Source of the DNA: Candidimonas sp.
Lineage (GTDB): Bacteria; Pseudomonadota; Gammaproteobacteria; Burkholderiales; Burkholderiaceae_B
NCBI GenBank assembly: GCA_004298545.1
Contig: SCQX01000172.1
Span: forward strand, 8,528 to 72,527
Direction of reading: 5' to 3'
Length of the DNA stretch: 64,000 nt
Part shown: in pieces, positions 1-64,000 of the stretch
How positions within the stretch are numbered: position 1 is the stretch's first letter
Layout of the letters: every line of letters begins with the position of its first letter
The notes under the pieces: model-generated
Databases searched by the model: none
What the model was told of the DNA's origin: nothing
The model's input: only the letters and a program-made list of their open reading frames with translations
Position numbers and translations under genes: made by a program

Positions 1-1255
1 CCAGCAGCACATGCGTGTCAGTCGCGCACGCTGGAAGCGACGGCAGCAGGCCCGCCTCCACACATCGATCCAGGACATCCGCGGCCATCGCGCGGTAGGT
101 CGTCCACTTGCCGCCCGTGACCGTGACCAGGCCGCTGGGGCTCACCAACACCGTGTGTTCACGGCTGATCTTCTTGGTACTGTTCTCTTCGCCGCCGGAG
201 GGACGAACGAGCGGCCGCAGACCAACCCACACGCTGCGGACGTCCTCGCGCGTGGGCCGGCGGGTAAGGTAGTTTCCGGCCTCGCCAAGGATGAAGTCGA
301 TCTCGCCCGGGAAAGCATCCGGTTCGCGCGACAAATCGTGACGTAGCGTGTCGGTGGTGCCCAGCACCACCTTGCCGAGCCACGGCACCGCGAACAGCAC
401 GCGCCCATCGCGCGTCTTCGGGACGAGCAGCGCATGGTCGCCGCGCAGGAAATCGCGGTCGACGACCAAGTGCACACCCTGGCTCGGCTCAACGACCGGT
501 TTGATGCCGCGATGCAGCGCCCGCGCATCCTTCCCGCGGATTTCATCCACCCAGACACCGGTCGCGTTCACCACACAGCGGGCCGCTATTTGAAACTCGG
601 CCCCGCTTTCCGCATCTTGCGCGTGGAGGCCGGCCACGCGCCCCTGCTCATGTACGAGATCGGTGACCGCGCAATAATTGACCAGCAACGCCCCCTGCGC
701 GGCCGCCGTTCTGGCTAGCGCCAAGGCCAGGCGCGCATCGTCGAACTGCCCATCCCAGTACTTGACACCGCCTTTGAGGCCTTGCGCGCGCACACCGGGC
801 AGGCAGCGCTCGGTGCCCCCGACCCCCAGCACCTCGGTGTTGCCCAGCCCCGCTTTTCCGGCGAGCACATCGTACAGCTTGAGCCCGGTACCGTAGAATG
901 GCATCTCCCAGTAGTGATAGCACGGCATGACGAACGGCAGCGGCCGCGCCAGATGCGGCGCGATGCGCAGCAGCACGGTGCGCTCACGCAGCGCTTCTCG
1001 AACGAGCGACACGTTGCCCTGCGCCAGGTAGCGCACGCCACCGTGCACCAGCTTGGTCGCGCGCGAGGACGTTCCCTTGGCGAAATCGCAAGATTCGAGC
1101 AGCACCACCGAGAGCCCGCGCAGCGATGCGTCCAGCGCCACGCCAAGGCCACTGGCACCGCCGCCAATGACGGCCAGGTCGTAGCGCCTGGGCTCCGCCA
1201 GCGCCGACAACAGGCGGGATCGTTCCGTGGAAAGCGGCTCAGTTTGCGTTGCCAT
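1..1255 (-). CDS. glpD: FAD-dependent glycerol-3-phosphate dehydrogenase, N-terminal ~418 codons (3' end beyond left edge)
   Basis: Own translation of the minus strand from ATG (complement of 1253-1255): MATQTEPLSTERSRLLSALAEPRRYDLAVIGGGASGLGVALDASLRGLSVVLLE..., with a GxGxxG FAD fold. The frame stays open to position 1, so it is missing from the ORF track. It is divergent from glpR-glpK. Confidence 0.85.
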   Translation of the reverse strand, partial: MATQTEPLSTERSRLLSALAEPRRYDLAVIGGGASGLGVALDASLRGLSVVLLESCDFAKGTSSRATKLVHGGVRYLAQGNVSLVREALRERTVLLRIAPHLARPLPFVMPCYHYWEMPFYGTGLKLYDVLAGKAGLGNTEVLGVGGTERCLPGVRAQGLKGGVKYWDGQFDDARLALALARTAAAQGALLVNYCAVTDLVHEQGRVAGLHAQDAESGAEFQIAARCVVNATGVWVDEIRGKDARALHRGIKPVVEPSQGVHLVVDRDFLRGDHALLVPKTRDGRVLFAVPWLGKVVLGTTDTLRHDLSREPDAFPGEIDFILGEAGNYLTRRPTREDVRSVWVGLRPLVRPSGGEENSTKKISREHTVLVSPSGLVTVTGGKWTTYRAMAADVLDRCVEAGLLPSLPACATDTHVLL

Positions 1256-1636
1256 CAGGCGCGAACTCGAGAAATATCGATTGTGAAATTACCGCGGGGG
1301 CCGTGCCCCACCCGCGGGCTGGCTCATTCCACGGGCAGTGACGGTCTGGTTCGAGAATACCCGAATTCACGGCCGCGTTTGAATCAGCCACAAATCCACG
1401 CTTGCCTGTGGAGAATCGATCGAAGCCGGCCAAAGCCACTGTTGCGACCGCGCCTGCAACCATACGCATCATAAAAATTCGTTCCCTGTACTATTTTGCA
1501 CCATTTTTGATTATTATTGTTCGTTTTTGATAAGAATACACGCTGGTACCGTGTACCGCGGCGTTCCTTTCGTTTCGGTGTAAAGTTCTTGCGAGGCACC
1601 CCGCCAGTACGTCACACACTCAGGTCGAAGCCACTC
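1256..1636. promoter_or_regulatory. glpD / glpR-glpK divergent control region
   Basis: 381-bp gap between divergent starts. An AT-rich block at ~1470-1545 carries TTCG-containing half-site-like repeats: GGTTCGAG 1348, AATTCGTTCC 1476, TGTTCGTTTT 1518, CTTTCGTTTCGG 1567. An imperfect GC hairpin CCGCGGGGGC-CGT-GCCCCACCCGCGG lies at 1292-1318. Confidence 0.3.
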
Positions 1637-2422
1637 ATGACGCCAAACCCGCGACAGCAACACCTGCTGAGATACGTCCGGGAACGGCAGTCCTCGACGG
1701 TAGACGAACTGGCCACGAGGCTTGGCGTCACGGCGCAGACCATCCGCCGCGACGCGCGGCGGATGGCCGAGGCCGGCCTGCTGGCGCGCTTCCACGGCGG
1801 CGTCAGCGTACCGGGCTCGACCACCGAAAACCTGGCATACACGCAGCGCGAGAACCTGAACGCCGCCGGCAAGCGCCGCATCGCCGACGTGGTGGCGCGC
1901 GCCGTTCCCAATGGCTGCTCGCTGTTCATCAACATCGGCACGACGACCGAGGCGATCGCCCGCGCGCTCATGCGGCACACGGGGCTGCGCGTCATCACTA
2001 ACGACCTCAATGTGGCGGTGACGCTCAGTCGCAACCACGGCTGCGAGGTCATCGTCGCCGGCGGCGTCGTGCGCCCACGCGATGGCGGCATCATCGGCGA
2101 GGCAACCATTGATTTCATCCGCCAATTCAAGGTGGATATTGCGCTCATCGGCATTTCAAGCATCGAGGCCGATGGATCGCTGCGCGATTACGATTACCGG
2201 GAAGTGAAGGTGTCGCAGGCCATCATCGCGCACGCCCGCGAGGTCTGGCTGGCCGCCGACATGACCAAATTCAACCGCCAGGCCATGGTCAAAGTAGTGG
2301 ACATTGCGCAGATCGACCGGCTATTCACCGACGCCGCCCCGCCCAGCCCTTTCCCGCAACTCCTGGCCCAGGCGAACGTGCATTGCGAGATCGCCGCGGG
2401 CTCCAAAACCGAACCGACCTGA
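1637..2422 (+). CDS. glpR: DeoR-family glycerol-3-phosphate regulon repressor
   Basis: ORF track 1517..2422 trimmed to ATG 1637. DeoR w[39 protein letters not shown] plus a DeoR C-terminal sensor domain. Ends 8 nt before glpK. Confidence 0.85.
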
Positions 2423-2430
2423 AAACCGCC

Positions 2431-3927
2431 ATGGCCTACCTGCTTGCCTTCGACCAGGGCACATCGAGCTCGCGCAGCATCATCTTCGACGCGGATACGG
2501 GTACGATAGCCGCCATCGCGCAGCGAGAGTTCACGCAGCGCTACCCCCAGCCCGGCTGGGTGGAACACGACCCCATGGAAATCTGGTCGACCCAGCTGCA
2601 GACCGCGCGCGACGCCATCGCCCGCGCGGGCATCACGGCGGCCGACATCCTGGCGGCGGGCATCACCAACCAGCGCGAAACCACGATCGTCTGGCACCGG
2701 CGCAGCGGCAAACCCGTGCACAACGCCATTGTCTGGCAAGATCGCCGCTCGGAACCCATCTGTGCCGACCTGCGCCGACTAGGGCTGGAACCCCTCATTC
2801 AAGAGAAGACCGGGCTGCGCATCGACGCCTACTTCTCCGCGACCAAGCTCAAGTGGATACTGGACAATGTGCCCGAAGCCAGGCGCCTGGCCGAGCGGGG
2901 AGAGCTTGCCTTCGGCACGGTCGACTCCTGGCTGCTGTGGCAACTCACGCGGGGGCATATCCACGCCACCGACGTCACCAACGCGGCGCGCACCATGCTT
3001 TTCGACATTCGCGCCAACCAGTGGGACCCCGAGCTGTTGCGCGCGCTCGATATCCCCACAGCGCTCCTGCCTATGGTGCGCCCGTCCAGCGCGGACTTCG
3101 GCGCCATCCACCCCGACTTGCTGGGAGGCCCGATCGCCATCCGCGGCGTAGCCGGCGACCAGCAGAGCGCCCTCTTCGGCCAGGCCTGTTTTCGCGAAGG
3201 CATGGCCAAAAATACCTATGGCACCGGCTGCTTCACACTGATGCACACGGGATCGAAGTTCCAGGAATCGCGCAACGGCCTGCTGACCACCAGCGCGGCC
3301 CAGGTCGACGCGCACCCCGAGTACGCCATCGAAGGCAGTGTGTTCGTCGGCGGCGCGGTCGTTCAGTGGCTGCGCGACGGCCTGCATGCCATAACCCACA
3401 GCGGGGACGTGGAAAAGCTGGCGAAAACCGTTCCGGATTCGGGCGGCGTCATGGTCGTGCCCGCATTCACGGGCCTGGGGGCGCCCTACTGGCAACCGGA
3501 CGCGCGCGGATCGATCACCGGCCTGACGCGTGGAACCAATATTGCCCACATCGCGCGCGCCGCGCTCGACAGCATCGCCTACCAGAGCGCCGCGCTGCTG
3601 CAGGCCATGAGCCGCGACGCCATTGCCGCGGGCGCCGCGCCGCTGGCCGAACTGCGCGTCGACGGCGGCGCCTGCGCCAACGACCTCCTGATGCAGTTCC
3701 AGGCCGATCTCCTGGGTATTCCGGTGGTGCGCCCCACGATCATAGAAACCACCGCTCTGGGCGCAGCGTACCTGGCGGGGCTCGCGTGCGGCGCATTCGC
3801 CAGCAAGGAAGCGCTGAGCGAACTCTGGCGCGTCGACCGCCGGTTCACGCCGCAAATGGACCGGAAGGAAGCGGCGGTCCTGATGGAGCGCTGGGAGCAC
3901 GCCGTGCGGCAGACTTGTTCGCAGTGA
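2431..3927 (+). CDS. glpK: glycerol kinase
   Basis: ORF track 2383..3927 trimmed to ATG 2431. FGGY kinase motifs [60 protein letters not shown]. Confidence 0.95.
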
Positions 3928-4020
3928 GGGTGGGGCTGGGGTGGAGCTCTGCCGAGCGATCCTTCGCATAGCAATCCGACGCCACGAAACGCCTGCTGAC
4001 GCCCGGTACCAGCGCTCGAC

Positions 4021-4914
4021 TCATAACAGGCCGACGTCGCGCAGCACACGATCGAGACGCTGTTCCGTCTCCGCGGACGCCGGAACGAGCGGCAAACGAT
4101 GCTCATTTGCCTTCAACACACCAAGGCGCTTCAACATGTACTTGATCGGGATTGGACTACTCTCGAACGCTACTCCGCGAAACAGGGGATAAAGCTTCAG
4201 GTTCACTTCCGTTGCCCTGGCAATGTCCCTCGCAGCAATCGCGTCATAGAGCTGTGCCACTAATTTCGGCGCAACATTGCTTGCCGTGATCATCAAACCA
4301 CTACCACCCACAGCAAGCGTGGGCAATGCGGGTAACTCCGAACCCGCAAAAATGCGGAAGTCCCGGCCCAGCTTCGCGATCGCTCCGGTTACGAACTCCA
4401 TATCCGCATCCGTATTCTTTAACCCCACAAAGTGGGGCACCCTTTCCTTGATCGCCGCGAGCGTATCGATCTCCAAACGGAACGCCGCACGCCCTGGAAT
4501 GTGATACGCAAGGAGCGGTTTTTCTGTACGTGCGCCCAACTTCGTGAAGTACTCCAACACGCCGCGTTGGGGAGGTGCGGAATAGAATGGGGTCACAATC
4601 ACAATGGAATCAACGTCAATCTTGTCAAAGCGTTCAACGAGCAACGCAGTCTGCTCAAAGGACTCCGACGCGGTTCCCGCGCATACCGGTAGCCGCCCTT
4701 TGGATATTTTCACGACGAACTCGGCTAGATCGCCACGCTCCTGCGCCGTCAGCATCGTTGGCTCGCCACTCGTGGCGTTCACGAGCAAGCCGTGTGTACC
4801 TTGCGAAATCTGCCGTTCGACTAAACTTTCGTAAGTGCCGTAGTCTATCTGGCCATTCTTGAATGGGACAACCAACGGGCAATACGCACCACGCAACTTA
4901 TCGGTTTGAGGCAT
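4021..4914 (-). CDS. dihydrodipicolinate synthase / N-acetylneuraminate lyase family class I aldolase
   Basis: ORF track 4021..5034 trimmed to ATG 4914 behind GGAGGGAG. Family motifs GLLVNATSGE and YHIPGRA, and the Schiff-base Lys context VGLKNTDAD. Low-GC coding sequence. Confidence 0.8.
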   Translation of the reverse strand: MPQTDKLRGAYCPLVVPFKNGQIDYGTYESLVERQISQGTHGLLVNATSGEPTMLTAQERGDLAEFVVKISKGRLPVCAGTASESFEQTALLVERFDKIDVDSIVIVTPFYSAPPQRGVLEYFTKLGARTEKPLLAYHIPGRAAFRLEIDTLAAIKERVPHFVGLKNTDADMEFVTGAIAKLGRDFRIFAGSELPALPTLAVGGSGLMITASNVAPKLVAQLYDAIAARDIARATEVNLKLYPLFRGVAFESSPIPIKYMLKRLGVLKANEHRLPLVPASAETEQRLDRVLRDVGLL

Positions 4915-5099
4915 TCCACTTCTCCCTCCAAAAGTCCCCTTATCAAAAAAAGGGGGAAACGATGGAAACGTTCTAGATCTGCTACTCAGCGCACTATCTC
5001 GTGCAACGCGCTTGGGGCCATGGCCACTCTGCAACGGCTCCGTCTAAAAAAGCAACCTCGACAAAATCACTACATCAGAAAAGTCATCCTACGATATGT

Positions 5100-5114
5100 T
5101 TGCCTATATGGCAA
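5100..5114. promoter_or_regulatory. 15-bp inverted repeat TTGCC-TATAT-GGCAA (candidate operator)
   Basis: 5+5 arms read directly. Lies in the 465-bp divergent region between the aldolase-family gene and the cupin gene. A near-identical copy is at 15488-15502. Confidence 0.35.
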
Positions 5115-5379
5115 CTTGAATTTGACACTATATTGACTTGACGAGCCGACCTACCATCACATACATGTCGCTGTCCTACTACTGCTACTAGAAGATAGAG
5201 AGTCATTTCTGACCGTGAGAAGCAAGATATAGGTACAAACCCTATTTTGTCTATTTGGCAAGTACATACTACTATCATCCGATGGGGCGCCAGAGCCGCA
5301 CACGGCAAGTAGTAGTGCGGTGCGGGGCCGGTCGGCACCCCAGCAATCGATCACACACGCACAAACAAGGAGTCGCATC

Positions 5380-5790
5380 ATGGGAAAAGCATCATCGTCG
5401 TTTACTGAGCGTCTACACGGAAACGAAGAACCTACCAAGGGGGGGTCGGTTTACATCAAACCCAACGATATCCCGTGGAAGCCTTCGCAATTCGAGGGGA
5501 TTGACGTAAAAGTGCTTTACGAAAACAAAGAGGCAGGTGAGTTGACCTGCCTACTCCGCTGGGCGCCGGGCGCTACGTTGCCCTTTCACAAACATCCTGA
5601 GATCGAACAGACTTGGGTCCTGGAAGGGTCATTTTCCGACCATGACGGCATATGCCGCGCTGGCGAGTATGTCTATCGCATTCCGGGATCCCTGCACGAA
5701 ACTTATAGCGCTGAAGGTTGTGTGATCCTCGCGATCTATCGGAAACCAAATATTTTCGCGAACAGTGCCGGGTACGACGGCGCGAAGTAG
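5380..5790 (+). CDS. cupin-domain protein (ChrR-like cupin)
   Basis: ORF track 5320..5790 trimmed to ATG 5380 behind AAGGAG. Cupin motifs LPFHKHPEIEQTWVLEGSF ... GEYVYRIPGSLHE. Confidence 0.7.
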   Translation: MGKASSSFTERLHGNEEPTKGGSVYIKPNDIPWKPSQFEGIDVKVLYENKEAGELTCLLRWAPGATLPFHKHPEIEQTWVLEGSFSDHDGICRAGEYVYRIPGSLHETYSAEGCVILAIYRKPNIFANSAGYDGAK

Positions 5791-5886
5791 TCTCAGCAAG
5801 TAGTCCAACGTGAGACCTCAATCACTGTCACTGGCAGCACCGACCGCGTCACTCGGCAATGGGAACAGGAACAAGGCTGGGATGCA

Positions 5887-6960
5887 ATGAGCAAGAGCTA
5901 TCGAATTCTTATTTTGGGGGCTTCGTACGGGTCGCTGCTGGGTACGAAGCTGGCGTTGGCGGGGCATTCGGTGGACCTGGTGTGTCTGCCGGCCGAAGCT
6001 GAGCTGATCAATCGCGAGGGTGCGGTGATCCGCACGCCGGTCAAGGGGCGCGAGGGCCTGGTGGAGATACGCTCCAAGGGGCTGCCCGGCAAGCTGGGCG
6101 CGCTGGGGCCGGCGCAAGCCGATCCGGGCAGCTACGACCTGGTGGCGCTGGCGATGCAGGAGCCGCAGTACGGTTCGGCGGGCGTGCGCGAACTGATGGC
6201 ACGGGTGGCGAGCGCGCGGGTGCCGTGCATGTCGATCATGAACATGCCGCCGCTCACGTACCTGAAGCGCCTGCCGGAGGTGGACGTGGCGGCGTGCCGC
6301 GCGAGCTACACCGAGCCCACGGTGTGGGATGCGTTCGATCCGGCGCTCATGACGCTGTGCAGTCCCGATCCGCAGGCGTTTCGTCCGCCCCAGGAGAAGG
6401 TCAACGTGCTGCAGGTGCGCCTGCCGACGAACTTCAAGGCGGCGCGCTTCGCCTCGGACGCGCACACGCAGATCCTGCGCGATCTGGAAGCCTCGGTGAT
6501 GGCGGTGCGCTTCGCCGTCGGCGGCGAGAGAATCGAACTGCCGGTGAAGCTGCACGTGCACGAGTCGGTGTTCGTGCCGCTGGCGAAGTGGAGCATGCTC
6601 ATGGCGGGCAACTACCGCTGCGTGACCGCTGCGGGCATCCGCAGCATCCGCGACGCGGTGCATACCGATCTTGCCGCCTCGCGCTCGATCTACGAGTGGG
6701 TGGTAGCGCTGTGCGAGAAGATGGGGGCGGCGCCCGCCGACATGGTGCCGTTCGAGAAGTACGCCAACGCGGCGCTCTCGCTGGTGACGCCGTCCTCGGC
6801 GGCGCGCACGCTGTACGCGGGCGCGGCGCACATCGAGCGCGACGACCTGCTGGTGCAGACCATCGGCGCGCAGCACGGCATGCACAACGCTGTGCTCGAC
6901 GAAGTGGTGCGCCTGGTCGAAGCGCAGCTCGCGCTCAACCGCAAGGACAAGGAACCATAG
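5887..6960 (+). CDS. NAD(P)-binding Rossmann-fold oxidoreductase (ketopantoate-reductase-like; function uncertain)
   Basis: 357-aa ORF with N-terminal dinucleotide fold RILILGASYGSLLGTKLALAGHSVDLV. About 70% GC (hand count of line 6001), flanked by 45-52% GC sequence. The antisense 355-aa ORF is Arg-rich junk. Confidence 0.65.
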   Translation: MSKSYRILILGASYGSLLGTKLALAGHSVDLVCLPAEAELINREGAVIRTPVKGREGLVEIRSKGLPGKLGALGPAQADPGSYDLVALAMQEPQYGSAGVRELMARVASARVPCMSIMNMPPLTYLKRLPEVDVAACRASYTEPTVWDAFDPALMTLCSPDPQAFRPPQEKVNVLQVRLPTNFKAARFASDAHTQILRDLEASVMAVRFAVGGERIELPVKLHVHESVFVPLAKWSMLMAGNYRCVTAAGIRSIRDAVHTDLAASRSIYEWVVALCEKMGAAPADMVPFEKYANAALSLVTPSSAARTLYAGAAHIERDDLLVQTIGAQHGMHNAVLDEVVRLVEAQLALNRKDKEP

Positions 6961-6984
6961 CCGTGATTCCTGTCAACAAAATAG

Positions 6985-7638
6985 CTATGCTAAATTGTCA
7001 TTCGTACTCTCAGGGGAGTACATGATAACCAACGCGGTGGCCTTGCCGGCCAGACTACGGCCGCGATGCGGAATGCGCGAATCAAAGTGAACCGTGTCTC
7101 CCGATTCTAGAAAAAATTTTTGTCCACCCACATGCCACTCTATCTTTCCTGTGAGGACATAGAGTAACTCTTCCCCTTCATGCTGGAAAAAGACGTATTT
7201 GTCAATCTGCTCTGGAAATGAAAACAAAAACGGCTGTAACGCCTGCGCTGGGCTCGCGTTGCTCAGGGCAAAGTAATCGTAGCCGAAGGTCGTACCACCC
7301 AATACTGTGGGGCGTTTCTCGTCGTGCCGCACCACGCTTACGCCACGCCAAGTACTTCCTATCTTCGTGCGCGACAGCAGCGCCGCCGCTTCTACACCTA
7401 ACGCAGCCGCTAGGCGTGATAAGGTTGCAAGCGGCGGAACTCTCTTGCCGTTCTCGATGCGAGACAAGTATCCCTTATCAAGGCCAACCTGTGCGGCGAG
7501 CTGCTCGAGTGTCAGACCAGCTACATTGCGATAGCGCCGCAAGCGCACCCCTAACTCACGCAAGCGTTGTGACTCCTCGAAGTCGACTACTTCTGAATCT
7601 TTCGTGTCAGTCCCACCGAACTCGCGAAGAGAGGCCAT
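6985..7638 (-). CDS. XRE-family HTH + C-terminal cupin transcriptional regulator (PuuR-type architecture)
   Basis: The track start at 7656 is a TTG; the first ATG is at 7638. HTH LTLEQLAAQVGLDKGYLSRIENGKRVPPLATLSRLAAAL. Cupin FFQHEGEELLYVLTGKIEWHVGGQKFFLESGDTVHFDSRIPHR. Confidence 0.85.
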   Translation of the reverse strand: MASLREFGGTDTKDSEVVDFEESQRLRELGVRLRRYRNVAGLTLEQLAAQVGLDKGYLSRIENGKRVPPLATLSRLAAALGVEAAALLSRTKIGSTWRGVSVVRHDEKRPTVLGGTTFGYDYFALSNASPAQALQPFLFSFPEQIDKYVFFQHEGEELLYVLTGKIEWHVGGQKFFLESGDTVHFDSRIPHRGRSLAGKATALVIMYSPESTNDNLA

Positions 7639-7737
7639 GATCCGAGTAACAATCAACAGCGAAACAGCGTCTCATCACTTTCCACTGATACCGGCACGCG
7701 AAGAAGAAGTCTCATCTCGGCGCGAGCGAGACCCCAG

Positions 7738-7777
7738 TCAGACAGCCAATAGCGGGACACCGAAACACGATGTCTGA
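7738..7777. promoter_or_regulatory. inverted repeat TCAGACA-N26-TGTCTGA upstream of the XRE-cupin regulator gene
   Basis: 7-bp arms at 7738-7744 and 7771-7777, 80-140 nt upstream of the regulator start. It shares the TCAGACA half-site with the palindrome at 14604-14618. Confidence 0.3.
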
Positions 7778-8000
7778 AAAAACGCAAATCTGCGCCAAAG
7801 AAACAAACTGACGCTATTGTAGCTGATCGATGCAACCGGCAAAGTCAAGGTGATTCGCTGTACCCCGCGCGCCGCCGGTGACCCCAGCGCAAGCCACAAG
7901 CAACAAGCACTCCGCGAGACCACCTACCACAAACACGGATTGATGGCAGCTTTTTCATGATCATTCGATATGCGTCAAACTCTGCGCAGATTGATCCCCA

Positions 8001-9419
8001 CTAATCCGACGTAAATAACGCCGGGCGGCGCTTATGCCAGTTGGTTGCCTTCTGAAAGGCGGATCCAACTCGCACGAGCCTGGATTCATCAAACGGGCGC
8101 CCAATCAGCTGCAGCCCAATTGGCCGGTTGTCAGACGAAAACCCACACGGCACGGATAGAGCTGGGAGGCCCGTAAGATCCACCGGCTCGGTATTGTGAA
8201 GCATCGATTGATGAACGGATTTGTCTTGCCCTCGAATCTTAATTCGCTCCTGCTCTATGGGTGTGGCAAGAAGCGATATCGTCGGTGTCGCAATTACATC
8301 AACCTGACGAAACAAGTCTCTGAAACTAAGCCCTAATAACCGCCTATAACGTTGAGCATGGAGATAATCCTTCGCAAGAACATAACTCCCTAATTCAAGA
8401 TTACGCCTTGTCTCCGGAGTATAAAGATCCGGATGTTCTGAAAAGACATCATCGTGATATGCAGCAGCTTCTGCTAAATGAAGGATCCCTGACGCCGTCG
8501 CGGCATGTTCAATGTATTTTACATCCACATCCACAAGTTCCGCACCGAGCGATTTCAATACGCCCACGGCTTCCAATACCGATGCCTCGACGATCTCTTC
8601 AGATTCATCGTAGAAGTAACGCCGCGCAATACCAATACGCAACCCTTGCACACCATGATCAGCCTGCCACGTAAAATCAGGGTACTTGCGTATGACCGTG
8701 CTCCGATCATTCGGATCATATCCAGCCATAGGCTGCAACAATAACGCGCAATCCATCGCGGTCCGCGCCATGGGTCCAGGATGGTCCATCGTCCACATGA
8801 GCGGGAAAATCCCGTATCGGCTACCCAGCCCAAACGTAGGCTTCAACCCAGTCACTCCAGTCGCCGCGGACGGCATGCGAATTGACCCACCAGAATCCGA
8901 ACCGGTTGCCGCAGCGCACATGCCCATCAAAACCGCAGCCGCCGATCCACCCGATGAACCGCCAGTATGACAATCCAATCTCCACGGGTTGTGGACGGGA
9001 CCGAAGCTGGAGCTTATATTGCGCGTGCCATAGGCGAACTCATGAGTATTTACCTTCCCTAAGGTAACCGTACCTGCCCGCTTCCATTGCGTCACTACTG
9101 TTGCATCATAATCTGGTACATAATCTTCGAGTACCCGTGAGCAGCATGTCGTTCGTATACCTTGCGTACAATAGATATCCTTGTATGCAACCGGGATGCC
9201 GTGAAGTGGCCCTATATAATGACCTTTCATGATATCTGCTTCAGCTTGGCGTGCCTCTGCGAGTGCCTGTTCAGGCACGACAGTCACAAATGCGTTAACT
9301 GGACCGTTAAAGCGATCAATGTTCGCGAGATAGGCTTTTGTCAATTCGACGGGTGACACTTTCTTTTCTCGCAGTAAAACACCTAATTCCACTATGGACA
9401 TACCCGTCAGTTCGTTCAT
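8001..9419 (-). CDS. amidase-signature (GatA-like) amidohydrolase
   Basis: 472 aa. Signature GGSSGGSAAAV plus GSDSGGSIRMPSA, and the catalytic Lys context GIPVAYKDI. Its ATG overlaps the stop of the upstream small ORF (ATGA). Confidence 0.9.
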   Translation of the reverse strand: MNELTGMSIVELGVLLREKKVSPVELTKAYLANIDRFNGPVNAFVTVVPEQALAEARQAEADIMKGHYIGPLHGIPVAYKDIYCTQGIRTTCCSRVLEDYVPDYDATVVTQWKRAGTVTLGKVNTHEFAYGTRNISSSFGPVHNPWRLDCHTGGSSGGSAAAVLMGMCAAATGSDSGGSIRMPSAATGVTGLKPTFGLGSRYGIFPLMWTMDHPGPMARTAMDCALLLQPMAGYDPNDRSTVIRKYPDFTWQADHGVQGLRIGIARRYFYDESEEIVEASVLEAVGVLKSLGAELVDVDVKYIEHAATASGILHLAEAAAYHDDVFSEHPDLYTPETRRNLELGSYVLAKDYLHAQRYRRLLGLSFRDLFRQVDVIATPTISLLATPIEQERIKIRGQDKSVHQSMLHNTEPVDLTGLPALSVPCGFSSDNRPIGLQLIGRPFDESRLVRVGSAFQKATNWHKRRPALFTSD

Positions 9420-9619
9420 CTCAAATCCTCCTCCGGGGTGAACATCACCGCGGGTTCCAACTCCTTCAGAGGCAGCCGGCGCAGATCATCTACACCTCGC
9501 ATCAGTGCCTCAATCGCATCAACATGCGCCTCCGCCAATGTTGAAGTGACGGGAATGCCTGCTAGTTGTTCGGACACCCGCTTCAATGTTTCAGCACTTA
9601 CCCTGGTACGCCGATGCAT
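9416..9619 (-). CDS. 67-aa GatC/AtzG-like small partner protein of the amidase (DUF4089-like)
   Basis: The track start at 9658 is a TTG. ATG 9619 sits 7 nt behind GGGAG. The stop overlaps the amidase ATG. C-terminal ...LKELEPAVMFTPEE resembles the ExPxxxF tail of GatC/AtzG-type peptides. The assignment rests on size, position and this motif only. Confidence 0.55.
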   Translation of the reverse strand: MHRRTRVSAETLKRVSEQLAGIPVTSTLAEAHVDAIEALMRGVDDLRRLPLKELEPAVMFTPEEDLR

Positions 9620-9654
9620 ATCGATTCTCCCATTCCAACTAGAAACTACCACTC

Positions 9655-10371
9655 TCAAACGGACAAATGTCGCCGGACAACTTCTGGATCTTCCAGCTCA
9701 GCAACAGTTATCTCTTTAATGATTCGCCCCTTATTCATTACGTAACATCTTTGTGCCAATAGCCTGATCATGTTTATATTCTGCTCGACGAGTACGATCG
9801 CGATCCCAAGTTGCTTACTCACTTCGCGCATATTCGCTGCAATTTCTTGCACAATCGATGGCTGAATGCCTTCCGATGGTTCATCTAATAAGATTAAATT
9901 AGGGCTGCCAACAAGTGCACGCCCAATAGCCAACATTTGCTGTTGGCCACCACTCATTGTTCCGGCCACTTGGGATTTTCGTTCCGCCAGAACCGGGAAA
10001 AAATTATATACGAGATCATAAAGTTTGGCCCCATTCTTACCACCAATCAACTCACCAACCATAAGGTTCTCGGACACAGTTAACCGCGGAAATAATCCTC
10101 TTCCCTGGGGGATATAGCCAATTCCCATTTTTGCCCGATCGTTCGCACTTGTGCGTGTTATATCTACTCCACGAAACACAATGGAGCCACTAGTGGCCCG
10201 CAAAAGGCCAATCAGGCATTTCATGAGCGTTGTCTTTCCAACGCCGTTACGCCCTATGATGGAGACAATCTCGCCAGCTTGCAGCGAAAAATCCGCACCC
10301 TGCAGTATAGGCGTTTCACCGTATTGTGCACACAATTCATGGGCCTCTAGAATCGGCTTCTGAACCATCAT
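9655..10371 (-). CDS. HAAT-family ABC transporter ATP-binding protein (LivF/UrtE-like)
   Basis: Walker A GRNGVGKTT, signature MSGGQQQMLAIGRAL, Walker B LILLDEPSEG. ATGA overlap with the upstream ATPase gene. Confidence 0.9.
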   Translation of the reverse strand: MMVQKPILEAHELCAQYGETPILQGADFSLQAGEIVSIIGRNGVGKTTLMKCLIGLLRATSGSIVFRGVDITRTSANDRAKMGIGYIPQGRGLFPRLTVSENLMVGELIGGKNGAKLYDLVYNFFPVLAERKSQVAGTMSGGQQQMLAIGRALVGSPNLILLDEPSEGIQPSIVQEIAANMREVSKQLGIAIVLVEQNINMIRLLAQRCYVMNKGRIIKEITVAELEDPEVVRRHLSV

Positions 10372-11081
10372 GCGTTTCCCAGATAGATGCGCATTACATC
10401 TCGGTCTGCCTCTACGCTACTAATACTACCTTCCCGAAACACCTTCCCATAATGAAAGACAGTTACCTTATGTGCAATCTGGCGGACAAATTCCATATCA
10501 TGCTCGATCGCGATGATAGTGACACCTTCCGCATTCAGTTTCTGCACGAGTACCCCAGTCCGAAAGGTTTCCGCGGGCGACATGCCAGCTGTAGGTTCAT
10601 CGAGCAACAGGAGTTCAGGATGTGAGCCCATCGCCATACCGATATCGAGCCATTGCTGTTGTCCGTGTGACAGGTTTTGCGCTAGATCTTGCCTCTGCGA
10701 GTCAAGTCCAATGAGATCCATCAGGCGGTCCAACTCGGCTCGCAGATTCTCTGATGAAGTGGTACGCTGCAGTGCTACAAGAAGATTTTCTTCTGCACTG
10801 AGTGTAGGAAAAACGCCCGGAGCCTGGAACTTCACGCCTAAACCTTTCACAATACGACGATAGAATGGCAATGACGAAATGTCTTCATTCTTAAAATAGA
10901 TGGAACCTGCTGTAGGCTCGTAGAAACCAACGGCCAACCGCAGGAAAGTGCTTTTCCCTGCACCATTTGGGCCAATGATGCAGCGTACCTCCCCAGCATC
11001 AACGGAAAGGTCAACATTGGAAACCGCCTTAAAACCGCCGAATTGCTTGACGAGCCCATGCGTCTCGAGTAGCTTATCCAT
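10368..11081 (-). CDS. HAAT-family ABC transporter ATP-binding protein (LivG/UrtD-like)
   Basis: The track start at 11096 is a TTG; the first ATG is at 11081 (MDKLLETHGLVKQFGG). Walker A GPNGAGKST, signature LSHGQQQWLDIGMAM, Walker B LLLLDEPTAG. Confidence 0.9.
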   Translation of the reverse strand: MDKLLETHGLVKQFGGFKAVSNVDLSVDAGEVRCIIGPNGAGKSTFLRLAVGFYEPTAGSIYFKNEDISSLPFYRRIVKGLGVKFQAPGVFPTLSAEENLLVALQRTTSSENLRAELDRLMDLIGLDSQRQDLAQNLSHGQQQWLDIGMAMGSHPELLLLDEPTAGMSPAETFRTGVLVQKLNAEGVTIIAIEHDMEFVRQIAHKVTVFHYGKVFREGSISSVEADRDVMRIYLGNA

Positions 11082-11103
11082 ATCAGTTCTATCCAATGAT
11101 GTC

Positions 11104-12162
11104 TTAAATCTCCGGCTTCGATAATATTCGGTGTTTACGCCGAAACCACTTCCTATAACCGAGGGCGATCCCTACAATAAAGCCGTCTGGAACAAATAAA
11201 ATTACCATCAATAAAATTACGCCGAGAAGAATGAGCGCATACTGGCTTCCGTAAATCGCCAGTGCTTGAGAAACATATAGGATCACCAACGTTCCAATCA
11301 ATGCCGCAGTAAGGTCCTTGCGGCCGCCCACAGCAACCCAGATAACCGGAAGCACGGCGGAATACAACCCCATTGAACTCGGTGTAATATATTGGCCCCA
11401 CGCTACATACATGACGCCGCTGACTCCCGCAAGCGCACTACCAATCACAAAGGCACCCAGTTGATAGGCGCGGATGTCGAAACCCAACATCGTCGCGCGC
11501 AACGGGTTCTCACGAATAGCCACGAGCACTCGTCCAAAATGCGAATTCACGAGCATTCGAAGCCCAATATAAGTAATTACAATTGCACTGAGCAATAAGA
11601 AGAAAAGAATCCGCCCTTCAACAAGAACGTCACCATCGAACCAAGGAATACCTAGCGGCGGCATACCAGTCATACCGTTAAACCCATTGAGGCGCGCCGT
11701 ACCAATTGCCCATTCTGGCCCAGCTGTCTGTGCCAAGAACGTTTCCAGCACTAGGGTCACCGCTAGTGTGACAATCGCAACAAACACATCCGTAACCCCT
11801 CCATAAAACATAAAGTATCCGAGAAATGCCGCACAAAGACCGGACAGTGCAATGGCTGCGATTAGCGCTGCCCAAGTTACGCTACTCGCGTCGCCAAAAT
11901 TGAGAGTGATAATGCTATATGCGTAACCCGCCAGCCCGAAGAATGCTGTTTGACCGAAGCTAAGAATGCCTCCATATCCCCACATTAGACACAGGCCCAG
12001 CGCCATGAATACCCAGATCAGAAAATACGACGTGTTTTCGATTTGAAATGGATCTACAAACATACCGAACAGGATCGCCAGGCCAACAACAGCTCCTATC
12101 GAAGACCAAAAGCATCTACCGCGTCCAAGTGTGTGAATGCCCTCGACCAAGCTTAGATCCAT
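11104..12162 (-). CDS. HAAT-family ABC transporter permease (LivM/UrtC-like)
   Basis: The track start at 12177 is a TTG; an ATG is at 12162. Polytopic hydrophobic protein in the operon position expected for the second permease. Confidence 0.85.
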   Translation of the reverse strand: MDLSLVEGIHTLGRGRCFWSSIGAVVGLAILFGMFVDPFQIENTSYFLIWVFMALGLCLMWGYGGILSFGQTAFFGLAGYAYSIITLNFGDASSVTWAALIAAIALSGLCAAFLGYFMFYGGVTDVFVAIVTLAVTLVLETFLAQTAGPEWAIGTARLNGFNGMTGMPPLGIPWFDGDVLVEGRILFFLLLSAIVITYIGLRMLVNSHFGRVLVAIRENPLRATMLGFDIRAYQLGAFVIGSALAGVSGVMYVAWGQYITPSSMGLYSAVLPVIWVAVGGRKDLTAALIGTLVILYVSQALAIYGSQYALILLGVILLMVILFVPDGFIVGIALGYRKWFRRKHRILSKPEI

Positions 12163-12189
12163 GCTATTCCCCAGCAACGCAAGAAATAC

Positions 12190-13056
12190 TCACGCCTTTT
12201 TGCGAATGATCCAATCAGAGATACCTTTCGGCAACACGCGTATGGTGACGACAACCGCCAACAGGAGGCCAACCTGTCCAATGAGAGTACCGAACTGCGA
12301 CGTCAGGGCAGATTGAACAATACTCAAGACTCCACCCGCGGGCGCGGTGCCTACCAACACATCCCCGCCACCAACAATAACCGTAACGAACGCAGGAACA
12401 ACGAATCCACCGCCCATCGTCGGCACCAGTGTCATGGTGGGCGCATAAAGCGCCCCGGTGAGACCGGCCAAGCCGGCGCCAAACGCGAAAGTCAACCCAT
12501 ACATGACGTCAGTATTCAAGCCGAGTGCTCTTGCGATATCAGGGTCTTGTATAGTCGCACGCGCATATACGCCGTAGCGGGTATGGACAAAAACGTAATA
12601 GAGCGCTCCCAGCACGGCAATCGCGACAGCAACCAAAAACAACCGATAGACAGAAAAAGTAAATCCTCCAGCCGTCACACTCCCGAAAGGTGTTGGAATG
12701 CCAGCCAGGGTGGGGCCCGCCATGATAAGCATACCTTGACTGATAATAAGGCTAATACCCCAGGTAGCAATAATCGAATCAAGTGGTCGGCGATACAAGT
12801 GTCGAATGATGAGTCGTTCAAGAACAGATCCTATCAGTGCTACAGAAATGGTACCGACCACAATTGCTACTACGAGCGGTAACCCAAAGTGCGCCGTAAC
12901 TGCCGTTATGTACGCTCCAAGCATGATAAACTCGCCATGCGCAAGATTGATAACACCCATCATGCCAAAGATAATTGCTAATCCAACCGCACAAAGAACA
13001 AGAAAGGCAAAATTATCGGCGAACTGGTACAAGAAGACGATCGTTGACATCCCCAT
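12190..13056 (-). CDS. HAAT-family ABC transporter permease (LivH/UrtB-like)
   Basis: 288-aa polytopic membrane protein. ATG at 13056 or 13050 behind GGGAGG. Confidence 0.85.
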   Translation of the reverse strand: MGMSTIVFLYQFADNFAFLVLCAVGLAIIFGMMGVINLAHGEFIMLGAYITAVTAHFGLPLVVAIVVGTISVALIGSVLERLIIRHLYRRPLDSIIATWGISLIISQGMLIMAGPTLAGIPTPFGSVTAGGFTFSVYRLFLVAVAIAVLGALYYVFVHTRYGVYARATIQDPDIARALGLNTDVMYGLTFAFGAGLAGLTGALYAPTMTLVPTMGGGFVVPAFVTVIVGGGDVLVGTAPAGGVLSIVQSALTSQFGTLIGQVGLLLAVVVTIRVLPKGISDWIIRKKA

Positions 13057-13198
13057 CCTCCCGGAAGCAAATGGATAGTCGCATGACCCTCTGGCAGAAA
13101 TCGCTGGGCGCTCGTAAGCAAGTACCTATGGATACCGCACGTCGCAGCTGCCACCATCATGCTGAAGCTGCCTAAACATACAAGCCAGCTGATCCAGC

Positions 13199-14443
13199 CT
13201 ACTTACGTGGTGGATTACTAGGTGTATATTGATTGTGATCAGATTTCACTGGAAGGTTGCAGCCTGCATCTCCGAGCCAGCTCGGTTCCACGTCCGCCCA
13301 CACTTCCACACGCTTCAGAGAGTGATTAGGCTCCACCTGCATCATCGAAATGGTATGCGAAAGATGATGGCTTCTCGGGTCCACGCACACTTTGCCCTCC
13401 GGCGCTTCAATACAAGTATCCGGAGATTCAAGCGCCTTGATCACAGCCGCCTGATTCGTGGTACCCGCTTTTTTCACTCCATGCGCGTACAAATAAACCC
13501 CCACATAGGAATCCTCTCCCACCTGATTTATGTATTTCTCAGATGGAAATTTTGCATGCCACGCTTTCTTGAAAGCATCACTCGCAGGAGTGTCAATCTC
13601 TTCCATATAGTTAGCCGCTATATACATGCCATTCATCGCAGGAGGTGGCAACTGCTTATGCTCATAGAAGGTGGGGCCATTGACGAAGCTCGCCATTGGT
13701 ACTGTAAGGTTGGCAGCCGCCGCCTGTTGAAAAAAGGAAACCTGATTGGCGCCAATCATAAGAGTTATTAAAACATCCGGTTTTGCCGCCTGTATATTAC
13801 TGATCGTTTGGTTGAACTGAGATACACTCAGAGGTATAAACTCTTGCCCAACCATTTTCCCGCCACTCTGCTCAACAAACTTTCGTATCCATTCCGCTGA
13901 AATTTGTCCAAAATTATAATCTGCGGCAATCGTATATACCTTCGGCCCGAACTTTTTTACCATATATGGAACCATTTTTGACAATACCTGATCGGGTACG
14001 ATACCGGTCAAAAACATGTTCTTATCACAAACACCACCCTCATATTCATTATTATAGAAATACAACTGTTTGTACCGATCAGCGATGGGACGAATAGCTT
14101 CCCGGGAGGCACTAGAAAATGCGCCAAATAACACATCTACCTTATCTTGTAGAATCAGACGCCGTGCAAACTCTTGATAGCGGCGGTTATCGGATTGCGT
14201 ATCATAATATATGACCTTCAACTTTCGACCAAGCACTCCTCCGCGAGCATTAATTTCGGAAACCGCAAGCTCCACGCCGTGGACCTTTGGTATTCCGGCC
14301 GCTGCGAAATCTCCCGTGGAATCTTCCAATAGGCCAATCTTGATCGGACCACTAGCGGCATCCGCTGTCGCGCCGACTGCCACACCCGAAAGCGTGCAGA
14401 GTAATACCAGTGTCGATAGCTCTGCGACCCATGTTTTCTTCAT
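13199..14443 (-). CDS. periplasmic substrate-binding protein, amide/urea-binding (AmiC/UrtA-like) subgroup of the Leu/Ile/Val-binding fold
   Basis: Signal peptide MKKTWVAELSTLVLLCTLSGVAVGA. KIGLLEDSTGDFAAAG...ELAVSEINARGGVLGRKLKVIYYDTQSD...DKVDVLFGAFSSASREAI resembles UrtA/AmiC-type proteins. AGGAG lies 8 nt before the ATG. Confidence 0.85.
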   Translation of the reverse strand: MKKTWVAELSTLVLLCTLSGVAVGATADAASGPIKIGLLEDSTGDFAAAGIPKVHGVELAVSEINARGGVLGRKLKVIYYDTQSDNRRYQEFARRLILQDKVDVLFGAFSSASREAIRPIADRYKQLYFYNNEYEGGVCDKNMFLTGIVPDQVLSKMVPYMVKKFGPKVYTIAADYNFGQISAEWIRKFVEQSGGKMVGQEFIPLSVSQFNQTISNIQAAKPDVLITLMIGANQVSFFQQAAAANLTVPMASFVNGPTFYEHKQLPPPAMNGMYIAANYMEEIDTPASDAFKKAWHAKFPSEKYINQVGEDSYVGVYLYAHGVKKAGTTNQAAVIKALESPDTCIEAPEGKVCVDPRSHHLSHTISMMQVEPNHSLKRVEVWADVEPSWLGDAGCNLPVKSDHNQYTPSNPPRK

Positions 14444-14588
14444 AAGGTGTCTCCTAGAAGGTGCAATCGTCGAATCGGTGAATTAACCAAGCCATACTTT
14501 CCGCAGCGCTCGCGCCCGAACATTTCTACGCCATATGCGGATTTCAAACCCTCGACGCTTATAGCTAGTGGCCTAACACCGACAAATG

Positions 14589-14618
14589 ATGATAGTGCCA
14601 TAGTTGTCTATCAGACAA
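14589..14618 (-). promoter_or_regulatory. candidate sigma-70 promoter overlapped by perfect palindrome TTGTCT-ATC-AGACAA, upstream of the ABC/amidase operon
   Basis: Palindrome read at 14604-14618. On the minus strand TTGTCT-N18-TATCAT (-10 at 14589-14594) lies ~150 nt upstream of the binding-protein ATG. Confidence 0.35.
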
Positions 14619-14782
14619 GTCAGTAAAAACACCTATTGGGATATGGTGAAAAACTTGCACATGACTCCCGAGTGAACAGAGCACTCGCGGTGCATAAACT
14701 GACAACAGGCGGAAGGCGAACGCAACGGGCGTCAACACCGCAGGAAGTCAACACATTGCTGACAACAAAATACCCTACGGAC

Positions 14783-15418
14783 TTATTGTCTGGGAGCTCG
14801 CTCTTCCGTCACCACCTTCAGCCGCTGTAAATTAGCCGCCCGCGCCGTGTCGTATTCCATGAGATGGGCAATCTTGTCAGCCGCGGTTTCACCGTAACGA
14901 CGCGCGATCAGATAGAACGTCGTGTCGATCCCCAACGTTACGCCACCCCCCGTGATGACTCGGCCATTGTCGACGAGCAATACTTGACGCAGGACTCTTA
15001 CTTCCGCTTTCGCCAGTTCGTCCATCGGGGAGCATTCCGATGGAACAACGCGGCACTTGGTCGTGGCTGCAAGCCCATCGAGCACGCCAGCCGCCGCAAG
15101 AATCAGCGAACCGGTGCAGATTGACACCACCAGCGCTCTTGGCGCCCATTTGCGGATGAATGCAAGCGTCATCTCATCATGTGCCGCCCGAGACCAGCCT
15201 CCACCGCCCGGGACCATCAGCACGTCTACATCGGTTACTTCATCGAACGAGAGGCTGGGGAGCACCGCCAGCCCGTTGGACAGCCGCACCGCATCCCTTG
15301 TAGGGGCCACCAAGCGATATTCCAAGTCAGGAATCACTCGTTTGCCCATGGAGAACACGCCGATCGGCGCTAGATCGATTGGCTCGATTTCTGAGTAAAG
15401 CAAATAGGTTAGCTGCAT
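14783..15418 (-). CDS. DJ-1/PfpI-family (class I glutamine-amidotransferase-like) protein
   Basis: ORF track 14783..15472 trimmed to ATG 15418 behind GGAGGGAGG. Nucleophile-elbow Cys in VVSICTGSLILAAAGVLDG, and VLMVPGGGG. Confidence 0.8.
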   Translation of the reverse strand: MQLTYLLYSEIEPIDLAPIGVFSMGKRVIPDLEYRLVAPTRDAVRLSNGLAVLPSLSFDEVTDVDVLMVPGGGGWSRAAHDEMTLAFIRKWAPRALVVSICTGSLILAAAGVLDGLAATTKCRVVPSECSPMDELAKAEVRVLRQVLLVDNGRVITGGGVTLGIDTTFYLIARRYGETAADKIAHLMEYDTARAANLQRLKVVTEERAPRQ

Positions 15419-15487
15419 CTTTTCACGCCTCCCTCCAAGTGATGAACTGCCACCGCATCTTTTACCAGACATAGGTAAAAACCCGAT

Positions 15488-15502
15488 GTTGCCTTATAGG
15501 CA
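15488..15502. promoter_or_regulatory. 15-bp inverted repeat TTGCC-TTATA-GGCAA (candidate operator)
   Basis: Read directly, 70 nt upstream of the DJ-1/PfpI start in the region divergent from the MFS gene. It has the same arms and spacing as 5100-5114. Confidence 0.35.
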
Positions 15503-15726
15503 ATTCAATACTACGATTTGTCTCGACGGCGGTCAAGCTCAGAATCACACAAAACTGCACTCGCCGTGGACTACTGTGCTTGAACTAGTCTTCAGGAAAT
15601 CGGAAGCCCGGAATCAGAAGCTTCAAAGAAACACGTACAAAAGGCGAAAGCGCCCAAAGATCGACATGGGCCCGATCGTTCGTGAAATTGAGAAGTCAAC
15701 ATTCAGTCCATTGTCCGGAGACAAAA

Positions 15727-17067
15727 ATGATCACTTCCGCTGTAAATATTCCGCGTAATCGGGAATCAATACGCAAAGTAGCGTTTGCAAGCGCTATTGG
15801 TACGACCATCGAATGGTACGATTTCCTGATCTATGCCACCGCCGCGTCGCTCGTCCTCAATAAACTTTTCTTTCCGACCGATAACGCGCTCGTAAGCCAA
15901 TTGCTCTCTATCAGTACCATAGGGGTGGGGTTTTTCGCACGGCCTATCGGCGCTCTAATCCTCAGCCATTACGGGGACCGTATCGGACGTCGGTCGCTGC
16001 TAATTTTCACCCTCGTGGCTATGGGCATTTCTACAATGCTGATCGGACTGCTCCCCACATATGAATCCATTGGCATCGCTGCGCCCATCATCCTTGTAGT
16101 ATGCCGCTTGGTGCAGGGGCTCGCCGTTGGCGGGGAATGGGGAGGAGCCGTGCTGATGGCAATCGAGCACGCGCCGGAAGAAAAACGGGGCTTTTATGGC
16201 AGCGTAGTACAGATCGGCTTTCCATTAGGGATGGCACTCGGCACGATCTCATACTTTTCACTTGCGTTCCTCGACAATGCCCAGTTTTTAAGCTGGGGAT
16301 GGCGTCTGCCTTTCCTCGCAAGTGCCCTGCTGGTGGTCGTCGGTACCTACGTTCGCATACACATCGACGAAACACCAGACTTCGAGCAGAGTGTGCGAAG
16401 AGGGGAGATTGAACGCTTTCCGGTATGGCAGGCGATCCGTCGTTATCCGAAAGACATTCTTATTGGTCTGGGTGCACGCATTACCGAGATCTCGTGGATA
16501 TACGTACTGACCATCTTCGGCCTAAGCTATGCCGTGCAGGATTTGGGCTTGTCACGAAACTTGGTGCTCGGTGCCATTTCCATCGGCGCGATCGTGGAAC
16601 TCATCACGATTCCGCTCTGTGGCGCGATTTCCGACTACTTCGGCCGCCGGCCCGTATACATACTGGGATGCGTTGCCACCATCATCCTGTCATTTCCCAT
16701 CTTCTGGGGGATCGAAACAAAGGACCCGACCACTGTCATCCTCTCATTCGTCGTCGGTATGGCGGTGGGACATGGCATCATGTACGGGGTACAAGCGAGC
16801 TTCCTGAGTGAAATGTTTCCCACGAACGTACGTTACAGCGGCTCATCCTTGGGCTACCAAATCGCGGCCCCGTTGGGTGGAGGTATCGTGCCGGTCATTG
16901 CGGCGGCGTCTGTCGGCGCAACGCACGGTGAAACGTGGGCCGTCTCTCTGATGATGATAATCATCGCCCTGCTCACCATAATCGCGGTGTACTTAAGCAA
17001 AGAGACAGCTCCAAGAATCGTGCGCAAGGCACAGAAAGGAAAAGCCGCTACTCCGGTCGCGTCCTGA
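15727..17067 (+). CDS. MFS transporter, metabolite:H+ symporter (MHS) type
   Basis: ORF track 15682..17067 trimmed to ATG 15727 behind GGAG. TIEWYDFLIYATAASLVLNKLFFP and GDRIGRRS are typical of the ProP/KgtP/ShiA-type family. 12-TM-like hydrophobicity. Confidence 0.85.
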   Translation: MITSAVNIPRNRESIRKVAFASAIGTTIEWYDFLIYATAASLVLNKLFFPTDNALVSQLLSISTIGVGFFARPIGALILSHYGDRIGRRSLLIFTLVAMGISTMLIGLLPTYESIGIAAPIILVVCRLVQGLAVGGEWGGAVLMAIEHAPEEKRGFYGSVVQIGFPLGMALGTISYFSLAFLDNAQFLSWGWRLPFLASALLVVVGTYVRIHIDETPDFEQSVRRGEIERFPVWQAIRRYPKDILIGLGARITEISWIYVLTIFGLSYAVQDLGLSRNLVLGAISIGAIVELITIPLCGAISDYFGRRPVYILGCVATIILSFPIFWGIETKDPTTVILSFVVGMAVGHGIMYGVQASFLSEMFPTNVRYSGSSLGYQIAAPLGGGIVPVIAAASVGATHGETWAVSLMMIIIALLTIIAVYLSKETAPRIVRKAQKGKAATPVAS

Positions 17068-17111
17068 TAGTCCGTTCAACCCAATTTTTCGACCAAAGAG
17101 TGAATAATCTC

Positions 17112-17843
17112 ATGGCAGTCTGGCCCAGTTCCTTGTTGCGAGTCGGCACCGTCGCCGAAAACACAATTGCAGCCCACTTCCATAAGCCCAGTGGTTTCAC
17201 ATACCGGCCGGGCCAGACCGTGTCAGTGGTGCTACCATCCGTCACTTCGAATGCCAAAGAATTACGACACATATTTTCTCTGGTCAGCGCACCACACGAA
17301 AATGAACTGTGCATCACGACACGCGTGCGACCCGGATCGGCATTCAAACAGGCTCTCACAGAACTGTCAGACGGTGCTCCGCTGTCAATCGTCGGGCCGT
17401 ACGGATACTTCACACCACAGCAGGCCGACGGCAATCCGCTCGTATTCATTGCTGGTGGCGTCGGCATCGCACCTTTCATGAGTATGTTGCGCGATCACGT
17501 TCACCGGCACTCCGAACGGCCGATACGCCTGGTATATTCCAATCGGCAGGCGGAAACCGCGCCGTTCCTGGACGAGCTCTACGCGTTGCAAAAGTCGGCT
17601 TCGAACGTACGACTAACGCTAACCATGACGGGCACGGCCCATTCCTCATGGACAGGACAACGTGGCCGTATCAACGATGAAATGCTGGTGGAAGCGCTAG
17701 GAGGGCTGAACGCACCTACTTGCTTTGTTGCGGGTACCGAGCAGATGGTGACAGCAATCAAGGCGCAACTGGCACGTATCGGCACTCCACGGGATTCCGT
17801 GTACAACGAGGTATTCTACGGGTATGAATCACGTCAGGGTTGA
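17112..17843 (+). CDS. ferredoxin-NADP reductase-like FAD/NAD(P)-binding oxidoreductase
   Basis: ORF track 16935..17843 overlaps the MFS gene and was trimmed to ATG 17112. FAD motif RHIFSL (RxYS type) and NAD motif FIAGGVGIAPFMSML. Confidence 0.75.
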   Translation: MAVWPSSLLRVGTVAENTIAAHFHKPSGFTYRPGQTVSVVLPSVTSNAKELRHIFSLVSAPHENELCITTRVRPGSAFKQALTELSDGAPLSIVGPYGYFTPQQADGNPLVFIAGGVGIAPFMSMLRDHVHRHSERPIRLVYSNRQAETAPFLDELYALQKSASNVRLTLTMTGTAHSSWTGQRGRINDEMLVEALGGLNAPTCFVAGTEQMVTAIKAQLARIGTPRDSVYNEVFYGYESRQG

Positions 17844-18432
17844 ACTGAGCCTCAGAAGTTAGGACCCCGGGGTCGAGACGTCACACAGGTGCGACCAACC
17901 AACTGATGACGAGCCTTCACCGTGAATCTCGACGGTCGGGTGCATAGAACAATCGTAAAAAGCCAGATGCATAGCGGGATCGACTCAAATCCGAATGCGC
18001 GCGCCCGTGTCCCACTCAGGTTGGAAGAACTCATAATCGACGCAGTGGCAACTGAAATCGTACTGATGGTTCCAATTTGCATTGCGAGCGTGCGCAAGAG
18101 GTGCGGGCGCGTGGCGCATGCCCCTCGCGCAAAGGGCGAACAAAGCTATCGAGAACCCGATACCCGCATAACGCACGCCCGCCGCACGGCCGACGCACTG
18201 ATGAACCGAACGATCGAGTATCGCAGCGAGGCCCTCGTCCGCACATAACACGAATATTGTGCGTCGCGTCGGAAACGGTCAACGTGTAACTCGTTCCGAG
18301 ATTTTTGTCGAAAGTAGCGCTGTCAAGCAGCTTCGTTTCATGCGTATTCGGAAGAAAGTACCCGCTAAGTACGGCGAAACACCCAAGGGTTTGCATGACG
18401 GCCGCATTGCTTCCAGCCAGACACAAATGACT

Positions 18433-18460
18433 TCGCCCGCGGACGGGTGGCCGCGGGCGA
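18433..18460 (-). terminator. rho-independent-type terminator hairpin after fliC
   Basis: Perfect 10-bp stem TCGCCCGCGG / CCGCGGGCGA with an 8-nt loop, 13 nt after the fliC stop. On the minus strand it is followed by AGTCATTTGTGT. Confidence 0.6.
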
Positions 18461-18472
18461 AACTCGCACTTC

Positions 18473-19291
18473 TTATGGCAGGAGCTTCAGCACTGTCGAC
18501 GGAACCTGATTGGCCTGCGCCAGCACGGCTGTGCCCGCCTGCTGCAAGATCTGTGCTCTAGTCATCGCCGAGACCTCCTGGGCGTAGTCCGCGTCCTGTA
18601 TTCGAGATTGCGCCGATGACAGGTTGACGACTGTGTTGGCAAGGTTATCCACCGTTGACGAGAAGCGGTTCTCCAATGCGCCTATGGTCGACCGGGCGGT
18701 ATCGACCGTCGCCAACGCGGTATCCACCGCATTGATCGTCGCCTGAGCCGAAGTACTGTCCGACACCGTCAAGGTGCTTACACCGAGGGTTGCGGCAGTT
18801 GCGTCGACAGTGGAAATGTCAATGGTGTCATTGCTCGTGGTGTTGGCGCCAACCTGGATCGTCAAGGTGGAGGCCGAGCTGAGCAGGCTGATGCCGTTGA
18901 ACGAGGAACTGCCGGAAATACGATTGATTTCAGCGACGCGCTGATTGATTTCAGTCTGGATCGAACTACGGTCAGCGGCGGTATTCGTGTCGGACGCGGC
19001 CTGCACGGCCAACTCGCGGATGCGCTGCAGGTTATCGGAAACTTCGTTCAACCCGCCTTCCTGCGTCTGCAACAGCGAAATGCCGTCATTCGCATTGCGC
19101 TGGGCCTGGTCCATGCCATTGATCTGCGTCGTCATGCGGTTGGCAATGGCCTCGCCGGCCGCGTCGTCGGCGGCGCTGTTGATGCGAAGGCCCGATGACA
19201 GCCGCTGGATGGCGGTCGCCAGATCCGCATTGGATTTGTTCAGGTTGTTCTGAGCCTGAAGGGCCAGAATATTGGTGTTGATGACGGACAT
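18473..19291 (-). CDS. fliC: flagellin (short, 272 aa)
   Basis: ORF track trimmed to ATG 19291 behind AGGAG. N-terminal MSVINTNILALQAQNNLNKSNADLATAIQRLSSGLRINSAADDAAG and C-terminal LSSAQSRIQDADYAQEVSAMTRAQILQQAGTAVLAQANQVPSTVLKLL. Confidence 0.95.
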   Translation of the reverse strand: MSVINTNILALQAQNNLNKSNADLATAIQRLSSGLRINSAADDAAGEAIANRMTTQINGMDQAQRNANDGISLLQTQEGGLNEVSDNLQRIRELAVQAASDTNTAADRSSIQTEINQRVAEINRISGSSSFNGISLLSSASTLTIQVGANTTSNDTIDISTVDATAATLGVSTLTVSDSTSAQATINAVDTALATVDTARSTIGALENRFSSTVDNLANTVVNLSSAQSRIQDADYAQEVSAMTRAQILQQAGTAVLAQANQVPSTVLKLLP

Positions 19292-19374
19292 GAGAGGCTC
19301 CTGCAATAAACTGTGATATCGGATGAGACCGAATGGCTTGGCCCCTTCGAAAGATCGCATGGGGCTTGCCCCGG

Positions 19375-19401
19375 TTTACGGCAGGGCTGAAGAAAACATT
19401 A
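19375..19401 (-). promoter_or_regulatory. sigma-28 (FliA) type promoter of fliC
   Basis: Minus strand reads TAAT-N15-GCCGTAAACCGG (enteric consensus TAAA-N15-GCCGATAA). The -10 lies ~84 nt upstream of the fliC ATG. Confidence 0.7.
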
Positions 19402-19454
19402 ATTCGGAGAGCGCCGTCATTCAGAGGACGCGGTCGTTCAGAGAGTACAGCCGC

Positions 19455-20237
19455 TCAAAGGGCGTCTTTATAGTCGGCAAGCGCGGATTTGCCCGACGAA
19501 GTAGCGGTGGCGGCCCTCAGCCGCAACACCGCCTGGGTGCGCAGCTGTGACACGCGCGCCGACCCAACGCCCAACACTTGCGCGATTTCAATATTGCTCA
19601 TGTCCTGCTCGTAGGTCAGCGAGAGCACGAGCCGCTCTCTTTCGGGAAGCTTCTCCACGGCGCGCGCCAGCGCTTCGCGCAAACGCTTGCGCACGAGGCT
19701 CCTGGCGGGATCGGCCTCTTGGTCGACACCCTCCACCGGACCGCCGCGCAGATCGTCTTCGTCGCGGCGCAGATCTTCCGAATGCAGGATTTGTATGCCG
19801 GCCACGTCCGACAGCGTCCGACGATATTGCTCCGTGCTCACGCCCAGTGTATCTGCCACTTCGGCCTCCGTGGGCGCGCGCCCCAGACGCTGTTCGGTGG
19901 CGTGTATGGCCGCCTGCGTTTTGCGCGCGCGCTCGCGAACGGTCCGCGGCATCCAATCCTGCCGCCTGAGGTCGTCGAGCATGGCGCCCTGCACGCGCGC
20001 CGTCGCATAGGTGGAGAACTGAACGGTGGGCGGAGTCTCTACGTAACGTCTGGCGCACTCGAGCAGGCCCATCATCCCCGAGGCAATCAGATCGTCGAGT
20101 TCGATATTCGCCGGCAAACGCGAAACCATGCGCGTAGCGATGTGGCGCACCATCGGCGCATACTGCCCGATCAGGGCATCGACCTCAGAGGAGCGGCGCG
20201 ATCGTTTCATTGCGGCTGGCACTGTCATGCCAAGCAT
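19455..20237 (-). CDS. fliA: flagellar sigma factor sigma-28
   Basis: ORF track trimmed to ATG 20237 (or 20228). Region 2 DDLIASGMMGLLECARRY. Region 4 HTH LTYEQDMSNIEIAQVLGVGSARVSQLRTQAVLRLR. Confidence 0.9.
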   Translation of the reverse strand: MLGMTVPAAMKRSRRSSEVDALIGQYAPMVRHIATRMVSRLPANIELDDLIASGMMGLLECARRYVETPPTVQFSTYATARVQGAMLDDLRRQDWMPRTVRERARKTQAAIHATEQRLGRAPTEAEVADTLGVSTEQYRRTLSDVAGIQILHSEDLRRDEDDLRGGPVEGVDQEADPARSLVRKRLREALARAVEKLPERERLVLSLTYEQDMSNIEIAQVLGVGSARVSQLRTQAVLRLRAATATSSGKSALADYKDAL

Positions 20238-20336
20238 TATTGGAGAAGTTCCGCTTCGGAGAGCGAACGAGAAGCGGCGTAAACATCCTGCTGTTTTCAA
20301 ATTTGAACATTCACGCGGCCGGGCGCGTAAGGCGAC

Positions 20337-20363
20337 TAACAACTTTCACGAGTTCGCCGTAAA
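20337..20363 (+). promoter_or_regulatory. sigma-28 type promoter of fliDST
   Basis: TAAC-N15-GCCGTAAACCCGG on the plus strand, ~175 nt upstream of the fliD ATG. Confidence 0.65.
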
Positions 20364-20537
20364 CCCGGACATCAAGGGCGCAAAACGGCGCCCGCACATT
20401 GGAACCCGCACGCAACGACCACGCAATCGATCGAAGAGCGTGAATTTTTCTCGATTGCCACTGCGTTTCGGTGCCGATCCAATCAGGCATACTTTTCACC
20501 TGCGCACCGCAGCGCCATTCACCGCAAGCAGGCCATT

Positions 20538-21956
20538 ATGACTACCGCTTTGACCACCCCGACATCGATAGGCACCTCCGGCAGCATCAGCTTTCTCGGA
20601 TCCGGTTCCGGGCTGCCGCTGAGTTCCCTCCTCAACCAGCTCAGAACCAACGCGAGCCAGGGTCTGGTACTGCTGCAAAGCCAGGAATCCAGCGTACAGT
20701 CGACGATCTCCGCCTACGGGCAGCTGCAAAGCGCGCTGGGTGCCCTCTCGACGGCGGCCCAGGCGCTTTCCCCCACCCAGGCGCTGGGCCAACTGGCCGC
20801 GAGCGTGACCGGATCGGATTTCACCGCCACGGTGCAGAGCCAGACCAACCCTGGTCAGCCGCCGGCCGTGGCCGGCACCTACTCCGTGCAGGTCAACGCG
20901 CTGGCGCGCGCACAAACGCTCGTCTCCACCGGCCAAGCGAGCAGCACGGCACAGATCGGCAGCGGCGGCGTCATCACTTTCACGCTGGGCAACGGGCAGA
21001 CCGAAACACTCGACATGACTGGCGGCGACACCTCGGTGCAGGGGCTCATGCAGGCGATCAATTCGAATTCCTCCCTGGGGCTGCAGGCGACGATGCTCAA
21101 CGACGGCAGCGCCACTCCGTACCGCCTGATGATCTCGCCCACGCAATCCGGCACACAGGCGGCCGTTACGAACATCAGCGTCAGCGGCAACAGCACGCTC
21201 GGCAGCTTCCTGTCGCTGGGCTCGATGACCCAGCAGGCGGCAAGCGACGCGCAACTGTCCGTCAACGGCGTGGCGGTGACGAGTGCAAGCAACACGGTCT
21301 CGAGCGTCATCCCGGGAGTGACGCTCACCCTTGGCGCGGCAAGCGGCACGACGCAGACCATGACGATATCGCAGGATACCAATGCGGCCTCGACGGCTAT
21401 AAACGCCTTTGTCAGCGCATACAACACCCTGCAGACGACAATCTCCAGCCTGACCGCCTTCAATTCCACGACCGAACAAGGCAGCGTGCTCACTGGGGAC
21501 TCGGTCACTCGCAATGTCCAGACCAGCCTTTCCGGCATTATGAATTTTTCGTCCATTGACGAAAGCGCTTTCCCCACCCTGGGCTCCATCGGCATCCTCT
21601 CCAATACCGACGGCACTATTTCCGTCAACCAGAGCCAACTCACCGCCGCGCTGCAAGCCAATCCCCAAGCGGTGTCGCAGCTTTTCGACGGCCCCAACGG
21701 CCTGTCGAACTTCACGACCAACTTGATCAACAACTTCACCGATACCAATGGTTCGCTCTCGACCGTCGTTAGCGGTGCCAATGCGCGGCTGGCCTCGCTG
21801 CAACAACAATACACGAACCAGTCCAGCCTGATCGACGCGCAGATGGCAACGCTACAGAATCAATTCGTCCAGCTTGACGCCCTAGTGGCGACAATGAACA
21901 ACACGAGCAGCTATCTCACCCAGCAATTTGCCGCACTCTCCAAGTCGGGGGGCTAG
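20538..21956 (+). CDS. fliD: flagellar filament cap protein
   Basis: 472 aa. N-terminal QSTISAYGQLQSALGAL and a C-terminal coiled region ...LQNQFVQLDALVATMNNTSSYLTQQF. Position is divergent from fliA-fliC and upstream of fliS. Confidence 0.9.
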   Translation: MTTALTTPTSIGTSGSISFLGSGSGLPLSSLLNQLRTNASQGLVLLQSQESSVQSTISAYGQLQSALGALSTAAQALSPTQALGQLAASVTGSDFTATVQSQTNPGQPPAVAGTYSVQVNALARAQTLVSTGQASSTAQIGSGGVITFTLGNGQTETLDMTGGDTSVQGLMQAINSNSSLGLQATMLNDGSATPYRLMISPTQSGTQAAVTNISVSGNSTLGSFLSLGSMTQQAASDAQLSVNGVAVTSASNTVSSVIPGVTLTLGAASGTTQTMTISQDTNAASTAINAFVSAYNTLQTTISSLTAFNSTTEQGSVLTGDSVTRNVQTSLSGIMNFSSIDESAFPTLGSIGILSNTDGTISVNQSQLTAALQANPQAVSQLFDGPNGLSNFTTNLINNFTDTNGSLSTVVSGANARLASLQQQYTNQSSLIDAQMATLQNQFVQLDALVATMNNTSSYLTQQFAALSKSGG

Positions 21957-21958
21957 CC

Positions 21959-22366
21959 ATGACCCCATCCACCCACTCCGGTGCTGGCGGCAGGCACGCC
22001 GCCGCCTATGCGCGCGTCGGATTGCAGACTCGCGTGGGCAGCGCCAGTCCGACGCAGTTGATCGCCCTGCTGCTTGCCGGCGCGCGCACCGACATCACGC
22101 GCGCCAGCCTCTACTTCTCGCAGGGTAATGTTGCCGCCCGAGGCCGCGCCATCACACATGCCCTGACGATTGTGCGCAATGGACTGATCGCCGCCATTGA
22201 CGAACAACAGGGGTCCGTCGCCGCGCAGTTGCGCCACACCTACGAGCTCATCTGCTACTTGCTGCTGCAGGCCAACGCGCGCCGCGATCCGGCGATGCTG
22301 GAGCGGGCGGGCGACATGCTCAGAGACGTCGAACTCGCGTGGAGCGAGGCGACTGACGGAAAGTAG
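21959..22366 (+). CDS. fliS: flagellin export chaperone
   Basis: 135 aa with LIALLLAGARTDITRASLYF...AITHALTIVRNGLIAAID. Starts 2 nt after fliD. Confidence 0.9.
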   Translation: MTPSTHSGAGGRHAAAYARVGLQTRVGSASPTQLIALLLAGARTDITRASLYFSQGNVAARGRAITHALTIVRNGLIAAIDEQQGSVAAQLRHTYELICYLLLQANARRDPAMLERAGDMLRDVELAWSEATDGK

Positions 22367-22395
22367 GGCGAGAAGGAACAAGGAAAGAGGCTGCG

Positions 22396-22791
22396 ATGCC
22401 ATCGACGACGACGGAAGGCGGTTCCCGGGATGGGGCGAGCACGGATCTGATCAATCAGTACCGCAACGTGCTCGCCTGCGTGCAGACAATGCGCGCCCGC
22501 GCACTCGAGCAAGACTGGGGAGCGGTGATGCGAGCGGGCATACGCTACGAGCAAAGTGTGATGGTCTTGCGCAACCATCCGGGGTACGATCAACTTGGCG
22601 AGGCGGAGAACCTGGAGCGACGAGCGCTTCTGGGCGATATTCTTTCATGCGACCGGGCGGTGCGCGATCTGGTCCTGCCCGCGCAGGCAAGGGTCGGACA
22701 GTTGATCAGCGGCCTCGCGCGGCAAAAAAAATTGCTGCGCAGCTACGGCGCGAATGGATCGGTTACGCTCGGCCGCGCACCCGGCACCTGA
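22396..22791 (+). CDS. fliT: FliT-like flagellar chaperone
   Basis: 131-aa helical protein immediately after fliS. The assignment is by position and size with weak sequence resemblance. Confidence 0.6.
   Translation: MPSTTTEGGSRDGASTDLINQYRNVLACVQTMRARALEQDWGAVMRAGIRYEQSVMVLRNHPGYDQLGEAENLERRALLGDILSCDRAVRDLVLPAQARVGQLISGLARQKKLLRSYGANGSVTLGRAPGT
22724..22731. repeat. A8 homopolymer inside the fliT 3' end
   Basis: CAA AAA AAA TTG read directly. It is the longest A/T run I noticed in the GC-rich part of the window. Confidence 0.9.
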
Positions 22792-22810
22792 CCACCAAGA
22801 GGTGGGAGAC

Positions 22811-24220
22811 GTGAAAAACACTGGCATCGATGTCCTGCTCACGCAGCGCGTGGAAACGGCGCTTGGCGTCTTACTCGGCCAAGCGCGCGACATGCGCGTG
22901 CGTTCAACGGCGCGCGATGTTTCAGAACCCGGTGACGTCCCCCGCACCGACGAAACCCACTCCGCCTCGGGCCGCGCGGGCGACACCGAGCGCGCCCTCG
23001 CGGATGTGAGGGCCGGCGGCCCCGCCCAGACTCAGGCACGCAGCGCGGGTTCCACGCTCGTCGCCCGCTCGGGCCGCGACCCGGCCGGACCCGCGGGGCG
23101 CGAATTTATCCCCGCGGGCGCGGTGGACGCCGACGCGGAGCTGTCGGTACAGGTGCATTTGACCCCGGACGGTGCGGCTCTCGCGCGCGCCAGCGCGGCG
23201 ACCGCAAGCATCGGTCGCGCAGCCGCGCAACCGCCCGCGGAAATCCGCACGGACACCCCGGCGAGCGCTCCCGCGGCGCTACTGGCCGATGAAGCCGGGC
23301 GCGCGCGACAGGCCGTCGCCCCGCTGCTGGACGGGCGCAATCCGGCACTGGCGACACTGGCGCGCTCGCAAGACATTCCACAGCCCGTGCGCGACGTCCT
23401 GATCCTCTTGGTGGATGCGATGTTGAGCAGCGGCCTGTTTCAAACGAGCCTTCTTGCCGACGCTCATGCCGGCAGACTCGCTTATGAAAAGCTATCGTCG
23501 TACTTGTCCGCCGCCACCGCCGCGAATCGCCAGGACGGACGGACGGATTCCGCTGCGAACCGCCCGATACCCGGCGCCGGCGTACAAGATCTCCAGCCCG
23601 GAACTGGATCCGCTAGTAGCGCCGACACCGCGCTGCCCGCCGCCGGAAACGCGAGCGGGCGGCCCGCGAGCGGAACATCGACAAGCGTACAAACGGTATC
23701 GCAAGTCGCCGCTCAGACGGGCGCGGAAACAGGCACGCAGGCGCCGCAGGTCCTTCCGGGCGGAACCCCGGGAGCGGCGCTGGAGGCGCTCTACAGCCAG
23801 TCCATGACCTTTCAGATACCGCTCTTCCCGGGAGCGCCCCCGGCAACGTTGGTGTTCGCACGCCAGGAAAAACCGAAAGATGGCGCAAGCAACGACGGCG
23901 CGAACCATGCGGCGCCACGCAATCAGGCGCCACGCGGCGCCTCCGGCTGGCACTGCACGCTTGAGATCGATCTGCCGCGCCTTGGCCCCATACAGGCCGC
24001 GTTTTCAGCCGATCACAACGACGTGTCGGTCGACATCCGCGCCGCGCGCGAGCCCACGATGCTCACTCTGCAAGTCGCACTGGCCCACGGCGCCCTGAAG
24101 TCGGATAGAGCCGTTCGGGTGACTAGCGTCTCGCGCTGGGAATGGGCGCCGCGGCCGGTTCCGATGGGGGACGGCGAAAGCGGCGCGACCAACGCGGGCT
24201 CCGCGCCACGGGAAACGTGA
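22811..24220 (+). CDS. FliK-like protein (Ala/Pro/Gly-rich, C-terminal Flg_hook-like segment)
   Basis: The track ORF 22754..24220 overlaps fliT. GTG 22811 behind GGTGGGAG is the likelier start. The C-terminal LEIDLPRLGPIQAAFSADHNDVSVDIRAAREPTMLTLQVAL parallels the FliK hook-length-control domain. Confidence 0.7.
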   Translation: MKNTGIDVLLTQRVETALGVLLGQARDMRVRSTARDVSEPGDVPRTDETHSASGRAGDTERALADVRAGGPAQTQARSAGSTLVARSGRDPAGPAGREFIPAGAVDADAELSVQVHLTPDGAALARASAATASIGRAAAQPPAEIRTDTPASAPAALLADEAGRARQAVAPLLDGRNPALATLARSQDIPQPVRDVLILLVDAMLSSGLFQTSLLADAHAGRLAYEKLSSYLSAATAANRQDGRTDSAANRPIPGAGVQDLQPGTGSASSADTALPAAGNASGRPASGTSTSVQTVSQVAAQTGAETGTQAPQVLPGGTPGAALEALYSQSMTFQIPLFPGAPPATLVFARQEKPKDGASNDGANHAAPRNQAPRGASGWHCTLEIDLPRLGPIQAAFSADHNDVSVDIRAAREPTMLTLQVALAHGALKSDRAVRVTSVSRWEWAPRPVPMGDGESGATNAGSAPRET

Positions 24221-24225
24221 TCGCC

Positions 24226-24549
24226 ATGGCGCGCGCGACCGACAAACCCGGATCCGGGGCCGACCCAGCGCGCCGACTCCGCGATTCAACGCGCGCCGTG
24301 GCGTTGCGCTACGAACCCCAGTGGCACGCTCCCAGGGTCGTCGCGAAAGGGTACGGCCACATCGGTCAGTCCATCATCGACACCGCGCGCGAGCACGGGG
24401 TGGCGGTGACCGAGTCACCGCAACTCGTGGAGCTGCTCATGGGGCTCGACCTGGACCGCGAGATCCCGCAGTGCCTGTACCGCGCGGTCGCCGAGGTCCT
24501 CGCCTGGGTGTTGAAGCTCGATAGCGCCGGCCCGCGCGGGGAGTCGTGA
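24226..24549 (+). CDS. soluble FlhB C-terminal-domain-like protein (EscU/YscU/HrcU family fragment paralog)
   Basis: Track ORF trimmed to ATG 24226. AVALRYEPQWHAPRVVAKGYGHIGQSIIDTAREHGVAVTESPQLVELL...IPQCLYRAVAEVLAWVLKL aligns by eye to the post-NPTH part of the FlhB in this window. It has no TM segments and no NPTH. Confidence 0.75.
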   Translation: MARATDKPGSGADPARRLRDSTRAVALRYEPQWHAPRVVAKGYGHIGQSIIDTAREHGVAVTESPQLVELLMGLDLDREIPQCLYRAVAEVLAWVLKLDSAGPRGES

Positions 24550-24572
24550 ACCCGGCAGCGCGCTCTCGCCAT

Positions 24573-24914
24573 TCAGATCGGCATGCTGCTGATCGTCTCA
24601 TAGGCCGCCGTGATCTTGTTGCGCACCTGCAGGAGCGTCTGAAAGCCAATGTTGGCCTTCTGAAGGTCGATCATCACGCGCTCGAGCGGCAGGCCCGACT
24701 GCCCCGCCGAGAACGCCTGAGTCTCGGCATACGCCTGGTTCTGCGCGCCGGCTACATCCCGAATCGCCTGGGCAAGCACCGTCGTGAAGCTTCCAGCGGG
24801 AGTTGCCGCAGCTGATGATGCGCCCGGCGGCGCATCAGGTGCTACCACGGCGGCGGCCTTGCGCGCCAGCGCATTCATTTGTGCCAGCGGCACCGCGTCG
24901 GAAATGGGAATCAT
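24573..24914 (-). CDS. fliE: flagellar hook-basal body complex protein
   Basis: Trimmed to ATG 24914. C-terminal GQSGLPLERVMIDLQKANIGFQTLLQVRNKITAAYETISSMPI. Confidence 0.9.
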   Translation of the reverse strand: MIPISDAVPLAQMNALARKAAAVVAPDAPPGASSAAATPAGSFTTVLAQAIRDVAGAQNQAYAETQAFSAGQSGLPLERVMIDLQKANIGFQTLLQVRNKITAAYETISSMPI

Positions 24915-25253
24915 CGCAATCGCGCACACTTGAAGGAGGGGACGCGGATACTGTAATGACAGTTTGCAAGCGGCGAGCGGCGAAGCAGCGGGAGGAATCG
25001 GCGCCACTTCTCCGTTTCACGCCCGAAAGCGGAAAAAGGGGTGGAAAGACCGGTCAGCTCTCTACATGGCCTCGCGTGGGGCTCGCCGATAATGGCCTCA
25101 CGTCAAGGGACCCGCAGTGCGCCTGGTATTTCCTCGCCACGCGGGCCGTAGATTCTTTTTCGCCGAAGAACCGAAAGTCCGCATGCGCGCTTCGTTGGTC
25201 CCGTTTTCCATTCACACTGCCCCCAAGATCGCGCCGGTGGCGGAAATCCTCCA

Positions 25254-26921
25254 ATGAATGCCTGGCTGCAACCTCTGCGCGACCGCCTACCGCTGCAAAC
25301 ACTGGCCCGCGTGCCGCGCCTCGCGTGGCTCGGGGCGGCGGCAGGCCTCATCGCGGTCATCGCGGTCGCCTTCCTGTGGGCGCGCGGCCCAGGCTATGCG
25401 GTGCTCTACTCGAACCTGAGCGACAGCGACGGCGGCCCCGTCGTGGCGGCACTGGACAAGATGAACGTACCCTACAAGTTCGCACAGCAAGGCGGCGCGC
25501 TGCTGGTGCCGGCCGACGAGGTCAGGCGCACACGTATGCTGCTGGCCGCGCAAGGCCTGCCGAAAAACGGCAATGTCGGGTTCGATCTGGTCGAGAAACC
25601 CGGGTTCGGAGCGAGCGACTTCACCGAACGGGCAATCTACCAACACGCATTGGAGGGCGAGATCGCAAACACGATCGAAGCAATCAACGTCGTGTCGCAT
25701 GCGACTGTTCATCTGGCCCTACCCCCCCAAACACTCTTCGTACGGGAGCGCAAACAGCCCTCGGCGTCAATCCTCGTGAACCTGCGGCCGGGGCGAACGC
25801 TCGATGACGGCCAGGTCGCGGCAATCAAATGGCTGGTCGCCTCGGCCGTGCCCGAACTCGCGGCCGACCGCGTCTCCATCGTCGACCAGTACGGACATTT
25901 GCTTTCCTCTCCGGATGCAGGCGACGGCTCCCAGCTCGACGCGAGCCATCTCAGCTACGAGCGGCGCGTGGAGGCGCAGGTCGCCGAACGCATCCAAGGC
26001 ATCCTCGCGCCCATGCTGGGGGCGGGCAATGTGCATGCCCAAGTCAGCGCACAGCTGGATTTCTCGCGGATCGAGGACACCTCCGAAACCTATGGGCCAA
26101 ACGGCCGCCCGGACCAGACCGCGATCCGCAGCAAACAGACGCACGACACGACTCGGGTCGGCGCGCTGCCGGCCCAGGGGATACCGGGGGCGCTATCGAA
26201 CCAGCCACCCGCGACCGCCACCGCCAATATCGTCAATCCGCCCCAGGCCCCGGCCGGGAACCAGGCAACGGCGCCGGGCCAGACCCCGGGAAGAGGCCCC
26301 CAGAGACCGCAAGAACCGCAAGACAATTCCCAATCGTCAACTGTCAACTACGAACTCGATCACCGCATCACCCACACACAGGCACCCGTCGGAAGTATCA
26401 AACGCCTGTCGGTCGCCGTCGTCGTCAACGATCAGCCAAACGCCAAGGGCGTGCCCGAGCCGCTGAGCACGACACAAATGGCCCAGGTCATGGAGCTGGT
26501 CAAGCAGGCGATGGGCTATTCCTCCACACGGGGCGACACGGTCAATGTCGTCAACACACGCTTTCGCGCACAACCGACAGTTTCCTGGTGGCAAGATCCG
26601 TACTGGATCGGAATGGCGCGCTCGACCGGCCTGGACCTGCTGGGGTTGCTCGTACTCTGGTTTGCCTGGCGCAGGGGATTGCGCCCACTGCTACTGGCGT
26701 GGGGACAGGCGCGCAGCCAGACTGCGAGACAAGGTGAACCCAGTGTAACCGTGGCGGCCGCTGAACCGGCGGGCGGCAGCTCGGGCAGCCTCAAACCGGC
26801 GGACAGCTACGAAGGTGATCTCAGCGCGGCGCGCGGAATCGCGGGCAAAGACCCCAGGGCGATGGCGATGGTTATGCGTGCCTGGATGCAACGCAAAGCA
26901 AGGGGGCCGGACGATGATTGA
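25254..26921 (+). CDS. fliF: flagellar MS-ring protein
   Basis: 555 aa with YSNLSDSDGGPVVAALDKMNVPYKF and LALPPQTLFVRERKQPSASILVNL. Divergent from fliE. Confidence 0.95.
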   Translation: MNAWLQPLRDRLPLQTLARVPRLAWLGAAAGLIAVIAVAFLWARGPGYAVLYSNLSDSDGGPVVAALDKMNVPYKFAQQGGALLVPADEVRRTRMLLAAQGLPKNGNVGFDLVEKPGFGASDFTERAIYQHALEGEIANTIEAINVVSHATVHLALPPQTLFVRERKQPSASILVNLRPGRTLDDGQVAAIKWLVASAVPELAADRVSIVDQYGHLLSSPDAGDGSQLDASHLSYERRVEAQVAERIQGILAPMLGAGNVHAQVSAQLDFSRIEDTSETYGPNGRPDQTAIRSKQTHDTTRVGALPAQGIPGALSNQPPATATANIVNPPQAPAGNQATAPGQTPGRGPQRPQEPQDNSQSSTVNYELDHRITHTQAPVGSIKRLSVAVVVNDQPNAKGVPEPLSTTQMAQVMELVKQAMGYSSTRGDTVNVVNTRFRAQPTVSWWQDPYWIGMARSTGLDLLGLLVLWFAWRRGLRPLLLAWGQARSQTARQGEPSVTVAAAEPAGGSSGSLKPADSYEGDLSAARGIAGKDPRAMAMVMRAWMQRKARGPDDD

Positions 26922-27906
26922 AAACCCAATCGAGCGTTGTGCCGTGCTGGCGATGTCGATCGGCGAGGAAGCCGCGGCCGAAGTCTTCAAATACATGGCC
27001 GCGAGCGAAGTACAGGCAATCGGCCAGGCCATGGTCAAGATCAGGCAGGTCACGCGCGCCGAGATAAGCGAAGTGCTGGAAGCATTCCGCCAGGAAGCCG
27101 AACAGTTCACCGCGGTTTCGCTCGGATCGGAGGACTACATCCGCTCGGTGCTCAATCAGGCGCTGGGTCCGGAGCGCGCCGCCTCCATCCTGGACGATAT
27201 CCTCGAACCGGAATCGAATGTTGGCATCGACGCGCTCAACGGGCTCGAGCCCCCGGCAATCGTCGAGATCATCGGCAACGAACACCCGCAGATCATCGCA
27301 ACCATCATCGTTCATCTCTCCCGCGACCGTGCCTCCGACGTGCTCGCACTGCTGCCCGAACGACTGCGCAACGACGTGATGTGGCGCGTGGCCACCTTCG
27401 GCGGCGTACAACCGGCGGCACTATCGGCGCTCACCGATGTGCTGAACAACGTGCTCTCGGGCCAGATGTCCAAGCGCAGCAAACTCGGAGGCGCGCGCAC
27501 GGCGGCGGAAATTCTCAACACAATGAAGGCGGCCGAGGAAGCGGGCGTGCTCTCGGATTTGCGGGAGCGCGACGCCGATCTGGCACAAAAAGTGGAAGAC
27601 GAAATGTTCGTCTTCACCAACCTCGAACAGGTGGAAGACGCGAGCATTCAGGTGCTGATGGCCGAGATCGACACCAATTCGCTGACCCTCGCCCTCAAAG
27701 GAGCCCCGGACAGCCTTGTGGAGAAATTCCTTTCAAACATGTCGGTGCGTCAGGGCGAAATGATCCGCGACGACCTGTCCGACAAGCGGCCGGTGCGGCT
27801 CTCCACTGTCGAAGCCGAGCGCAAGGCAATCGTGCAGACCGCGAGGCACCTCGCCGACGAGGGCAGAATCAACCTGAAGGCAATGGGAGACGACGAATAT
27901 GTCTGA
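26914..27906 (+). CDS. fliG: flagellar motor switch protein
   Basis: Trimmed to ATG 26914 (8-nt overlap with fliF). AAEVFKYMAASEVQAIGQAM and EDEMFVFTNLEQVEDASIQVLMAEIDTNSLTLALKGA. Confidence 0.95.
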   Translation: MIENPIERCAVLAMSIGEEAAAEVFKYMAASEVQAIGQAMVKIRQVTRAEISEVLEAFRQEAEQFTAVSLGSEDYIRSVLNQALGPERAASILDDILEPESNVGIDALNGLEPPAIVEIIGNEHPQIIATIIVHLSRDRASDVLALLPERLRNDVMWRVATFGGVQPAALSALTDVLNNVLSGQMSKRSKLGGARTAAEILNTMKAAEEAGVLSDLRERDADLAQKVEDEMFVFTNLEQVEDASIQVLMAEIDTNSLTLALKGAPDSLVEKFLSNMSVRQGEMIRDDLSDKRPVRLSTVEAERKAIVQTARHLADEGRINLKAMGDDEYV

Positions 27907-28630
27907 ACAGGCCGTGGAAGCCTGGCGTGCCTGGCACATGCCCAGGGTCGACGAGATCAGCCGGAGGGAACAGGCCGGAAGCAAGGCGTCCGTGGCGGAT
28001 CAGGCGGCACTCGACCATGCACGGCTGGTGCAAGAGTGCGAAAACCAACGCAATCAGGCGCGCCAGCAAGGCTACGCCGACGGCTACGCACATGGCCTGT
28101 CACAAGGGCTGCCTCACGGGCAGGCCGAAGGCTTCAACGAGGGGCTTGCACGTGGTCTGCTGGAGAGCCGCACCCGCGTGACGGCCCTGTGCGCGCAACT
28201 CGAACAACTGATCGCACGGACCGAGGCAGGGCTTGCGGAACTCGACGCGCAGGTCGGCGATGCCCTTATTGCTCTTGCGCTTCGCATCGCCGCACAGGTC
28301 ACGGGATGCGCGGTCGTGGCCGCGCCCCAAAATCTGCGCGAAGCCGTATCTCGCGCGCTCAAGACCCTGGATGCGCCATTGAATCTGAAAATCTGCGCGC
28401 CATCACAGGCCATCACGCAGTTGAAAGAAGGGATCGACGAGTCGCAGTATCCGCAGGCGAACTGGCAATGGGAGGCGGATGACTCGCTCAACGCGGGCGA
28501 ATTCCGGATTCTCACCGACTCCGGGCTGATCGACGCGCGGCTGCACAATCGCTGGCTGGAGGCGTGCGCGCGTCTGGGGCTAGACGCAGGCGCCGCCACT
28601 CGCCTGCTCGACACGGAGCAATCGTCATGA
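27899..28630 (+). CDS. fliH: flagellar export ATPase regulator
   Basis: 243 aa between fliG and fliI, overlapping both. Charged coiled N-terminus typical of FliH. Confidence 0.8.
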
Positions 28631-30078
28631 GCGCGGGCACCGTCCTTGGGCGCCGTTGGCGCGCCCAGCTGCAGGCCGCGGCACTCAGACTCGACCACGC
28701 GCCTGTTTTCGAGTCGAACGGACGCATCACGCGCGCCGCTGGAATCGTGCTCGAGGTGGTGGGCCTGCGGGCGCCGGTCGGCACGGAATGCCTGGTTCGC
28801 AACGGTCAAGCCAGCTGGGTGGGAGCGCAAGTCGTTGGTTTCCAAGACGGGAAGCTCTTCCTGATGCCGCAAGACGACATCGCGGGCTTGCAGCCCGGCG
28901 CCGAAGTGGTGCGCCGCCGACCCGAAGGCGTGGGGCCAGTGCGCCTGCCCGTGCTCGATGCCGGCGGCGATCCCATCCCCGAGGCCGAATCATCGGTGGG
29001 CGCCGGTCTCAGGCTCCCGGTCGGGGAAGCACTCCTCGGACGCGTGCTAGATGCCACGGGGCGGCCGATCGACGGGCTCGGCACCATCGCGGGCGCCGCG
29101 GCGCGCTCACTGATGGCGGAGCCCATCAATCCCCTGCAGCGCGCGCCGATCGATACACCGCTGGACGTCGGCATCCGCGCCATCAACGGACTGCTCAGCA
29201 TCGGACGCGGTCAGCGCATGGGGCTTTTTGCGGGTTCCGGCGTGGGGAAAAGCGTGTTGCTCGGCATGATGGCACGCTACACAGCCGCCGACGTGGTAAT
29301 CGTCGGGCTCATCGGTGAACGAGGCCGGGAAGTCAAGGAGTTCATCGAGCAGAACCTGGGGGAGGAAGGGCTCGCCCGATCGGTCGTCGTGGCCGCGCCG
29401 GCCGACGTGTCGCCGCTGCTGCGCCTGCAAGGCGCGATCTACGCGACGCGCCTGGCGGAGCACTTTCGCGATCAGGGCCGCCATGTGCTGCTCATCATGG
29501 ATTCACTCACGCGATTCGCCATGGCGCAGCGCGAAATCGCGCTTGCCATCGGAGAGCCGCCCGCAACCAAGGGCTACCCTCCTTCCGTTTTTGCACGGCT
29601 TCCCAGACTCGTCGAGCGCGTAGGCAACGGCGCACAGTCTGCGGGACACACTGTTGGCTCAATCACAGCCTTCTACACCGTGCTCACCGAGGGCGATGAT
29701 CCGCAAGATCCGATCGCCGACGCCGCCCGCGCCATCCTGGATGGCCACATCGTGCTTGCGCGCAGCCTCGCCGAATCCGGCCACTATCCGGCCATCGATA
29801 TTGAAGCGTCGATTTCGCGCGTGATGTACACGATCCTGCCTCAGACGACGATGGCACGGGTACACGCCTTCAAGCAGCAGCTTTCGCTTTATCAGCGCAA
29901 CCACGATCTCATTGCGGTCGGCGCCTATACACAAGGGGCCGATCCCGCAATCGATCGCGCGTTGGAGCGCTACCCGCTGCTCGCCGAATATCTGCGTCAA
30001 CCAATGAACGAACGTGTCGACTGGGCACAGTCCCGCACGCAACTTGAAGCGCTCTTCGCGCAGGGTGAATCAACATGA
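28627..30078 (+). CDS. fliI: flagellum-specific ATPase
   Basis: Trimmed to ATG 28627 (ATGA overlap with fliH). Walker [15 protein letters not shown], Walker [15 protein letters not shown]. Confidence 0.95.
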
Positions 30079-30521
30079 CCCCCCCCGAAACATTTGAAAA
30101 ACTCGCCGAACTCGCAACTCGGGAACTGGGGCGTCTGGGTGAGGAAATCATGCGGGTCAGGCGCGCACGGCTCGCCGCCGAAAAACAGCTGGGGGCTTTG
30201 CGCGCTTATCAACTCGATTACACGGACAATCTGCATCGCTCGATGAGCGCGGGACTGGACGCGGCACAATGCCGCACTTATCAACGATTCATCGACACGC
30301 TGGGGGAAGTCATGGAGCGCCAGCGCGACGCGCTGGCGAAGATGGATCTCGAAATCACGGCATTGCAAACGCGCGAGCAAAAGGTGTACCGCAGGCGACA
30401 AAGCCTCGAGGCACTTCTGGCCCGTTACCAGAAACTCGTGCACCGACGCGAACAGCGCATCGCGCAGAAACATAGCGACGAAGACGCTGCCCGAATGGTG
30501 CTTCGCCAGAAAGTCCTGTAG
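30075..30521 (+). CDS. fliJ: flagellar export chaperone / stalk protein
   Basis: 148-aa coiled-coil protein with an ATGA overlap with fliI. ...[11 protein letters not shown]... Confidence 0.8.
30079..30086. repeat. C8 homopolymer at codons 2-4 of fliJ
   Basis: ATG ACC CCC CCC GAA read directly. It is the longest G/C run I found in the window. Confidence 0.9.
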
Positions 30522-30580
30522 CCCCTTCAACCCGGTTTCTTGTTCAGGCCTCACTCTTATCACGCACGGGAGAATTCAAC

Positions 30581-32164
30581 ATGGCAAGCGTCAAGGCGAT
30601 CATCCTGCAGCAAAGCGGTGGAACGGTGAATGCGACCGCCTCCCCCACACGCACCGCCGGCCCTTCGAACAACGGAACATTCACCCAAGCGCTCTCGCAG
30701 GCGACTCACGGCCATGACGAGGGTGACGCGCCCGGCGGTGGCGGCGCTCCAGGTAGTGGCGGCGCTCCGGGTAATGGCGACGTCCGGGGCAGCGGCACCA
30801 ACGCGGCCCGGGTCGCCAGCGGCACCGACACCACTCGGGGCACCATCGGGGCGCCGGGCGCATCCGGCACCGCCGCGGCCAACCTCGGGAACGGCGCGAT
30901 CGAGGATCCACCAAGCTCAACGGCGGCCGTCCGCGCGGGTATTGCCGTGGACGGGAGCATAGCCGCGAATGGGGGCGCGGCCGCAGGCGGGATCGTGGCA
31001 GCGGATAGAGGCGCGGCCGTGGATGGGGACGCGACGGCGGGGAAGTCCAAGGACAGGACGCGGGGCGGCGAGGGAAAAGACGCCGCTGGAACGGGATCGT
31101 CCCCATTACCGGAAACCATGGTGGGTCCGCTCGCTGGCCTGGTGCAAGCCACGGTAATCGCGCGCGCGCCCACGGGCGGCCAGTCACCGGCGCAACCCGC
31201 CGGCATGCAACTTCCCGCGGCAAGCGGTGGCGCATCACTGTCTGACAGCGCTGGGGGAATCTCGCAAACCGGGGCAATCACACTGGCCGCTACTCCAGCC
31301 GCCGCATTCATGGCAACGGCCACGGCGGCGCCCCCGACGACACCGAAAGCAGCTGGGGATTCGCCCGCATCCCGAGCCCTCACGTCCGCCGCGGAAACGC
31401 TCGATGCCGGAGCCCTCACTGCCGAGCGCGGCCCGACGGGATCGCTTGCCGGCGCGCAAGTCCTCTATGTGCGCGGCCAATCGCAGCCGGACTCGCAACA
31501 GCCCGGCGGGCAAGCCCAACCCACCGGCGCGCAGGTACTGACGCAACACTTCCTCGACGAGCTGAATCGCGCCCGTGGGCTTCTCGATGCGGACAAAGAC
31601 GCGTCGCCGGGATCGGCACAATCGCCGACCGCCACCGCACAAGCCCCCCTGCGGTTTGCCGCCGCCACCATCCAGTCTCCGGTGGGCTCCGCAAGTTTCG
31701 GCCAGGATCTCGTCCACGACATCGCACGACTCGTCACCGCCAACCTGCCGTCGGGCACGAGCACCGTGCAAATGAATCTGAACCCCCCGAACCTCGGCCC
31801 ACTGCAGGTCACGGTGAGCGTCGCGGCCGGCGTTGCCCAAGTCTCTTTCGCCAGCGGACACGAAGCGGTGCGCGAGGCGGTATCGGCGAACCTTGCGGCG
31901 CTGCAGCAGGCACTCGCCCAACAGGGAATCTCTCTGGGCCAGACACAGGTGGGGAGTCAGGGCGGCCAGGCGGCCTATTCACCTCAATCGCAGGCTTTTT
32001 TCGAACGGAGATCGGGCAGCGGATCGGGCGGCAGCCGCGACGCGAATGGGCACGGACCGACCGGGATCGGCGGCGCGCGCGCCGCCGCGCTTCCCCCCGC
32101 GCACGAGGTAATCGCCGGCACCCACGCCCCCGACCCTTCGCGGCTGGTCGACACGAAGGCGTGA
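30581..32164 (+). CDS. fliK: flagellar hook-length control protein
   Basis: 527-aa Ala/Gly/Pro-rich protein. C-terminal NLNPPNLGPLQVTVSVAAGVAQVSFASGHEAVREAVSANLAALQQALAQQGISLG (Flg_hook domain). Sits between fliJ and fliL. Confidence 0.85.
   Translation: MASVKAIILQQSGGTVNATASPTRTAGPSNNGTFTQALSQATHGHDEGDAPGGGGAPGSGGAPGNGDVRGSGTNAARVASGTDTTRGTIGAPGASGTAAANLGNGAIEDPPSSTAAVRAGIAVDGSIAANGGAAAGGIVAADRGAAVDGDATAGKSKDRTRGGEGKDAAGTGSSPLPETMVGPLAGLVQATVIARAPTGGQSPAQPAGMQLPAASGGASLSDSAGGISQTGAITLAATPAAAFMATATAAPPTTPKAAGDSPASRALTSAAETLDAGALTAERGPTGSLAGAQVLYVRGQSQPDSQQPGGQAQPTGAQVLTQHFLDELNRARGLLDADKDASPGSAQSPTATAQAPLRFAAATIQSPVGSASFGQDLVHDIARLVTANLPSGTSTVQMNLNPPNLGPLQVTVSVAAGVAQVSFASGHEAVREAVSANLAALQQALAQQGISLGQTQVGSQGGQAAYSPQSQAFFERRSGSGSGGSRDANGHGPTGIGGARAAALPPAHEVIAGTHAPDPSRLVDTKA
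30740..30775. repeat. 18-bp tandem duplication in fliK
   Basis: GGCGGCGCTCCAGGTAGT / GGCGGCGCTCCGGGTAAT, encoding GGAPGS-GGAPGN. Confidence 0.8.
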
Positions 32165-32343
32165 TGCCGATGACCTTTGAACTACCGAAAACAGGAAAAC
32201 AGCCGATTTGCGCGCGCTTTCCCCCTTAGTTTGGCGCGCTGATGCGAGCCGCGTTGCGCCACAATTTCTCATCGACAAAAGCATCGTGAATGCCGGCCGC
32301 GGTGGCCGGCGCCACTCTCGTAACCTTATTTACCGGATTCCCC

Positions 32344-32853
32344 ATGTCCTTACGCCCGCTGCTGGTTGGGCTCGCCGCGATCGCCCTGCTTGGCAGCGGC
32401 GCCGCAATCGCACTCTGGGGGGCACAGCACAGCCCCGCGCTGCGATCCCTGATCGGCCCGGCGCTCGCCGAAGAGCCGCCGACAACAACCACGCCTGCGA
32501 AGGCACCTGGCAAACCGGCGACCGAGAAGCAGGCAACGGCCCCCATCTTCGTCAGCCTCGATCCGTTCACGGTGACGCTCGATGACGACGGTTCCACGCA
32601 TATCCTGTACACGGCGATTACCGTGCAGGTCAATGACGAGCGCAGCGCGGCGGCCTTCAAGCGCTACATGCCGGCGGTGCGCAACCGGGTTCTCATGGTG
32701 CTCGCGGGCGAAAAACCCGCCGGCGTGACCACCCCCGCTTCCATGGATACGATCAAGGCGCAAGTCCGGCAAGCGTTGATTCCGCCGTTCCAGAAGGGCG
32801 ATGAGCGCCAGGACATACGCGACGTGCTTTTCACCGCGTTCGTCGTCCAATAA
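32344..32853 (+). CDS. fliL: flagellar basal-body-associated protein
   Basis: The track ORF starts at 32290. ATG 32344 gives MSLRPLLVGLAAIALLGSG (short tail plus a single TM), typical of FliL. The start is uncertain. Confidence 0.8.
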   Translation: MSLRPLLVGLAAIALLGSGAAIALWGAQHSPALRSLIGPALAEEPPTTTTPAKAPGKPATEKQATAPIFVSLDPFTVTLDDDGSTHILYTAITVQVNDERSAAAFKRYMPAVRNRVLMVLAGEKPAGVTTPASMDTIKAQVRQALIPPFQKGDERQDIRDVLFTAFVVQ

Positions 32854-32873
32854 GCCAACGGAAGCCGCAGCGC

Positions 32874-33971
32874 ATGCCTTACGACGCATTCCTCGATCAG
32901 TCCGAAGTCGACGCCCTGCTCGCCGAGCACGACATCGGAACCAAACCCGCGCCCACGCCCGAAGCGGTGGATCCGGGAGCGATCCGCGCCTACGACCTCG
33001 GCTCGCCCGATCGCGTCGTGCGCCGGCGCATGCAAACCCTGGAGATGATCCACGACCAGTTCGCGCGCCACTTGCGAGCCAGCCTGCTTGCTTTCATCCG
33101 GCGCAATGCGGACATCACCGTGGGCCCCATGCAGGTACAGAAATACAGCGACTTCGAACGCAACCTCCCGGTGCCAAGCAACCTGAATCTCGTCTCGCTC
33201 GCGCCATTGAAGGGGCAGGCGCTGTTCGTCTTCGATCCGGCGCTCGTCTTCCTCATCATCGAAAGCCTCTTCGGAGGCCAGTTGAAATACTATTCGCGCA
33301 TCGAAGGGCGCGATTTCACCGCGACTGAACAACGCATCATCGCCAGGCTTCTAACCCATACGCTGGCGAGCTACTCCAAGGCATGGTCGGGGGTCTTTCC
33401 GATCGATGCGCAGTATGCGCGCTCAGAGATGCACACGAAATTCGCGAGCATCGCCAACGCCAACGAAGCCGTCATCGTCACGCCGATAACGATCGAGTTC
33501 GGCATCGCCAGCGGCGTGCTGCACATCGCCCTGCCCTACTCGATGATCGAACCGGTGCGCGACCTGCTCACGCGGCCGTTCCGCCCCGCGCAGGATACCG
33601 TTCAGGACAGAGGCTGGACGCAAAGCATGCGTCATCAGGCGCGCGACACGATGGTTTGCGTGGCGGCGACTTTCGCGCACGTCGACATGACTGTCGGCGA
33701 GCTCACGTCACTGGGTGTGGGCAGCGTGCTTCCCATCAGACTGCCCAAAAAGATCACCGCACACGTTGACGGCGTACCCGTGCTGGAATGCGGTTTCGGC
33801 ACGCGTAACCGGCACTACGCGCTCATCGTCGAACGACACTTGAATCTGCCGGAGCCGAGCATCAGCGAGGAGGTATTTCATGGCATCGAAAAAACCCCAG
33901 GACCCACCACGGGCGCCCAGCCCTCCACCGGACAGCCCGGAGACTCTCACGACGAAAACGCCGCCCGCTGA
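32874..33971 (+). CDS. fliM: flagellar motor switch protein
   Basis: 365 aa. LSQ-type N-terminus MPYDAFLDQSEVDALL, and ALFVFDPALVFLIIESLFGG. The C-terminal ~30 aa are encoded in the overlap with fliN. Confidence 0.95.
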   Translation: MPYDAFLDQSEVDALLAEHDIGTKPAPTPEAVDPGAIRAYDLGSPDRVVRRRMQTLEMIHDQFARHLRASLLAFIRRNADITVGPMQVQKYSDFERNLPVPSNLNLVSLAPLKGQALFVFDPALVFLIIESLFGGQLKYYSRIEGRDFTATEQRIIARLLTHTLASYSKAWSGVFPIDAQYARSEMHTKFASIANANEAVIVTPITIEFGIASGVLHIALPYSMIEPVRDLLTRPFRPAQDTVQDRGWTQSMRHQARDTMVCVAATFAHVDMTVGELTSLGVGSVLPIRLPKKITAHVDGVPVLECGFGTRNRHYALIVERHLNLPEPSISEEVFHGIEKTPGPTTGAQPSTGQPGDSHDENAAR

Positions 33972-34428
33972 CAGCCCTGGCGACGCGCCGGCCGGACAAA
34001 GCGCGGCTCACTCGCAACAGGCGCCAACGCCGCCACAGGTCCCGGAACAGATCCACCCCGACGCGGAACCTACCATTGTGGCATCCGCAGCCGACCGGGT
34101 GCCGGACAAAGACATCTTTCCAGATCTGGACACCCGGGAGGAGCGGGCAACGTTCGACATCGATGCGGTGGAAAGCATCCCGGTCGACATGACTGTGGAA
34201 CTTGGGCGCTGCCGCATGAGCATCCGGGAGCTGTTGCAGCTCGGACAGGGTTCGGTGGTGGAACTCGACAACGTGGCCGGCACCCCGATGGACGTGTACG
34301 TCAATGGCCTGCTCATCGCGCAGGGCGAGGTTGTCGTGGTCAACGAAAGCTACGGCATCCGGCTGACCGACATCATGACAGCGGCCGACCGCCTCGCACG
34401 GCTGCCGCTGAACGGCCGGCACGCATGA
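33880..34428 (+). CDS. fliN: flagellar motor switch protein
   Basis: ATG 33880 lies 6 nt behind GAGGAGG. C-terminal SpoA domain [39 protein letters not shown]. Pro-rich N-terminal ~70 aa. Confidence 0.9.
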
Positions 34429-34847
34429 CCATTCTTGCAATCGCGCGCGTTGCCATCGCACTGCTCATCGTGCTTGGCACCATTTATGGCCTTGCGTGGT
34501 GCGCCAAGCGATTGCGGCTGACGCCACGCAAAGGGACGACGCCACTCTTGCGGATACTTGCGCGCTGCGCGCTCGGTGCGCGCGCACAGGTGATGCTCGT
34601 GGAATCCGATGGCGAACGCCTGCTGATCGGCGTCACCAGCACGCACGTATCCCTGCTCGCGCGAAAACCGGATACAACCGCGGATTCAATCCCCGCCTTC
34701 GAAACCGATGGCGGCCGCGAAGGTGTTCCATACACCAGCGATTCCGACGGCCCAGGCGCACCCCGGCACCCGCGGGAGGCCGCCAGCCCCGGCTTTGCCG
34801 CCACTCTGACGCGGTGCCTCCGGCAACGGGACAAGGATACGCCGTGA
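34425..34847 (+). CDS. fliO: flagellar biosynthesis protein
   Basis: 140 aa with a single N-terminal TM and an ATGA overlap with fli[17 protein letters not shown] motif. Confidence 0.75.
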
Positions 34848-35590
34848 AGGCATCCCGGCGGCTTGCCTGGATCGTCTGCGCATACACCGCAATCACCCCT
34901 TCCCTGTCGGTCGCGGCAAGCGCCATCCCGCTGGCAAGTGTGGCCAACGCGCAGGGCCAGACCTATTCCCTGAGCCTGCAGACGCTGCTGATGCTCTCGG
35001 CGCTCACCTTTCTGCCAGCGGTGCTTCTCATGATGACCGGTTTCACTCGGATCATCATCGTCCTCAGCCTGTTGCGCAATGCGCTCGGTACGGGGACGAC
35101 ACCACCGAACACCGTACTCATCGGGCTTGCACTCTTCCTGACATTCTTCACAATGGCGCCAACCTTCAACACGATCGTCGCCAAGGCATACACGCCACTC
35201 ACCGACGGCACAATCACTTTCGAGCAGGCGGTCGATCGCGGCGAGCTCCCGTTGCACCAATTCATGATGGGCCAGACGCGCGCAGCCGATCTGCGAATGT
35301 TTGCCGACATGGCCAAAATCAATGACATTTCGGATCGTGCGGCGGTGCCGATGCGCGTGCTGGTGCCGGCTTTCCTGACCAGCGAACTAAAAACCGCCTT
35401 CCAAATCGGATTCACCATTTTCATTCCCTTCCTCATCATCGACATGGTCGTGGCGAGCGTGCTCATGGCGCTCGGCATGATGATGGTGCCACCAGTGACG
35501 ATTTCGCTGCCCTTCAAGCTCATGCTCTTCGTGCTGGCCGACGGTTGGCACCTGCTGCTCGGCTCCCTCGTGAAGAGCTTCTACCAGTAA
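34844..35590 (+). CDS. fliP: flagellar export apparatus protein
   Basis: The track ORF 34496.. carries a spurious N-terminal extension. GTG 34844 overlaps the fliO stop (GTGA). [23 protein letters not shown] and [19 protein letters not shown]. Confidence 0.95.
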
Positions 35591-35604
35591 GGAGGAAAAT
35601 CGCC

Positions 35605-35874
35605 ATGACATCCACCCAGGTGATGACTCTGACGTACACAGCGCTCAAGCTCGCGTTCGAACTCGGCGCGCCGCTGCTTTTCGCCACGCTCATCGTCGGC
35701 CTGGTGATCAGCATCTTCCAGGCGGCCACGCAAATCAACGAGATGACGCTGTCCTTCATTCCCAAGCTGCTTGCCACGGGCATTGTGCTGGTGTTCGCCG
35801 GCCCCTGGATGCTGCACAGCCTCACGGACTTCCTGCGCACGCTGCTGCTGAGCATTCCGCAACTGGCCAGTTGA
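35605..35874 (+). CDS. fliQ: flagellar export apparatus protein
   Basis: Trimmed to ATG 35605. 89 aa with GLVISIFQAATQINEMTLSFIPK. Confidence 0.9.
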   Translation: MTSTQVMTLTYTALKLAFELGAPLLFATLIVGLVISIFQAATQINEMTLSFIPKLLATGIVLVFAGPWMLHSLTDFLRTLLLSIPQLAS

Positions 35875-35893
35875 TTCGGCTGGTACCTGGCGC

Positions 35894-36685
35894 ATGATCG
35901 ACATCAACACCGCGCAATGGAGCGCCTGGATCGGAGCGTTCATCTACCCGCTCGCCCGGATCGCTGCTTTCGTGGCGGCGGCTCCGGTGTTCGGCGAATC
36001 ATACGTTGCCATTCGCGTAAAAATCGGCCTCTCCGTGGTGTTCGCCATCGCCATGCAGGCACAGGCAAGCGGCGGCGCCGGTACCGCCGTGCCCATCGAT
36101 TCGGCGCAAGGCTTCATGCTCATCGTCACTCAGATTGTCGTGGGCCTGGCGCTGGCTTTCTCGGTAAAGCTCGTCTTCGCGGCGGTTCAAACCGCGGGCG
36201 ACTTCATCGGTCTGGAGATGAGTCTGTCGTTCGCAAGCTTCTTCGACCCATCCACCGGAAGCAACACGAATGCAGTCAGCCGCCTGTTCAACATTGTCGC
36301 ACTGCTGCTTTTCATTTCCATCAATGGCCATCTGCTGCTCATTGCCGGCCTCGCGCAGACCTTCACGCTCATTCCGCTCGATCAGATCCTCATCGACCGC
36401 GACGGCATCGGCCAATTGCTCAACGCGAGCCGTCTCATTTTTTCTTCCGGCGCGCTCCTTGCGCTCCCCATCATGGTGACGCTCCTGATCCTGAACCTCA
36501 TCCTCGGAATTCTGAATCGCACGGCCCAGCAGCTATCGATATTTTCTGTTGGTTTTCCGGTGACGCTCATCGTCGGAATACTGGTGCTTGGCCTGATGCT
36601 GCCAACCATGCAAACCGCGCTCGAACACTTGACCATGCATGGCGTCACCGTCATGAGTGAAGTGGCGGAGCACCTCGCGCGGTGA
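35894..36685 (+). CDS. fliR: flagellar export apparatus protein
   Basis: 263-aa polytopic protein after fliQ, with GDFIGLEMSLSFASFFDP. Confidence 0.9.
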   Translation: MIDINTAQWSAWIGAFIYPLARIAAFVAAAPVFGESYVAIRVKIGLSVVFAIAMQAQASGGAGTAVPIDSAQGFMLIVTQIVVGLALAFSVKLVFAAVQTAGDFIGLEMSLSFASFFDPSTGSNTNAVSRLFNIVALLLFISINGHLLLIAGLAQTFTLIPLDQILIDRDGIGQLLNASRLIFSSGALLALPIMVTLLILNLILGILNRTAQQLSIFSVGFPVTLIVGILVLGLMLPTMQTALEHLTMHGVTVMSEVAEHLAR

Positions 36686-36732
36686 GCCCGGCGCGGGATA
36701 CTCGAATCTCTCAGGTTCCAAGCGCCAGCGCG

Positions 36733-37203
36733 TCAATGCGGGCCGATGGGATAAGTGGTCGCGCGATCGGGAGGCGCTGCTCCCGCGGGCGCCCGAGGCG
36801 CGGCCTCGGTGCCAGCCGCGCCGCTCATGCTATTTGCATCGGCCGCGCCGGCCGCACCAGCAGGGGCGGATGCCGGATTCGCAAGCACATTCACTTTCCG
36901 CACGACGCGCTCGAAACGGCCATCGGAACCAAACAACAGCCATAGTTCCTGCCTGACGTATAAGGCATCAGTGATCGCCGACCCCTTGTACGCCCAGCGC
37001 GCAAGTACCGATCCATCGCCTTGATCATAGGTCGTGACCGGAGGCGCGCCGAAGAGCGCATCGGCCTGCGCGAGCGACGTCTGGCCGGGAACGACGCGCG
37101 CCAGCGCACGCGCATCGAAATACTGCCCAGTCGTGCCACAGGCCGACAGCGTCACGGCGCACGCGGCAATTGTCGCCGCCATTGCGAAAGTGCGAATGAT
37201 CAT
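36733..37203 (-). CDS. lipoprotein with BamE/SmpA_OmlA-like domain and Ala/Pro-rich tail
   Basis: Trimmed to ATG 37203. Lipobox AVTLSAC. VVPGQTSLAQADALFGAPP...LLFGSDGRFERV resembles the BamE fold signature. Lies 31 nt downstream of flgL on the same strand. Confidence 0.65.
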   Translation of the reverse strand: MIIRTFAMAATIAACAVTLSACGTTGQYFDARALARVVPGQTSLAQADALFGAPPVTTYDQGDGSVLARWAYKGSAITDALYVRQELWLLFGSDGRFERVVRKVNVLANPASAPAGAAGAADANSMSGAAGTEAAPRAPAGAAPPDRATTYPIGPH

Positions 37204-37234
37204 GGAAGCATGCGGTACGCGCCGCGTGGCCGCT

Positions 37235-38482
37235 CTAATGCCCCGCATTCATGCTGAAGAGGTTCAGGTTCTGGATATTCACGAACGCCTGCGACGCAGC
37301 CGATAGCGCCGTTTGCCGAAGCTGCAACTGCGTGATGGCGGTGTTGTAGTTGACGTCTTCAATGCCTGAGAGCTGAGTGGTGTAGTTCACATCCAGCGAG
37401 GCGCCGCTGTTGTCCAGGCCGCTGAGCTCGTTCAGGCGCGTGCCCAGGGACGAGCGAACCGTCAAGATCGCGTTGTAGTTCGACTGCACGCGCTGGCCAA
37501 CCGTCACGAGCGTGTTGTGCAACGCCGCGAGTTTTGCTTGATCGCCCCCGGTGGGCGTATTCAACGCAGCCGCAAGTTCGTCGAGGCTCGTGAAAATATT
37601 GAGGTCCTGCCCCTTGACGTTGGTGACCGAGAACGTATCGCCGGCGGCGGGCGTGCCCGAGATGGCGATACTTACGCCGGGCGACAGCGCAAGCGTGCCG
37701 GTCCCAGGGGCGTAGGCCACAACTGTGGGCGACCCAACCGGGGCGCCGGTGGGATCGGTCTGCGTAATCGTCGCCTGCAGCGGCGAACCCGAAAAACTCA
37801 CGGAAAAATTGTTGCCCACACTCGGGTCGGCCGGATTGGTGATGGTTGGCGTATTGACAACGGCGGTGCCCGTATTGGCGGCCCCGGCCTGCGTAACGTA
37901 GCTCTGATCACCCGGCGTCGCGCCCATGAAGAGATCGTAGCCATTATCGCTTGTCGACATCTGCCGCGACCCCGTGACCTGGATCAGGCGCGCACCGCGA
38001 TCGCCTTGCCAGGTCACAGTGCCTGTACCACCGACCGCGAAAGGCGGGACATTGCCTTGGTGGCCCGAGAACAGGTATTGCCCGTTGGCATCGGTGGCAT
38101 TCGCGTAACCCAGCAGCGTTTGCTTGAGCGTGGTGACGACAGCCCCCAGCGACTGTCGGTCGCTATCGGAGAGCGTGCCGTTGCCGGCCTGCACGACATC
38201 GGTCTTGAGGCTCTGAAAAAGCGTCGTGACCGATTGCAGCGTATTTTCCTCGGTGTTGAGATCCTGCTCGGCCACACCGCGGTTGCTCTTGTACTGGGTA
38301 TTGATCGACTGTGCCGTGGCCAGTGTGATGGCGCGCGCAGCCCCCAGAGGATCGTCAGCCGGAGAATTCAATTGCTTCCCCGAGCTGACCTGGTTGTAGA
38401 GCCCAAGCAGCTGGCTTTGCTGCGCATTGATTTGGGTGATGCCGTCCTGGAAGAGCTGGGCGGTGCTGACGCGTATGGGCAT
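37235..38482 (-). CDS. flgL: hook-filament junction protein 3
   Basis: Trimmed to ATG 38482. MPIRVSTAQLFQDGITQINAQQSQL and a flagellin-like C-terminus ...ITQLQLRQTALSAASQAFVNIQNLNLF. Confidence 0.85.
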   Translation of the reverse strand: MPIRVSTAQLFQDGITQINAQQSQLLGLYNQVSSGKQLNSPADDPLGAARAITLATAQSINTQYKSNRGVAEQDLNTEENTLQSVTTLFQSLKTDVVQAGNGTLSDSDRQSLGAVVTTLKQTLLGYANATDANGQYLFSGHQGNVPPFAVGGTGTVTWQGDRGARLIQVTGSRQMSTSDNGYDLFMGATPGDQSYVTQAGAANTGTAVVNTPTITNPADPSVGNNFSVSFSGSPLQATITQTDPTGAPVGSPTVVAYAPGTGTLALSPGVSIAISGTPAAGDTFSVTNVKGQDLNIFTSLDELAAALNTPTGGDQAKLAALHNTLVTVGQRVQSNYNAILTVRSSLGTRLNELSGLDNSGASLDVNYTTQLSGIEDVNYNTAITQLQLRQTALSAASQAFVNIQNLNLFSMNAGH

Positions 38483-38522
38483 GGTGAGGATTCCCGCGGC
38501 AAAAGAATGAAAGGATATGGGA

Positions 38523-40178
38523 TCAGCTAAAGACGCCCAGCAGCGCCGCAAAAAGCGTGTTGCTCACCTGCACGAGCTTCGCCGCGGCCTGATATTGGTT
38601 CTGGTACTGCTGGATGTTGACGTACTCTTCATCGACGTTCACGCCGCTGACAGATTGCTGCGCGTTGTAGTTCTGCGTCACCAGCGAGTTCTGAGAAGTC
38701 TGGTCGTTGGTGTTCTGCTGCGTCTGCTCGCCGACTTGATTGACGAGCGTCGAATAGGCATCGGAGAAACTCACCAACCCCCCGTTGAGCGTCTTGTTAC
38801 TCTGCAGCTGCGCCATGGCAAGCGCATTATTGCCGTTGGCCGACCCGCCGCTGGAGTCGGCCGCGGCGATCTGATCGCCTGTGCTGATCGCTAGGGCGAT
38901 CGTTCCCGCCCCCTGTTGCACGGGCGCGATCTGCCAGGTGTCGCCCGCATGCGCGCTCCCCGTAACGGAGAGCACCGTCCCGTCCACGGGTACCCCTGAA
39001 ACGCTGGCGCCCCGATACAGCGTGCTGCCGTCGGAATTGCGCGTGATGGTGTAGTTCGTGCCGTCGAAAGACAGCGTGTAGTTCGACGGCTGCAGCGCCT
39101 GCGCGTTGTTGGCGGCGAGCGTCGCGCTGACAGTAGCGCTGCCGGTGTTCTTCGCATTTTGAATCACTCCCGGGTTCCCGATCGCGAACATCGGTTTGCC
39201 CGGATTGCCTTCGGCGTCGAGCCCGCTGGTCTGCACGGCATTCACCGAGAGGGCAAGCCCCGTGGCGAGCATCCCGACCTGCTGCTGCACGGGGTCGAGT
39301 GTCTCGCGCCGGTAGGTGAGCAGACCGCCAAGCGCTCCGCCCGAGAGGGTCGTTTCGCTGATTGGCGACAGACTCGTCACGCCACCCGGCCCCGACGGTA
39401 TGCTGGCGAAGACCGATGTTTCCGACGGGTCGGACTGGCTCGGCGCCGCAACCAGGTTGAACTGCGTGCCACCCGCGAGCAGCAGCTGGCCATTGCCGAC
39501 CGTAACCGTATACTGGCCGTTCTGATTGTAGACCGTCACATTGACCAGCTTGTTCAGATCGGCCACTTCCTGGTCACGCGCATCGAGCAGATCGTTCGGC
39601 GGCTGACCGCCCGAATTTCCCGTGGCCGCAACGATCTGCTGGTTGAGTGTCTGAATGCGCGCCACCGATGCGTTGATCTGATTGACCGTGGTCTGCACTT
39701 GGCCGTTGATGTCCGCGCGCTGCGCATTCAGGAAATCGTTCGTGGAATTGAACTGCCCGACGAGCGCGGTTGCGGAGCCAAGCGCTTCCTGGCGTGCCGA
39801 CGGATCGGCGGGTGTGCTGGCCACGCCCTGGATGCCGGAAAAGAAGTTCTGCAGTGTCGGATACAGCCCCACCGTGCGATCGGCAAACAAATTATTGACC
39901 TGCGCAATCTGCGTGCCGAAAGTTTGCAGCGCGCTCGCGCGGGTCTGCGCACCATTCAACTGCTGGTTGATGAAGTTGCTGACGGAACGCTGCACGGTCT
40001 GCACCGACACCCCCTGGCCGATATAGCCCGAGCCAGCATTCACGCCACCGGCCGAGGTCGTGATCACCTGCTGGCGGTTGTAACCGGGCGTCGTGGCGTT
40101 GTCCAGGTTGTGGCTCGCCGTGGCCAGCCGCGCCTGGGCGGCGGCCAGCCCCGAGAGTGCGTAATCGGTCAGATCCAT
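38523..40178 (-). CDS. flgK: hook-filament junction protein 1
   Basis: Trimmed to ATG 40178. ALSGLAAAQARLATASHNLDNATTPGYNRQ and C-terminal SGVNVDEEYVNIQQYQNQYQAAAKL. Confidence 0.9.
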   Translation of the reverse strand: MDLTDYALSGLAAAQARLATASHNLDNATTPGYNRQQVITTSAGGVNAGSGYIGQGVSVQTVQRSVSNFINQQLNGAQTRASALQTFGTQIAQVNNLFADRTVGLYPTLQNFFSGIQGVASTPADPSARQEALGSATALVGQFNSTNDFLNAQRADINGQVQTTVNQINASVARIQTLNQQIVAATGNSGGQPPNDLLDARDQEVADLNKLVNVTVYNQNGQYTVTVGNGQLLLAGGTQFNLVAAPSQSDPSETSVFASIPSGPGGVTSLSPISETTLSGGALGGLLTYRRETLDPVQQQVGMLATGLALSVNAVQTSGLDAEGNPGKPMFAIGNPGVIQNAKNTGSATVSATLAANNAQALQPSNYTLSFDGTNYTITRNSDGSTLYRGASVSGVPVDGTVLSVTGSAHAGDTWQIAPVQQGAGTIALAISTGDQIAAADSSGGSANGNNALAMAQLQSNKTLNGGLVSFSDAYSTLVNQVGEQTQQNTNDQTSQNSLVTQNYNAQQSVSGVNVDEEYVNIQQYQNQYQAAAKLVQVSNTLFAALLGVFS

Positions 40179-40216
40179 GGTCCAGTGCCTTAGTCGATGA
40201 CGGAATGACAATCCTG

Positions 40217-40243
40217 TTTACGGCAAAAAATCACAATGCTTGA
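40217..40243 (-). promoter_or_regulatory. sigma-28 type promoter of flgKL (overlaps flgJ stop)
   Basis: Minus strand reads TCAA-N15-GCCGTAAACAGG. The -10 lies 39 nt upstream of the flgK ATG. Confidence 0.55.
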
Positions 40244-41274
40244 ACCATCGCCGTGATCCGGCTCATGATGCTGATGAGCTTGGAGGCGTAGTCGGGGTCG
40301 GTTGCATAGCCCGCTTTCTGAATCTGCTGGGCGGCCTGCTGCGGAGTGGCCGCGGACACGACGGACTGATAGCGCGGATTTTCGCCGATGAGCTTGGCAT
40401 AGTCGGCAAAGGCCTGTGCATAAGAACCGTAAGCCCTGAAAGGCTGCACGACCTGCCGTGGTTGCCCGTTGACGTATTCGGTCGTCTTCGCGTTGACCAC
40501 CCGTCCGTTCCAGCCGGCCCCCGCCTTGATGCCGAAGAGGTTATGCGTGGGGCGCCCCTGTGCGTCGGTCATTTCGTGCGCGCCCCACCCCGATTCAAGC
40601 GCCGCCTGGCTCAGGATGAGCTTGGCAGGTACCCCGGACTGGGCTGCCGCATGTCTGGCTGCCGGGACGAGCGCGCTGACGAACGCACGCGGCAGTTCCG
40701 CCTCCGACGATGCCGCCTGGGACCCCCCCGAGACGGCCTGCAACAGTTGCGCGGCCGGGTTGCGCGCGGCCGCGTTCACGCCGCCCGCGCCATTGACCAG
40801 ATCGATGATCTCGTCGATGGAATTGAACGGCTGGTCGAGCAGGGGCCCCGACTTGAGGCCCGGCTTGCGCACACTGTCGGCCTGAAGCCTCGCGTTCTGC
40901 TTGTCCTGCGCGCTCGGAGCGGCGCCGTCGTGGGCGCGCATCTGCGCAAGCAACTCCCGGCCCAGTCCAATGCCCTGCCCACCGTTGCTCTTCGCCAGAT
41001 CAAAGGCCATCTGTTCATCCTGCAAACCCTGAGCCATGCGAATCTGGTCGCTGCTCAGCAGGGAGTTTTTGAATAGTGGATCGGCGTGCGCGCTCTTCAG
41101 GATCATCTGCAGGAACAGGGCTTCGAACTGACTGGCGACCGCCTGATCGGCCTGGCTTTTCGCCTTCACCGTGGTGGCCGACTGAACGTTGCGCTTGAGC
41201 GCCGCCAGCGCGCTCTGATCAAACACAAAGGCGGGGGAGGCGCCGGTACCGGGCTGAGGAGTGAAAAGCGTCAT
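40231..41274 (-). CDS. flgJ: rod-cap protein / peptidoglycan hydrolase
   Basis: N-terminal rod-binding FEALFLQMILKSAH. C-terminal glucosaminidase LSQAALESGWG...NLFGIKAG. Confidence 0.9.
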   Translation of the reverse strand: MTLFTPQPGTGASPAFVFDQSALAALKRNVQSATTVKAKSQADQAVASQFEALFLQMILKSAHADPLFKNSLLSSDQIRMAQGLQDEQMAFDLAKSNGGQGIGLGRELLAQMRAHDGAAPSAQDKQNARLQADSVRKPGLKSGPLLDQPFNSIDEIIDLVNGAGGVNAAARNPAAQLLQAVSGGSQAASSEAELPRAFVSALVPAARHAAAQSGVPAKLILSQAALESGWGAHEMTDAQGRPTHNLFGIKAGAGWNGRVVNAKTTEYVNGQPRQVVQPFRAYGSYAQAFADYAKLIGENPRYQSVVSAATPQQAAQQIQKAGYATDPDYASKLISIMSRITAMVQAL

Positions 41275-41338
41275 GTGGCGTATGCTCCCGAGTGTCGATT
41301 GGGCCGCGAATGGATTCTGAACGCGCCTGGAATAGATC

Positions 41339-42490
41339 TCATATGATTTTCAGCTCTGCGTGCAGCGCCCCGGAGGCTTTGAGCGACTGCAAAATGGAGA
41401 GCAGATCCTGCGGCGTCGCCCCCAGGGAATTGAGGGCCTTCACGACTTGGGCGAGCGTGACGCTGTGCGTCAGACGCTTGAGTTTTCCCTCTTGCGCGGC
41501 AATACCGATGGATGGGTTGGCCACGGCCACAGTCTGGCCGTTCGACAAGGGCCCCGGTTGAGAGACGCCGATATTCTGATTGACCGTGACCGACAGGCTG
41601 CCGAAGGCGATGGCCACCTCGTCGAGCGTAACACTGCGGTTCATGACGACCGAACCCGTGCGGGCATTGATGATGACCACCGCGCGCGCCGGCGCCGTGC
41701 GGACGTTCAACCCCATCATCTCGGAGATGAAGCGGCTCTGCTCAACCTGTGTGACGGGAGCGCGCACACGAATGACGCGCCCGTTGACGGCCTGCGCGCC
41801 GCCTCCCAGCGCGCCGTTGATCGCCGCGGCAATATTCTGCGCCGTTCCGAAATCGTCTTCATGCATGTCCAGCGTGATCTCCCCGCCGGGCGCGAGGGTA
41901 GTCGCCACCTCGCGTTCAATAACCGCGCCGTTGCTGATGATGCCCGCATTCAGCTGATTGACCTTGGCACTGTTGCCGCCCGAGGAGGCACCCTCCCCGC
42001 CGATCACCACATTGCCCTGCGCAAGCGCGTAGACCTGCCCATTGGCGCCTTTCAGCGGCGTCATCAGCAGCGTCCCGCCACGTAGACTTTTCGCGTTTCC
42101 CATCGAGGAAACCACTACGTCGATGTGCTGGCCAGGCTGCGAGAAGGCCGGCAATTGTGCAGTGACCATGACCGCCGCCACATTGCGCAGCTGCATGTTG
42201 CTGCCTTGCGGAAGCGTGACTCCCAGCTGCGCGAGCATGTTGGTGAGGCTCTGCTGGGTAAAGGGTGCTTGGCGCACCTGGTCGCCGCTGCCATCGAGTC
42301 CCACGACGAGCCCATAGCCCACGAGCGGGTTGCTGCGCACGCCCCGGATACTCACGAGATCACGCAGGCTCTCGGCGTGGGCGGGCGCGGCGTCTATGGC
42401 AAGCATGACGACCGCGAACACGGCCATGGCAAACACAACTCCGAGGTAGCGGAAAATTCGAACGGCACGAACGACGGAAACCTGAACCAT
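41339..42490 (-). CDS. flgI: P-ring protein
   Basis: The track ORF runs to 42724; trimmed to ATG 42490. Signal peptide, then RDLVSIRGVRSNPLVGYGLVVGLDGSGD. Confidence 0.95.
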   Translation of the reverse strand: MVQVSVVRAVRIFRYLGVVFAMAVFAVVMLAIDAAPAHAESLRDLVSIRGVRSNPLVGYGLVVGLDGSGDQVRQAPFTQQSLTNMLAQLGVTLPQGSNMQLRNVAAVMVTAQLPAFSQPGQHIDVVVSSMGNAKSLRGGTLLMTPLKGANGQVYALAQGNVVIGGEGASSGGNSAKVNQLNAGIISNGAVIEREVATTLAPGGEITLDMHEDDFGTAQNIAAAINGALGGGAQAVNGRVIRVRAPVTQVEQSRFISEMMGLNVRTAPARAVVIINARTGSVVMNRSVTLDEVAIAFGSLSVTVNQNIGVSQPGPLSNGQTVAVANPSIGIAAQEGKLKRLTHSVTLAQVVKALNSLGATPQDLLSILQSLKASGALHAELKII

Positions 42491-42497
42491 GGCGGCG

Positions 42498-43274
42498 TCA
42501 GAATGGCGAAATGTTGAGGAAAAACCGCTGTAGCCAACCCATGGTCTGCACTTCGTCCATGACCCCTTTGCTGCGATAGGCGATGCGCGCATCGGCCACT
42601 TGCGTGGACAGCACGGTATTGGCGCTCGTGATCGATCTGGGGTCCACGATCCCCGAGAACTTGATGTATTCGCTGCCCCGGTTGATCGCAATCTGCTTTT
42701 CGCCGGCGATCTGCAGATTGCCATTGGGGAGCACTCCGATGACGGTGGTCGTGATCGTGCCCGAGAATGTATTGGCGGCGCTGCTCGAACCTTTGCCGTC
42801 CACCTTGTTGCCCCCCGAGGCGTTCATGTCCTGTTTGGAATTCAGTGTGTTCGGAAAAACCGCCGCCGGCATTACATCCATGCCTAGAGTCGCCGTGCTC
42901 GAACGGTTGGTGTTGGTGTCGACATTTTTCGCCGCGTTGGTCTTCTCGGAGATGATGATGGTCACGATGTCGCCCACATTACGCGGTCGCCGGTCTTCAA
43001 AAAGTGGGTAGCTGCCATACGCGGTTGGCTGGTAGATCGAGCCGTTCGGTATTGGCGGCGGCAATGGCGCCGGCGGGGTCGCAGTCAGTGGTCCGGTGAC
43101 GATCGGTTCAGGAGGAATCATCGCGCAGCCGCCAACGACCGCGAGCAATACCGCACAGAAAAAAGCGCGCAACCCCCCGTCGACGCGATTGATCAACGCC
43201 GCCGCCATTCGCACAGCCGTCGCTATCTGCGCGCCCGGCGCAACCGATGCCATCTTTGCCATCCGCGCAATCAT
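42498..43274 (-). CDS. flgH: L-ring lipoprotein
   Basis: The track start at 43283 is a TTG. ATGs lie at 43274, 43262 and 43253, so the start is uncertain. Lipobox VVGGC, and GDIVTIIISEKTNA. Confidence 0.9.
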   Translation of the reverse strand: MIARMAKMASVAPGAQIATAVRMAAALINRVDGGLRAFFCAVLLAVVGGCAMIPPEPIVTGPLTATPPAPLPPPIPNGSIYQPTAYGSYPLFEDRRPRNVGDIVTIIISEKTNAAKNVDTNTNRSSTATLGMDVMPAAVFPNTLNSKQDMNASGGNKVDGKGSSSAANTFSGTITTTVIGVLPNGNLQIAGEKQIAINRGSEYIKFSGIVDPRSITSANTVLSTQVADARIAYRSKGVMDEVQTMGWLQRFFLNISPF

Positions 43275-43279
43275 CCAAG

Positions 43280-44068
43280 TCAACTGATCTGGGTGAGGCT
43301 CTGCAGCATCTGATCGGAGGTCTGCACCGCTTTGCTGTTCATTTCGTAGGCGCGCTGCGTCGTGATCATGTTCACCAGCGCTTCGGCCACGTTCACGTTC
43401 GAGGACTCGGTGTACTGTTGCATGATCTGACCCGCGCCATTCAGGCCCGGCTGCTCGAGCTGCGGCGGGCCTGACGCATCGCTTTCGCCGTACAAGTTCT
43501 GCCCGAGGCTGAGCAGGCCCGTCGGGTTGATGAAGGTCGCCAACTGGATTTGGCCCACGTTCACGTTCGTGCCCGCGGCGCCAGGCTGGGTGACCGAAAC
43601 CGTTCCGTCGCGCCCGATCGTGATCGACAGCGCGTTGTCCGGGATGGAAATCGGCGGCTGAATGGGGTAGCCGCCGGAGGTGACGAGCTGCCCGTTCTGA
43701 TCGATCTGCAGGCTGCCGTTGCGCGTATAGGCGAAAGTGCCGTCCGGCATCTGTACTTGCAGCAGCCCTTTGCCCTGGATGGCAATGTCCATCGGGTTGC
43801 CGGTATTTTTCATGTCGCCCTGGGAATGGATGCGCTCAGTCGCAACCGTCTGCACGCCGGTACCCAGCTGCAGCCCCGAAGGCAGTTGATTGTCATCCCC
43901 AACCGGGGCACCCGGCTGGCGGATCGTCTGGTACATCAGATCCTCGAAAACAGCCCGCGACTGTTTGAAACCATCGGTGTTGACGTTCGCGAGATTGTTC
44001 GCGATCACGTCCATGTTGGTCTGTTGGGCTTCAAGCCCTGTTTTGGCAATCCACAGCGAGCGAATCAT
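43280..44068 (-). CDS. flgG: distal rod protein
   Basis: 262 aa with [35 protein letters not shown]. Confidence 0.95.
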
Positions 44069-44120
44069 CGGTGAGAGCTCCTTGGAAAAAATAAGTGTCG
44101 GTCAGCGCAACGCCCACCAC

Positions 44121-44891
44121 TCAACTTCCATTGATGGAAAGGATGGAATTGGCCGTCTGCGCGTTGGCGCTTGCATCGCTGATGACTTTCATCTGCAGTT
44201 GAAAGCGCCTGGCGTTCTCGATAAGGCCCACCATCTGAGTGGCGGGGTTCACGTTGCTGTCCTCGAGCGCCCGATCCTGTAGTTGCACGAGAGGGTCGGC
44301 AGGCGCGGCGACCGCCTGTCCCGTGATGGGGTTCACGACGCGGAACAGGCCATCGGCGCCGCGTGCGAGTGTTCTCGGGTTCGGATTCACGAGCTTTATT
44401 TGCTCAGTGCGCGCGATGTCGCTGGCGGTGCCCCCCTGTGGAATGACGTTCAGCCCGCCATGGCGCGAAATGCGAACGCTGGCGTTCTCCGGGATGGCAA
44501 TTGGCTGGCCGCGCGTCGAGAGCACCGGAAACCCCGCGCGCGTCACGAGCTCTCCGGCCGCGTTCCGCTGGAGGCTGCCCGCGCGCGTGTAAGCCTCGCC
44601 CTGCGGCGTCTGCACGGCGATCCAGCCGTCACCCTGAATGGCCACATCGAAAAGCCGCCCGGTCGTGTGGATGGCCCCGTGAGTCAGCAGGCTCGAACCG
44701 GTCGTGGCTACCGGTAGCACGCGCGTGGCGGGCTGGGTCTGGCCGGGCGCAATGACCGGCGCCGAACGATAGGCGGCAAGCTGCGCGCGAAACCCGGCGG
44801 TGTCGACGTTTGCGAGATTGTTCGACAGTGCCGCCTGACCTTCGAGCGTGCGCGAGGCGCCGCCGGCCGCCGTGTACAGGATGCGATCCAT
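44121..44891 (-). CDS. flgF: proximal rod protein
   Basis: 256 aa with MDRILYTAAGGASRTLEGQAALSNNLANVDTAGFR. Confidence 0.9.
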   Translation of the reverse strand: MDRILYTAAGGASRTLEGQAALSNNLANVDTAGFRAQLAAYRSAPVIAPGQTQPATRVLPVATTGSSLLTHGAIHTTGRLFDVAIQGDGWIAVQTPQGEAYTRAGSLQRNAAGELVTRAGFPVLSTRGQPIAIPENASVRISRHGGLNVIPQGGTASDIARTEQIKLVNPNPRTLARGADGLFRVVNPITGQAVAAPADPLVQLQDRALEDSNVNPATQMVGLIENARRFQLQMKVISDASANAQTANSILSINGS

Positions 44892-44895
44892 CGGC

Positions 44896-46377
44896 TCAGT
44901 TCATCTGGATCAAGCTCTGCATGACCTGATCCTGGGTCTTGATCGCCTGGGCATTGGCCTGGTAGGTGCGCTGCGCGATGATCATGTTGACCAGTTCCTG
45001 GCTCAGATCCACGTTGGACGCCTCCACGGCCTGCCCCTTCAGCGTCGCCAGGCCGTTGGTGCCGGGGCGCCCGAGGATAGGCTGTCCCGAGGTAGCCGAT
45101 TCCATCCAGGCGCTGTCTCCGGCGGGTTTCAGGCCTTCCATGTTGTTGAAATTCGCCAGTGCCACATAACCCAGGGCCTGCGTTTCACCATTGGTATAGT
45201 TGGCGGTGATCTTGCCATCGCTGCCTATCGTGACATTGGAGAATTCCCCCGTCGGGTAGCCATCGGTGACGAAATTGGGAGAAAACCCGCCACCGTACTG
45301 CGTGGTACCCGCAAGGTTCATGGTGACCGTCAGGGGTGCGGCCGGCGAAGCGGTCGTGCCGGGCTGCGTGACGCCAATCGTGATCTTGGGGTTGGAGGTC
45401 AGGTTCCCCGCGCTGTCGAAGGTGAGCACGGCCGGCCCGCCGCCGGCGGGGATATCCACTGGCCTGCCGTCCATCTGGTAGTACAGATTCCAGGCGTTGC
45501 TCAAGCCTGGGTCGTCCGCCGTCTTGACGAAGTAGGCAGTCAACTGGTGCGGATTGCCCAGCGAATCGTAGACCGAAATGGGCAGCGGATGGGTATAGCT
45601 GTCGGGATTGTTGGGATTGAATGGGGTTGCGGGCAGCGGTGACACGTAGGTGGTGTCGGGCGCAACCGTGGTATCGAAGGACCCCGAGGTGATCTGCCCG
45701 CCCGCGAGCGTCACCGGGACGCCGGCGCCACTGGTGTAAGTGCCATCCGCCGGCGCGGCCACTGGATTCCCCGCCGAGTCGACCCAGCTATAGGCCCCCG
45801 AACTACTGACCGTGTAATAAGCCTGGGGGTTGGGCACGCCGGTCAACGTGGGAGTCAGGGTAACGGAACCCAGCACCTCGGCGCGGCCGGCCGCGGAGAT
45901 GAGAGGGGCGTTGGCGTCCAGATTGGTCGCCAACGTGATATTGGCCGTGGCCGAGGGCGGAATATTGACCTGCGGCACGGTGAGCGGACCCAGCGTCGTG
46001 CTGCTGGGCCCCCCGATGTAGCCCGTGAGAATCTGGCCGGTGGAGTTGACGATGTTGTTGTTCTCGTCCTTGTGGAATTGGCCGTTGCGCGAATACAAAA
46101 TGTTGCCGTTCGTATCCACCAGGCGAAACAGGCCATTCTGGCCGTCGATCGCCATGTCGTACTCGTTGCCCGTATTGGTGACGCTGCCCGTCGAAAAATT
46201 CTGGTTGACGCTGGCCACCCGCACCCCGATTCCGATATTGGCATTCGCGTAAACGTCGGCAAATGAAATGCTCGAGGACTTGAAGCCCACGGTACTCGAA
46301 TTCGAAATATTGTTGCCGATCACATCCAGATCCTGTCCAGCGGCGCTCAGGCCTGACAAACCTTGACTGAAACTCAT
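44896..46377 (-). CDS. flgE: flagellar hook protein
   Basis: Trimmed to ATG 46377. MSFSQGLSGLSAAGQDLDVIGNNISNSSTVGFK and C-terminal VEASNVDLSQELVNMIIAQRTYQANAQAIKTQDQ. Confidence 0.9.
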   Translation of the reverse strand: MSFSQGLSGLSAAGQDLDVIGNNISNSSTVGFKSSSISFADVYANANIGIGVRVASVNQNFSTGSVTNTGNEYDMAIDGQNGLFRLVDTNGNILYSRNGQFHKDENNNIVNSTGQILTGYIGGPSSTTLGPLTVPQVNIPPSATANITLATNLDANAPLISAAGRAEVLGSVTLTPTLTGVPNPQAYYTVSSSGAYSWVDSAGNPVAAPADGTYTSGAGVPVTLAGGQITSGSFDTTVAPDTTYVSPLPATPFNPNNPDSYTHPLPISVYDSLGNPHQLTAYFVKTADDPGLSNAWNLYYQMDGRPVDIPAGGGPAVLTFDSAGNLTSNPKITIGVTQPGTTASPAAPLTVTMNLAGTTQYGGGFSPNFVTDGYPTGEFSNVTIGSDGKITANYTNGETQALGYVALANFNNMEGLKPAGDSAWMESATSGQPILGRPGTNGLATLKGQAVEASNVDLSQELVNMIIAQRTYQANAQAIKTQDQVMQSLIQMN

Positions 46378-46447
46378 GATGACATCCTTCTGGAAAGTCG
46401 CGAAAACGTGTAATTGCCCTGCCGCCGATCCTCGTCGGCCGGGGTCG

Positions 46448-47173
46448 CTACATGACGAGCCTGACGTCGGAAAGCGCCGCCGAGCCGCCAAGCGCAAGGT
46501 TCAACGCCGGGGTTCCGGAACCATAGGCCACGCTCTGCACGCTTGCCTGGGTAAGCGCCTGGGCCGACACGGGCGCGCCCGTCGAATCGGTGGCGGCAAT
46601 GGAGAGCGTGTAGGCGCCGTCGGGGGCCGCGACGCCGGCATCCGTCTTGCCATCCCAGGCGAGCGCCTGAACGCCGGCGGGCAAAGGCCCCAGATCGATC
46701 GTACGCACCGCTTTGCCGCTGGCGTCGGTAATAGTGGCTTTCACATCGGCGGCGCCGGCAAGCATATCCACCCCGGACACGGTCGCAACCCCCTGCCCCA
46801 GTGAAATCTTGCCGCCATCGACGAGCACATTGTGGCCAATCAGCGAAGACGCCTGCATCGCCTGGGACATGTTCATCTGTCCCGAGATCGCCTGCAGCGT
46901 GGTGTTCAATTGCGTGATGCCGCTCACGGTGGACAGTTGTGCCATCTGCGAGGTCACTTCCGAGTTGTCCATCGGATTGAGCGGATCCTGGTTCTGCAGC
47001 TGGGTGGTCAGCAGCGTCAGGAATTGGTTCTGGATCGCCTGGGCACTGCCCGCGGCGCTGGCCGCTGCCGCGCCCAGCGCGTTTTGCGCCTGCCGCTGGG
47101 CCGCGGCGGCAGCGGCGGCTGCGGCAGCGGCAGCCGCGGCGGGAGTAGTGGAAGACGAAATCGCGGTTGTCAT
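46448..47173 (-). CDS. flgD: hook cap / assembly protein
   Basis: Trimmed to ATG 47173. FLTLLTTQLQNQDPLNPMDNSE. Confidence 0.9.
   Translation of the reverse strand: MTTAISSSTTPAAAAAAAAAAAAAAQRQAQNALGAAAASAAGSAQAIQNQFLTLLTTQLQNQDPLNPMDNSEVTSQMAQLSTVSGITQLNTTLQAISGQMNMSQAMQASSLIGHNVLVDGGKISLGQGVATVSGVDMLAGAADVKATITDASGKAVRTIDLGPLPAGVQALAWDGKTDAGVAAPDGAYTLSIAATDSTGAPVSAQALTQASVQSVAYGSGTPALNLALGGSAALSDVRLVM
47099..47140. repeat. imperfect (GCN)14 tract encoding Ala14 near the FlgD N-terminus
   Basis: Own codon-by-codon reading: gcc gcg gct gcc gct gcc gca gcc gcc gct gcc gcc gcg gcc. Confidence 0.9.
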
Positions 47174-47227
47174 GATGGGCCCCCTAAAAAATGAACGATC
47201 AACCAAGTGAATTGCGGACCGACAAAG

Positions 47228-47632
47228 TCATTGGCCAATGGTGAGCGCCTTCAAGGCAAGCGCCTTGGCAGTATTGATCACGTTGACATTGGCCTGGTAG
47301 GAACGCGAGGCGGAAATCATGTTCACCGTCTCGGCGACGACATCCACATTGGGCAGCGTCACATAGCCGTTCGCATCCGCCGCGGGGCTGCCCGGCTCGA
47401 AGCGCCGACGCATCGGCGCATTGCTCTCGAGCACCTGCGCGACCCGGACCCCCCCGATCGGGGCGGAACCGAGCTGCTGCGTTTGGAAAAGCACTTCACG
47501 CGCGCGATACGGCTTGCCATCGGGGCCCGCGATGCTGTCGGCATTGGCGATGTTGCTCGCCGCGACGTTCATGCGCTCGCTCTGCGCGGCGAGTGCGGAA
47601 CCGGCGATGGAAAGCAGACTCATTGAAGCCAC
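47228..47632 (-). CDS. flgC: proximal rod protein
   Basis: GTG 47632 lies 9 nt behind GGAGG (alternative ATG at 47623). [29 protein letters not shown]. Confidence 0.95.
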
Positions 47633-47665
47633 GAAGCGATACCTCCTTGCATTCCGGCGCCCGGC

Positions 47666-48097
47666 TCAGTTCGACTGCAGGGCGGCCAGCATTGTCTTGA
47701 TGCGATCCGAAACGAAATCCAGGTCCGCCTGGTAATGCAGCGCGGTATCGGCGAAATTCACGCGCGCCGTATCCATTTCCACCGTATTGCCATCGGCGCT
47801 TTGCTGATATGGAACACGGTATTGAACCGGCGCGCTCGCGGTGGGCGCGCCACTCCCGGGGATGTGGCGTGCATTGGTCAGGTCCAGATTCACCGACGAC
47901 AGGGCCTGCGAGCCGGACAAAGCCACCTTCAGGCTCTCGCCAAAATCAATGTCGCGCGCTTTGTAGTTCGGCGTGTCGGCGTTCGCGATGTTGCTTGAAA
48001 GCAGCTGCAGCCGTTGTTCGCGAATGTCAGCCGTCATCTCAAAGAACGCAAAGGCGCGATTCAGCGGAGAAATTCCGGTACTCACGACGTGCGTCAT
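47666..48097 (-). CDS. flgB: proximal rod protein
   Basis: 143 aa with LQLLSSNIANADTPNYKARDIDF. ATG 48097 matches the length of enteric FlgB N-termini. Confidence 0.9.
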   Translation of the reverse strand: MTHVVSTGISPLNRAFAFFEMTADIREQRLQLLSSNIANADTPNYKARDIDFGESLKVALSGSQALSSVNLDLTNARHIPGSGAPTASAPVQYRVPYQQSADGNTVEMDTARVNFADTALHYQADLDFVSDRIKTMLAALQSN

Positions 48098-48244
48098 CCT
48101 TCGTTGTCAATCGGAAAACATCGGACGATGTCAGACCTGCATGGTAGACGCGCCGGGGATGCCGCAAGAACGGAAACAGGCTGGAATTGTTCGGCTACTT
48201 CCCGCGATCGAGTCCACAGCCGCGCGCGTACACTGGCTGGCGTC

Positions 48245-48967
48245 ATGGAACACTTTATCGATGCGTTACGCGCGGCCGGCGGCGCAGCCATCGCCGCCTG
48301 TGCATTCGGCGCGGGTCCCTGCCTGGCGGGGCAACTGCCCGCCGATTCAGTCCTCGCGCAACAAGCAACCCGTTTTTTGACCGCCGTCGCCCAGCGACAG
48401 GGGTTGGACGGAACGCTGCAGGCGAGCTTCACCGACGCGGGCGGGGAACGCATGCGCGCCTGCCCGGATCCGGAGATCACCCGCGGCACGCAGCGCCCGC
48501 TGGAAGTCTACGAGACACTGCAGGTCAGCTGCCCAGGCACGGCAAGCCTGGCCGGCGTGACGTACCTGCGTGCGCAAATCACGCTACAAGGCGCCTACCC
48601 TGTGACCGACCGCAGCATCGACCGCGGCGAAGTAATCACCCGCGCCGACCTGCGCACCCGTAGGGGCGACCTCCTGCGCCTTCCCCAAGACGCCCGAGCC
48701 CCCATCGACACGTGGGTAGGGCAAATCGCCACCCAGCGCATCCCCGCCGGTGAACCGCTGCGCGGCAGTGAAGTGCGCGGCGCACAGTCGGTCGCGCGTG
48801 GCCAAGACGTCCACCTGATCTACGAGGCGCCGGGCCTGCGGGTGAGCAACGACGGCACCGCCATCTCCTCCGCGGGCGTGGGGTCTGTGGTGCAGGTGAA
48901 GACCGACGGCGGACGCATCGTCGCGGGGCGGGTTGCCGCGGACGGTTCGGTGCGGGTACAGTTTTAA
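48245..48967 (+). CDS. flgA: P-ring assembly chaperone
   Basis: Track ORF 48014.. trimmed to ATG 48245. Signal-like N-terminus. C-terminal SAF/FlgA domain GEPLRGSEVRGAQSVARGQDVHLIYEAPGLRVSNDGTAISSAGVGSVVQVK. Divergent from flgB. Confidence 0.8.
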   Translation: MEHFIDALRAAGGAAIAACAFGAGPCLAGQLPADSVLAQQATRFLTAVAQRQGLDGTLQASFTDAGGERMRACPDPEITRGTQRPLEVYETLQVSCPGTASLAGVTYLRAQITLQGAYPVTDRSIDRGEVITRADLRTRRGDLLRLPQDARAPIDTWVGQIATQRIPAGEPLRGSEVRGAQSVARGQDVHLIYEAPGLRVSNDGTAISSAGVGSVVQVKTDGGRIVAGRVAADGSVRVQF

Positions 48968-48997
48968 TAAAATCTCGCGCGGCGGCCGTTGCGCTGC

Positions 48998-49024
48998 TAA
49001 AGCTTGCGTGAATTTCGCCGTAAA
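48998..49024 (+). promoter_or_regulatory. sigma-28 type promoter of flgMN
   Basis: TAAA-N15-GCCGTAAACCCGG on the plus strand, 59 nt upstream of the flgM ATG. This is the best match of the four. Confidence 0.75.
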
Positions 49025-49082
49025 CCCGGGTAAGATCGCCGCAACGAATCACAAGAACACAACTTTTTCTCACGAACCAGCC

Positions 49083-49379
49083 ATGGATATCAACCCGCTA
49101 CCCTCCAGCACAGACGTCGCCGGCAGCGCCGCGGGTTCCGTGCGCAATGTTCAGGCGGGTTCCTCCGCTGGCGCACAGCAAACGGCGCAGACATCCGAGC
49201 CGCCAAGCGCGGCCGTTTCGCTGTCGGCCGGTCTGCTCGCCCTGGGCAATGCCGCGCAGGACGTCAACGTCGCCAAGGTGGCGCAGATTCGCGCGGCACT
49301 GGCCGACGGGTCGCTCACCATCAACGTGGAACGAATCGCGGACGGCCTCGTCAACGATGCAATGGCACTGCTCAAATAA
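49083..49379 (+). CDS. flgM: anti-sigma-28 factor
   Basis: Trimmed to ATG 49083. 98 aa with C-terminal VNVAKVAQIRAALADGSLTINVERIADGLV. Confidence 0.8.
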   Translation: MDINPLPSSTDVAGSAAGSVRNVQAGSSAGAQQTAQTSEPPSAAVSLSAGLLALGNAAQDVNVAKVAQIRAALADGSLTINVERIADGLVNDAMALLK

Positions 49380-49397
49380 ACCGGGTACGCAAAGGTC

Positions 49398-49883
49398 ATG
49401 AACGCAATGGCCGGAACCAACGACCTTCAGGAGCTCGCGCGCTGTCTGCGCGAAGAACTTGCGGCTCTCGCCGCCTTCGAAAGTGCTCTCGAACAGGAAG
49501 TGCTCGCACTCGGCGAAGTGCGCGCCCCCGAGAAGCTAAAGACCACGACAGACGCCAAGTCGCACGCAGCCACCCGCTTGCACGCCGCCTTCGAGCGGCG
49601 AGTGCTTGCCGTACGATCGATCGACCCTGCGGTCCTGAATGGCGACTGCGTCGGAATTGCGGCGGGCGCACCCGCCATTCGCGCACTTTGGGAACCGCTC
49701 TTGCGGCTTGTGCATCACGCCCAGGAAAAAAACCTCGCCAATGGCCGCCTCATCGAAGGGTATCGCCGCTACAACGAAGTCGCTCTCGAAAACCTGCGCG
49801 AGGCCGCCGGCTTGCAGAACTCCTACACGGCGCGCGGCAAAGCGCTCAGCGCACGGACCAAACGCACGCTCGCCACTGGCTGA
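49398..49883 (+). CDS. flgN: FlgK/FlgL export chaperone
   Basis: 161-aa helical protein directly after flgM. Assignment is mainly positional. Confidence 0.7.
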   Translation: MNAMAGTNDLQELARCLREELAALAAFESALEQEVLALGEVRAPEKLKTTTDAKSHAATRLHAAFERRVLAVRSIDPAVLNGDCVGIAAGAPAIRALWEPLLRLVHHAQEKNLANGRLIEGYRRYNEVALENLREAAGLQNSYTARGKALSARTKRTLATG

Positions 49884-49898
49884 AACCAGACCGGCACA

Positions 49899-52025
49899 CT
49901 ACAGTTTATCGGTCGCGCTGATCGAAGTCGTGATGCGGATGATGCGTTCATCCGGAATCTCACTGATAGCCATCACCGCGAGCTCGGGCAGAGTGGCGCG
50001 GAAGAACCGCGACAATGGCTCGCGTAGCAACGGGCTCGTCAGCAGCACCGGGGGATCGCCCCGCTGCGTATGACGCTCGAGCGCCTGGCGGGTTCTCTCC
50101 AGCACCTTTTGCGCCAACATCGGTTCCAGCGACCCGTTGGAGGTCATCGCCGTGGTGAGGACGCGTTCGAGCTCCGTTTCAAGCCCGAGCGCAAGGCATT
50201 CTCTGGACTCGCCAAAAAATTGTTGTGTAATCGCCCGCGCCAGACCCATGCGTACCCGAGCCAGAAGGTCTCCCACTGGAAATGGCGTGCCCGCGGCCAC
50301 GGCCGAAGTCTGCAACCTCGGCCCCCACTCGAGCAGTATCTCCACGAGCGAGCGCATATCGCGAATCGGGATGCCCTCGGCCAGCAATCCGCGCAGCACG
50401 AACAACAGGGAAGATTGGCTGACGGCCTTGGGCACGAGGTCGTCGGTGAGCTTGGGTGATTCCTGTTCGGTGCGCTCCATGAGCCGATTCAACTCCAGGC
50501 GCCCGAACAAGTCGGCGGCATGTCGGTGGATCAGGTGGTCGAGATGCGTGGCGATGACGGTGCCGGCGTCCACGACGGTATAGCCCGCAACCTGGGCGAG
50601 TTCGCGCGAGCCGGTTTCGATCCAGACCGTGGGCAGGCCGAACGTCGGATCGGTTCCGGCGCGGCCGTTCAGAGGCGTGGTTACGTCGCCCGGATCGATT
50701 GCCATGAGCAGCCCAGGCCATATCTCGCCACGCCCGACCTCCACGCCGTAGAGCAATACCCGATACGTGTTCGGATCGAGCTCCAGATTGTCGCGAATGT
50801 GCACCACGGGCGGCAAAAATCCCATATTCTGCGCGAAAGCCTTGCGCAATGCCCGCACTCTTCCAACCAGTTCGGCCCCTTTTTCGGGGGCGACCATCGC
50901 CACCAGACGAAAGCCGATTTCAAGCGCGAGCGGGTCGACAAGCGTGACGTCCTTCCATGACGCTTCGCTGGCCTGAGAGACGGCGGCGCTTCTTCCCGCC
51001 TCGGCACTGGCGCGCGCCTCCTTCGCTGCCTCGCGTCGATGGATGGTGACGGCGCTGACGGCAAGCATCGTCGCCAGCGTGAGAAATGCGAAGTGGGGCA
51101 TGTCCGGGATCAGCCCCATCAACAGCAAAATGGCCGCCGTGATGAATTGCGGCAGCGGGTTGGAGAATAATTGGCCGACGAGCTGCTGGCCGACATCTTG
51201 ATCGGTGGCAACACGCGAAACAATAACACCCGCCGCCGTGGAGACAATCAACGAAGGAATCTGGCCGACGAGCCCGTCGCCGATGGTGAGCAACGTATAG
51301 TCGGTGGCCGCGTCCGAAAGATCCATGCCATGCTGCAACACACCGACCAGCAGGCCGCCGACGATGCATACCGCCATGATGATGAGCCCGGCGATCGCGT
51401 CGCCGCGCACGAACTTGCTTGCGCCATCCATGGATCCATAGAATTCGGCCTCCTGGGCAACCTCGGCGCGGCGTTTGCGCGCCTGGTCCTCGGTAACCAG
51501 CCCGGCGTTCAAATCCGCGTCGATCGCCATTTGTTTGCCGGGCATGGCATCGAGCGTGAAGCGCGCCCCGACCTCGGCAATGCGCCCGGCGCCCTTCGTG
51601 ATGACCACGAAATTGATCAGTACGAGGATGAGAAACACGACGATGCCGACGGCAAAGTTTCCGCCCACCAGGAAATGCCCGAAGGCCTCGATGACGCGCC
51701 CGGCCGCGCCGGGGCCGGTGTGCCCGTTCATCAGCACGACACGGGCCGAAGCCACGTTCAGCGACAGGCGCAGCAGCGTGGCGAAAAGCAGCACCGACGG
51801 AAAGGCGGCGAAATCGAGCGCCCGGTGCGTGAACATCGCCACGAGCAGAATCATGATCGCCATGGCGATGTTGAAGGTGAACAGCAGATCCAGCACCACC
51901 GGCGGCAGCGGCAGCACCATCATGGCGAGCACCATGAGGATGAGTATCGGCCCCGCGAGGATGCGCGGTTGCGCCGCGATGGTCGAACGCAGGAACGAGA
52001 GGGCGCTGTTGGGCGGAGGCGTCAT
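49899..52025 (-). CDS. flhA: flagellar export gate protein
   Basis: 708 aa with FPSVLLFATLLRLSLNVASARVVL and GASKFVRGDAIAGLII. Confidence 0.95.
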   Translation of the reverse strand: MTPPPNSALSFLRSTIAAQPRILAGPILILMVLAMMVLPLPPVVLDLLFTFNIAMAIMILLVAMFTHRALDFAAFPSVLLFATLLRLSLNVASARVVLMNGHTGPGAAGRVIEAFGHFLVGGNFAVGIVVFLILVLINFVVITKGAGRIAEVGARFTLDAMPGKQMAIDADLNAGLVTEDQARKRRAEVAQEAEFYGSMDGASKFVRGDAIAGLIIMAVCIVGGLLVGVLQHGMDLSDAATDYTLLTIGDGLVGQIPSLIVSTAAGVIVSRVATDQDVGQQLVGQLFSNPLPQFITAAILLLMGLIPDMPHFAFLTLATMLAVSAVTIHRREAAKEARASAEAGRSAAVSQASEASWKDVTLVDPLALEIGFRLVAMVAPEKGAELVGRVRALRKAFAQNMGFLPPVVHIRDNLELDPNTYRVLLYGVEVGRGEIWPGLLMAIDPGDVTTPLNGRAGTDPTFGLPTVWIETGSRELAQVAGYTVVDAGTVIATHLDHLIHRHAADLFGRLELNRLMERTEQESPKLTDDLVPKAVSQSSLLFVLRGLLAEGIPIRDMRSLVEILLEWGPRLQTSAVAAGTPFPVGDLLARVRMGLARAITQQFFGESRECLALGLETELERVLTTAMTSNGSLEPMLAQKVLERTRQALERHTQRGDPPVLLTSPLLREPLSRFFRATLPELAVMAISEIPDERIIRITTSISATDKL

Positions 52026-53191
52026 GACGGGACCGCGGCCGCATCGGCGCGCGCCGGGCCGGGATCGAACCCTAGCGGCACCGCCAGTGCCTCGGGTTCG
52101 GGGTTGTCGGGAGCGGCAGGTTCAAGCCCCGACTCCCAGCGGCGCAACTGGTAGACCCAGGCAAGTACGCGTGCCACCGCCGCAAAAAGCGCCTCCGGAA
52201 TGGTATCGCCCAGTTCAACGTGCGCATAGAGGGCGCGCGCCAATGGCGGCGCTTCGAGGACCGGAACGCGGTGCTGCGCGGCAAGTTCGCGGATTTTCAT
52301 CGCGACCGCGCCGCGCCCCTTCGCCACCAGGCGCGGCGCCGGCTGCCCGGGCGCGTAAACGAGCGCGACTGCAAAATGCGTGGGATTCGTCACTACAACG
52401 TTTGCCTTCGCCACTTCACTCATCATGCGATGACGCGCAATCTCACGCTGCTGCTGGCGGATACGCCCCTTCACATGGGGATCACCCTCGTTCTCCTTCA
52501 ACTCCCGGCGCACTTCGTCCTTGGTCATGCGAAGGCGTTTGGCGTAGGAGTGCGCCTGCCAGGGGGCGTCGAACAACGCAATGAGAACGATAGGCGCGCT
52601 CGCCGCAAGACAGCATGCGAGCGCAAGTGAAAGCGCATGGACGCTCGCCGGCACGAAGGCCTCGTTCGAGAGCGCCACCAGCTGCGGCAGCGCCCGCTTC
52701 AAGGCGAGATAGCCGAGCGCGCCGATGAGCACGGACTTGAGCAGCGTCTTGGCAAGTTCCGCGCCAGTTTGCGCGGAGAAAAAGCGCGCCGCGCCACTGA
52801 TCGGGTTCAGCCGCTCGGCCTTGGGCGCAAGCGCCGCCGGCGTGAACAGCCAGCCCCCGAGAGCAAGGGCGCCGACAACGCCGGCAACGGCCGCCGCGAT
52901 GAGCACCGGCGCGGCGGCCTCGACCGCCGCCACCGCGGCGACTCCCAGCACATGGAACATATGGCCGGGATCCGCCGCACTGGCCGCGTCGAACGTGAGT
53001 CCGTCGCGCATAACGCCTATCGTCTTCTCCCAGAGCAGCGAGGCGCTGGCCCACAACACGGCACCGCAGCCAAAAATGGCAAGACAGGTGCCAAGCTCGC
53101 GCGAACGCGGCACCTGTCCCTCGGAACGAGCCTTGTCCAGCCGCTGGTGCGAGGCGGGTTCGGTCTTCTCGACGTCACTGTTTTCGGCCAT
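52022..53191 (-). CDS. flhB: flagellar export switch protein
   Basis: Track ORF trimmed to ATG 53191. MAENSDVEKTEPASHQRLDKARSEGQVPRSRE and autocleavage site VVVTNPTHFAVAL. ATGA overlap with flhA. Confidence 0.95.
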   Translation of the reverse strand: MAENSDVEKTEPASHQRLDKARSEGQVPRSRELGTCLAIFGCGAVLWASASLLWEKTIGVMRDGLTFDAASAADPGHMFHVLGVAAVAAVEAAAPVLIAAAVAGVVGALALGGWLFTPAALAPKAERLNPISGAARFFSAQTGAELAKTLLKSVLIGALGYLALKRALPQLVALSNEAFVPASVHALSLALACCLAASAPIVLIALFDAPWQAHSYAKRLRMTKDEVRRELKENEGDPHVKGRIRQQQREIARHRMMSEVAKANVVVTNPTHFAVALVYAPGQPAPRLVAKGRGAVAMKIRELAAQHRVPVLEAPPLARALYAHVELGDTIPEALFAAVARVLAWVYQLRRWESGLEPAAPDNPEPEALAVPLGFDPGPARADAAAVPS

Positions 53192-54371
53192 GCCTGACTC
53201 GCGGTTTGCCCTTGCGAGAGGCCGCCCGGACCGGACGCGGCACGCTCGCCATGGCAGGAATATCAAACTGCGGTGCGCTGCTCCACAAGGTATCGACCGG
53301 CGCGTCGGCGAGCTGCCTGGCAGTGCGTATCCCGAGCGCTTCGACCGGCGCGGCACTGGGCGCGGCGCTGATCTTCCCCGCCGGAGGTGCCGCGGGCGGC
53401 TTCGCCTCCGGCGCGGCACCCTCGGGGGTGCTGTCGGGCTTCGCGCCGGTCGCCGCGGCCCCCGGCCTGGGAGCGCCGGCGCCTTGCGACTTTTCCCACT
53501 GCACGGAGGTCATGGCACCACCAGAATAGGTTTCGCGCAGCAGCCTATCGGCATCCTTGTTCAACACCACGATACTAATGCGCCGGTTGGCCGCGGCCAT
53601 CGGATCATCCTTGATGAGGTTCATGGTGTCGGCCAGGCCCAGGATGCGGCGCACTTTAGCATCATCGATACCGCCCGCGACGAGCGCCTGGCGCGCGGAG
53701 TTGGCCCGGTCGGCCGACAGCTCCCAATTGCTGTAGTGCTGCTCGCCGGTCACATACGGCTTTGCGTCGGTATGGCCGGCGATCGACAGGCCGTTCGGCA
53801 CGCCGTTGAGCGTGGGCGCAAGCGCGTGCAGAATGTCGACCATCGCCGGCGAGAGCGTCGCGCTGCCCAGCGCGAACATGGGTTTGTCCTGTTCATCGAG
53901 AATCTGGATGCGCAGCCCTTCCGGCGTCATGTCCAGCACCAGTTGGGGCCGATACTTTTTCAGCACTGGATTCGCCTCGATGAGCGCCTCGAGGCGCCGC
54001 TTCAAATCTTCCAGGCGCGCCTGGTCCTGCCGGGCGCCGGGGCTCCAGGAAGGATGCGTGATCGCATTGGGCGGCGCATCGGTCGGCGCGTGGTTCGGGA
54101 TGGCCGATGGGCTGCCGCCGGGGATCACGTTGTGCGGACTCGCGTCGGTGATCTTGCCTTCAAGCGCGGACATCAGCGGCGTGCGGAAATACTGCGCGAT
54201 GCCCTGTAGACTTTCCTTCGGCACCAGCAACAACAGCCACATCACCAGAAAGAATGCCATCATCGCCGTCATGAAGTCGGCATAGGCGATTTTCCAGCTG
54301 CCGCCATGCCCCTCCGCGTGGGCGCTCTTGGGGCGATGAATGACGATGCGAGGTTCTGGTTCGGCGGCCAT
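53175..54371 (-). CDS. motB: flagellar stator protein with extended Ala/Pro-rich C-terminal tail
   Basis: 398 aa with GSWKIAYADFMTAMMAFFLVMWLL (plug/TM with Asp). OmpA-like GHTDAKPY...NWELSADRANSARQALV...NRRISIVVL. About 115 aa of extra tail. Overlaps flhB by 17 nt. Confidence 0.9.
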   Translation of the reverse strand: MAAEPEPRIVIHRPKSAHAEGHGGSWKIAYADFMTAMMAFFLVMWLLLLVPKESLQGIAQYFRTPLMSALEGKITDASPHNVIPGGSPSAIPNHAPTDAPPNAITHPSWSPGARQDQARLEDLKRRLEALIEANPVLKKYRPQLVLDMTPEGLRIQILDEQDKPMFALGSATLSPAMVDILHALAPTLNGVPNGLSIAGHTDAKPYVTGEQHYSNWELSADRANSARQALVAGGIDDAKVRRILGLADTMNLIKDDPMAAANRRISIVVLNKDADRLLRETYSGGAMTSVQWEKSQGAGAPRPGAAATGAKPDSTPEGAAPEAKPPAAPPAGKISAAPSAAPVEALGIRTARQLADAPVDTLWSSAPQFDIPAMASVPRPVRAASRKGKPRVRHGRKQ

Positions 54372-54388
54372 GGCTAGCGGATCGACCC

Positions 54389-55264
54389 TCAGGCTTTGCC
54401 GCGGTCCTTCGCCCGGGTGCCGCGCACATGTTCCTCAAGTTCCAGAAAGGAGGGGCGCACCACGTCGAAAAGCACCTTGCGCCCGAATTCCACCGCAATC
54501 TGCGGAGGATAGCCGTTCAAGTACGCAAGGAGCGTCACCTTGATGCACTCCAGCGTCTTGACCGATTCGCTGCCGCGCCGGTCCATCGCCTCGGCAAACG
54601 GGAAACCCACCCCATAGGCGAGCAGAATGCCTGCGAAGGTCCCCACCATCGCCTTGGAGATCAAGTCGGCCAGGACGGCGGGGGGCTGGTCGACCGCGGC
54701 AAGCGCCTTGATGACCCCCATTACGGCGGCGACAATGCCAAACGCCGGCAGGGAATCGGCCGTGGTGCGCAGCGCGTGAACCGGCACTTGGGTCTCATAG
54801 CGCACGGTTTCGAGCTCTTCATCCATCAGTGTTTCGATTTCGTAAGGGCTCATGTAGCCGCTGACCATCAAGCGCAGATAATCCACCAGGAAATCTATAA
54901 GAATTTTGTCGCTCAGAATCTCCGGGTACTGCGTGAAGATGCTGCTCGAGGCGGTGTCCTCGATATGTTTTTCGATCGCGCGCACGCCCTCCTTCTTGGC
55001 AACCGTGAGTAGTGAATACATGCAGGCCATGAGATCCATGTAGAGCGTTTTGTTGTAGGGCGTGCGCCTGAATATCCCGGGCAGGTTCTTGCGCAGCAGC
55101 CGCAGCGAGCTGCGGTTATTGCCGACTACGAAAGAGCCCACCGCCGCGCCGGCAATGAGGAGAATTTCCATCGGTTGCCACAGGACCCAGACGTGGCCAT
55201 CACCCGCGACATAACTGCCGAAGACGGCAACGACAACAACGACAAGCCCGATCAACACCAGCAC
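54389..55264 (-). CDS. motA: flagellar stator protein
   Basis: The track ORF extends to 55435. GTG 55264 gives VLVLIGLVVVVVAVFGSYVAGDGHVWVLWQPMEILLIAGAAVG, matching canonical MotA N-termini (292 aa). Confidence 0.9.
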   Translation of the reverse strand: MLVLIGLVVVVVAVFGSYVAGDGHVWVLWQPMEILLIAGAAVGSFVVGNNRSSLRLLRKNLPGIFRRTPYNKTLYMDLMACMYSLLTVAKKEGVRAIEKHIEDTASSSIFTQYPEILSDKILIDFLVDYLRLMVSGYMSPYEIETLMDEELETVRYETQVPVHALRTTADSLPAFGIVAAVMGVIKALAAVDQPPAVLADLISKAMVGTFAGILLAYGVGFPFAEAMDRRGSESVKTLECIKVTLLAYLNGYPPQIAVEFGRKVLFDVVRPSFLELEEHVRGTRAKDRGKA

Positions 55265-55440
55265 GGCGCGCCCTTTTCGCGAACAAGCGAACGGAATATG
55301 GATACGACCGTATGATGCCGGAAAGCGCGGCCACAAAAAGGCGAGTTGTAGCGGGAGAAAACCCTTTAGTTCGCCGGTTTCCCGCGCATGCGGATGCACG
55401 ATACTGAAGCGGTCCTCCGCAACGAAAGGCAACATTGCCC

Positions 55441-58032
55441 ATGTCAGCCGCCAACGCCCACGCCGCCTCGGGATTCGACAGCGAGCAATCGATTGAAAAT
55501 GCGCGCCTGCGCGGGCTTGCGGCCGGCCAGGGGGGGCGCCCCCAGCAGGGGCACCTGGCCGAGGAAAAGCGCGCGCGCGCCGAGCTGCGGGCGGGGCGAT
55601 ACGAAGCGGCCCGCGTGCGCTTCCGCGATATTCTCAAGCGCTCGCCGCATCACCTGTCATCGCTCATCAACCTGGGGTCGGTATACGTACACCTCCATCG
55701 CAACGGCGAGGCGATCGAGGCGCTTTACCACGCAATCGCCCTGAACGGGAAAGCCCACCCGGCATGGATCAATCTCACCCAGGCATTGCTCGGTGAACAT
55801 GCTTGGCAACAGGCCTACGACACCGTCCAGCAAGCGATCACGCTCTTCGGCGTGAGTGCGCAGCTGCGCTCCATCCGCGGCGATGCGCTCAAGGGGCTCG
55901 GCAAGTTCGAGCGGGCACTGGAAGACCTCGACTTCGCGGTACGTGAAGAACCTGACAACCCCGTGCATCGCATCAGGCGAGGCGGATGCCTCGTGAACCT
56001 GAATCGTTATCGCGAGGCCATGGCGGATTTCGAACGGCTGACCGAGTCGGAGCGCCAGCAGACGTGCGTCAACATGGGGCTCGCGTACTTGCGTACCGGC
56101 GACGCACACCGCTCGCTGCCCTACTTCGACCGGGCGATCGAGCTCAAGCAAGAAGTGGAAATCGCATGGTCCAACAAATCCACGGCCTTTATCCATCTCG
56201 GGGAATGGGCAAAGGCCTATGAGGCGCTGAGCAAGGCGATCGAGATCGATCCGAAGCGGGCCGACTTTTTCTTCAACATGAGCCTGCTTCTGTTGCGTGT
56301 CGGGGAGTACGACCAGGGGCTGGAAATGTACGAGTGGCGCCTGCGCCGCCCCCCTCAGAGCAACATGGCGCGCATCACGTCCGCGCCGCGCTGGGACGGA
56401 AAGGCAAGCCTCTCTGGCAAGACACTCTTCGTACGGCTGGAACAAGGCGCGGGCGACATGATTCAGATGGTCCGCTATCTGCCGGCGCTCATGGATCATG
56501 GCGCGACAGTGGCCCTCGAATCACACGTGGCGCTCAAGCCCCTGCTTGTCAGCCTGGACGCGCGACTCGTGCTTGTGGACCCAGGCAAACGCCCCGCAAA
56601 CTTCGATGTCTGGATCGAACTCATGAGCCTGCCGTACCTCGCCGGCACACGGCCCGACGACATACCGCTCGCCGACAAACCCTATCTTTCGGCGAACGTG
56701 GCCCTTGCCGCCGACTGGCGGGCGCGCCTGGCCCAGACGGCCCCCACCGGTGCGCGCCACCTCGGCTTCGTTTGGCAGGGCAACCAGGACCACGCCAACG
56801 ACGAGAACCGTTCGCTCGACAACGTGCGCCGCCTGGCCCCATTGCTTTCGATCCCCGGCACGCACTGGCATTGCCTGCAGATCAAGGTCGGCGAGCAAGA
56901 CCGCGCATGGCTGGCCGCCCAACCCAACGTCACGCTCTGGGGTGAAGCCCTCGCCGACTATGGGCAGACGGCGGCCATCATCCAGAACCTGGAAGCGCTC
57001 ATCACCGTCGACACATCGGTCGCGCACGTGGCTGGCGCCATAGGCAAACCCACATGGGTACTGCTTGCCAAGGGGCCCGACTGGCGCTGGGGCGTAACAT
57101 TCGACTCCGGCCCCTGGTACGCGTGCACCCGGCTCTTCCGCCAGCCGGCATACCGCGACTGGGAGACCGTCATCGATGACGTGCGCAAGGCACTCATGGC
57201 ACAGGGAACGGCCATGAACACCCGCGATGGCGCGGCGGAATCCCCGCCGCCGCCCGCGGCCGTCAGCCCACCCCACCCGTGCAAGGTCTGTGGCGGCGCG
57301 ACCAGCCTGTACGGAGTCGTGGACTTCAACAAAAGCTGTGAAGAGCGCAATGGCCTGTACTTGCCGTTGACCGGCGTACCGATCTACTACCGCCAATGCC
57401 GCGACTGCCGACTCATTTTCACCGAGGCATTCGACGAATGGAATCCGCGGGATTTCAAGGCCAACATCTACAACGAGGATTATGCGGCCGTCGACCCCGA
57501 TTACCGTGACAAGCGCCCGCGCGGTTGTGCGCAAACCGTGGCCGCCCTGGCGCGCCGGCTGCATGCGCAGCACCTCTTCGACTACGGAGCCGGTGCGGGA
57601 CTGATGGCGCGGCTGCTGCGCGAACAAGGGTTTTCGTGCGAAGCATGGGATCCATTCGATGCGGCAGCGAACACGCCACGCGATCCGCCGCGCGCAGGCG
57701 CATCGGCCGCCGGGCGCGCGCACCCCGAAAGCGGACGGTACGACCTCGTAAGCGCCTTCGAAGTGCTCGAACACACGCCGACTCCTGAAAAGACCGTCGC
57801 CGAGCTGCTCGGGTTCGCAAGCCCCGAAGGCATCGTCGTCTTCTCCACGCTGGCCGTCGACGCGCTACCGCCGCGCAGCGTCTGGTTCTGGTACATCGCC
57901 CCTCGCAATGGCCATGTGACCATCTACACGAAGACCGCGCTCGAAAGGCTTTTCTCGGCTTTCGGCTGGAAGCTGCACCACTTCTCGGAAGACTTGCACG
58001 TAGCCTACCGCGGCACCCTGAACCTGGGGTGA
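55441..58032 (+). CDS. fusion protein: TPR repeats / GT9-like glycosyltransferase-fold domain / Zn ribbon + class I SAM methyltransferase (candidate flagellin-modifying enzyme)
   Basis: The track start at 55435 is a TTG; ATG is at 55441. TPR-like helices ~55570-56335. LFVRLEQGAGDMIQM...ALITVDTSVAHVAGAIGKPTWVLL (heptosyltransferase-like GT-B C-terminal motif) ~56400-57200. CKVCGG...CRDC Zn ribbon ~57280-57410. SAM motif I LFDYGAGAG and VSAFEVLEH ~57535-58015. Confidence 0.8.
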   Translation: MSAANAHAASGFDSEQSIENARLRGLAAGQGGRPQQGHLAEEKRARAELRAGRYEAARVRFRDILKRSPHHLSSLINLGSVYVHLHRNGEAIEALYHAIALNGKAHPAWINLTQALLGEHAWQQAYDTVQQAITLFGVSAQLRSIRGDALKGLGKFERALEDLDFAVREEPDNPVHRIRRGGCLVNLNRYREAMADFERLTESERQQTCVNMGLAYLRTGDAHRSLPYFDRAIELKQEVEIAWSNKSTAFIHLGEWAKAYEALSKAIEIDPKRADFFFNMSLLLLRVGEYDQGLEMYEWRLRRPPQSNMARITSAPRWDGKASLSGKTLFVRLEQGAGDMIQMVRYLPALMDHGATVALESHVALKPLLVSLDARLVLVDPGKRPANFDVWIELMSLPYLAGTRPDDIPLADKPYLSANVALAADWRARLAQTAPTGARHLGFVWQGNQDHANDENRSLDNVRRLAPLLSIPGTHWHCLQIKVGEQDRAWLAAQPNVTLWGEALADYGQTAAIIQNLEALITVDTSVAHVAGAIGKPTWVLLAKGPDWRWGVTFDSGPWYACTRLFRQPAYRDWETVIDDVRKALMAQGTAMNTRDGAAESPPPPAAVSPPHPCKVCGGATSLYGVVDFNKSCEERNGLYLPLTGVPIYYRQCRDCRLIFTEAFDEWNPRDFKANIYNEDYAAVDPDYRDKRPRGCAQTVAALARRLHAQHLFDYGAGAGLMARLLREQGFSCEAWDPFDAAANTPRDPPRAGASAAGRAHPESGRYDLVSAFEVLEHTPTPEKTVAELLGFASPEGIVVFSTLAVDALPPRSVWFWYIAPRNGHVTIYTKTALERLFSAFGWKLHHFSEDLHVAYRGTLNLG

Positions 58033-58041
58033 TGCGGCCCG

Positions 58042-59118
58042 CTATGCGCGCGCGCCGGCTTCGGCCAACAGGCGGCCGGCCATCTGGCCAAGCGGTACCG
58101 CTTCGGCCGCCGCGCCGATGAGCAGCGCCTCGCGCGGCATGCCGAAAACCACACAGCTCGCCTGATCCTGGGCAAGCGTGATGGCGCCCGCCGCGCGCAT
58201 CGCCAGCATACCGCGGGCGCCATCCCTGCCCATTCCGGTAAGGATGATCCCCACAACGTCGCCGCCGGCCACTTTCGCGCCCGAATAAAAAAGTGCGTCG
58301 ACCGAAGGGCGGTGACGATTGACGGGCTCGGAATAATCCAGATGCGTCACATACTGCGCGCCAACCCTCGCAAGCTGCAGGTGCGCAATGCCGCCCGGGG
58401 CAAGATACACATGGCCGCGCAGCACCGGCTCGCCATCGGTGGCCTCGCTCACGCTCACCGCGCACAGGGTATCCAGGCGCTTGACGAACGAAGCAGTGAA
58501 GCCCGCCGGCATGTGCTGCGTAATGAGGATGGCGGGGCTGTCCTCTGGCAAAGGTTCCAGCACTTGGCGGATGGCTTCGGTGCCGCCGGTGGAAGCGCCG
58601 ATCAGCACGATTTTCGTTGTGGTGGGCGCATGCCACACAAGCCGTTTGCCAGCCATGTCCTGCGTACGGCGCGTGCGGCTCTGGCGCGCGCGCGCGCGCG
58701 CCGCCACACGAATCTTTCCAGCGAGCATCTCGCCGAACCCGGCGAGCCCATCACGGACATCGCCGCCGGGCTTGGCGACAAAATCCACCGCGCCCAACTC
58801 GAGCGCCCGCAGCGTCACCTGCGAACCGCGCTCGGTCAGGGACGAAACCATGACCACCGGCATGGGGTGCAGGCGCATGAGCCGATCAAGAAAATCCAAC
58901 CCGTCCATGCGCGGCATTTCCACGTCGAGCGTGAGCACGTCGGGCTCGAGGCGCTTCACGAGCTCCCGTGCGACGAGTGGGTCCGGCGCCGAGCCCACCA
59001 TTTCCATGTCTGGCTGTCGACCGACGAGCTCCGTGAGGATCCTGCGCATGAGCGCGGAATCATCCACGCACAGGACTCTGATCTTCTGTTCGGTCCCGCC
59101 CTTTTTCACCTCATCCAT
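58042..59118 (-). CDS. cheB: chemotaxis methylesterase / response regulator
   Basis: 358 aa. [19 protein letters not shown]...[10 protein letters not shown]. Esterase GASTGGTEA and ...GMGRDGA. Confidence 0.95.
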
Positions 59119-59984
59119 CAGCCATCTCGCACGTAGACCGTCTGGCCAAGCAACTTCAAGCCCGGCACGATCTGGGAAAAATTCTCCGAGTGCCCCACAA
59201 AGATCAACCCTTGCGGCTTGAGCCTGGCGAACAACGCCTGCAACACGCGACGCTGGGTCGCGTGGTCGAAGTAGATGAGAACGTTGCGGCAGAAGATCGC
59301 GTCGAACTCACGCGCGGCCAACGGCCAGCCGGCGGGATCGGCGCACAGGTTCGCGGCGCCGAACTCCACGAGACTGGCAAGCTCGGGTTTGACCCTCACA
59401 CGCCCGGCCTGGGCACCGCGTCCGCGATGGAAGTATTTCTTCAAACGAGCGTCACCCACCGGTTCGACTCGCGCGAGTGTGTAAACGCCCGCGCGCGCCG
59501 CGTCGATCGCGCGGGAATCCACGTCCGTCGCGAGGATGACGCCCGGCACCGCCGCCGCGGGTACCGTTTCGCGCAGCGTCATTGCGATCGAGTAAGGCTC
59601 TTCGCCAGTGGAGGCTGCGCAGCACCAGATACTGATTGGTGATCGGCGCCCCCGCAGAAACGCCTCCAGCTTGCGAAAATGGTGCGCCTCCCGGAAAAAT
59701 GCCGTGTGGTTGATCGTGAACGCCGCGGTGAATTCGTCCCACTCGGGGCTTTGCGTCTGCGTGGCCAATGCCGAAAGATAGCTGCCCGTGTCGCCCCGCG
59801 CGGTCGCGCGGGCGCGCTGCGTGATCACGCGCACAACCGCATCGCGTCTATGATCGGGCAGGACGATACCCGCGTGTGCCTTCAGCAGCGCCTTTGCCCG
59901 GGCAATGTCATCTTCGGAAATGTCCGCCCGCTCATAGGCATTTGCCGCCACATCAAAAATTTCTGACACCTGCGTGCTACCCAA
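59118..59984 (-). CDS. cheR: chemotaxis methyltransferase
   Basis: TTG start at 59984 (no in-frame ATG nearby; the length matches enteric CheR). [10 protein letters not shown] and [17 protein letters not shown]. The stop overlaps the cheB ATG by 1 nt. Confidence 0.9.
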
Positions 59985-60035
59985 CCGTTGAAACCAGACT
60001 CGTTCGTTAGATCTCGGCCCACCCGCCGGCGCCCG

Positions 60036-62012
60036 TCAAAACTCCACCCATTCGGGTTCCTTGGTTAAGGCGCCGGGTCCGGCATCGGTCCTGAAGGACG
60101 GTAGCGCCACCGCAGCGGCCCCCCTCACCCGGACGGGCATCGGCGCGGGAGCGGCGGCGCGCCGATTTTTCACGGTCGACGTGGCGGGCGTGGCCGACGC
60201 CGGTTGCGCCTCGAGGGCGTCAGCCTCTGCGGCCGCAGTTGTGGAAGCGGCGAGGCTCGCGCCATCTTCGACCGCCACCGCTTGCACTTGCGCGGGTTGA
60301 GGTTTCGCAACGGACACCACAGCCTCCGCGGCATCCGCTTCGCTCTCGGCGAGATGGAAGAAAGCCACCGCCTTCTGCAGGCGCGCGGCTTGCTCGCGCA
60401 ATTGCCCCGAGGCGGAGGCCACCGCCTGCACGAGGGAGGCATTCTGCTGTGTCGTCTCATCCATCTGGGCAACGGCTTCATTGACCTGGCCGATGCCATC
60501 GACCTGTTCGCGCGAGGCGGACGCGATTTCGTCCATGAGCGTACTGACACTGGTGATCGATTCGACGACCTTGCGCATGACGGCGCGTGTTTTCTCCGCT
60601 TGGGACGAGCCGGCCTTCACGCGATCCATCGATTCGCCGATCAGGACTTTCACCTCCTTGGCTGCCTGCGCGCTACGCTGGGCGAGCGAGCGTACTTCGG
60701 ACGCGACGACCGCGAAGCCCTTGCCCTGCTCGCCCGCTCGCGCCGCCTCGACGGCGGCGTTCAGCGCGAGAATGTTCGTCTGGAAGGCAATACCGTCGAT
60801 CACACCCACGATTTCCGAGATCTTCACCGCGCTTGTATTGATCTCCGACATGGAATTCCCCAGGTCGCTGACGGCCGTCCCGGCATTTTGCGCAATGTCG
60901 GCGGCCTTTTTCGCGAGTTCGTCGGCCCGCATGGCATTCTCCGTATTTTGCTTGACCGTGCTGGAGAGTTCCTCCATGCTTGCCGCCGTCTCCTGCAAAG
61001 ACGCCGCCTGCTGCTCCGTGCGGCTGCTCAGACTGGTGTTGCCGTCGAAAATCTCGTTGGCCCCTTGCGTGATTGCCTCTACGCCATCGCGCACCGTCGC
61101 CACGGTGGAGGACAGCTTTTCATGCATGCGATCGAGCGCGCGCAGAATGACGCCCGTTTCATTCGCCGAGCGCGCGTCGATCCGCTGGGCGAGGTCGCCA
61201 GCGGCGATTCCGTCCACGTGCGACTGCAAGGCATACAGGGGGCGCAACACCACGCGCCCGAGCACCACTCGCATGAGTACCGCCACAATGACGCTTACAA
61301 CCAGAGCGCTCCCCATGAGCCACAGGAAAATACGCGTGAACTGCTGGTTGGCCTGGCCCAGGGCGTTGGTCGAGCGCAGCCCCAGCGCGTGCACGGAGCC
61401 GACCGCCTGCGACAAAGACGCCGCCATCGGGTCGATTTTTTCTTTCACCGCCGCCCGATAACCATTGAGGTCTCCCCGGCTGATGAGGTCGGCAAGGCGT
61501 GGGAGCGCTTCATCGACAAGCGAGCCGAACCGCCCGCTGAGCTCGGCATACACGGCCTTCTGCGAGTCTGTGCCGCCGTGCTGCGCGGAACTGAAGGATT
61601 CGAACATTGAATGAGAGGCTTTCAGTGCCTCCCGCGCATGGTACAGATCCTCCTCTGTTTGTGAATCGAGCGTGGCGCCGTTCCCGACCGCCGCATCCGA
61701 TGCGGAATCCGGCTTGCCGGGCGCCGTGCCGGCTTTATCGGACGCCGGGCCGGCGGCCGCAGCCGCCCGCTCATGCACCGCATAGCTGGCCGCCGCGTCG
61801 CTGAGCGCCGCTCGCGCCGCCTTGTATTGCGAAATGGCCCCGTTCAGTATCCAGTCCGAGGACTGGGACTGCGTCACCGCGTCCAGCATTTGATTGGTGC
61901 GCCCTATGCCCCAGAAGCCAAGTGCCGTGCTGCAGGCGACGACGACGACGAAAAAGACGAGCGTCAGCGTCAGACTCGCGCGAACGCCAAAAGTCCCGAA
62001 ATGCGATTTCAT
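60036..62012 (-). CDS. methyl-accepting chemotaxis protein with C-terminal EWVEF pentapeptide
   Basis: 658 aa with an N-terminal TM, a periplasmic domain and a HAMP domain. Signalling hairpin [42 protein letters not shown] long Ala/Pro linker ends in ...EPEWVEF. Confidence 0.95.
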
Positions 62013-62040
62013 GCGACTCCCCCAAAAGATGGCAAGTGCT

Positions 62041-62538
62041 TCAAGCCGCGCTTTGTTCGATGAGCGCCATTTCGGCGCCGGTCATCAGCCGTTCAATATC
62101 CACGAGAATGAGCATGCGCTCGTCAACCGTTCCTATGCCGGTGATGTACTGGGTGGAAACGGCGCTGCCCAACTGCGGGGCGGGACTGACTTGCGCAGGC
62201 TGCAGCACCAGAACATCGGAAACGGCATCCACCACGGCGCCAACCACGCGCGCGGCGATTTTGAGTATGATCATGACGGTCTGGCTATCGGTCGCCGCCG
62301 ATCCGGTGCCGAATTTCACTCTCAGGTCCACTATCGGAATGATCGTGCCGCGCAGGTTGGTCACACCGCGCACGAACTCGGGTACGTTGGCGATACGCGT
62401 GACGCCCTGCCCGTCGTAGCTGCGAATCTCCTGAACCTTCAGGATCTCAATGCCATATTCCTGTCCACCAAGCGTGAAAACGAGAAACTCTTTCCCCGCG
62501 CCGCCGGTTTTTTGACCGCCGCCCACCTCTTCTAGCAA
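62041..62538 (-). CDS. cheW: chemotaxis coupling protein
   Basis: TTG 62538 lies 7 nt behind [28 protein letters not shown]. Confidence 0.9.
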
Positions 62539-64000
62539 GATAATTCTCCTTCGTCCACGCGCGCGGCACCATGCCGCAGGCTCGCAAGAGCGAATACATC
62601 AATAATGAACGCCACGCTTCCGTCTCCAAGAATGGTCGCCGCCGACACCCCCGGCACCTTGCGATAATTGGCCTCCAGGCTTTTGACCACCACCTGGTGC
62701 TGCCCCACGAGGCGGTCGACCAGGAGCGCAAAGCGGCTCTTGCCGGCCGCCAGCAGTACGGCGATAGCCCGTGTGGGCTCCTCGACCGCCTCTTCAATGC
62801 CGAACACATCTTTCAAGGCAATCAGCGGCAGATATTCGCCACGCATGTGCAGCACCGATTCGCCGTCCGAGACGACCCGAATCTGCCCAGGCTGGGGTTG
62901 CAGCGACTCCATCACGTGGTTTAACGGCAAAATAAACGTTTCCTTGCCAACCCCGACGGACATGCCGTCCAGAATGGCCAGTGTCAGCGGCAGCACGATC
63001 CGGGTCGTGGTGCCCATGCCTTCGCGGGAGCTGAGGTAAATATGACCGCCCAGATCCTGGATATTGCGCCGTACGACATCCATTCCCACGCCGCGCCCGG
63101 AAATGTCCGTCACCTTCTCGGCGGTGGAAAACCCCGGCGCGAAGATGAGCTGCCACACTTCCTCGTCGCTGGCGGAACCACTGATGTCCAGCCCTTGCGA
63201 CCGCGCCTTCGCGAGGATGCGCTCGCGGTTCAGCCCGGCGCCATCGTCCGCGACTTCGATGATGATCTGCCCGCCGCTGTGTTCGGCCGAAAGCGTGATG
63301 CGGCCCGCCCTGGGCTTGCCGGCCGCCTCACGCACGCCGGGGGCTTCGATGCCGTGATCCAGGCTGTTGCGCACGAGATGGGTCAACGGATCGATGATGT
63401 GCTCGATGAGCCCTTTGTCCAGTTCGGTCGCCTGCCCGCGCGTGACAAGCTCAATCTCTTTGCCAAGCGTTTCGGCGCCCTCGCGCACCACGCGCGGAAA
63501 GCGGCTGAAGACATATTCCATGGGCATCATGCGCATGGACATCACCGCCTCTTGCAGGTCGCGGGCATTGCGTTCGAGCTGCTCGACGCTTGCGACCAGC
63601 CGCGTGTGCTCGGGATGTTCGGACGCACCGAGAACTTCCGTCGCCTGCCTGAGCATTGCCTGCGTGATCACCAGTTCCCCCACCAGATTGATGATCTGGT
63701 CGACCTTGTGGATATCCACTCGGATCGTGGAAGATTCCCGGTGCGCCGTTGATTTCGCGTGCGTGGCGACGCCGGGTTGACCCCCCGAGGCGGAGCCTGG
63801 CGTGCCGACCGAAACGCCGGCCAGCTTACCCTTCGGGGCGGAATCCGGAGTATTACCCGATTGGTCGTGGGCGGCGGGCGGGCTGATAGTCGCGGGCTGT
63901 GATCCGATGGGCACCCGTTCAACAGCGGGCGGCAGCTCGATGGATGCCGGTTCAATGACGGACGCCGGTTCAATATTTACCTGATCGGCGTTCACCACGA
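62532..64000 (-). CDS. cheA: chemotaxis histidine kinase, C-terminal part (5' end beyond right edge)
   Basis: The frame is open to the window edge. HATPase DPLTHLVRNSLDHGIE...GRGVGMDVVRRNIQDLGG. C-terminal CheW-like domain. Confidence 0.95.
   Translation of the reverse strand, partial: VVNADQVNIEPASVIEPASIELPPAVERVPIGSQPATISPPAAHDQSGNTPDSAPKGKLAGVSVGTPGSASGGQPGVATHAKSTAHRESSTIRVDIHKVDQIINLVGELVITQAMLRQATEVLGASEHPEHTRLVASVEQLERNARDLQEAVMSMRMMPMEYVFSRFPRVVREGAETLGKEIELVTRGQATELDKGLIEHIIDPLTHLVRNSLDHGIEAPGVREAAGKPRAGRITLSAEHSGGQIIIEVADDGAGLNRERILAKARSQGLDISGSASDEEVWQLIFAPGFSTAEKVTDISGRGVGMDVVRRNIQDLGGHIYLSSREGMGTTTRIVLPLTLAILDGMSVGVGKETFILPLNHVMESLQPQPGQIRVVSDGESVLHMRGEYLPLIALKDVFGIEEAVEEPTRAIAVLLAAGKSRFALLVDRLVGQHQVVVKSLEANYRKVPGVSAATILGDGSVAFIIDVFALASLRHGAARVDEGELSC

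Follow-up and report, generated by a model that had tools for sequence, protein, structure and literature searches.

The locus analyzed here lies at the distal end of a late flagellar operon in a 64,000-nt stretch of a Candidimonas sp. contig (SCQX01000172.1), hereafter the window, to which all coordinates refer. The genes for the filament cap protein FliD (20538–21956, + strand; Pfam FliD_N and FliD_C), for FliS (21959–22366, +; Pfam FliS, 83.9 bits) and for FliT (22396–22791, +; Pfam FliT, 51.5 bits) are followed, 19 nt after fliT, by two further genes on the same strand, fliK2 (22811–24220) and flhX (24226–24549), at the positions of the two reading frames from which the original prediction started. 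The first of them encodes a 469-aa paralogue of FliK, in which a conserved block at the N-terminus and an SGLF motif in the middle precede a T3S4 domain at the C-terminus, and the second a 107-aa soluble paralogue of FlhB-CC, recognized through Pfam Bac_export_2, TIGR00789 and a set of FlhX signature positions. Downstream, fliE (24573–25007, −; Pfam FliE) converges on flhX across a 23-nt gap and is followed by fliF (from 25254, +); no intrinsic terminator was found downstream of flhX. The window also carries full-length flhB with its NPTH site (52022–53419, −, as the longest ORF; Bac_export_2, 393.8 bits, with the Pfam match starting at residue 84) and a bona fide fliK between fliJ and fliL (30581–32164, +; Flg_hook, 69.6 bits), whose product ends in ...LVDTKA and to which FliK2 is hence additional. 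A second, diverged copy of the fliT-fliK2-flhX order is present in the same assembly.

The two genes had been predicted to be expressed from the sigma-28 promoter of fliD, and the motif evidence backs this promoter. A sigma-28-like element, TAACAACT-N11-GCCGTAAA (20337–20363, +), identified by motif only, belongs to the fliD operon. Only 4 of the 8 positions of its −35 element match, and its −10 octamer, GCCGTAAA, occurs four times in the 64 kb, in each case 5' of a classical late operon (fliC, 19375, −; fliD, 20356, +; flgK, 40217, −; flgMN, 49017, +) and 11 nt 3' of a TAAA-like box. Between fliD and fliK2 there is no exact copy of GCCGTAAA, which makes read-through from the fliD promoter the simplest reading. 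Late, sigma-28-type transcription of the fliD operon is thus supported at the level of promoter motifs, and would extend to fliK2-flhX.

The start of flhX has been assigned to the ATG at 24226, 5 nt past the fliK2 stop codon. An alternative in-frame GTG at 24217 would generate a GTGA overlap with that stop, and with either start the two genes would be translationally coupled. The match of FlhX to Pfam Bac_export_2 is confined to the C-terminal part of the model (positions 262–335 of 335; 68.7 bits, E 7e-19). The alignment to the region of the window FlhB lying C-terminal to NPTH, originally made by eye, is borne out at 47% identity over 76 aa (E 1e-16), and Salmonella FlhB-CC (PDB 3B0Z) is matched with an E-value of 2e-11 over FlhB residues 274–350. 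The 107-aa protein was also correctly described as lacking both the TM domain and NPTH, since it contains no TM segment and has DSTR in place of NPTH before AVALRY. Against NCBIfam TIGR00789 (flhB_rel) it scores 87.3 bits, with a curated cut-off of 117.35; this cut-off is reached by none of 400 genomes sampled from the class, though most of them carry short FlhX ORFs, which argues that it is tuned to other lineages and is uninformative for the window FlhX.

The early-substrate docking pocket that has been defined in FlhB-CCD (PMC9307174) is nearly invariant among 161 FlhX sequences. In FlhB numbering, A286 is found in 156 of them, P287 in all 161 and A341 in 157, and position 344 is occupied by Leu in 134 and by Ile in 27. 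The same 161 sequences differ from FlhB-CC in a signature composed of a one-residue deletion at Y323, present in every one, together with R338, I302 and E/Q299; the window FlhX shows the Y323 deletion, R338, I302 and Q299. The combination of a nearly invariant pocket with a signature of its own argues that FlhX is probably an old family, maintained by selection, in which the pocket would still bind something.

For fliK2, a strong Shine-Dalgarno sequence (AGGTGGGAGA) and an N-terminus (MKNTGIDVLL) that can be aligned with two homologues favor the GTG at 22811 over a longer frame starting at ATG 22754, in agreement with the start first proposed; the frame ends at TGA 24218–24220. Sequence comparison indicates that FliK2 is a quickly evolving protein. 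A word-based search returned only 2 matches in 5.8 billion proteins, the homologue P0002 aligns over 95% of the length with 34% identity (E 7.7e-45), and a related-locus scan found no relatives of the window FliK2 in genome contigs. Alignment with the nearest homologues (alignment A2) reveals three conserved blocks, N-terminal, central SG(L)F and T3S4. The central block (residues ~195–235, VRDVLILLVDAMLSSGLFQTSLLADAHAGRLAYE; 23393–23515, +) harbors a motif, L..A(I/L)..SG(L)F(L/Y)E..L, that about 30 of the 45 members of the family share, the family being defined as proteins in the same genomic position, the window's included. The T3S4 (Flg_hook) domain, recognized through Pfam, the family profile and AF2/Foldseek, spans residues ~322–445 (23774–24145, +).

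The likeness between FliK2 and the window FliK, initially noted by eye, fails in pairwise comparison and stands at the family level. BLASTP between the two proteins is not significant (E 0.21), and the match of Pfam Flg_hook to residues 375–421 of the window FliK2 (22.7 bits, E 8.7e-5) falls below the cut-off of 29.8. Flg_hook is nonetheless matched by all 45 family proteins, and the 45-member profile aligns with Salmonella FliK-C (2RRL; E 1.2e-6) and with the T3S4 domain of the injectisome ruler PscP (5CUK; E 1.6e-3). Furthermore, the core of an AF2 model covering the C-terminal 230 residues reaches a pLDDT of ~90, and the top and only credible Foldseek match to this model is again 5CUK (probability 1.0, TM 0.54, E 5e-3). 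Combined, the profile and structure-prediction evidence makes a convincing case, which the single sequence by itself does not, for a divergent FliK-type T3S4 domain at the C-terminus of FliK2. YlqG of B. velezensis was considered as a possible FliK2 counterpart. It is not matched by Pfam Flg_hook, and hhalign places it only weakly against the FliK2 family profile (E 0.076, probability <1%), albeit at the expected C-terminal position.

The possibility that FliK2 is itself a bona fide FliK ruler was rejected on account of its location after fliT and not between fliJ and fliL, its weak Flg_hook match and its ...SAPRET ending. There is no Phe in its first ~105 residues, and hence no N-terminal FxxxPhi gate-recognition motif in that region. 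The central SGLF was also considered for this role and is not put forward for it, because the fit to FxxxPhi is seen only in this subfamily and is absent in gamma-type proteins. At the other end of the protein, the window FliK2 and its Burkholderiales-type relatives lack an L-L/V-D-x-x-A tail that is present in the window FliK (...LVDTKA) and in gamma-type FliK2 (...CHQG...LLDxxA). Since the switch-flipping step has been assigned to the last residues of FliK (Chevance et al.), FliK2 proteins of this subtype may bind the CCD without ejecting it.

The association of the two genes is widespread. The FlhB-C model is matched in 193 of the 400 class genomes and, with the window genome excluded, about 131 of the remaining 192 contain at least two matches, mostly short FlhX-type frames. 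In 40 FlhX loci fetched from different families of the class, a same-strand Flg_hook ORF of ~350–700 aa ends between −39 and +73 nt from the FlhX domain in every instance. The original prediction had hinged in part on co-occurrence of the two genes, and a Flg_hook ORF adjoins flhX in these 40 loci and in all five relatives drawn from the same genus, family and order. Each of the five carries one FlhB and one FlhX, and fliD-fliS-(fliT)-fliK2-flhX-fliE(−)-fliF is kept wherever the contig allows. The fliT-fliK2-flhX order appears as well on metagenome contigs and on the megaplasmid of Cupriavidus metallidurans CH34, and FlhX representative clusters number ~4400 at E ≤ 1e-3. No FliK2-FlhX fusion was found in the 40 loci or among the best 150 of the ~4400 FlhX representatives; frames of 480–775 aa at six loci, taken up as candidate natural fusions, were dismissed as a high-GC artefact, with the Flg_hook ORF lying in another frame. 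Profiles, promoter motif and synteny hence support the view of two paralogues of export-switch partners that are probably co-transcribed with late genes, and the locus is almost certainly this organism's copy of a conserved fliK2-flhX accessory pair, placed at the end of a sigma-28 fliD-fliS-fliT operon.

Both the pair and its name are already known. In P. putida, fliK2-flhX corresponds to PP_4328/PP_4329, a class IV operon for which FliA-dependent transcription has been established experimentally (10.1101/2021.08.29.457346; PMC5026340), and the name FlhX goes back to Pallen et al. 2005 (according to 10.1101/2021.08.29.457346). The KT2440 genes resemble those of the window in encoding a FliK C-terminal (Flg_hook/T3S4) protein followed by an FlhB-CC-only protein, and in their late, FliA/sigma-28-type promoter context. 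They stand apart, however, as an operon of two genes driven by a FliA promoter of its own, whereas the window pair is appended to fliD-fliS-fliT, and gamma-type FliK2 combines a W.VGQ N-terminal motif with the CHQG...LLDxxA tail, neither of which occurs in the window FliK2. The same order after fliD-fliS-fliT is shared, within Burkholderiales, by C. metallidurans CH34 and Oxalicibacterium-type contigs, whose FliK2 proteins pass the Pfam Flg_hook cut-off (45 bits in CH34) that the window FliK2 does not reach; Oxalobacteraceae-type loci have an extra PilZN-PilZ gene after flhX that is absent at the window locus.

Salmonella FlhB-CCD and FliK-C (3B0Z, 2RRL) present the same two folds. Compared with the former, the window FlhX keeps A286, P287, G293, A341 and L344, but at no stage belongs to a membrane protein and does not need autocleavage. 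FliK2 keeps the T3S4 core L-P-x-L-G-P of Salmonella FliK-C and differs from FliK in its location outside fliJKL, in having no detectable similarity to the ruler region and in lacking the terminal tail motif. H. pylori HP1575 and the B. subtilis YlqH-type FlhX are, like the window protein, stand-alone post-autocleavage homologues of ~90–110 aa with no TM segment; for HP1575, there is no report of sigma-28 dependence or fliK2 coupling. In work by Wand from 2006, HP1575 is said to act as a "spare part" that replaces a deleted FlhB-CC and permits flagellar export. The earlier statement that stand-alone FlhB-C-like proteins have no assigned mechanism is therefore nearly right, with the reservations that an activity of HP1575 has been published and that the pair had already been named fliK2-flhX. 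What is new here is a divergent example of the pair, the conservation of the pocket and the difference in the FliK2 tail.

A 2026 study in mBio provides a framework for interpreting this pair. In it, FlhB-CCD holds the export gate in early mode until hook completion, when sigma-28 genes are turned on; the domain is then lost from the gate and broken down in a process that depends on FliK and flips the switch. Loss of the CCD abolishes early secretion in Salmonella (PMC13344023). The native CCD is thus removed as sigma-28 genes switch on, and a free CCD paralogue would be made, together with a T3S4 protein, at just that moment. The decoy, lock or second-checkpoint role initially suggested for the pair is plausible under this ejection model.

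FlhX is a free, never membrane-anchored paralogue of the autocleaved FlhB-CCD, and FliK2 a non-ruler protein endowed with a FliK-type T3S4 switch domain. In the mechanism proposed here, the translationally coupled products would bind each other 1:1 in the cytoplasm by the same T3S4-CCD contact with which FliK engages FlhB, a mode of binding that can be argued from the constant 1:1 coupling of their genes. FlhX would be a target mimic, a chaperone-like partner masking the T3S4 domain of FliK2. Substrate/chaperone pairs are already a feature of the fliD operon, with FliT serving FliD and FliS serving flagellin. If timing in this organism follows the general scheme, the complex would be made only once hook completion frees sigma-28, by which time the native FlhB-CCD would already have been ejected from the gate by FliK. 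Acting at the gate with no length measuring, FliK2 would then presumably ensure that the gate stays CCD-free, and the outcome would be a robust late-export state, in other words a post-switch lock. Taken by itself, the mechanistic part, with FlhX as target mimic for FliK2 and the pair as a lock on the gate, is a tentative proposal with a modest chance of being correct; the complete explanation, comprising the identity of the pair and the lock mechanism, falls somewhat short of probable. The lack of FliK2-FlhX fusions among the 40 loci and the best 150 representatives, the missing FliK2 tail and the ability of H. pylori FlhX to work at the gate itself count against a post-switch lock.

The conserved early-substrate pocket of FlhX is equally consistent with a docking or a sponge role, and in this respect speaks against a lock. 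In the docking alternative, FlhX would bind non-covalently at the emptied FlhB-CN/FlhA site and restore early-substrate docking, to be ejected in turn by FliK2; rod/hook-type export would resume, serving either repair or a burst in which FliK2 is exported, and the "irreversible" switch would become resettable. The near-invariance of the pocket, the export that HP1575 reportedly permits when FlhB-CC is deleted (the observation attributed above to Wand, 2006) and the abolition of early secretion in Salmonella lacking the CCD all fit such re-arming of the gate. Late sigma-28 expression, however, would return the gate to early mode at the very time at which the filament has to be exported, and the terminal tail to which ejection has been linked is missing from the window FliK2. 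We know of no evidence for a switched gate returning to early mode, which also counts against this reading, and it is considered unlikely. Pocket conservation and the late promoter context would likewise be expected if FlhX acted after the switch as a cytoplasmic sponge, using its conserved pocket to capture leftover rod/hook subunits and FliK by their gate-recognition motif and so keep them from the gate, with FliK2 only regulating or stabilizing it. Yet early substrates are already left with no docking site once the CCD is gone, so that a sponge seems unnecessary, and the constant 1:1 coupling of a T3S4 protein to FlhX would go unexplained; the chance that this account is correct appears slight.

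It could also be supposed that the two genes are functionless, decaying duplicates, consisting of a degenerate fliK copy and a fragment of flhB. The sub-threshold Flg_hook match of FliK2, its non-significant pairwise comparison with FliK and its quick evolution, seen in the 2 word-based matches in 5.8 billion proteins, would be in line with decay. Both ORFs are nevertheless intact, tightly coupled and conserved across the whole class and beyond, and FlhX has family-specific positions that set it apart from a recent copy of FlhB, in a family of ~4400 clusters. Judged by this conservation, decay is extremely improbable and can be regarded as effectively refuted.

The locus does not define a new kind of system and adds one more, rather divergent, example of fliK2-flhX. 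To our knowledge, the model organisms E. coli and Salmonella have no FlhX. FlhX-type frames are common in the sample, in which about two-thirds of the class genomes matching FlhB-C have a second match, mostly of the FlhX type. In the light of the 2026 result on FlhB-CCD ejection, a late-expressed CCD paralogue accompanied by a T3S4 protein becomes a direct and testable probe of the export switch. It is conceivable, if distinctly unlikely, that FlhX constitutes a re-loadable FlhB-CCD module and FliK2 its length-independent ejector, with the FlhX pocket possibly docking the Phe of the FliK2 SG(L)F motif. Should this be true, the switch would be resettable or buffered in the numerous carriers of the pair, and not strictly one-way as in E. 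coli and Salmonella.

The sigma-28 −10 element of the window appears to be GCCGTAAA, differing from the enterobacterial GCCGATAA. Copies of this motif are found in the regions upstream of fliC (19375–19382, minus strand), fliD (20356–20363, plus strand), flgK (40217–40224, minus strand) and flgMN (49017–49024, plus strand), so that a late operon lies downstream of the element in all four copies within the window. A gene for a fliA-type sigma factor (19455–20342, minus strand) is located between fliD and the flagellin gene, in the same direction as the latter. Its longest ORF encodes 295 aa and is probably too long at the 5′ end, because homologues span 229–243 aa.

The source assembly of the window carries, on two other contigs (C14, loci L007/L059, and C247, locus L002), a diverged second version of the entire fliD-fliS-fliT-fliK2-flhX-fliE-fliF block, with fliE on the minus strand, corresponding to window positions 20538–26921, and alongside it an additional FlhB and an additional FliK besides the window copies. 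Approximate identities between the second copies and those of the window are 30% for FliK2, 57% for FlhX and 59% for FliF. The FliF encoded at the locus of a same-genus genome shares about 47–53% identity with either copy, and neither is close to that locus. Either a single organism has two flagellar systems or the bin is mixed; the contamination figure of the assembly is 4.8%.

In the Oxalobacteraceae-type loci L010 (5334–6092) and L014 (5276–6049), flhX is immediately followed by a PilZN-PilZ gene, the product of which is of the YcgR-like c-di-GMP receptor type, whereas in the window flhX is followed by fliE, without a PilZN-PilZ gene. Among the FlhX representatives, P0129 (437 aa) is a fusion of an unusual kind, joining an SLT lytic transglycosylase domain to two FlhB-C-like stretches. 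In a record of Bacillus velezensis that bears a plasmid label (L066, 1816–3797), ylqG and the FlhB-like ylqH share a 4-nt overlap. YlqG is annotated there as a glycosyl transferase and has no match to Pfam Flg_hook, and its C-terminus matches the FliK2 profile only weakly (hhalign).

An L-(L/V)-D-x-x-(A/V)-stop tail is common to the C-termini of the window's true FliK (32140–32161) and of gamma-type FliK2 proteins (L015–L054); the FliK2 of the window, like other FliK2 proteins of the Burkholderiales type, lacks it. A central FliK2 motif, L..A(I/L)..SG(L)F(L/Y)E..L, is conserved in the window (23393–23515) and in approximately 30 of the 45 family members, and is a candidate ligand of the FlhX hydrophobic pocket.

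Follow-up and report, generated by a model that had tools for sequence, protein, structure and literature searches.

What would an enzyme that joins repeat, glycosyltransferase and methyltransferase modules modify when it is encoded in the middle of a flagellar and chemotaxis cluster? The window analyzed here, a 64-kb stretch of Candidimonas DNA, contains an almost complete flagellar regulon (Pfam). The gene in question and the spacer on its 5' side are as follows:

55441..58032, + strand: whole gene, TPR / GT9-like GT-B / zinc-ribbon SAM-methyltransferase fusion, 863 aa (TAM87461.1)
55265..55440, no strand: divergent spacer common to the fusion gene and motA, 176 bp (promoter search, upstream alignment)

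The ORF spans 55435/55441-58032 (+), and the ATG at 55441 gives an 863-aa product identical over its full length to GenBank TAM87461.1, from a Candidimonas MAG, where it is annotated just as "tetratricopeptide repeat protein". All other genes across 49.9-64 kb are on the minus strand, with flhA, flhB, motB and motA on one side of the fusion gene and cheB, cheR, MCP, cheW and cheA on the other (Pfam). Since motA starts with a GTG at 55264 (its 291-aa product equals TAM87478.1), the divergent spacer is 176 bp, and the cheB stop codon (58042) is separated from the fusion gene by 9 bp. A first-pass annotation of this DNA had described an opposite-strand ORF with these same distances, and the coordinates bear it out. 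The GC3 of the gene (0.79) is similar to that of neighboring genes. From its sequence the protein is predicted to be cytoplasmic, with no hydrophobic segment (maximum KD19 = 1.37).

The three modules proposed in that annotation are real. The first two occupy the N-terminal 590 residues:

55480..56376, + strand: TPR-like helical repeat domain, aa 14-312, presumed to bind the acceptor protein (Pfam, AF2; function by analogy with FlmG, PMC7591256)
56377..57210, + strand: compact GT-B glycosyltransferase (GT) domain, remotely GT9-like, aa 313-590 (AF2, Pfam, PDB profile search)
56440..56457, + strand: N-lobe motif EQGAGD, aa 334-339 (family conservation)
57007..57051, + strand: C-lobe motif VDTSVAHVAGAIGKP, aa 523-537, GT9 donor-binding signature (Pfam, PDB profile alignment)

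Many Pfam TPR models match aa ~40-300, with E-values down to 1e-24, and the AF2 model places helical repeats at aa 14-312 with pLDDT >94. The GT domain that follows is modeled as two beta/alpha lobes and then a C-terminal helix. Its motif LITVDTSVAHVAGAIGKP matches Glyco_transf_9 (PF01075) weakly, at 18-20 bits (18.1 bits with the whole protein as query, 19.8 bits with just the domain), and misses the gathering threshold of 22 bits. The same model is matched by 29/29 members of the family, and the relatives P0036, P0383 and the protein of locus L026 score 23-29 bits, above the GT9 cut-off. The GT9 motifs are present, both the C-lobe D-T/S-x-x-x-H-L-A...G-x-P and the N-lobe G-D. EQGAGD is nearly invariant across the family, and D339 within it is a candidate catalytic base by its putative equivalence to the GT9 Asp. 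When the GT segment was searched against PDB sequences, a single-sequence query gave no match and a profile matched only WaaC/WaaF, marginally (E ~0.04), with VDTSVAHVAGAIGKP aligned to WaaC 'VDTGLSHLTAALDRP'. There was no TibC-type match in the PDB sequence search, no Pfam match to Glyco_transf_41 (PF13844) in the fusion protein, and no MAF_flag10 domain (Maf flagellin glycosyltransferase) among the Pfam/NCBIfam matches. A fold search with the whole model ranks SPY and OGT first, with low global TM-scores (0.27-0.43) and with the matches driven by the TPR repeats. The heptosyltransferase-like GT-B motif claimed at first pass stands as motifs and compact fold, with a sub-threshold Pfam GT9 match.

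The resemblance to WaaC and WaaF, LPS heptosyltransferases that are the sole sequence-level relatives with solved structures, and the size of this huge, uncharacterised GT family would both suit a GT9-like domain acting on a non-protein acceptor (LPS core, a polysaccharide or a small molecule), with the TPR domain as scaffold only. We regard this as very unlikely, because the similarity is limited to one motif at marginal significance, the fusion protein has no membrane-association segment, its relatives cluster with exported proteins, and OGT, SPY and FlmG, all of which glycosylate proteins, have the TPR plus GT-B architecture (PMC7591256).

The C-terminal part of the protein comprises a linker and the methyltransferase module:

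57211..57273, + strand: Pro-rich linker, poorly conserved, aa 591-611 (low pLDDT, alignment)
57274..57426, + strand: four-Cys zinc ribbon, aa 612-662, with C614, C617, C653 and C656 (homolog alignment)
57427..58029, + strand: class I SAM-dependent methyltransferase, aa 663-863 (Pfam, AF2, fold matches)
57658..57711, + strand: low-complexity insertion, 18 aa, aa 740-757 (alignment, pLDDT dip)

The cysteines C614/C617...C653/C656 are invariant among homologs, and the zinc ribbon is the best-conserved segment of the protein, with 82% identity to the ortholog described below. Methyltransf_23 scores 90.8 bits vs a cut-off of 27 (E = 1e-25), and AF2 models the methyltransferase with pLDDT 90.5. Motif I, DYGAGAG (aa 714-720, 57580-57600), is intact, with D714, G716 and G718 invariant in the family, and the family motif YIAPRNGH is also found. 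The aa 740-757 insertion is missing from the ortholog and from stand-alone methyltransferase homologs. Profile searches had been expected to return TPR, Glyco_transf_9-like and Methyltransf_23/13-like hits; TPR and Methyltransf_23 were matched, Glyco_transf_9 stayed below its cut-off, and neither Methyltransf_13 nor Methyltransf_14 (PF08421/PF08484) has a Pfam match in the fusion protein. For the zinc ribbon plus Rossmann module, the 18 best fold matches are to TcaB9, KijD1 and MtmC (Foldseek E 6e-10 to 5e-8; TM-scores 0.50-0.59 relative to the query and 0.34-0.41 relative to the target), without significant sequence similarity to TcaB9-type enzymes (phmmer E ~0.4). These NDP-hexose C3-methyltransferases have, as here, an N-terminal four-Cys zinc domain and then a SAM-binding domain, but they also carry a C-terminal, sugar-nucleotide-binding domain of ~130 aa (Methyltransf_14) that the fusion protein lacks. 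The likeness to NDP-sugar C-methyltransferases that had been proposed from the domain order agrees with the best fold matches for two domains and fails for the third. Stand-alone methyltransferase homologs (45-54% identity) are encoded in unrelated surroundings, away from glycan genes and sugar-biosynthesis clusters. The zinc-ribbon Methyltransf_23 proteins form an uncharacterised family of more than 1,000 homologs. A CheR-like or FliB-like methyltransferase was rejected on the lack of any such family match in Pfam/NCBIfam; a true CheR is encoded close by at 59118-59984 (Pfam).

One true ortholog, P0002 (50% identity), was found, in a second Candidimonas MAG (locus L001) with the gene order cheR-cheB-[X]-motA-motB-flhB-flhA, X being the ortholog. 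There the gene is co-oriented with its neighbors and the flanking gaps are 137 and 74 nt, an arrangement compatible with co-transcription with che/mot. The flagellar proteins of the two genomes are 46-91% identical. Flagellar linkage is seen in these two Candidimonas MAGs alone; the linkage expected of orthologs holds for the one true ortholog and mostly does not extend to distant relatives. A scan of species-representative genomes returned only 6 distant loci at 31-34% identity and neither Candidimonas genome, and a metagenome scan returned 9 loci, 0 of them flagellar.

The three-way fusion, for which the first-pass annotation knew of no described example, does not stand alone: GT and zinc-ribbon methyltransferase are combined in at least eight clusters defined at 50% identity. 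The GT family itself is very large, with ~38,000 representatives, and most members have no flagellar linkage. No flagellar genes lie within about 10-20 kb of the fusions P0379 and P0380, of the closest TPR-GT (P0004, located in a Dot/Icm-type region) or of ~20 other relatives. P0029, a relative from the Caulobacteraceae, has no flagellar linkage, and none of the Burkholderia, Caballeronia and Ralstonia relatives examined lies beside fliC/fliD; one Ralstonia TPR-GT paralog is 3.6 kb from a fliE-fliK cluster. Family members are also found in Chlorobiaceae MAGs, and green sulfur bacteria are not known to have flagella. Because the more remote fusions and TPR-GTs are for the most part unlinked to flagella, the architecture alone does not imply flagellin as acceptor. 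The informative relatives are encoded next to a giant Ig-like protein or to two-partner-secretion (TPS) exoproteins, in many cases along with a methyltransferase: the gene immediately after the fusion P0383 encodes a TPS secretion domain, methyltransferase-TPR-GT9-like proteins are found in loci with ShlB/FhaC and hemagglutinin, and an Azospirillum island combines a giant Ig-like protein with GT2/GT4, TPR-GTs and an FkbM methyltransferase. Coupling of the GT with methyltransferases is recurrent and takes three forms, namely Methyltransf_23 with its zinc ribbon at the C-terminus, Methyltransf_11/23 at the N-terminus, and an FkbM type encoded next to the GT. The relative P0036 joins GT41, GT4 and a GT9-like domain with the same methyltransferase.

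Upstream of the fusion gene, neither a sigma-70 nor a sigma-28 consensus was found in the 176-bp spacer. The CAAG-N14-CCGATAT element found upstream of fliC does not occur upstream of the fusion gene, and the upstream regions of the fusion gene and its ortholog gave no alignment. The first-pass annotation had also pointed to a homopolymer near the 5' end of the gene:

55530..55536, + strand: G7 tract (run count in window)

The tract is present, but such runs are no commoner than chance (7 G7/C7 runs found in the window vs 9.95 expected), and phase variation at this site was rejected on that count and on the lack of conservation of the N-terminal segment in the ortholog. Programmed inversion, considered in view of the opposite orientation of the ortholog relative to its neighbors, was rejected as well; no convincing flanking inverted pair was found, the inverted matches in and around the fusion gene being weak and GC-rich (15-23 nt, 74-87% complementary) and the 3' gap being only 9 bp.

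The genomic contexts of the family bear on the possibility that this is a protein glycosyl/methyltransferase of the same family acting on an exported but non-flagellar protein whose gene is located elsewhere, such as a TPS or type I secreted adhesin, and that its flagellar position is a lineage-specific accident. The company kept by the informative relatives, the prevalence of relatives unlinked to flagella, and the inverted orientation of the gene without a flagellar-type promoter all point that way. Set against them are the retention of the cheB-[X]-motA slot across two genomes with such divergent flagellar proteins, the co-orientation and spacing of the ortholog with che/mot, a GC3 like that of the neighbors, and a search of the window that found no adhesin-like gene. 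On balance we consider a non-flagellar acceptor unlikely.

Our preferred reading, that the acceptor is flagellin, turns on the following gene:

18473..19291, - strand: fliC, 272-aa flagellin, proposed acceptor (Pfam, composition)

The protein is short and has the Ser/Thr-rich center ascribed to it at first pass, with 39% Ser+Thr in the central 80 aa. The fusion gene adjoins mot/che genes rather than filament genes and lies 36 kb away from fliC. This position beside motA/cheB, together with the export of further axial proteins in a likewise unfolded state, would accommodate another flagellar or chemotaxis component as target (the hook FlgE, the cap FliD, the junction proteins FlgK/L, a stator or a receptor protein). 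That alternative is decidedly improbable, as flagellin has the clearest Ser/Thr-rich exposed segment, nothing points to any specific other protein, and the characterised TPR-type flagellar glycosyltransferases all modify flagellin (PMC7591256; PMC4462625).

The flagellin composition also bears on the second reaction, for which the first-pass annotation had left both sugar and protein as possible methyl acceptors. Flagellin methylation exists elsewhere, for instance through Salmonella FliB. This precedent, the non-glycan contexts of stand-alone methyltransferase homologs and the missing sugar-nucleotide-binding domain of TcaB9 would all allow the module to mark the acceptor protein, at a side chain or terminus, so that the two activities leave two independent marks. 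With just 2 Lys in the whole flagellin and 0 in its exposed segment, however, lysine methylation is argued against, the module matches neither FliB-type nor other protein-lysine methyltransferase families, and the GT family repeatedly recruits varied methyltransferases, including FkbM/RfbT-like sugar methyltransferases. We find protein methylation quite unlikely. The methyl group is probably placed on the glycan, because varied methyltransferases recur with the GT family, the best fold matches are sugar C3-methyltransferases, and flagellin lysines are few.

As reported at first pass, no nucleotide-sugar genes occur among the window ORFs scanned with Pfam, and these scanned ORFs of the 64-kb window include no Pse/Leg (CMP-nonulosonic acid donor) genes. 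A low-GC island at 8-16 kb was rejected as a hidden sugar cluster, since it encodes an amidase and a Liv-type ABC transporter. The missing local sugar genes are no objection to flagellin glycosylation, given that the Pse genes of Caulobacter are unlinked from flmG (PMC7591256, Table 1).

With about even confidence, we propose a cytoplasmic, bifunctional enzyme built on the FlmG plan that glycosylates flagellin and methylates the same sugar; which protein is the acceptor, which sugar is donated, what receives the methyl group and in which order the reactions run are what we infer. The TPR superhelix would capture a filament protein that is unfolded or awaiting export, the 272-aa flagellin being the likeliest. 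The GT9-like GT-B domain would then move a sugar to Ser/Thr in the exposed central segment from a nucleotide-sugar supplied by another part of the genome, probably by an inverting mechanism in which D339 would be catalytic and the DTSVAH motif donor-binding. The tethered zinc-ribbon SAM methyltransferase would methylate not the protein but the sugar, whether still on the donor or already transferred. A broader and speculative reading, which we think has only a small chance of being right as a whole, joins self-contained flagellin decoration from a housekeeping donor with a family-wide class for exported filamentous proteins. No dedicated sugar pathway may be needed if the GT9-like domain O-glycosylates flagellin with a donor from housekeeping LPS-core synthesis, for example ADP-heptose, as do the GT9-like autotransporter heptosyltransferases, and the methyltransferase may afterwards act in cis on the sugar so attached. 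The TPR-GT9-like family (~38,000) may be a general, hitherto unrecognised cytoplasmic glycosyltransferase class for flagellins, TPS exoproteins and giant adhesins, whose substrate range may be set by TPR swapping and whose glycans may often be methyl-capped.

If the flagellin reading is true, an FlmG-plan enzyme in a betaproteobacterial flagellar cluster widens a class now described as confined to the Caulobacterales (bioRxiv 10.1101/2023.12.03.569772). It would also allow the coupling of sugar transfer to acceptor capture and to glycan tailoring to be studied in one polypeptide, and would provide a first functional handle on both the TPR-GT9-like and the zinc-ribbon Methyltransf_23 (>1,000) families.

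Among known systems, WaaC and WaaF share with the fusion protein the C-lobe D-T/S-x-x-x-H-L/V-A-x-A-x-G-x-P, the N-lobe G-D and a compact GT-B fold, but the similarity covers ~32 residues and the N-terminal TPR domain is found only in the fusion protein. TibC and AAH are GT9-like autotransporter heptosyltransferases that carry out cytoplasmic O-glycosylation of exported proteins with a housekeeping donor. OGT and SPINDLY likewise place a TPR acceptor-binding domain before a GT-B catalytic domain; compared with GT41 enzymes, the fusion protein has a far smaller catalytic domain, of GT9-like type. HMW1C carries out the cytoplasmic glycosylation of a TPS exoprotein (PMC3012730), a parallel to those relatives of the fusion protein that are linked to TPS genes. 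Pseudomonas aeruginosa PA1091 (FgtA) with PA1088, and Clostridioides difficile CD0240-CD0244, offer a precedent for joining a flagellin glycosyltransferase to another glycan-tailoring activity within one polypeptide, and for flagellin glycans whose methyl groups depend on a methyltransferase (PMC11833859). FgtA joins a GT2 to a phosphotransferase, its methyltransferase is a separate protein acting on a threonine moiety, and none of these domains is related to those of the fusion protein. FlmQ of Burkholderia cenocepacia is also betaproteobacterial; the first-pass annotation ascribed a TPR plus glycosyltransferase architecture to it, and it is a putative relative of the GT domain of the fusion protein. 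Deletion of this predicted flagellin glycosyltransferase (BCAL0111) leads to non-glycosylated flagellin and reduced motility (PMC4462625), and no methyltransferase fusion is reported for it. The closest plan is that of FlmG (Caulobacter crescentus CCNA_01524; Brevundimonas subvibrioides), compared here by published description and in layout only, where the likeness pointed out at first pass holds and the domain boundaries agree with the published TPR 1-313 + GT-B 309-596 (PMC7591256). FlmG binds flagellin through its TPR domain and owes its donor specificity to the GT-B domain (PMC7591256; bioRxiv 10.1101/2022.03.25.485807), and the flagellins acted on are short, ~273 aa (PMC7591256), compared with 272 aa for the proposed acceptor here. 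Like FlmG, the Candidimonas protein carries TPR and then GT-B in one predicted cytoplasmic polypeptide, with flagellar linkage in the window and at L001, and it differs in its betaproteobacterial host and in the additional 250-aa zinc-ribbon methyltransferase.

The target gene sits within a near-complete flagellar regulon comprising fliC, fliA, fliDST, fliE-R, flgA-N, flhBA, motAB and cheABRW. The ORF listed for it runs from a TTG start over 55435-58032 on the plus strand. The ATG at 55441 gives an 863-aa translation that exactly matches GenBank TAM87461.1, "MAG: tetratricopeptide repeat protein [Candidimonas sp.]", so the gene is real and located as the first-pass annotation claimed. Its GC3 (0.79) is similar to that of neighboring genes. 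Its reported opposition in strand to its neighbors is borne out, since all other genes from 49.9 kb onward (flhA, flhB, motB, motA, then cheB, cheR, MCP, cheW and cheA) lie on the minus strand. The spacers described earlier also agree with the gene models: motA begins at a GTG at 55264, which leaves a divergent spacer of 176 bp, and the stop codon of convergent cheB starts 9 bp past the target stop. The main features of the region, together with several side observations on the window, are as follows.

55441-58032, plus strand: target gene, ATG start, 863 aa
55264, minus strand: GTG start of motA (291-aa product, TAM87478.1)
58042-55264: interval between cheB and flhB, where cheY/cheZ are absent and the slot is filled by the target and motAB
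57658-57711, plus strand: 18-aa Ala/Pro/Arg-rich insertion in the methyltransferase domain
22754-24220: FliK (Flg_hook)-like ORF after fliT (weak, E = 9e-5)
30581-32164: second FliK-like ORF, at the canonical site after fliJ
8000-16000: low-GC island (GC 0.49-0.52 vs 0.61-0.68 around)

Genes for an amidase, for a Liv-type ABC transporter (five genes) and for a DJ-1/PfpI protein make up the low-GC island, which lies just upstream of the flagellar regulon and was probably acquired horizontally. The heptamer CCGATAC occurs at 13 window sites (e.g. 47745, 18157, 15980) vs 5.6 expected, a count reached in 1 of 100 shuffles, and a sigma-28-like element, CAAG-N14-CCGATAT, is present upstream of fliC. 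A G7 tract near the 5' end of the target does exist at 55530-55536, but runs of this kind occur no more often than in shuffled sequence (7 in the window vs 9.95 expected), and the tract falls where the ortholog has a different sequence.

The N-terminal TPR-like repeats proposed earlier were recovered both by many Pfam TPR models spanning aa 40-300 (lowest E 1e-24) and as modeled helical repeats. A confident AlphaFold2 model of aa 1-600, built from 76 homologs (pLDDT 94.3), places these repeats at aa 14-312, followed by two beta/alpha lobes and a long C-terminal helix; in this model the region after the repeats is a compact GT-B domain. In a fold search with the same model, SPINDLY and OGT, both TPR-plus-GT-B enzymes, rank first with low, repeat-driven TM-scores (0.27-0.43). 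The heptosyltransferase-like character assigned to this domain holds for its modeled fold and for its GT9 motifs but not at the Pfam threshold, as the Glyco_transf_9 match at aa 508-539 scores 18.1 bits, short of the 22-bit cut-off. Two motifs are near-invariant in homologs, EQGxGD (aa 334-339) in the N-lobe and the C-lobe motif, and both are intact in the window protein. All 29 members of an alignment restricted to the GT domain show the weak Pfam match, and certain relatives score above the threshold (23-29 bits). Searched against the PDB, the profile of that alignment matched solely the LPS heptosyltransferases WaaC and WaaF (E ~0.04), with the similarity located at the motif VDTxxxHLAxAxGxP.

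The region that follows the GT domain (linker and METHYLTRANSFERASE) consists of a Pro-rich, unconserved linker, four cysteines and a class I methyltransferase. As first described, it carries paired CxxC motifs, whose cysteines (C614, C617, C653 and C656) are invariant, and a SAM methyltransferase domain with motif I reading DYGAGAG and a Methyltransf_23 match over aa 688-847 (90.8 bits, Pfam). A separate model of aa 596-863 is likewise confident (pLDDT 90.5), and its 18 best PDB fold matches are the NDP-sugar C3-methyltransferases KijD1, TcaB9 and MtmC (E 6e-10 to 5e-8; TM-score 0.50-0.59 relative to the query and 0.34-0.41 to the target). The suggested likeness to NDP-sugar methyltransferases therefore stands for the fold, but the C-terminal domain of those enzymes is absent from the window module and no significant sequence similarity to them was found; among enzymes of solved structure, UbiG is the closest in sequence. 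The 18-aa insertion maps to a lower-confidence loop of the model and is missing in the ortholog and all stand-alone homologs. No hydrophobic segment was found in the window protein, which is thus cytoplasmic.

A search of 5.8 billion sequences returned a single full-length close relative, P0002, an 890-aa ortholog (50% identity) from another Candidimonas MAG. Its locus reads, on a single strand, flhC ... MCP, cheW-REC, cheR, cheB, [P0002], motA, motB, flhB, flhA, and P0002 is separated from its two neighbors by 137 and 74 nt. The slot is thus conserved while the orientation differs from that in the window. Between the two genomes, neighboring proteins share 46-91% identity, and identity to the ortholog by domain is 47% (TPR), 53% (GT), 82% (zinc ribbon) and 50% (methyltransferase). 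The CheW-receiver fusion of that locus is CheV-like, and cheA is absent from the stretch seen. GenBank labels the two orthologs only as "tetratricopeptide repeat protein" and "methyltransferase domain-containing protein". The first-pass annotation knew of no described three-way fusion of this type. The architecture is not unique: with aa 300-863 as query, an exhaustive HMMER search found P0288, P0311, P0355, P0379, P0380 and P0383 colinear over the GT and methyltransferase domains (39-47% identity), and P0036 (1,509 aa) carries GT41 and GT4 domains ahead of TPR repeats, a GT9-like domain and the same methyltransferase. No literature description of a TPR-GT-methyltransferase fusion was found. 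When the C-terminal 258 aa served as query of a word-index search, neither P0001 nor P0002 was among the best 120 matches, although these two contain the query or its ortholog; such searches can therefore miss long multidomain proteins.

Both enzymatic modules belong to larger families. The GT domain family has 37,970 representatives (50% identity) at E <= 1e-3, including giants with 3-6 GT copies, and as far as could be searched no experimentally characterized member of this GT9-like family was found. The proteins P0241-P0262 (2,000-3,140 aa) bear 4-6 tandem GT9-like copies, and Azospirillum plasmids can hold as many as 11 copies. The methyltransferase module also stands alone at ~250 aa (1,035 matches; 45-54% identity among the matches listed) in Paraburkholderia, Caballeronia, Ewingella and others, with no flagellar or glycan link in the three contexts examined.

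In a tblastn comparison of 36 window-encoded flagellar and chemotaxis proteins with all 44 fetched loci, flagellar genes appeared in the ortholog locus and in one Ralstonia locus, whose TPR-GT gene sits 3.6 kb beyond fliE-fliK; besides these, fliD lies 25 kb from a Caballeronia TPR-GT gene. The co-occurrence with flagellar loci proposed for orthologs thus holds for P0002, whereas most relatives' loci lack flagellar genes. The informative contexts of relatives point to exported filamentous proteins. Methyltransferase-TPR-GT9-like proteins from Paraburkholderia (L026 11164-12912) and Caballeronia (L027 11080-12849) are encoded in two-partner-secretion loci that also hold a 'peptide transporter', and lie between an FhaC-type transporter and a hemagglutinin-repeat protein; they have an N-terminal methyltransferase of a different kind from that of the target; this arrangement suggests adhesin glycosylation analogous to HMW1C. 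The gene immediately downstream of P0383 encodes a TPS secretion domain, an FkbM/RfbT-like methyltransferase gene comes after P0288, and a 30-kb island on plasmid p1 of Azospirillum sp. TSH100 combines a giant Ig-like protein, GT2, GT4, four GT9-like copies and an FkbM methyltransferase. Elsewhere, a Caulobacteraceae member adjoins TonB receptors, and P0379 and P0380 are surrounded by cytochrome, two-component or housekeeping genes. P0004, the closest TPR-GT protein without a methyltransferase (52% identity in the GT domain), is encoded directly after Dot/Icm-type type IVB genes (DotI, DotH, TrbI-like; L002/L003 10001-11761), amid many unannotated genes. These contexts bear on the main rival explanation, in which some other exported protein is the acceptor and the placement among flagellar genes is incidental; with the slot conserved in both Candidimonas genomes, we consider it improbable.

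That the window protein modifies flagellin has, in our estimation, about an even chance. The proposal draws on its FlmG-like plan with the same domain boundaries, its place in the flagellar regulon of two genomes and the flagellin itself, which is as short and Ser/Thr-rich at its center as first noted (272 aa; 39% Ser+Thr over the central 80 aa). Architecture, intact motifs, synteny and gene contexts are directly observed. From the two-genome synteny and by analogy, we infer acceptor, donor, methyl acceptor and reaction order: the TPR domain would capture flagellin ahead of export, the GT9-like domain would O-glycosylate its central segment, and the methyltransferase would add a methyl group to the sugar. 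The nucleotide-sugar would be supplied from elsewhere in the genome; Pfam scans of ORFs across the window found no gene for its biosynthesis, in agreement with the first-pass annotation. A sugar is favored over the protein as methyl acceptor because the flagellin has two lysines, none within the exposed segment, because three unrelated methyltransferase types repeatedly join the GT9-like family, because the same methyltransferase ends the multi-GT polypeptide P0036, and because the module has a sugar methyltransferase fold.

Among established families, GT41, Maf, FliB and CheR were ruled out by the lack of Pfam/NCBIfam matches to them, a TcaB9-type enzyme by the missing third domain, and a bona fide GT9 by the sub-threshold Pfam score, though GT9 motifs are kept. 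FlmG is a 596-aa cytoplasmic protein that binds flagellin through its TPR domain (aa 1-313) and owes its donor specificity to a GT-B domain (aa 309-596), with its sugar-pathway genes dispersed over the genome (PMC7591256; bioRxiv 10.1101/2022.03.25.485807), and it has been described as confined to Caulobacterales (bioRxiv 10.1101/2023.12.03.569772). The window protein shares this plan and its domain boundaries, as lined up by published layout, and differs in its tethered methyltransferase; it is FlmG-like in plan and a putative rather than established member of the FlmG family. It is a well-defined and directly testable candidate. An earlier case of both a bifunctional flagellin glycosyltransferase and a flagellin glycan whose methyl groups depend on a methyltransferase is P. 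aeruginosa PA1091/PA1088 (PMC11833859), whose domains are unrelated to those of the window protein.
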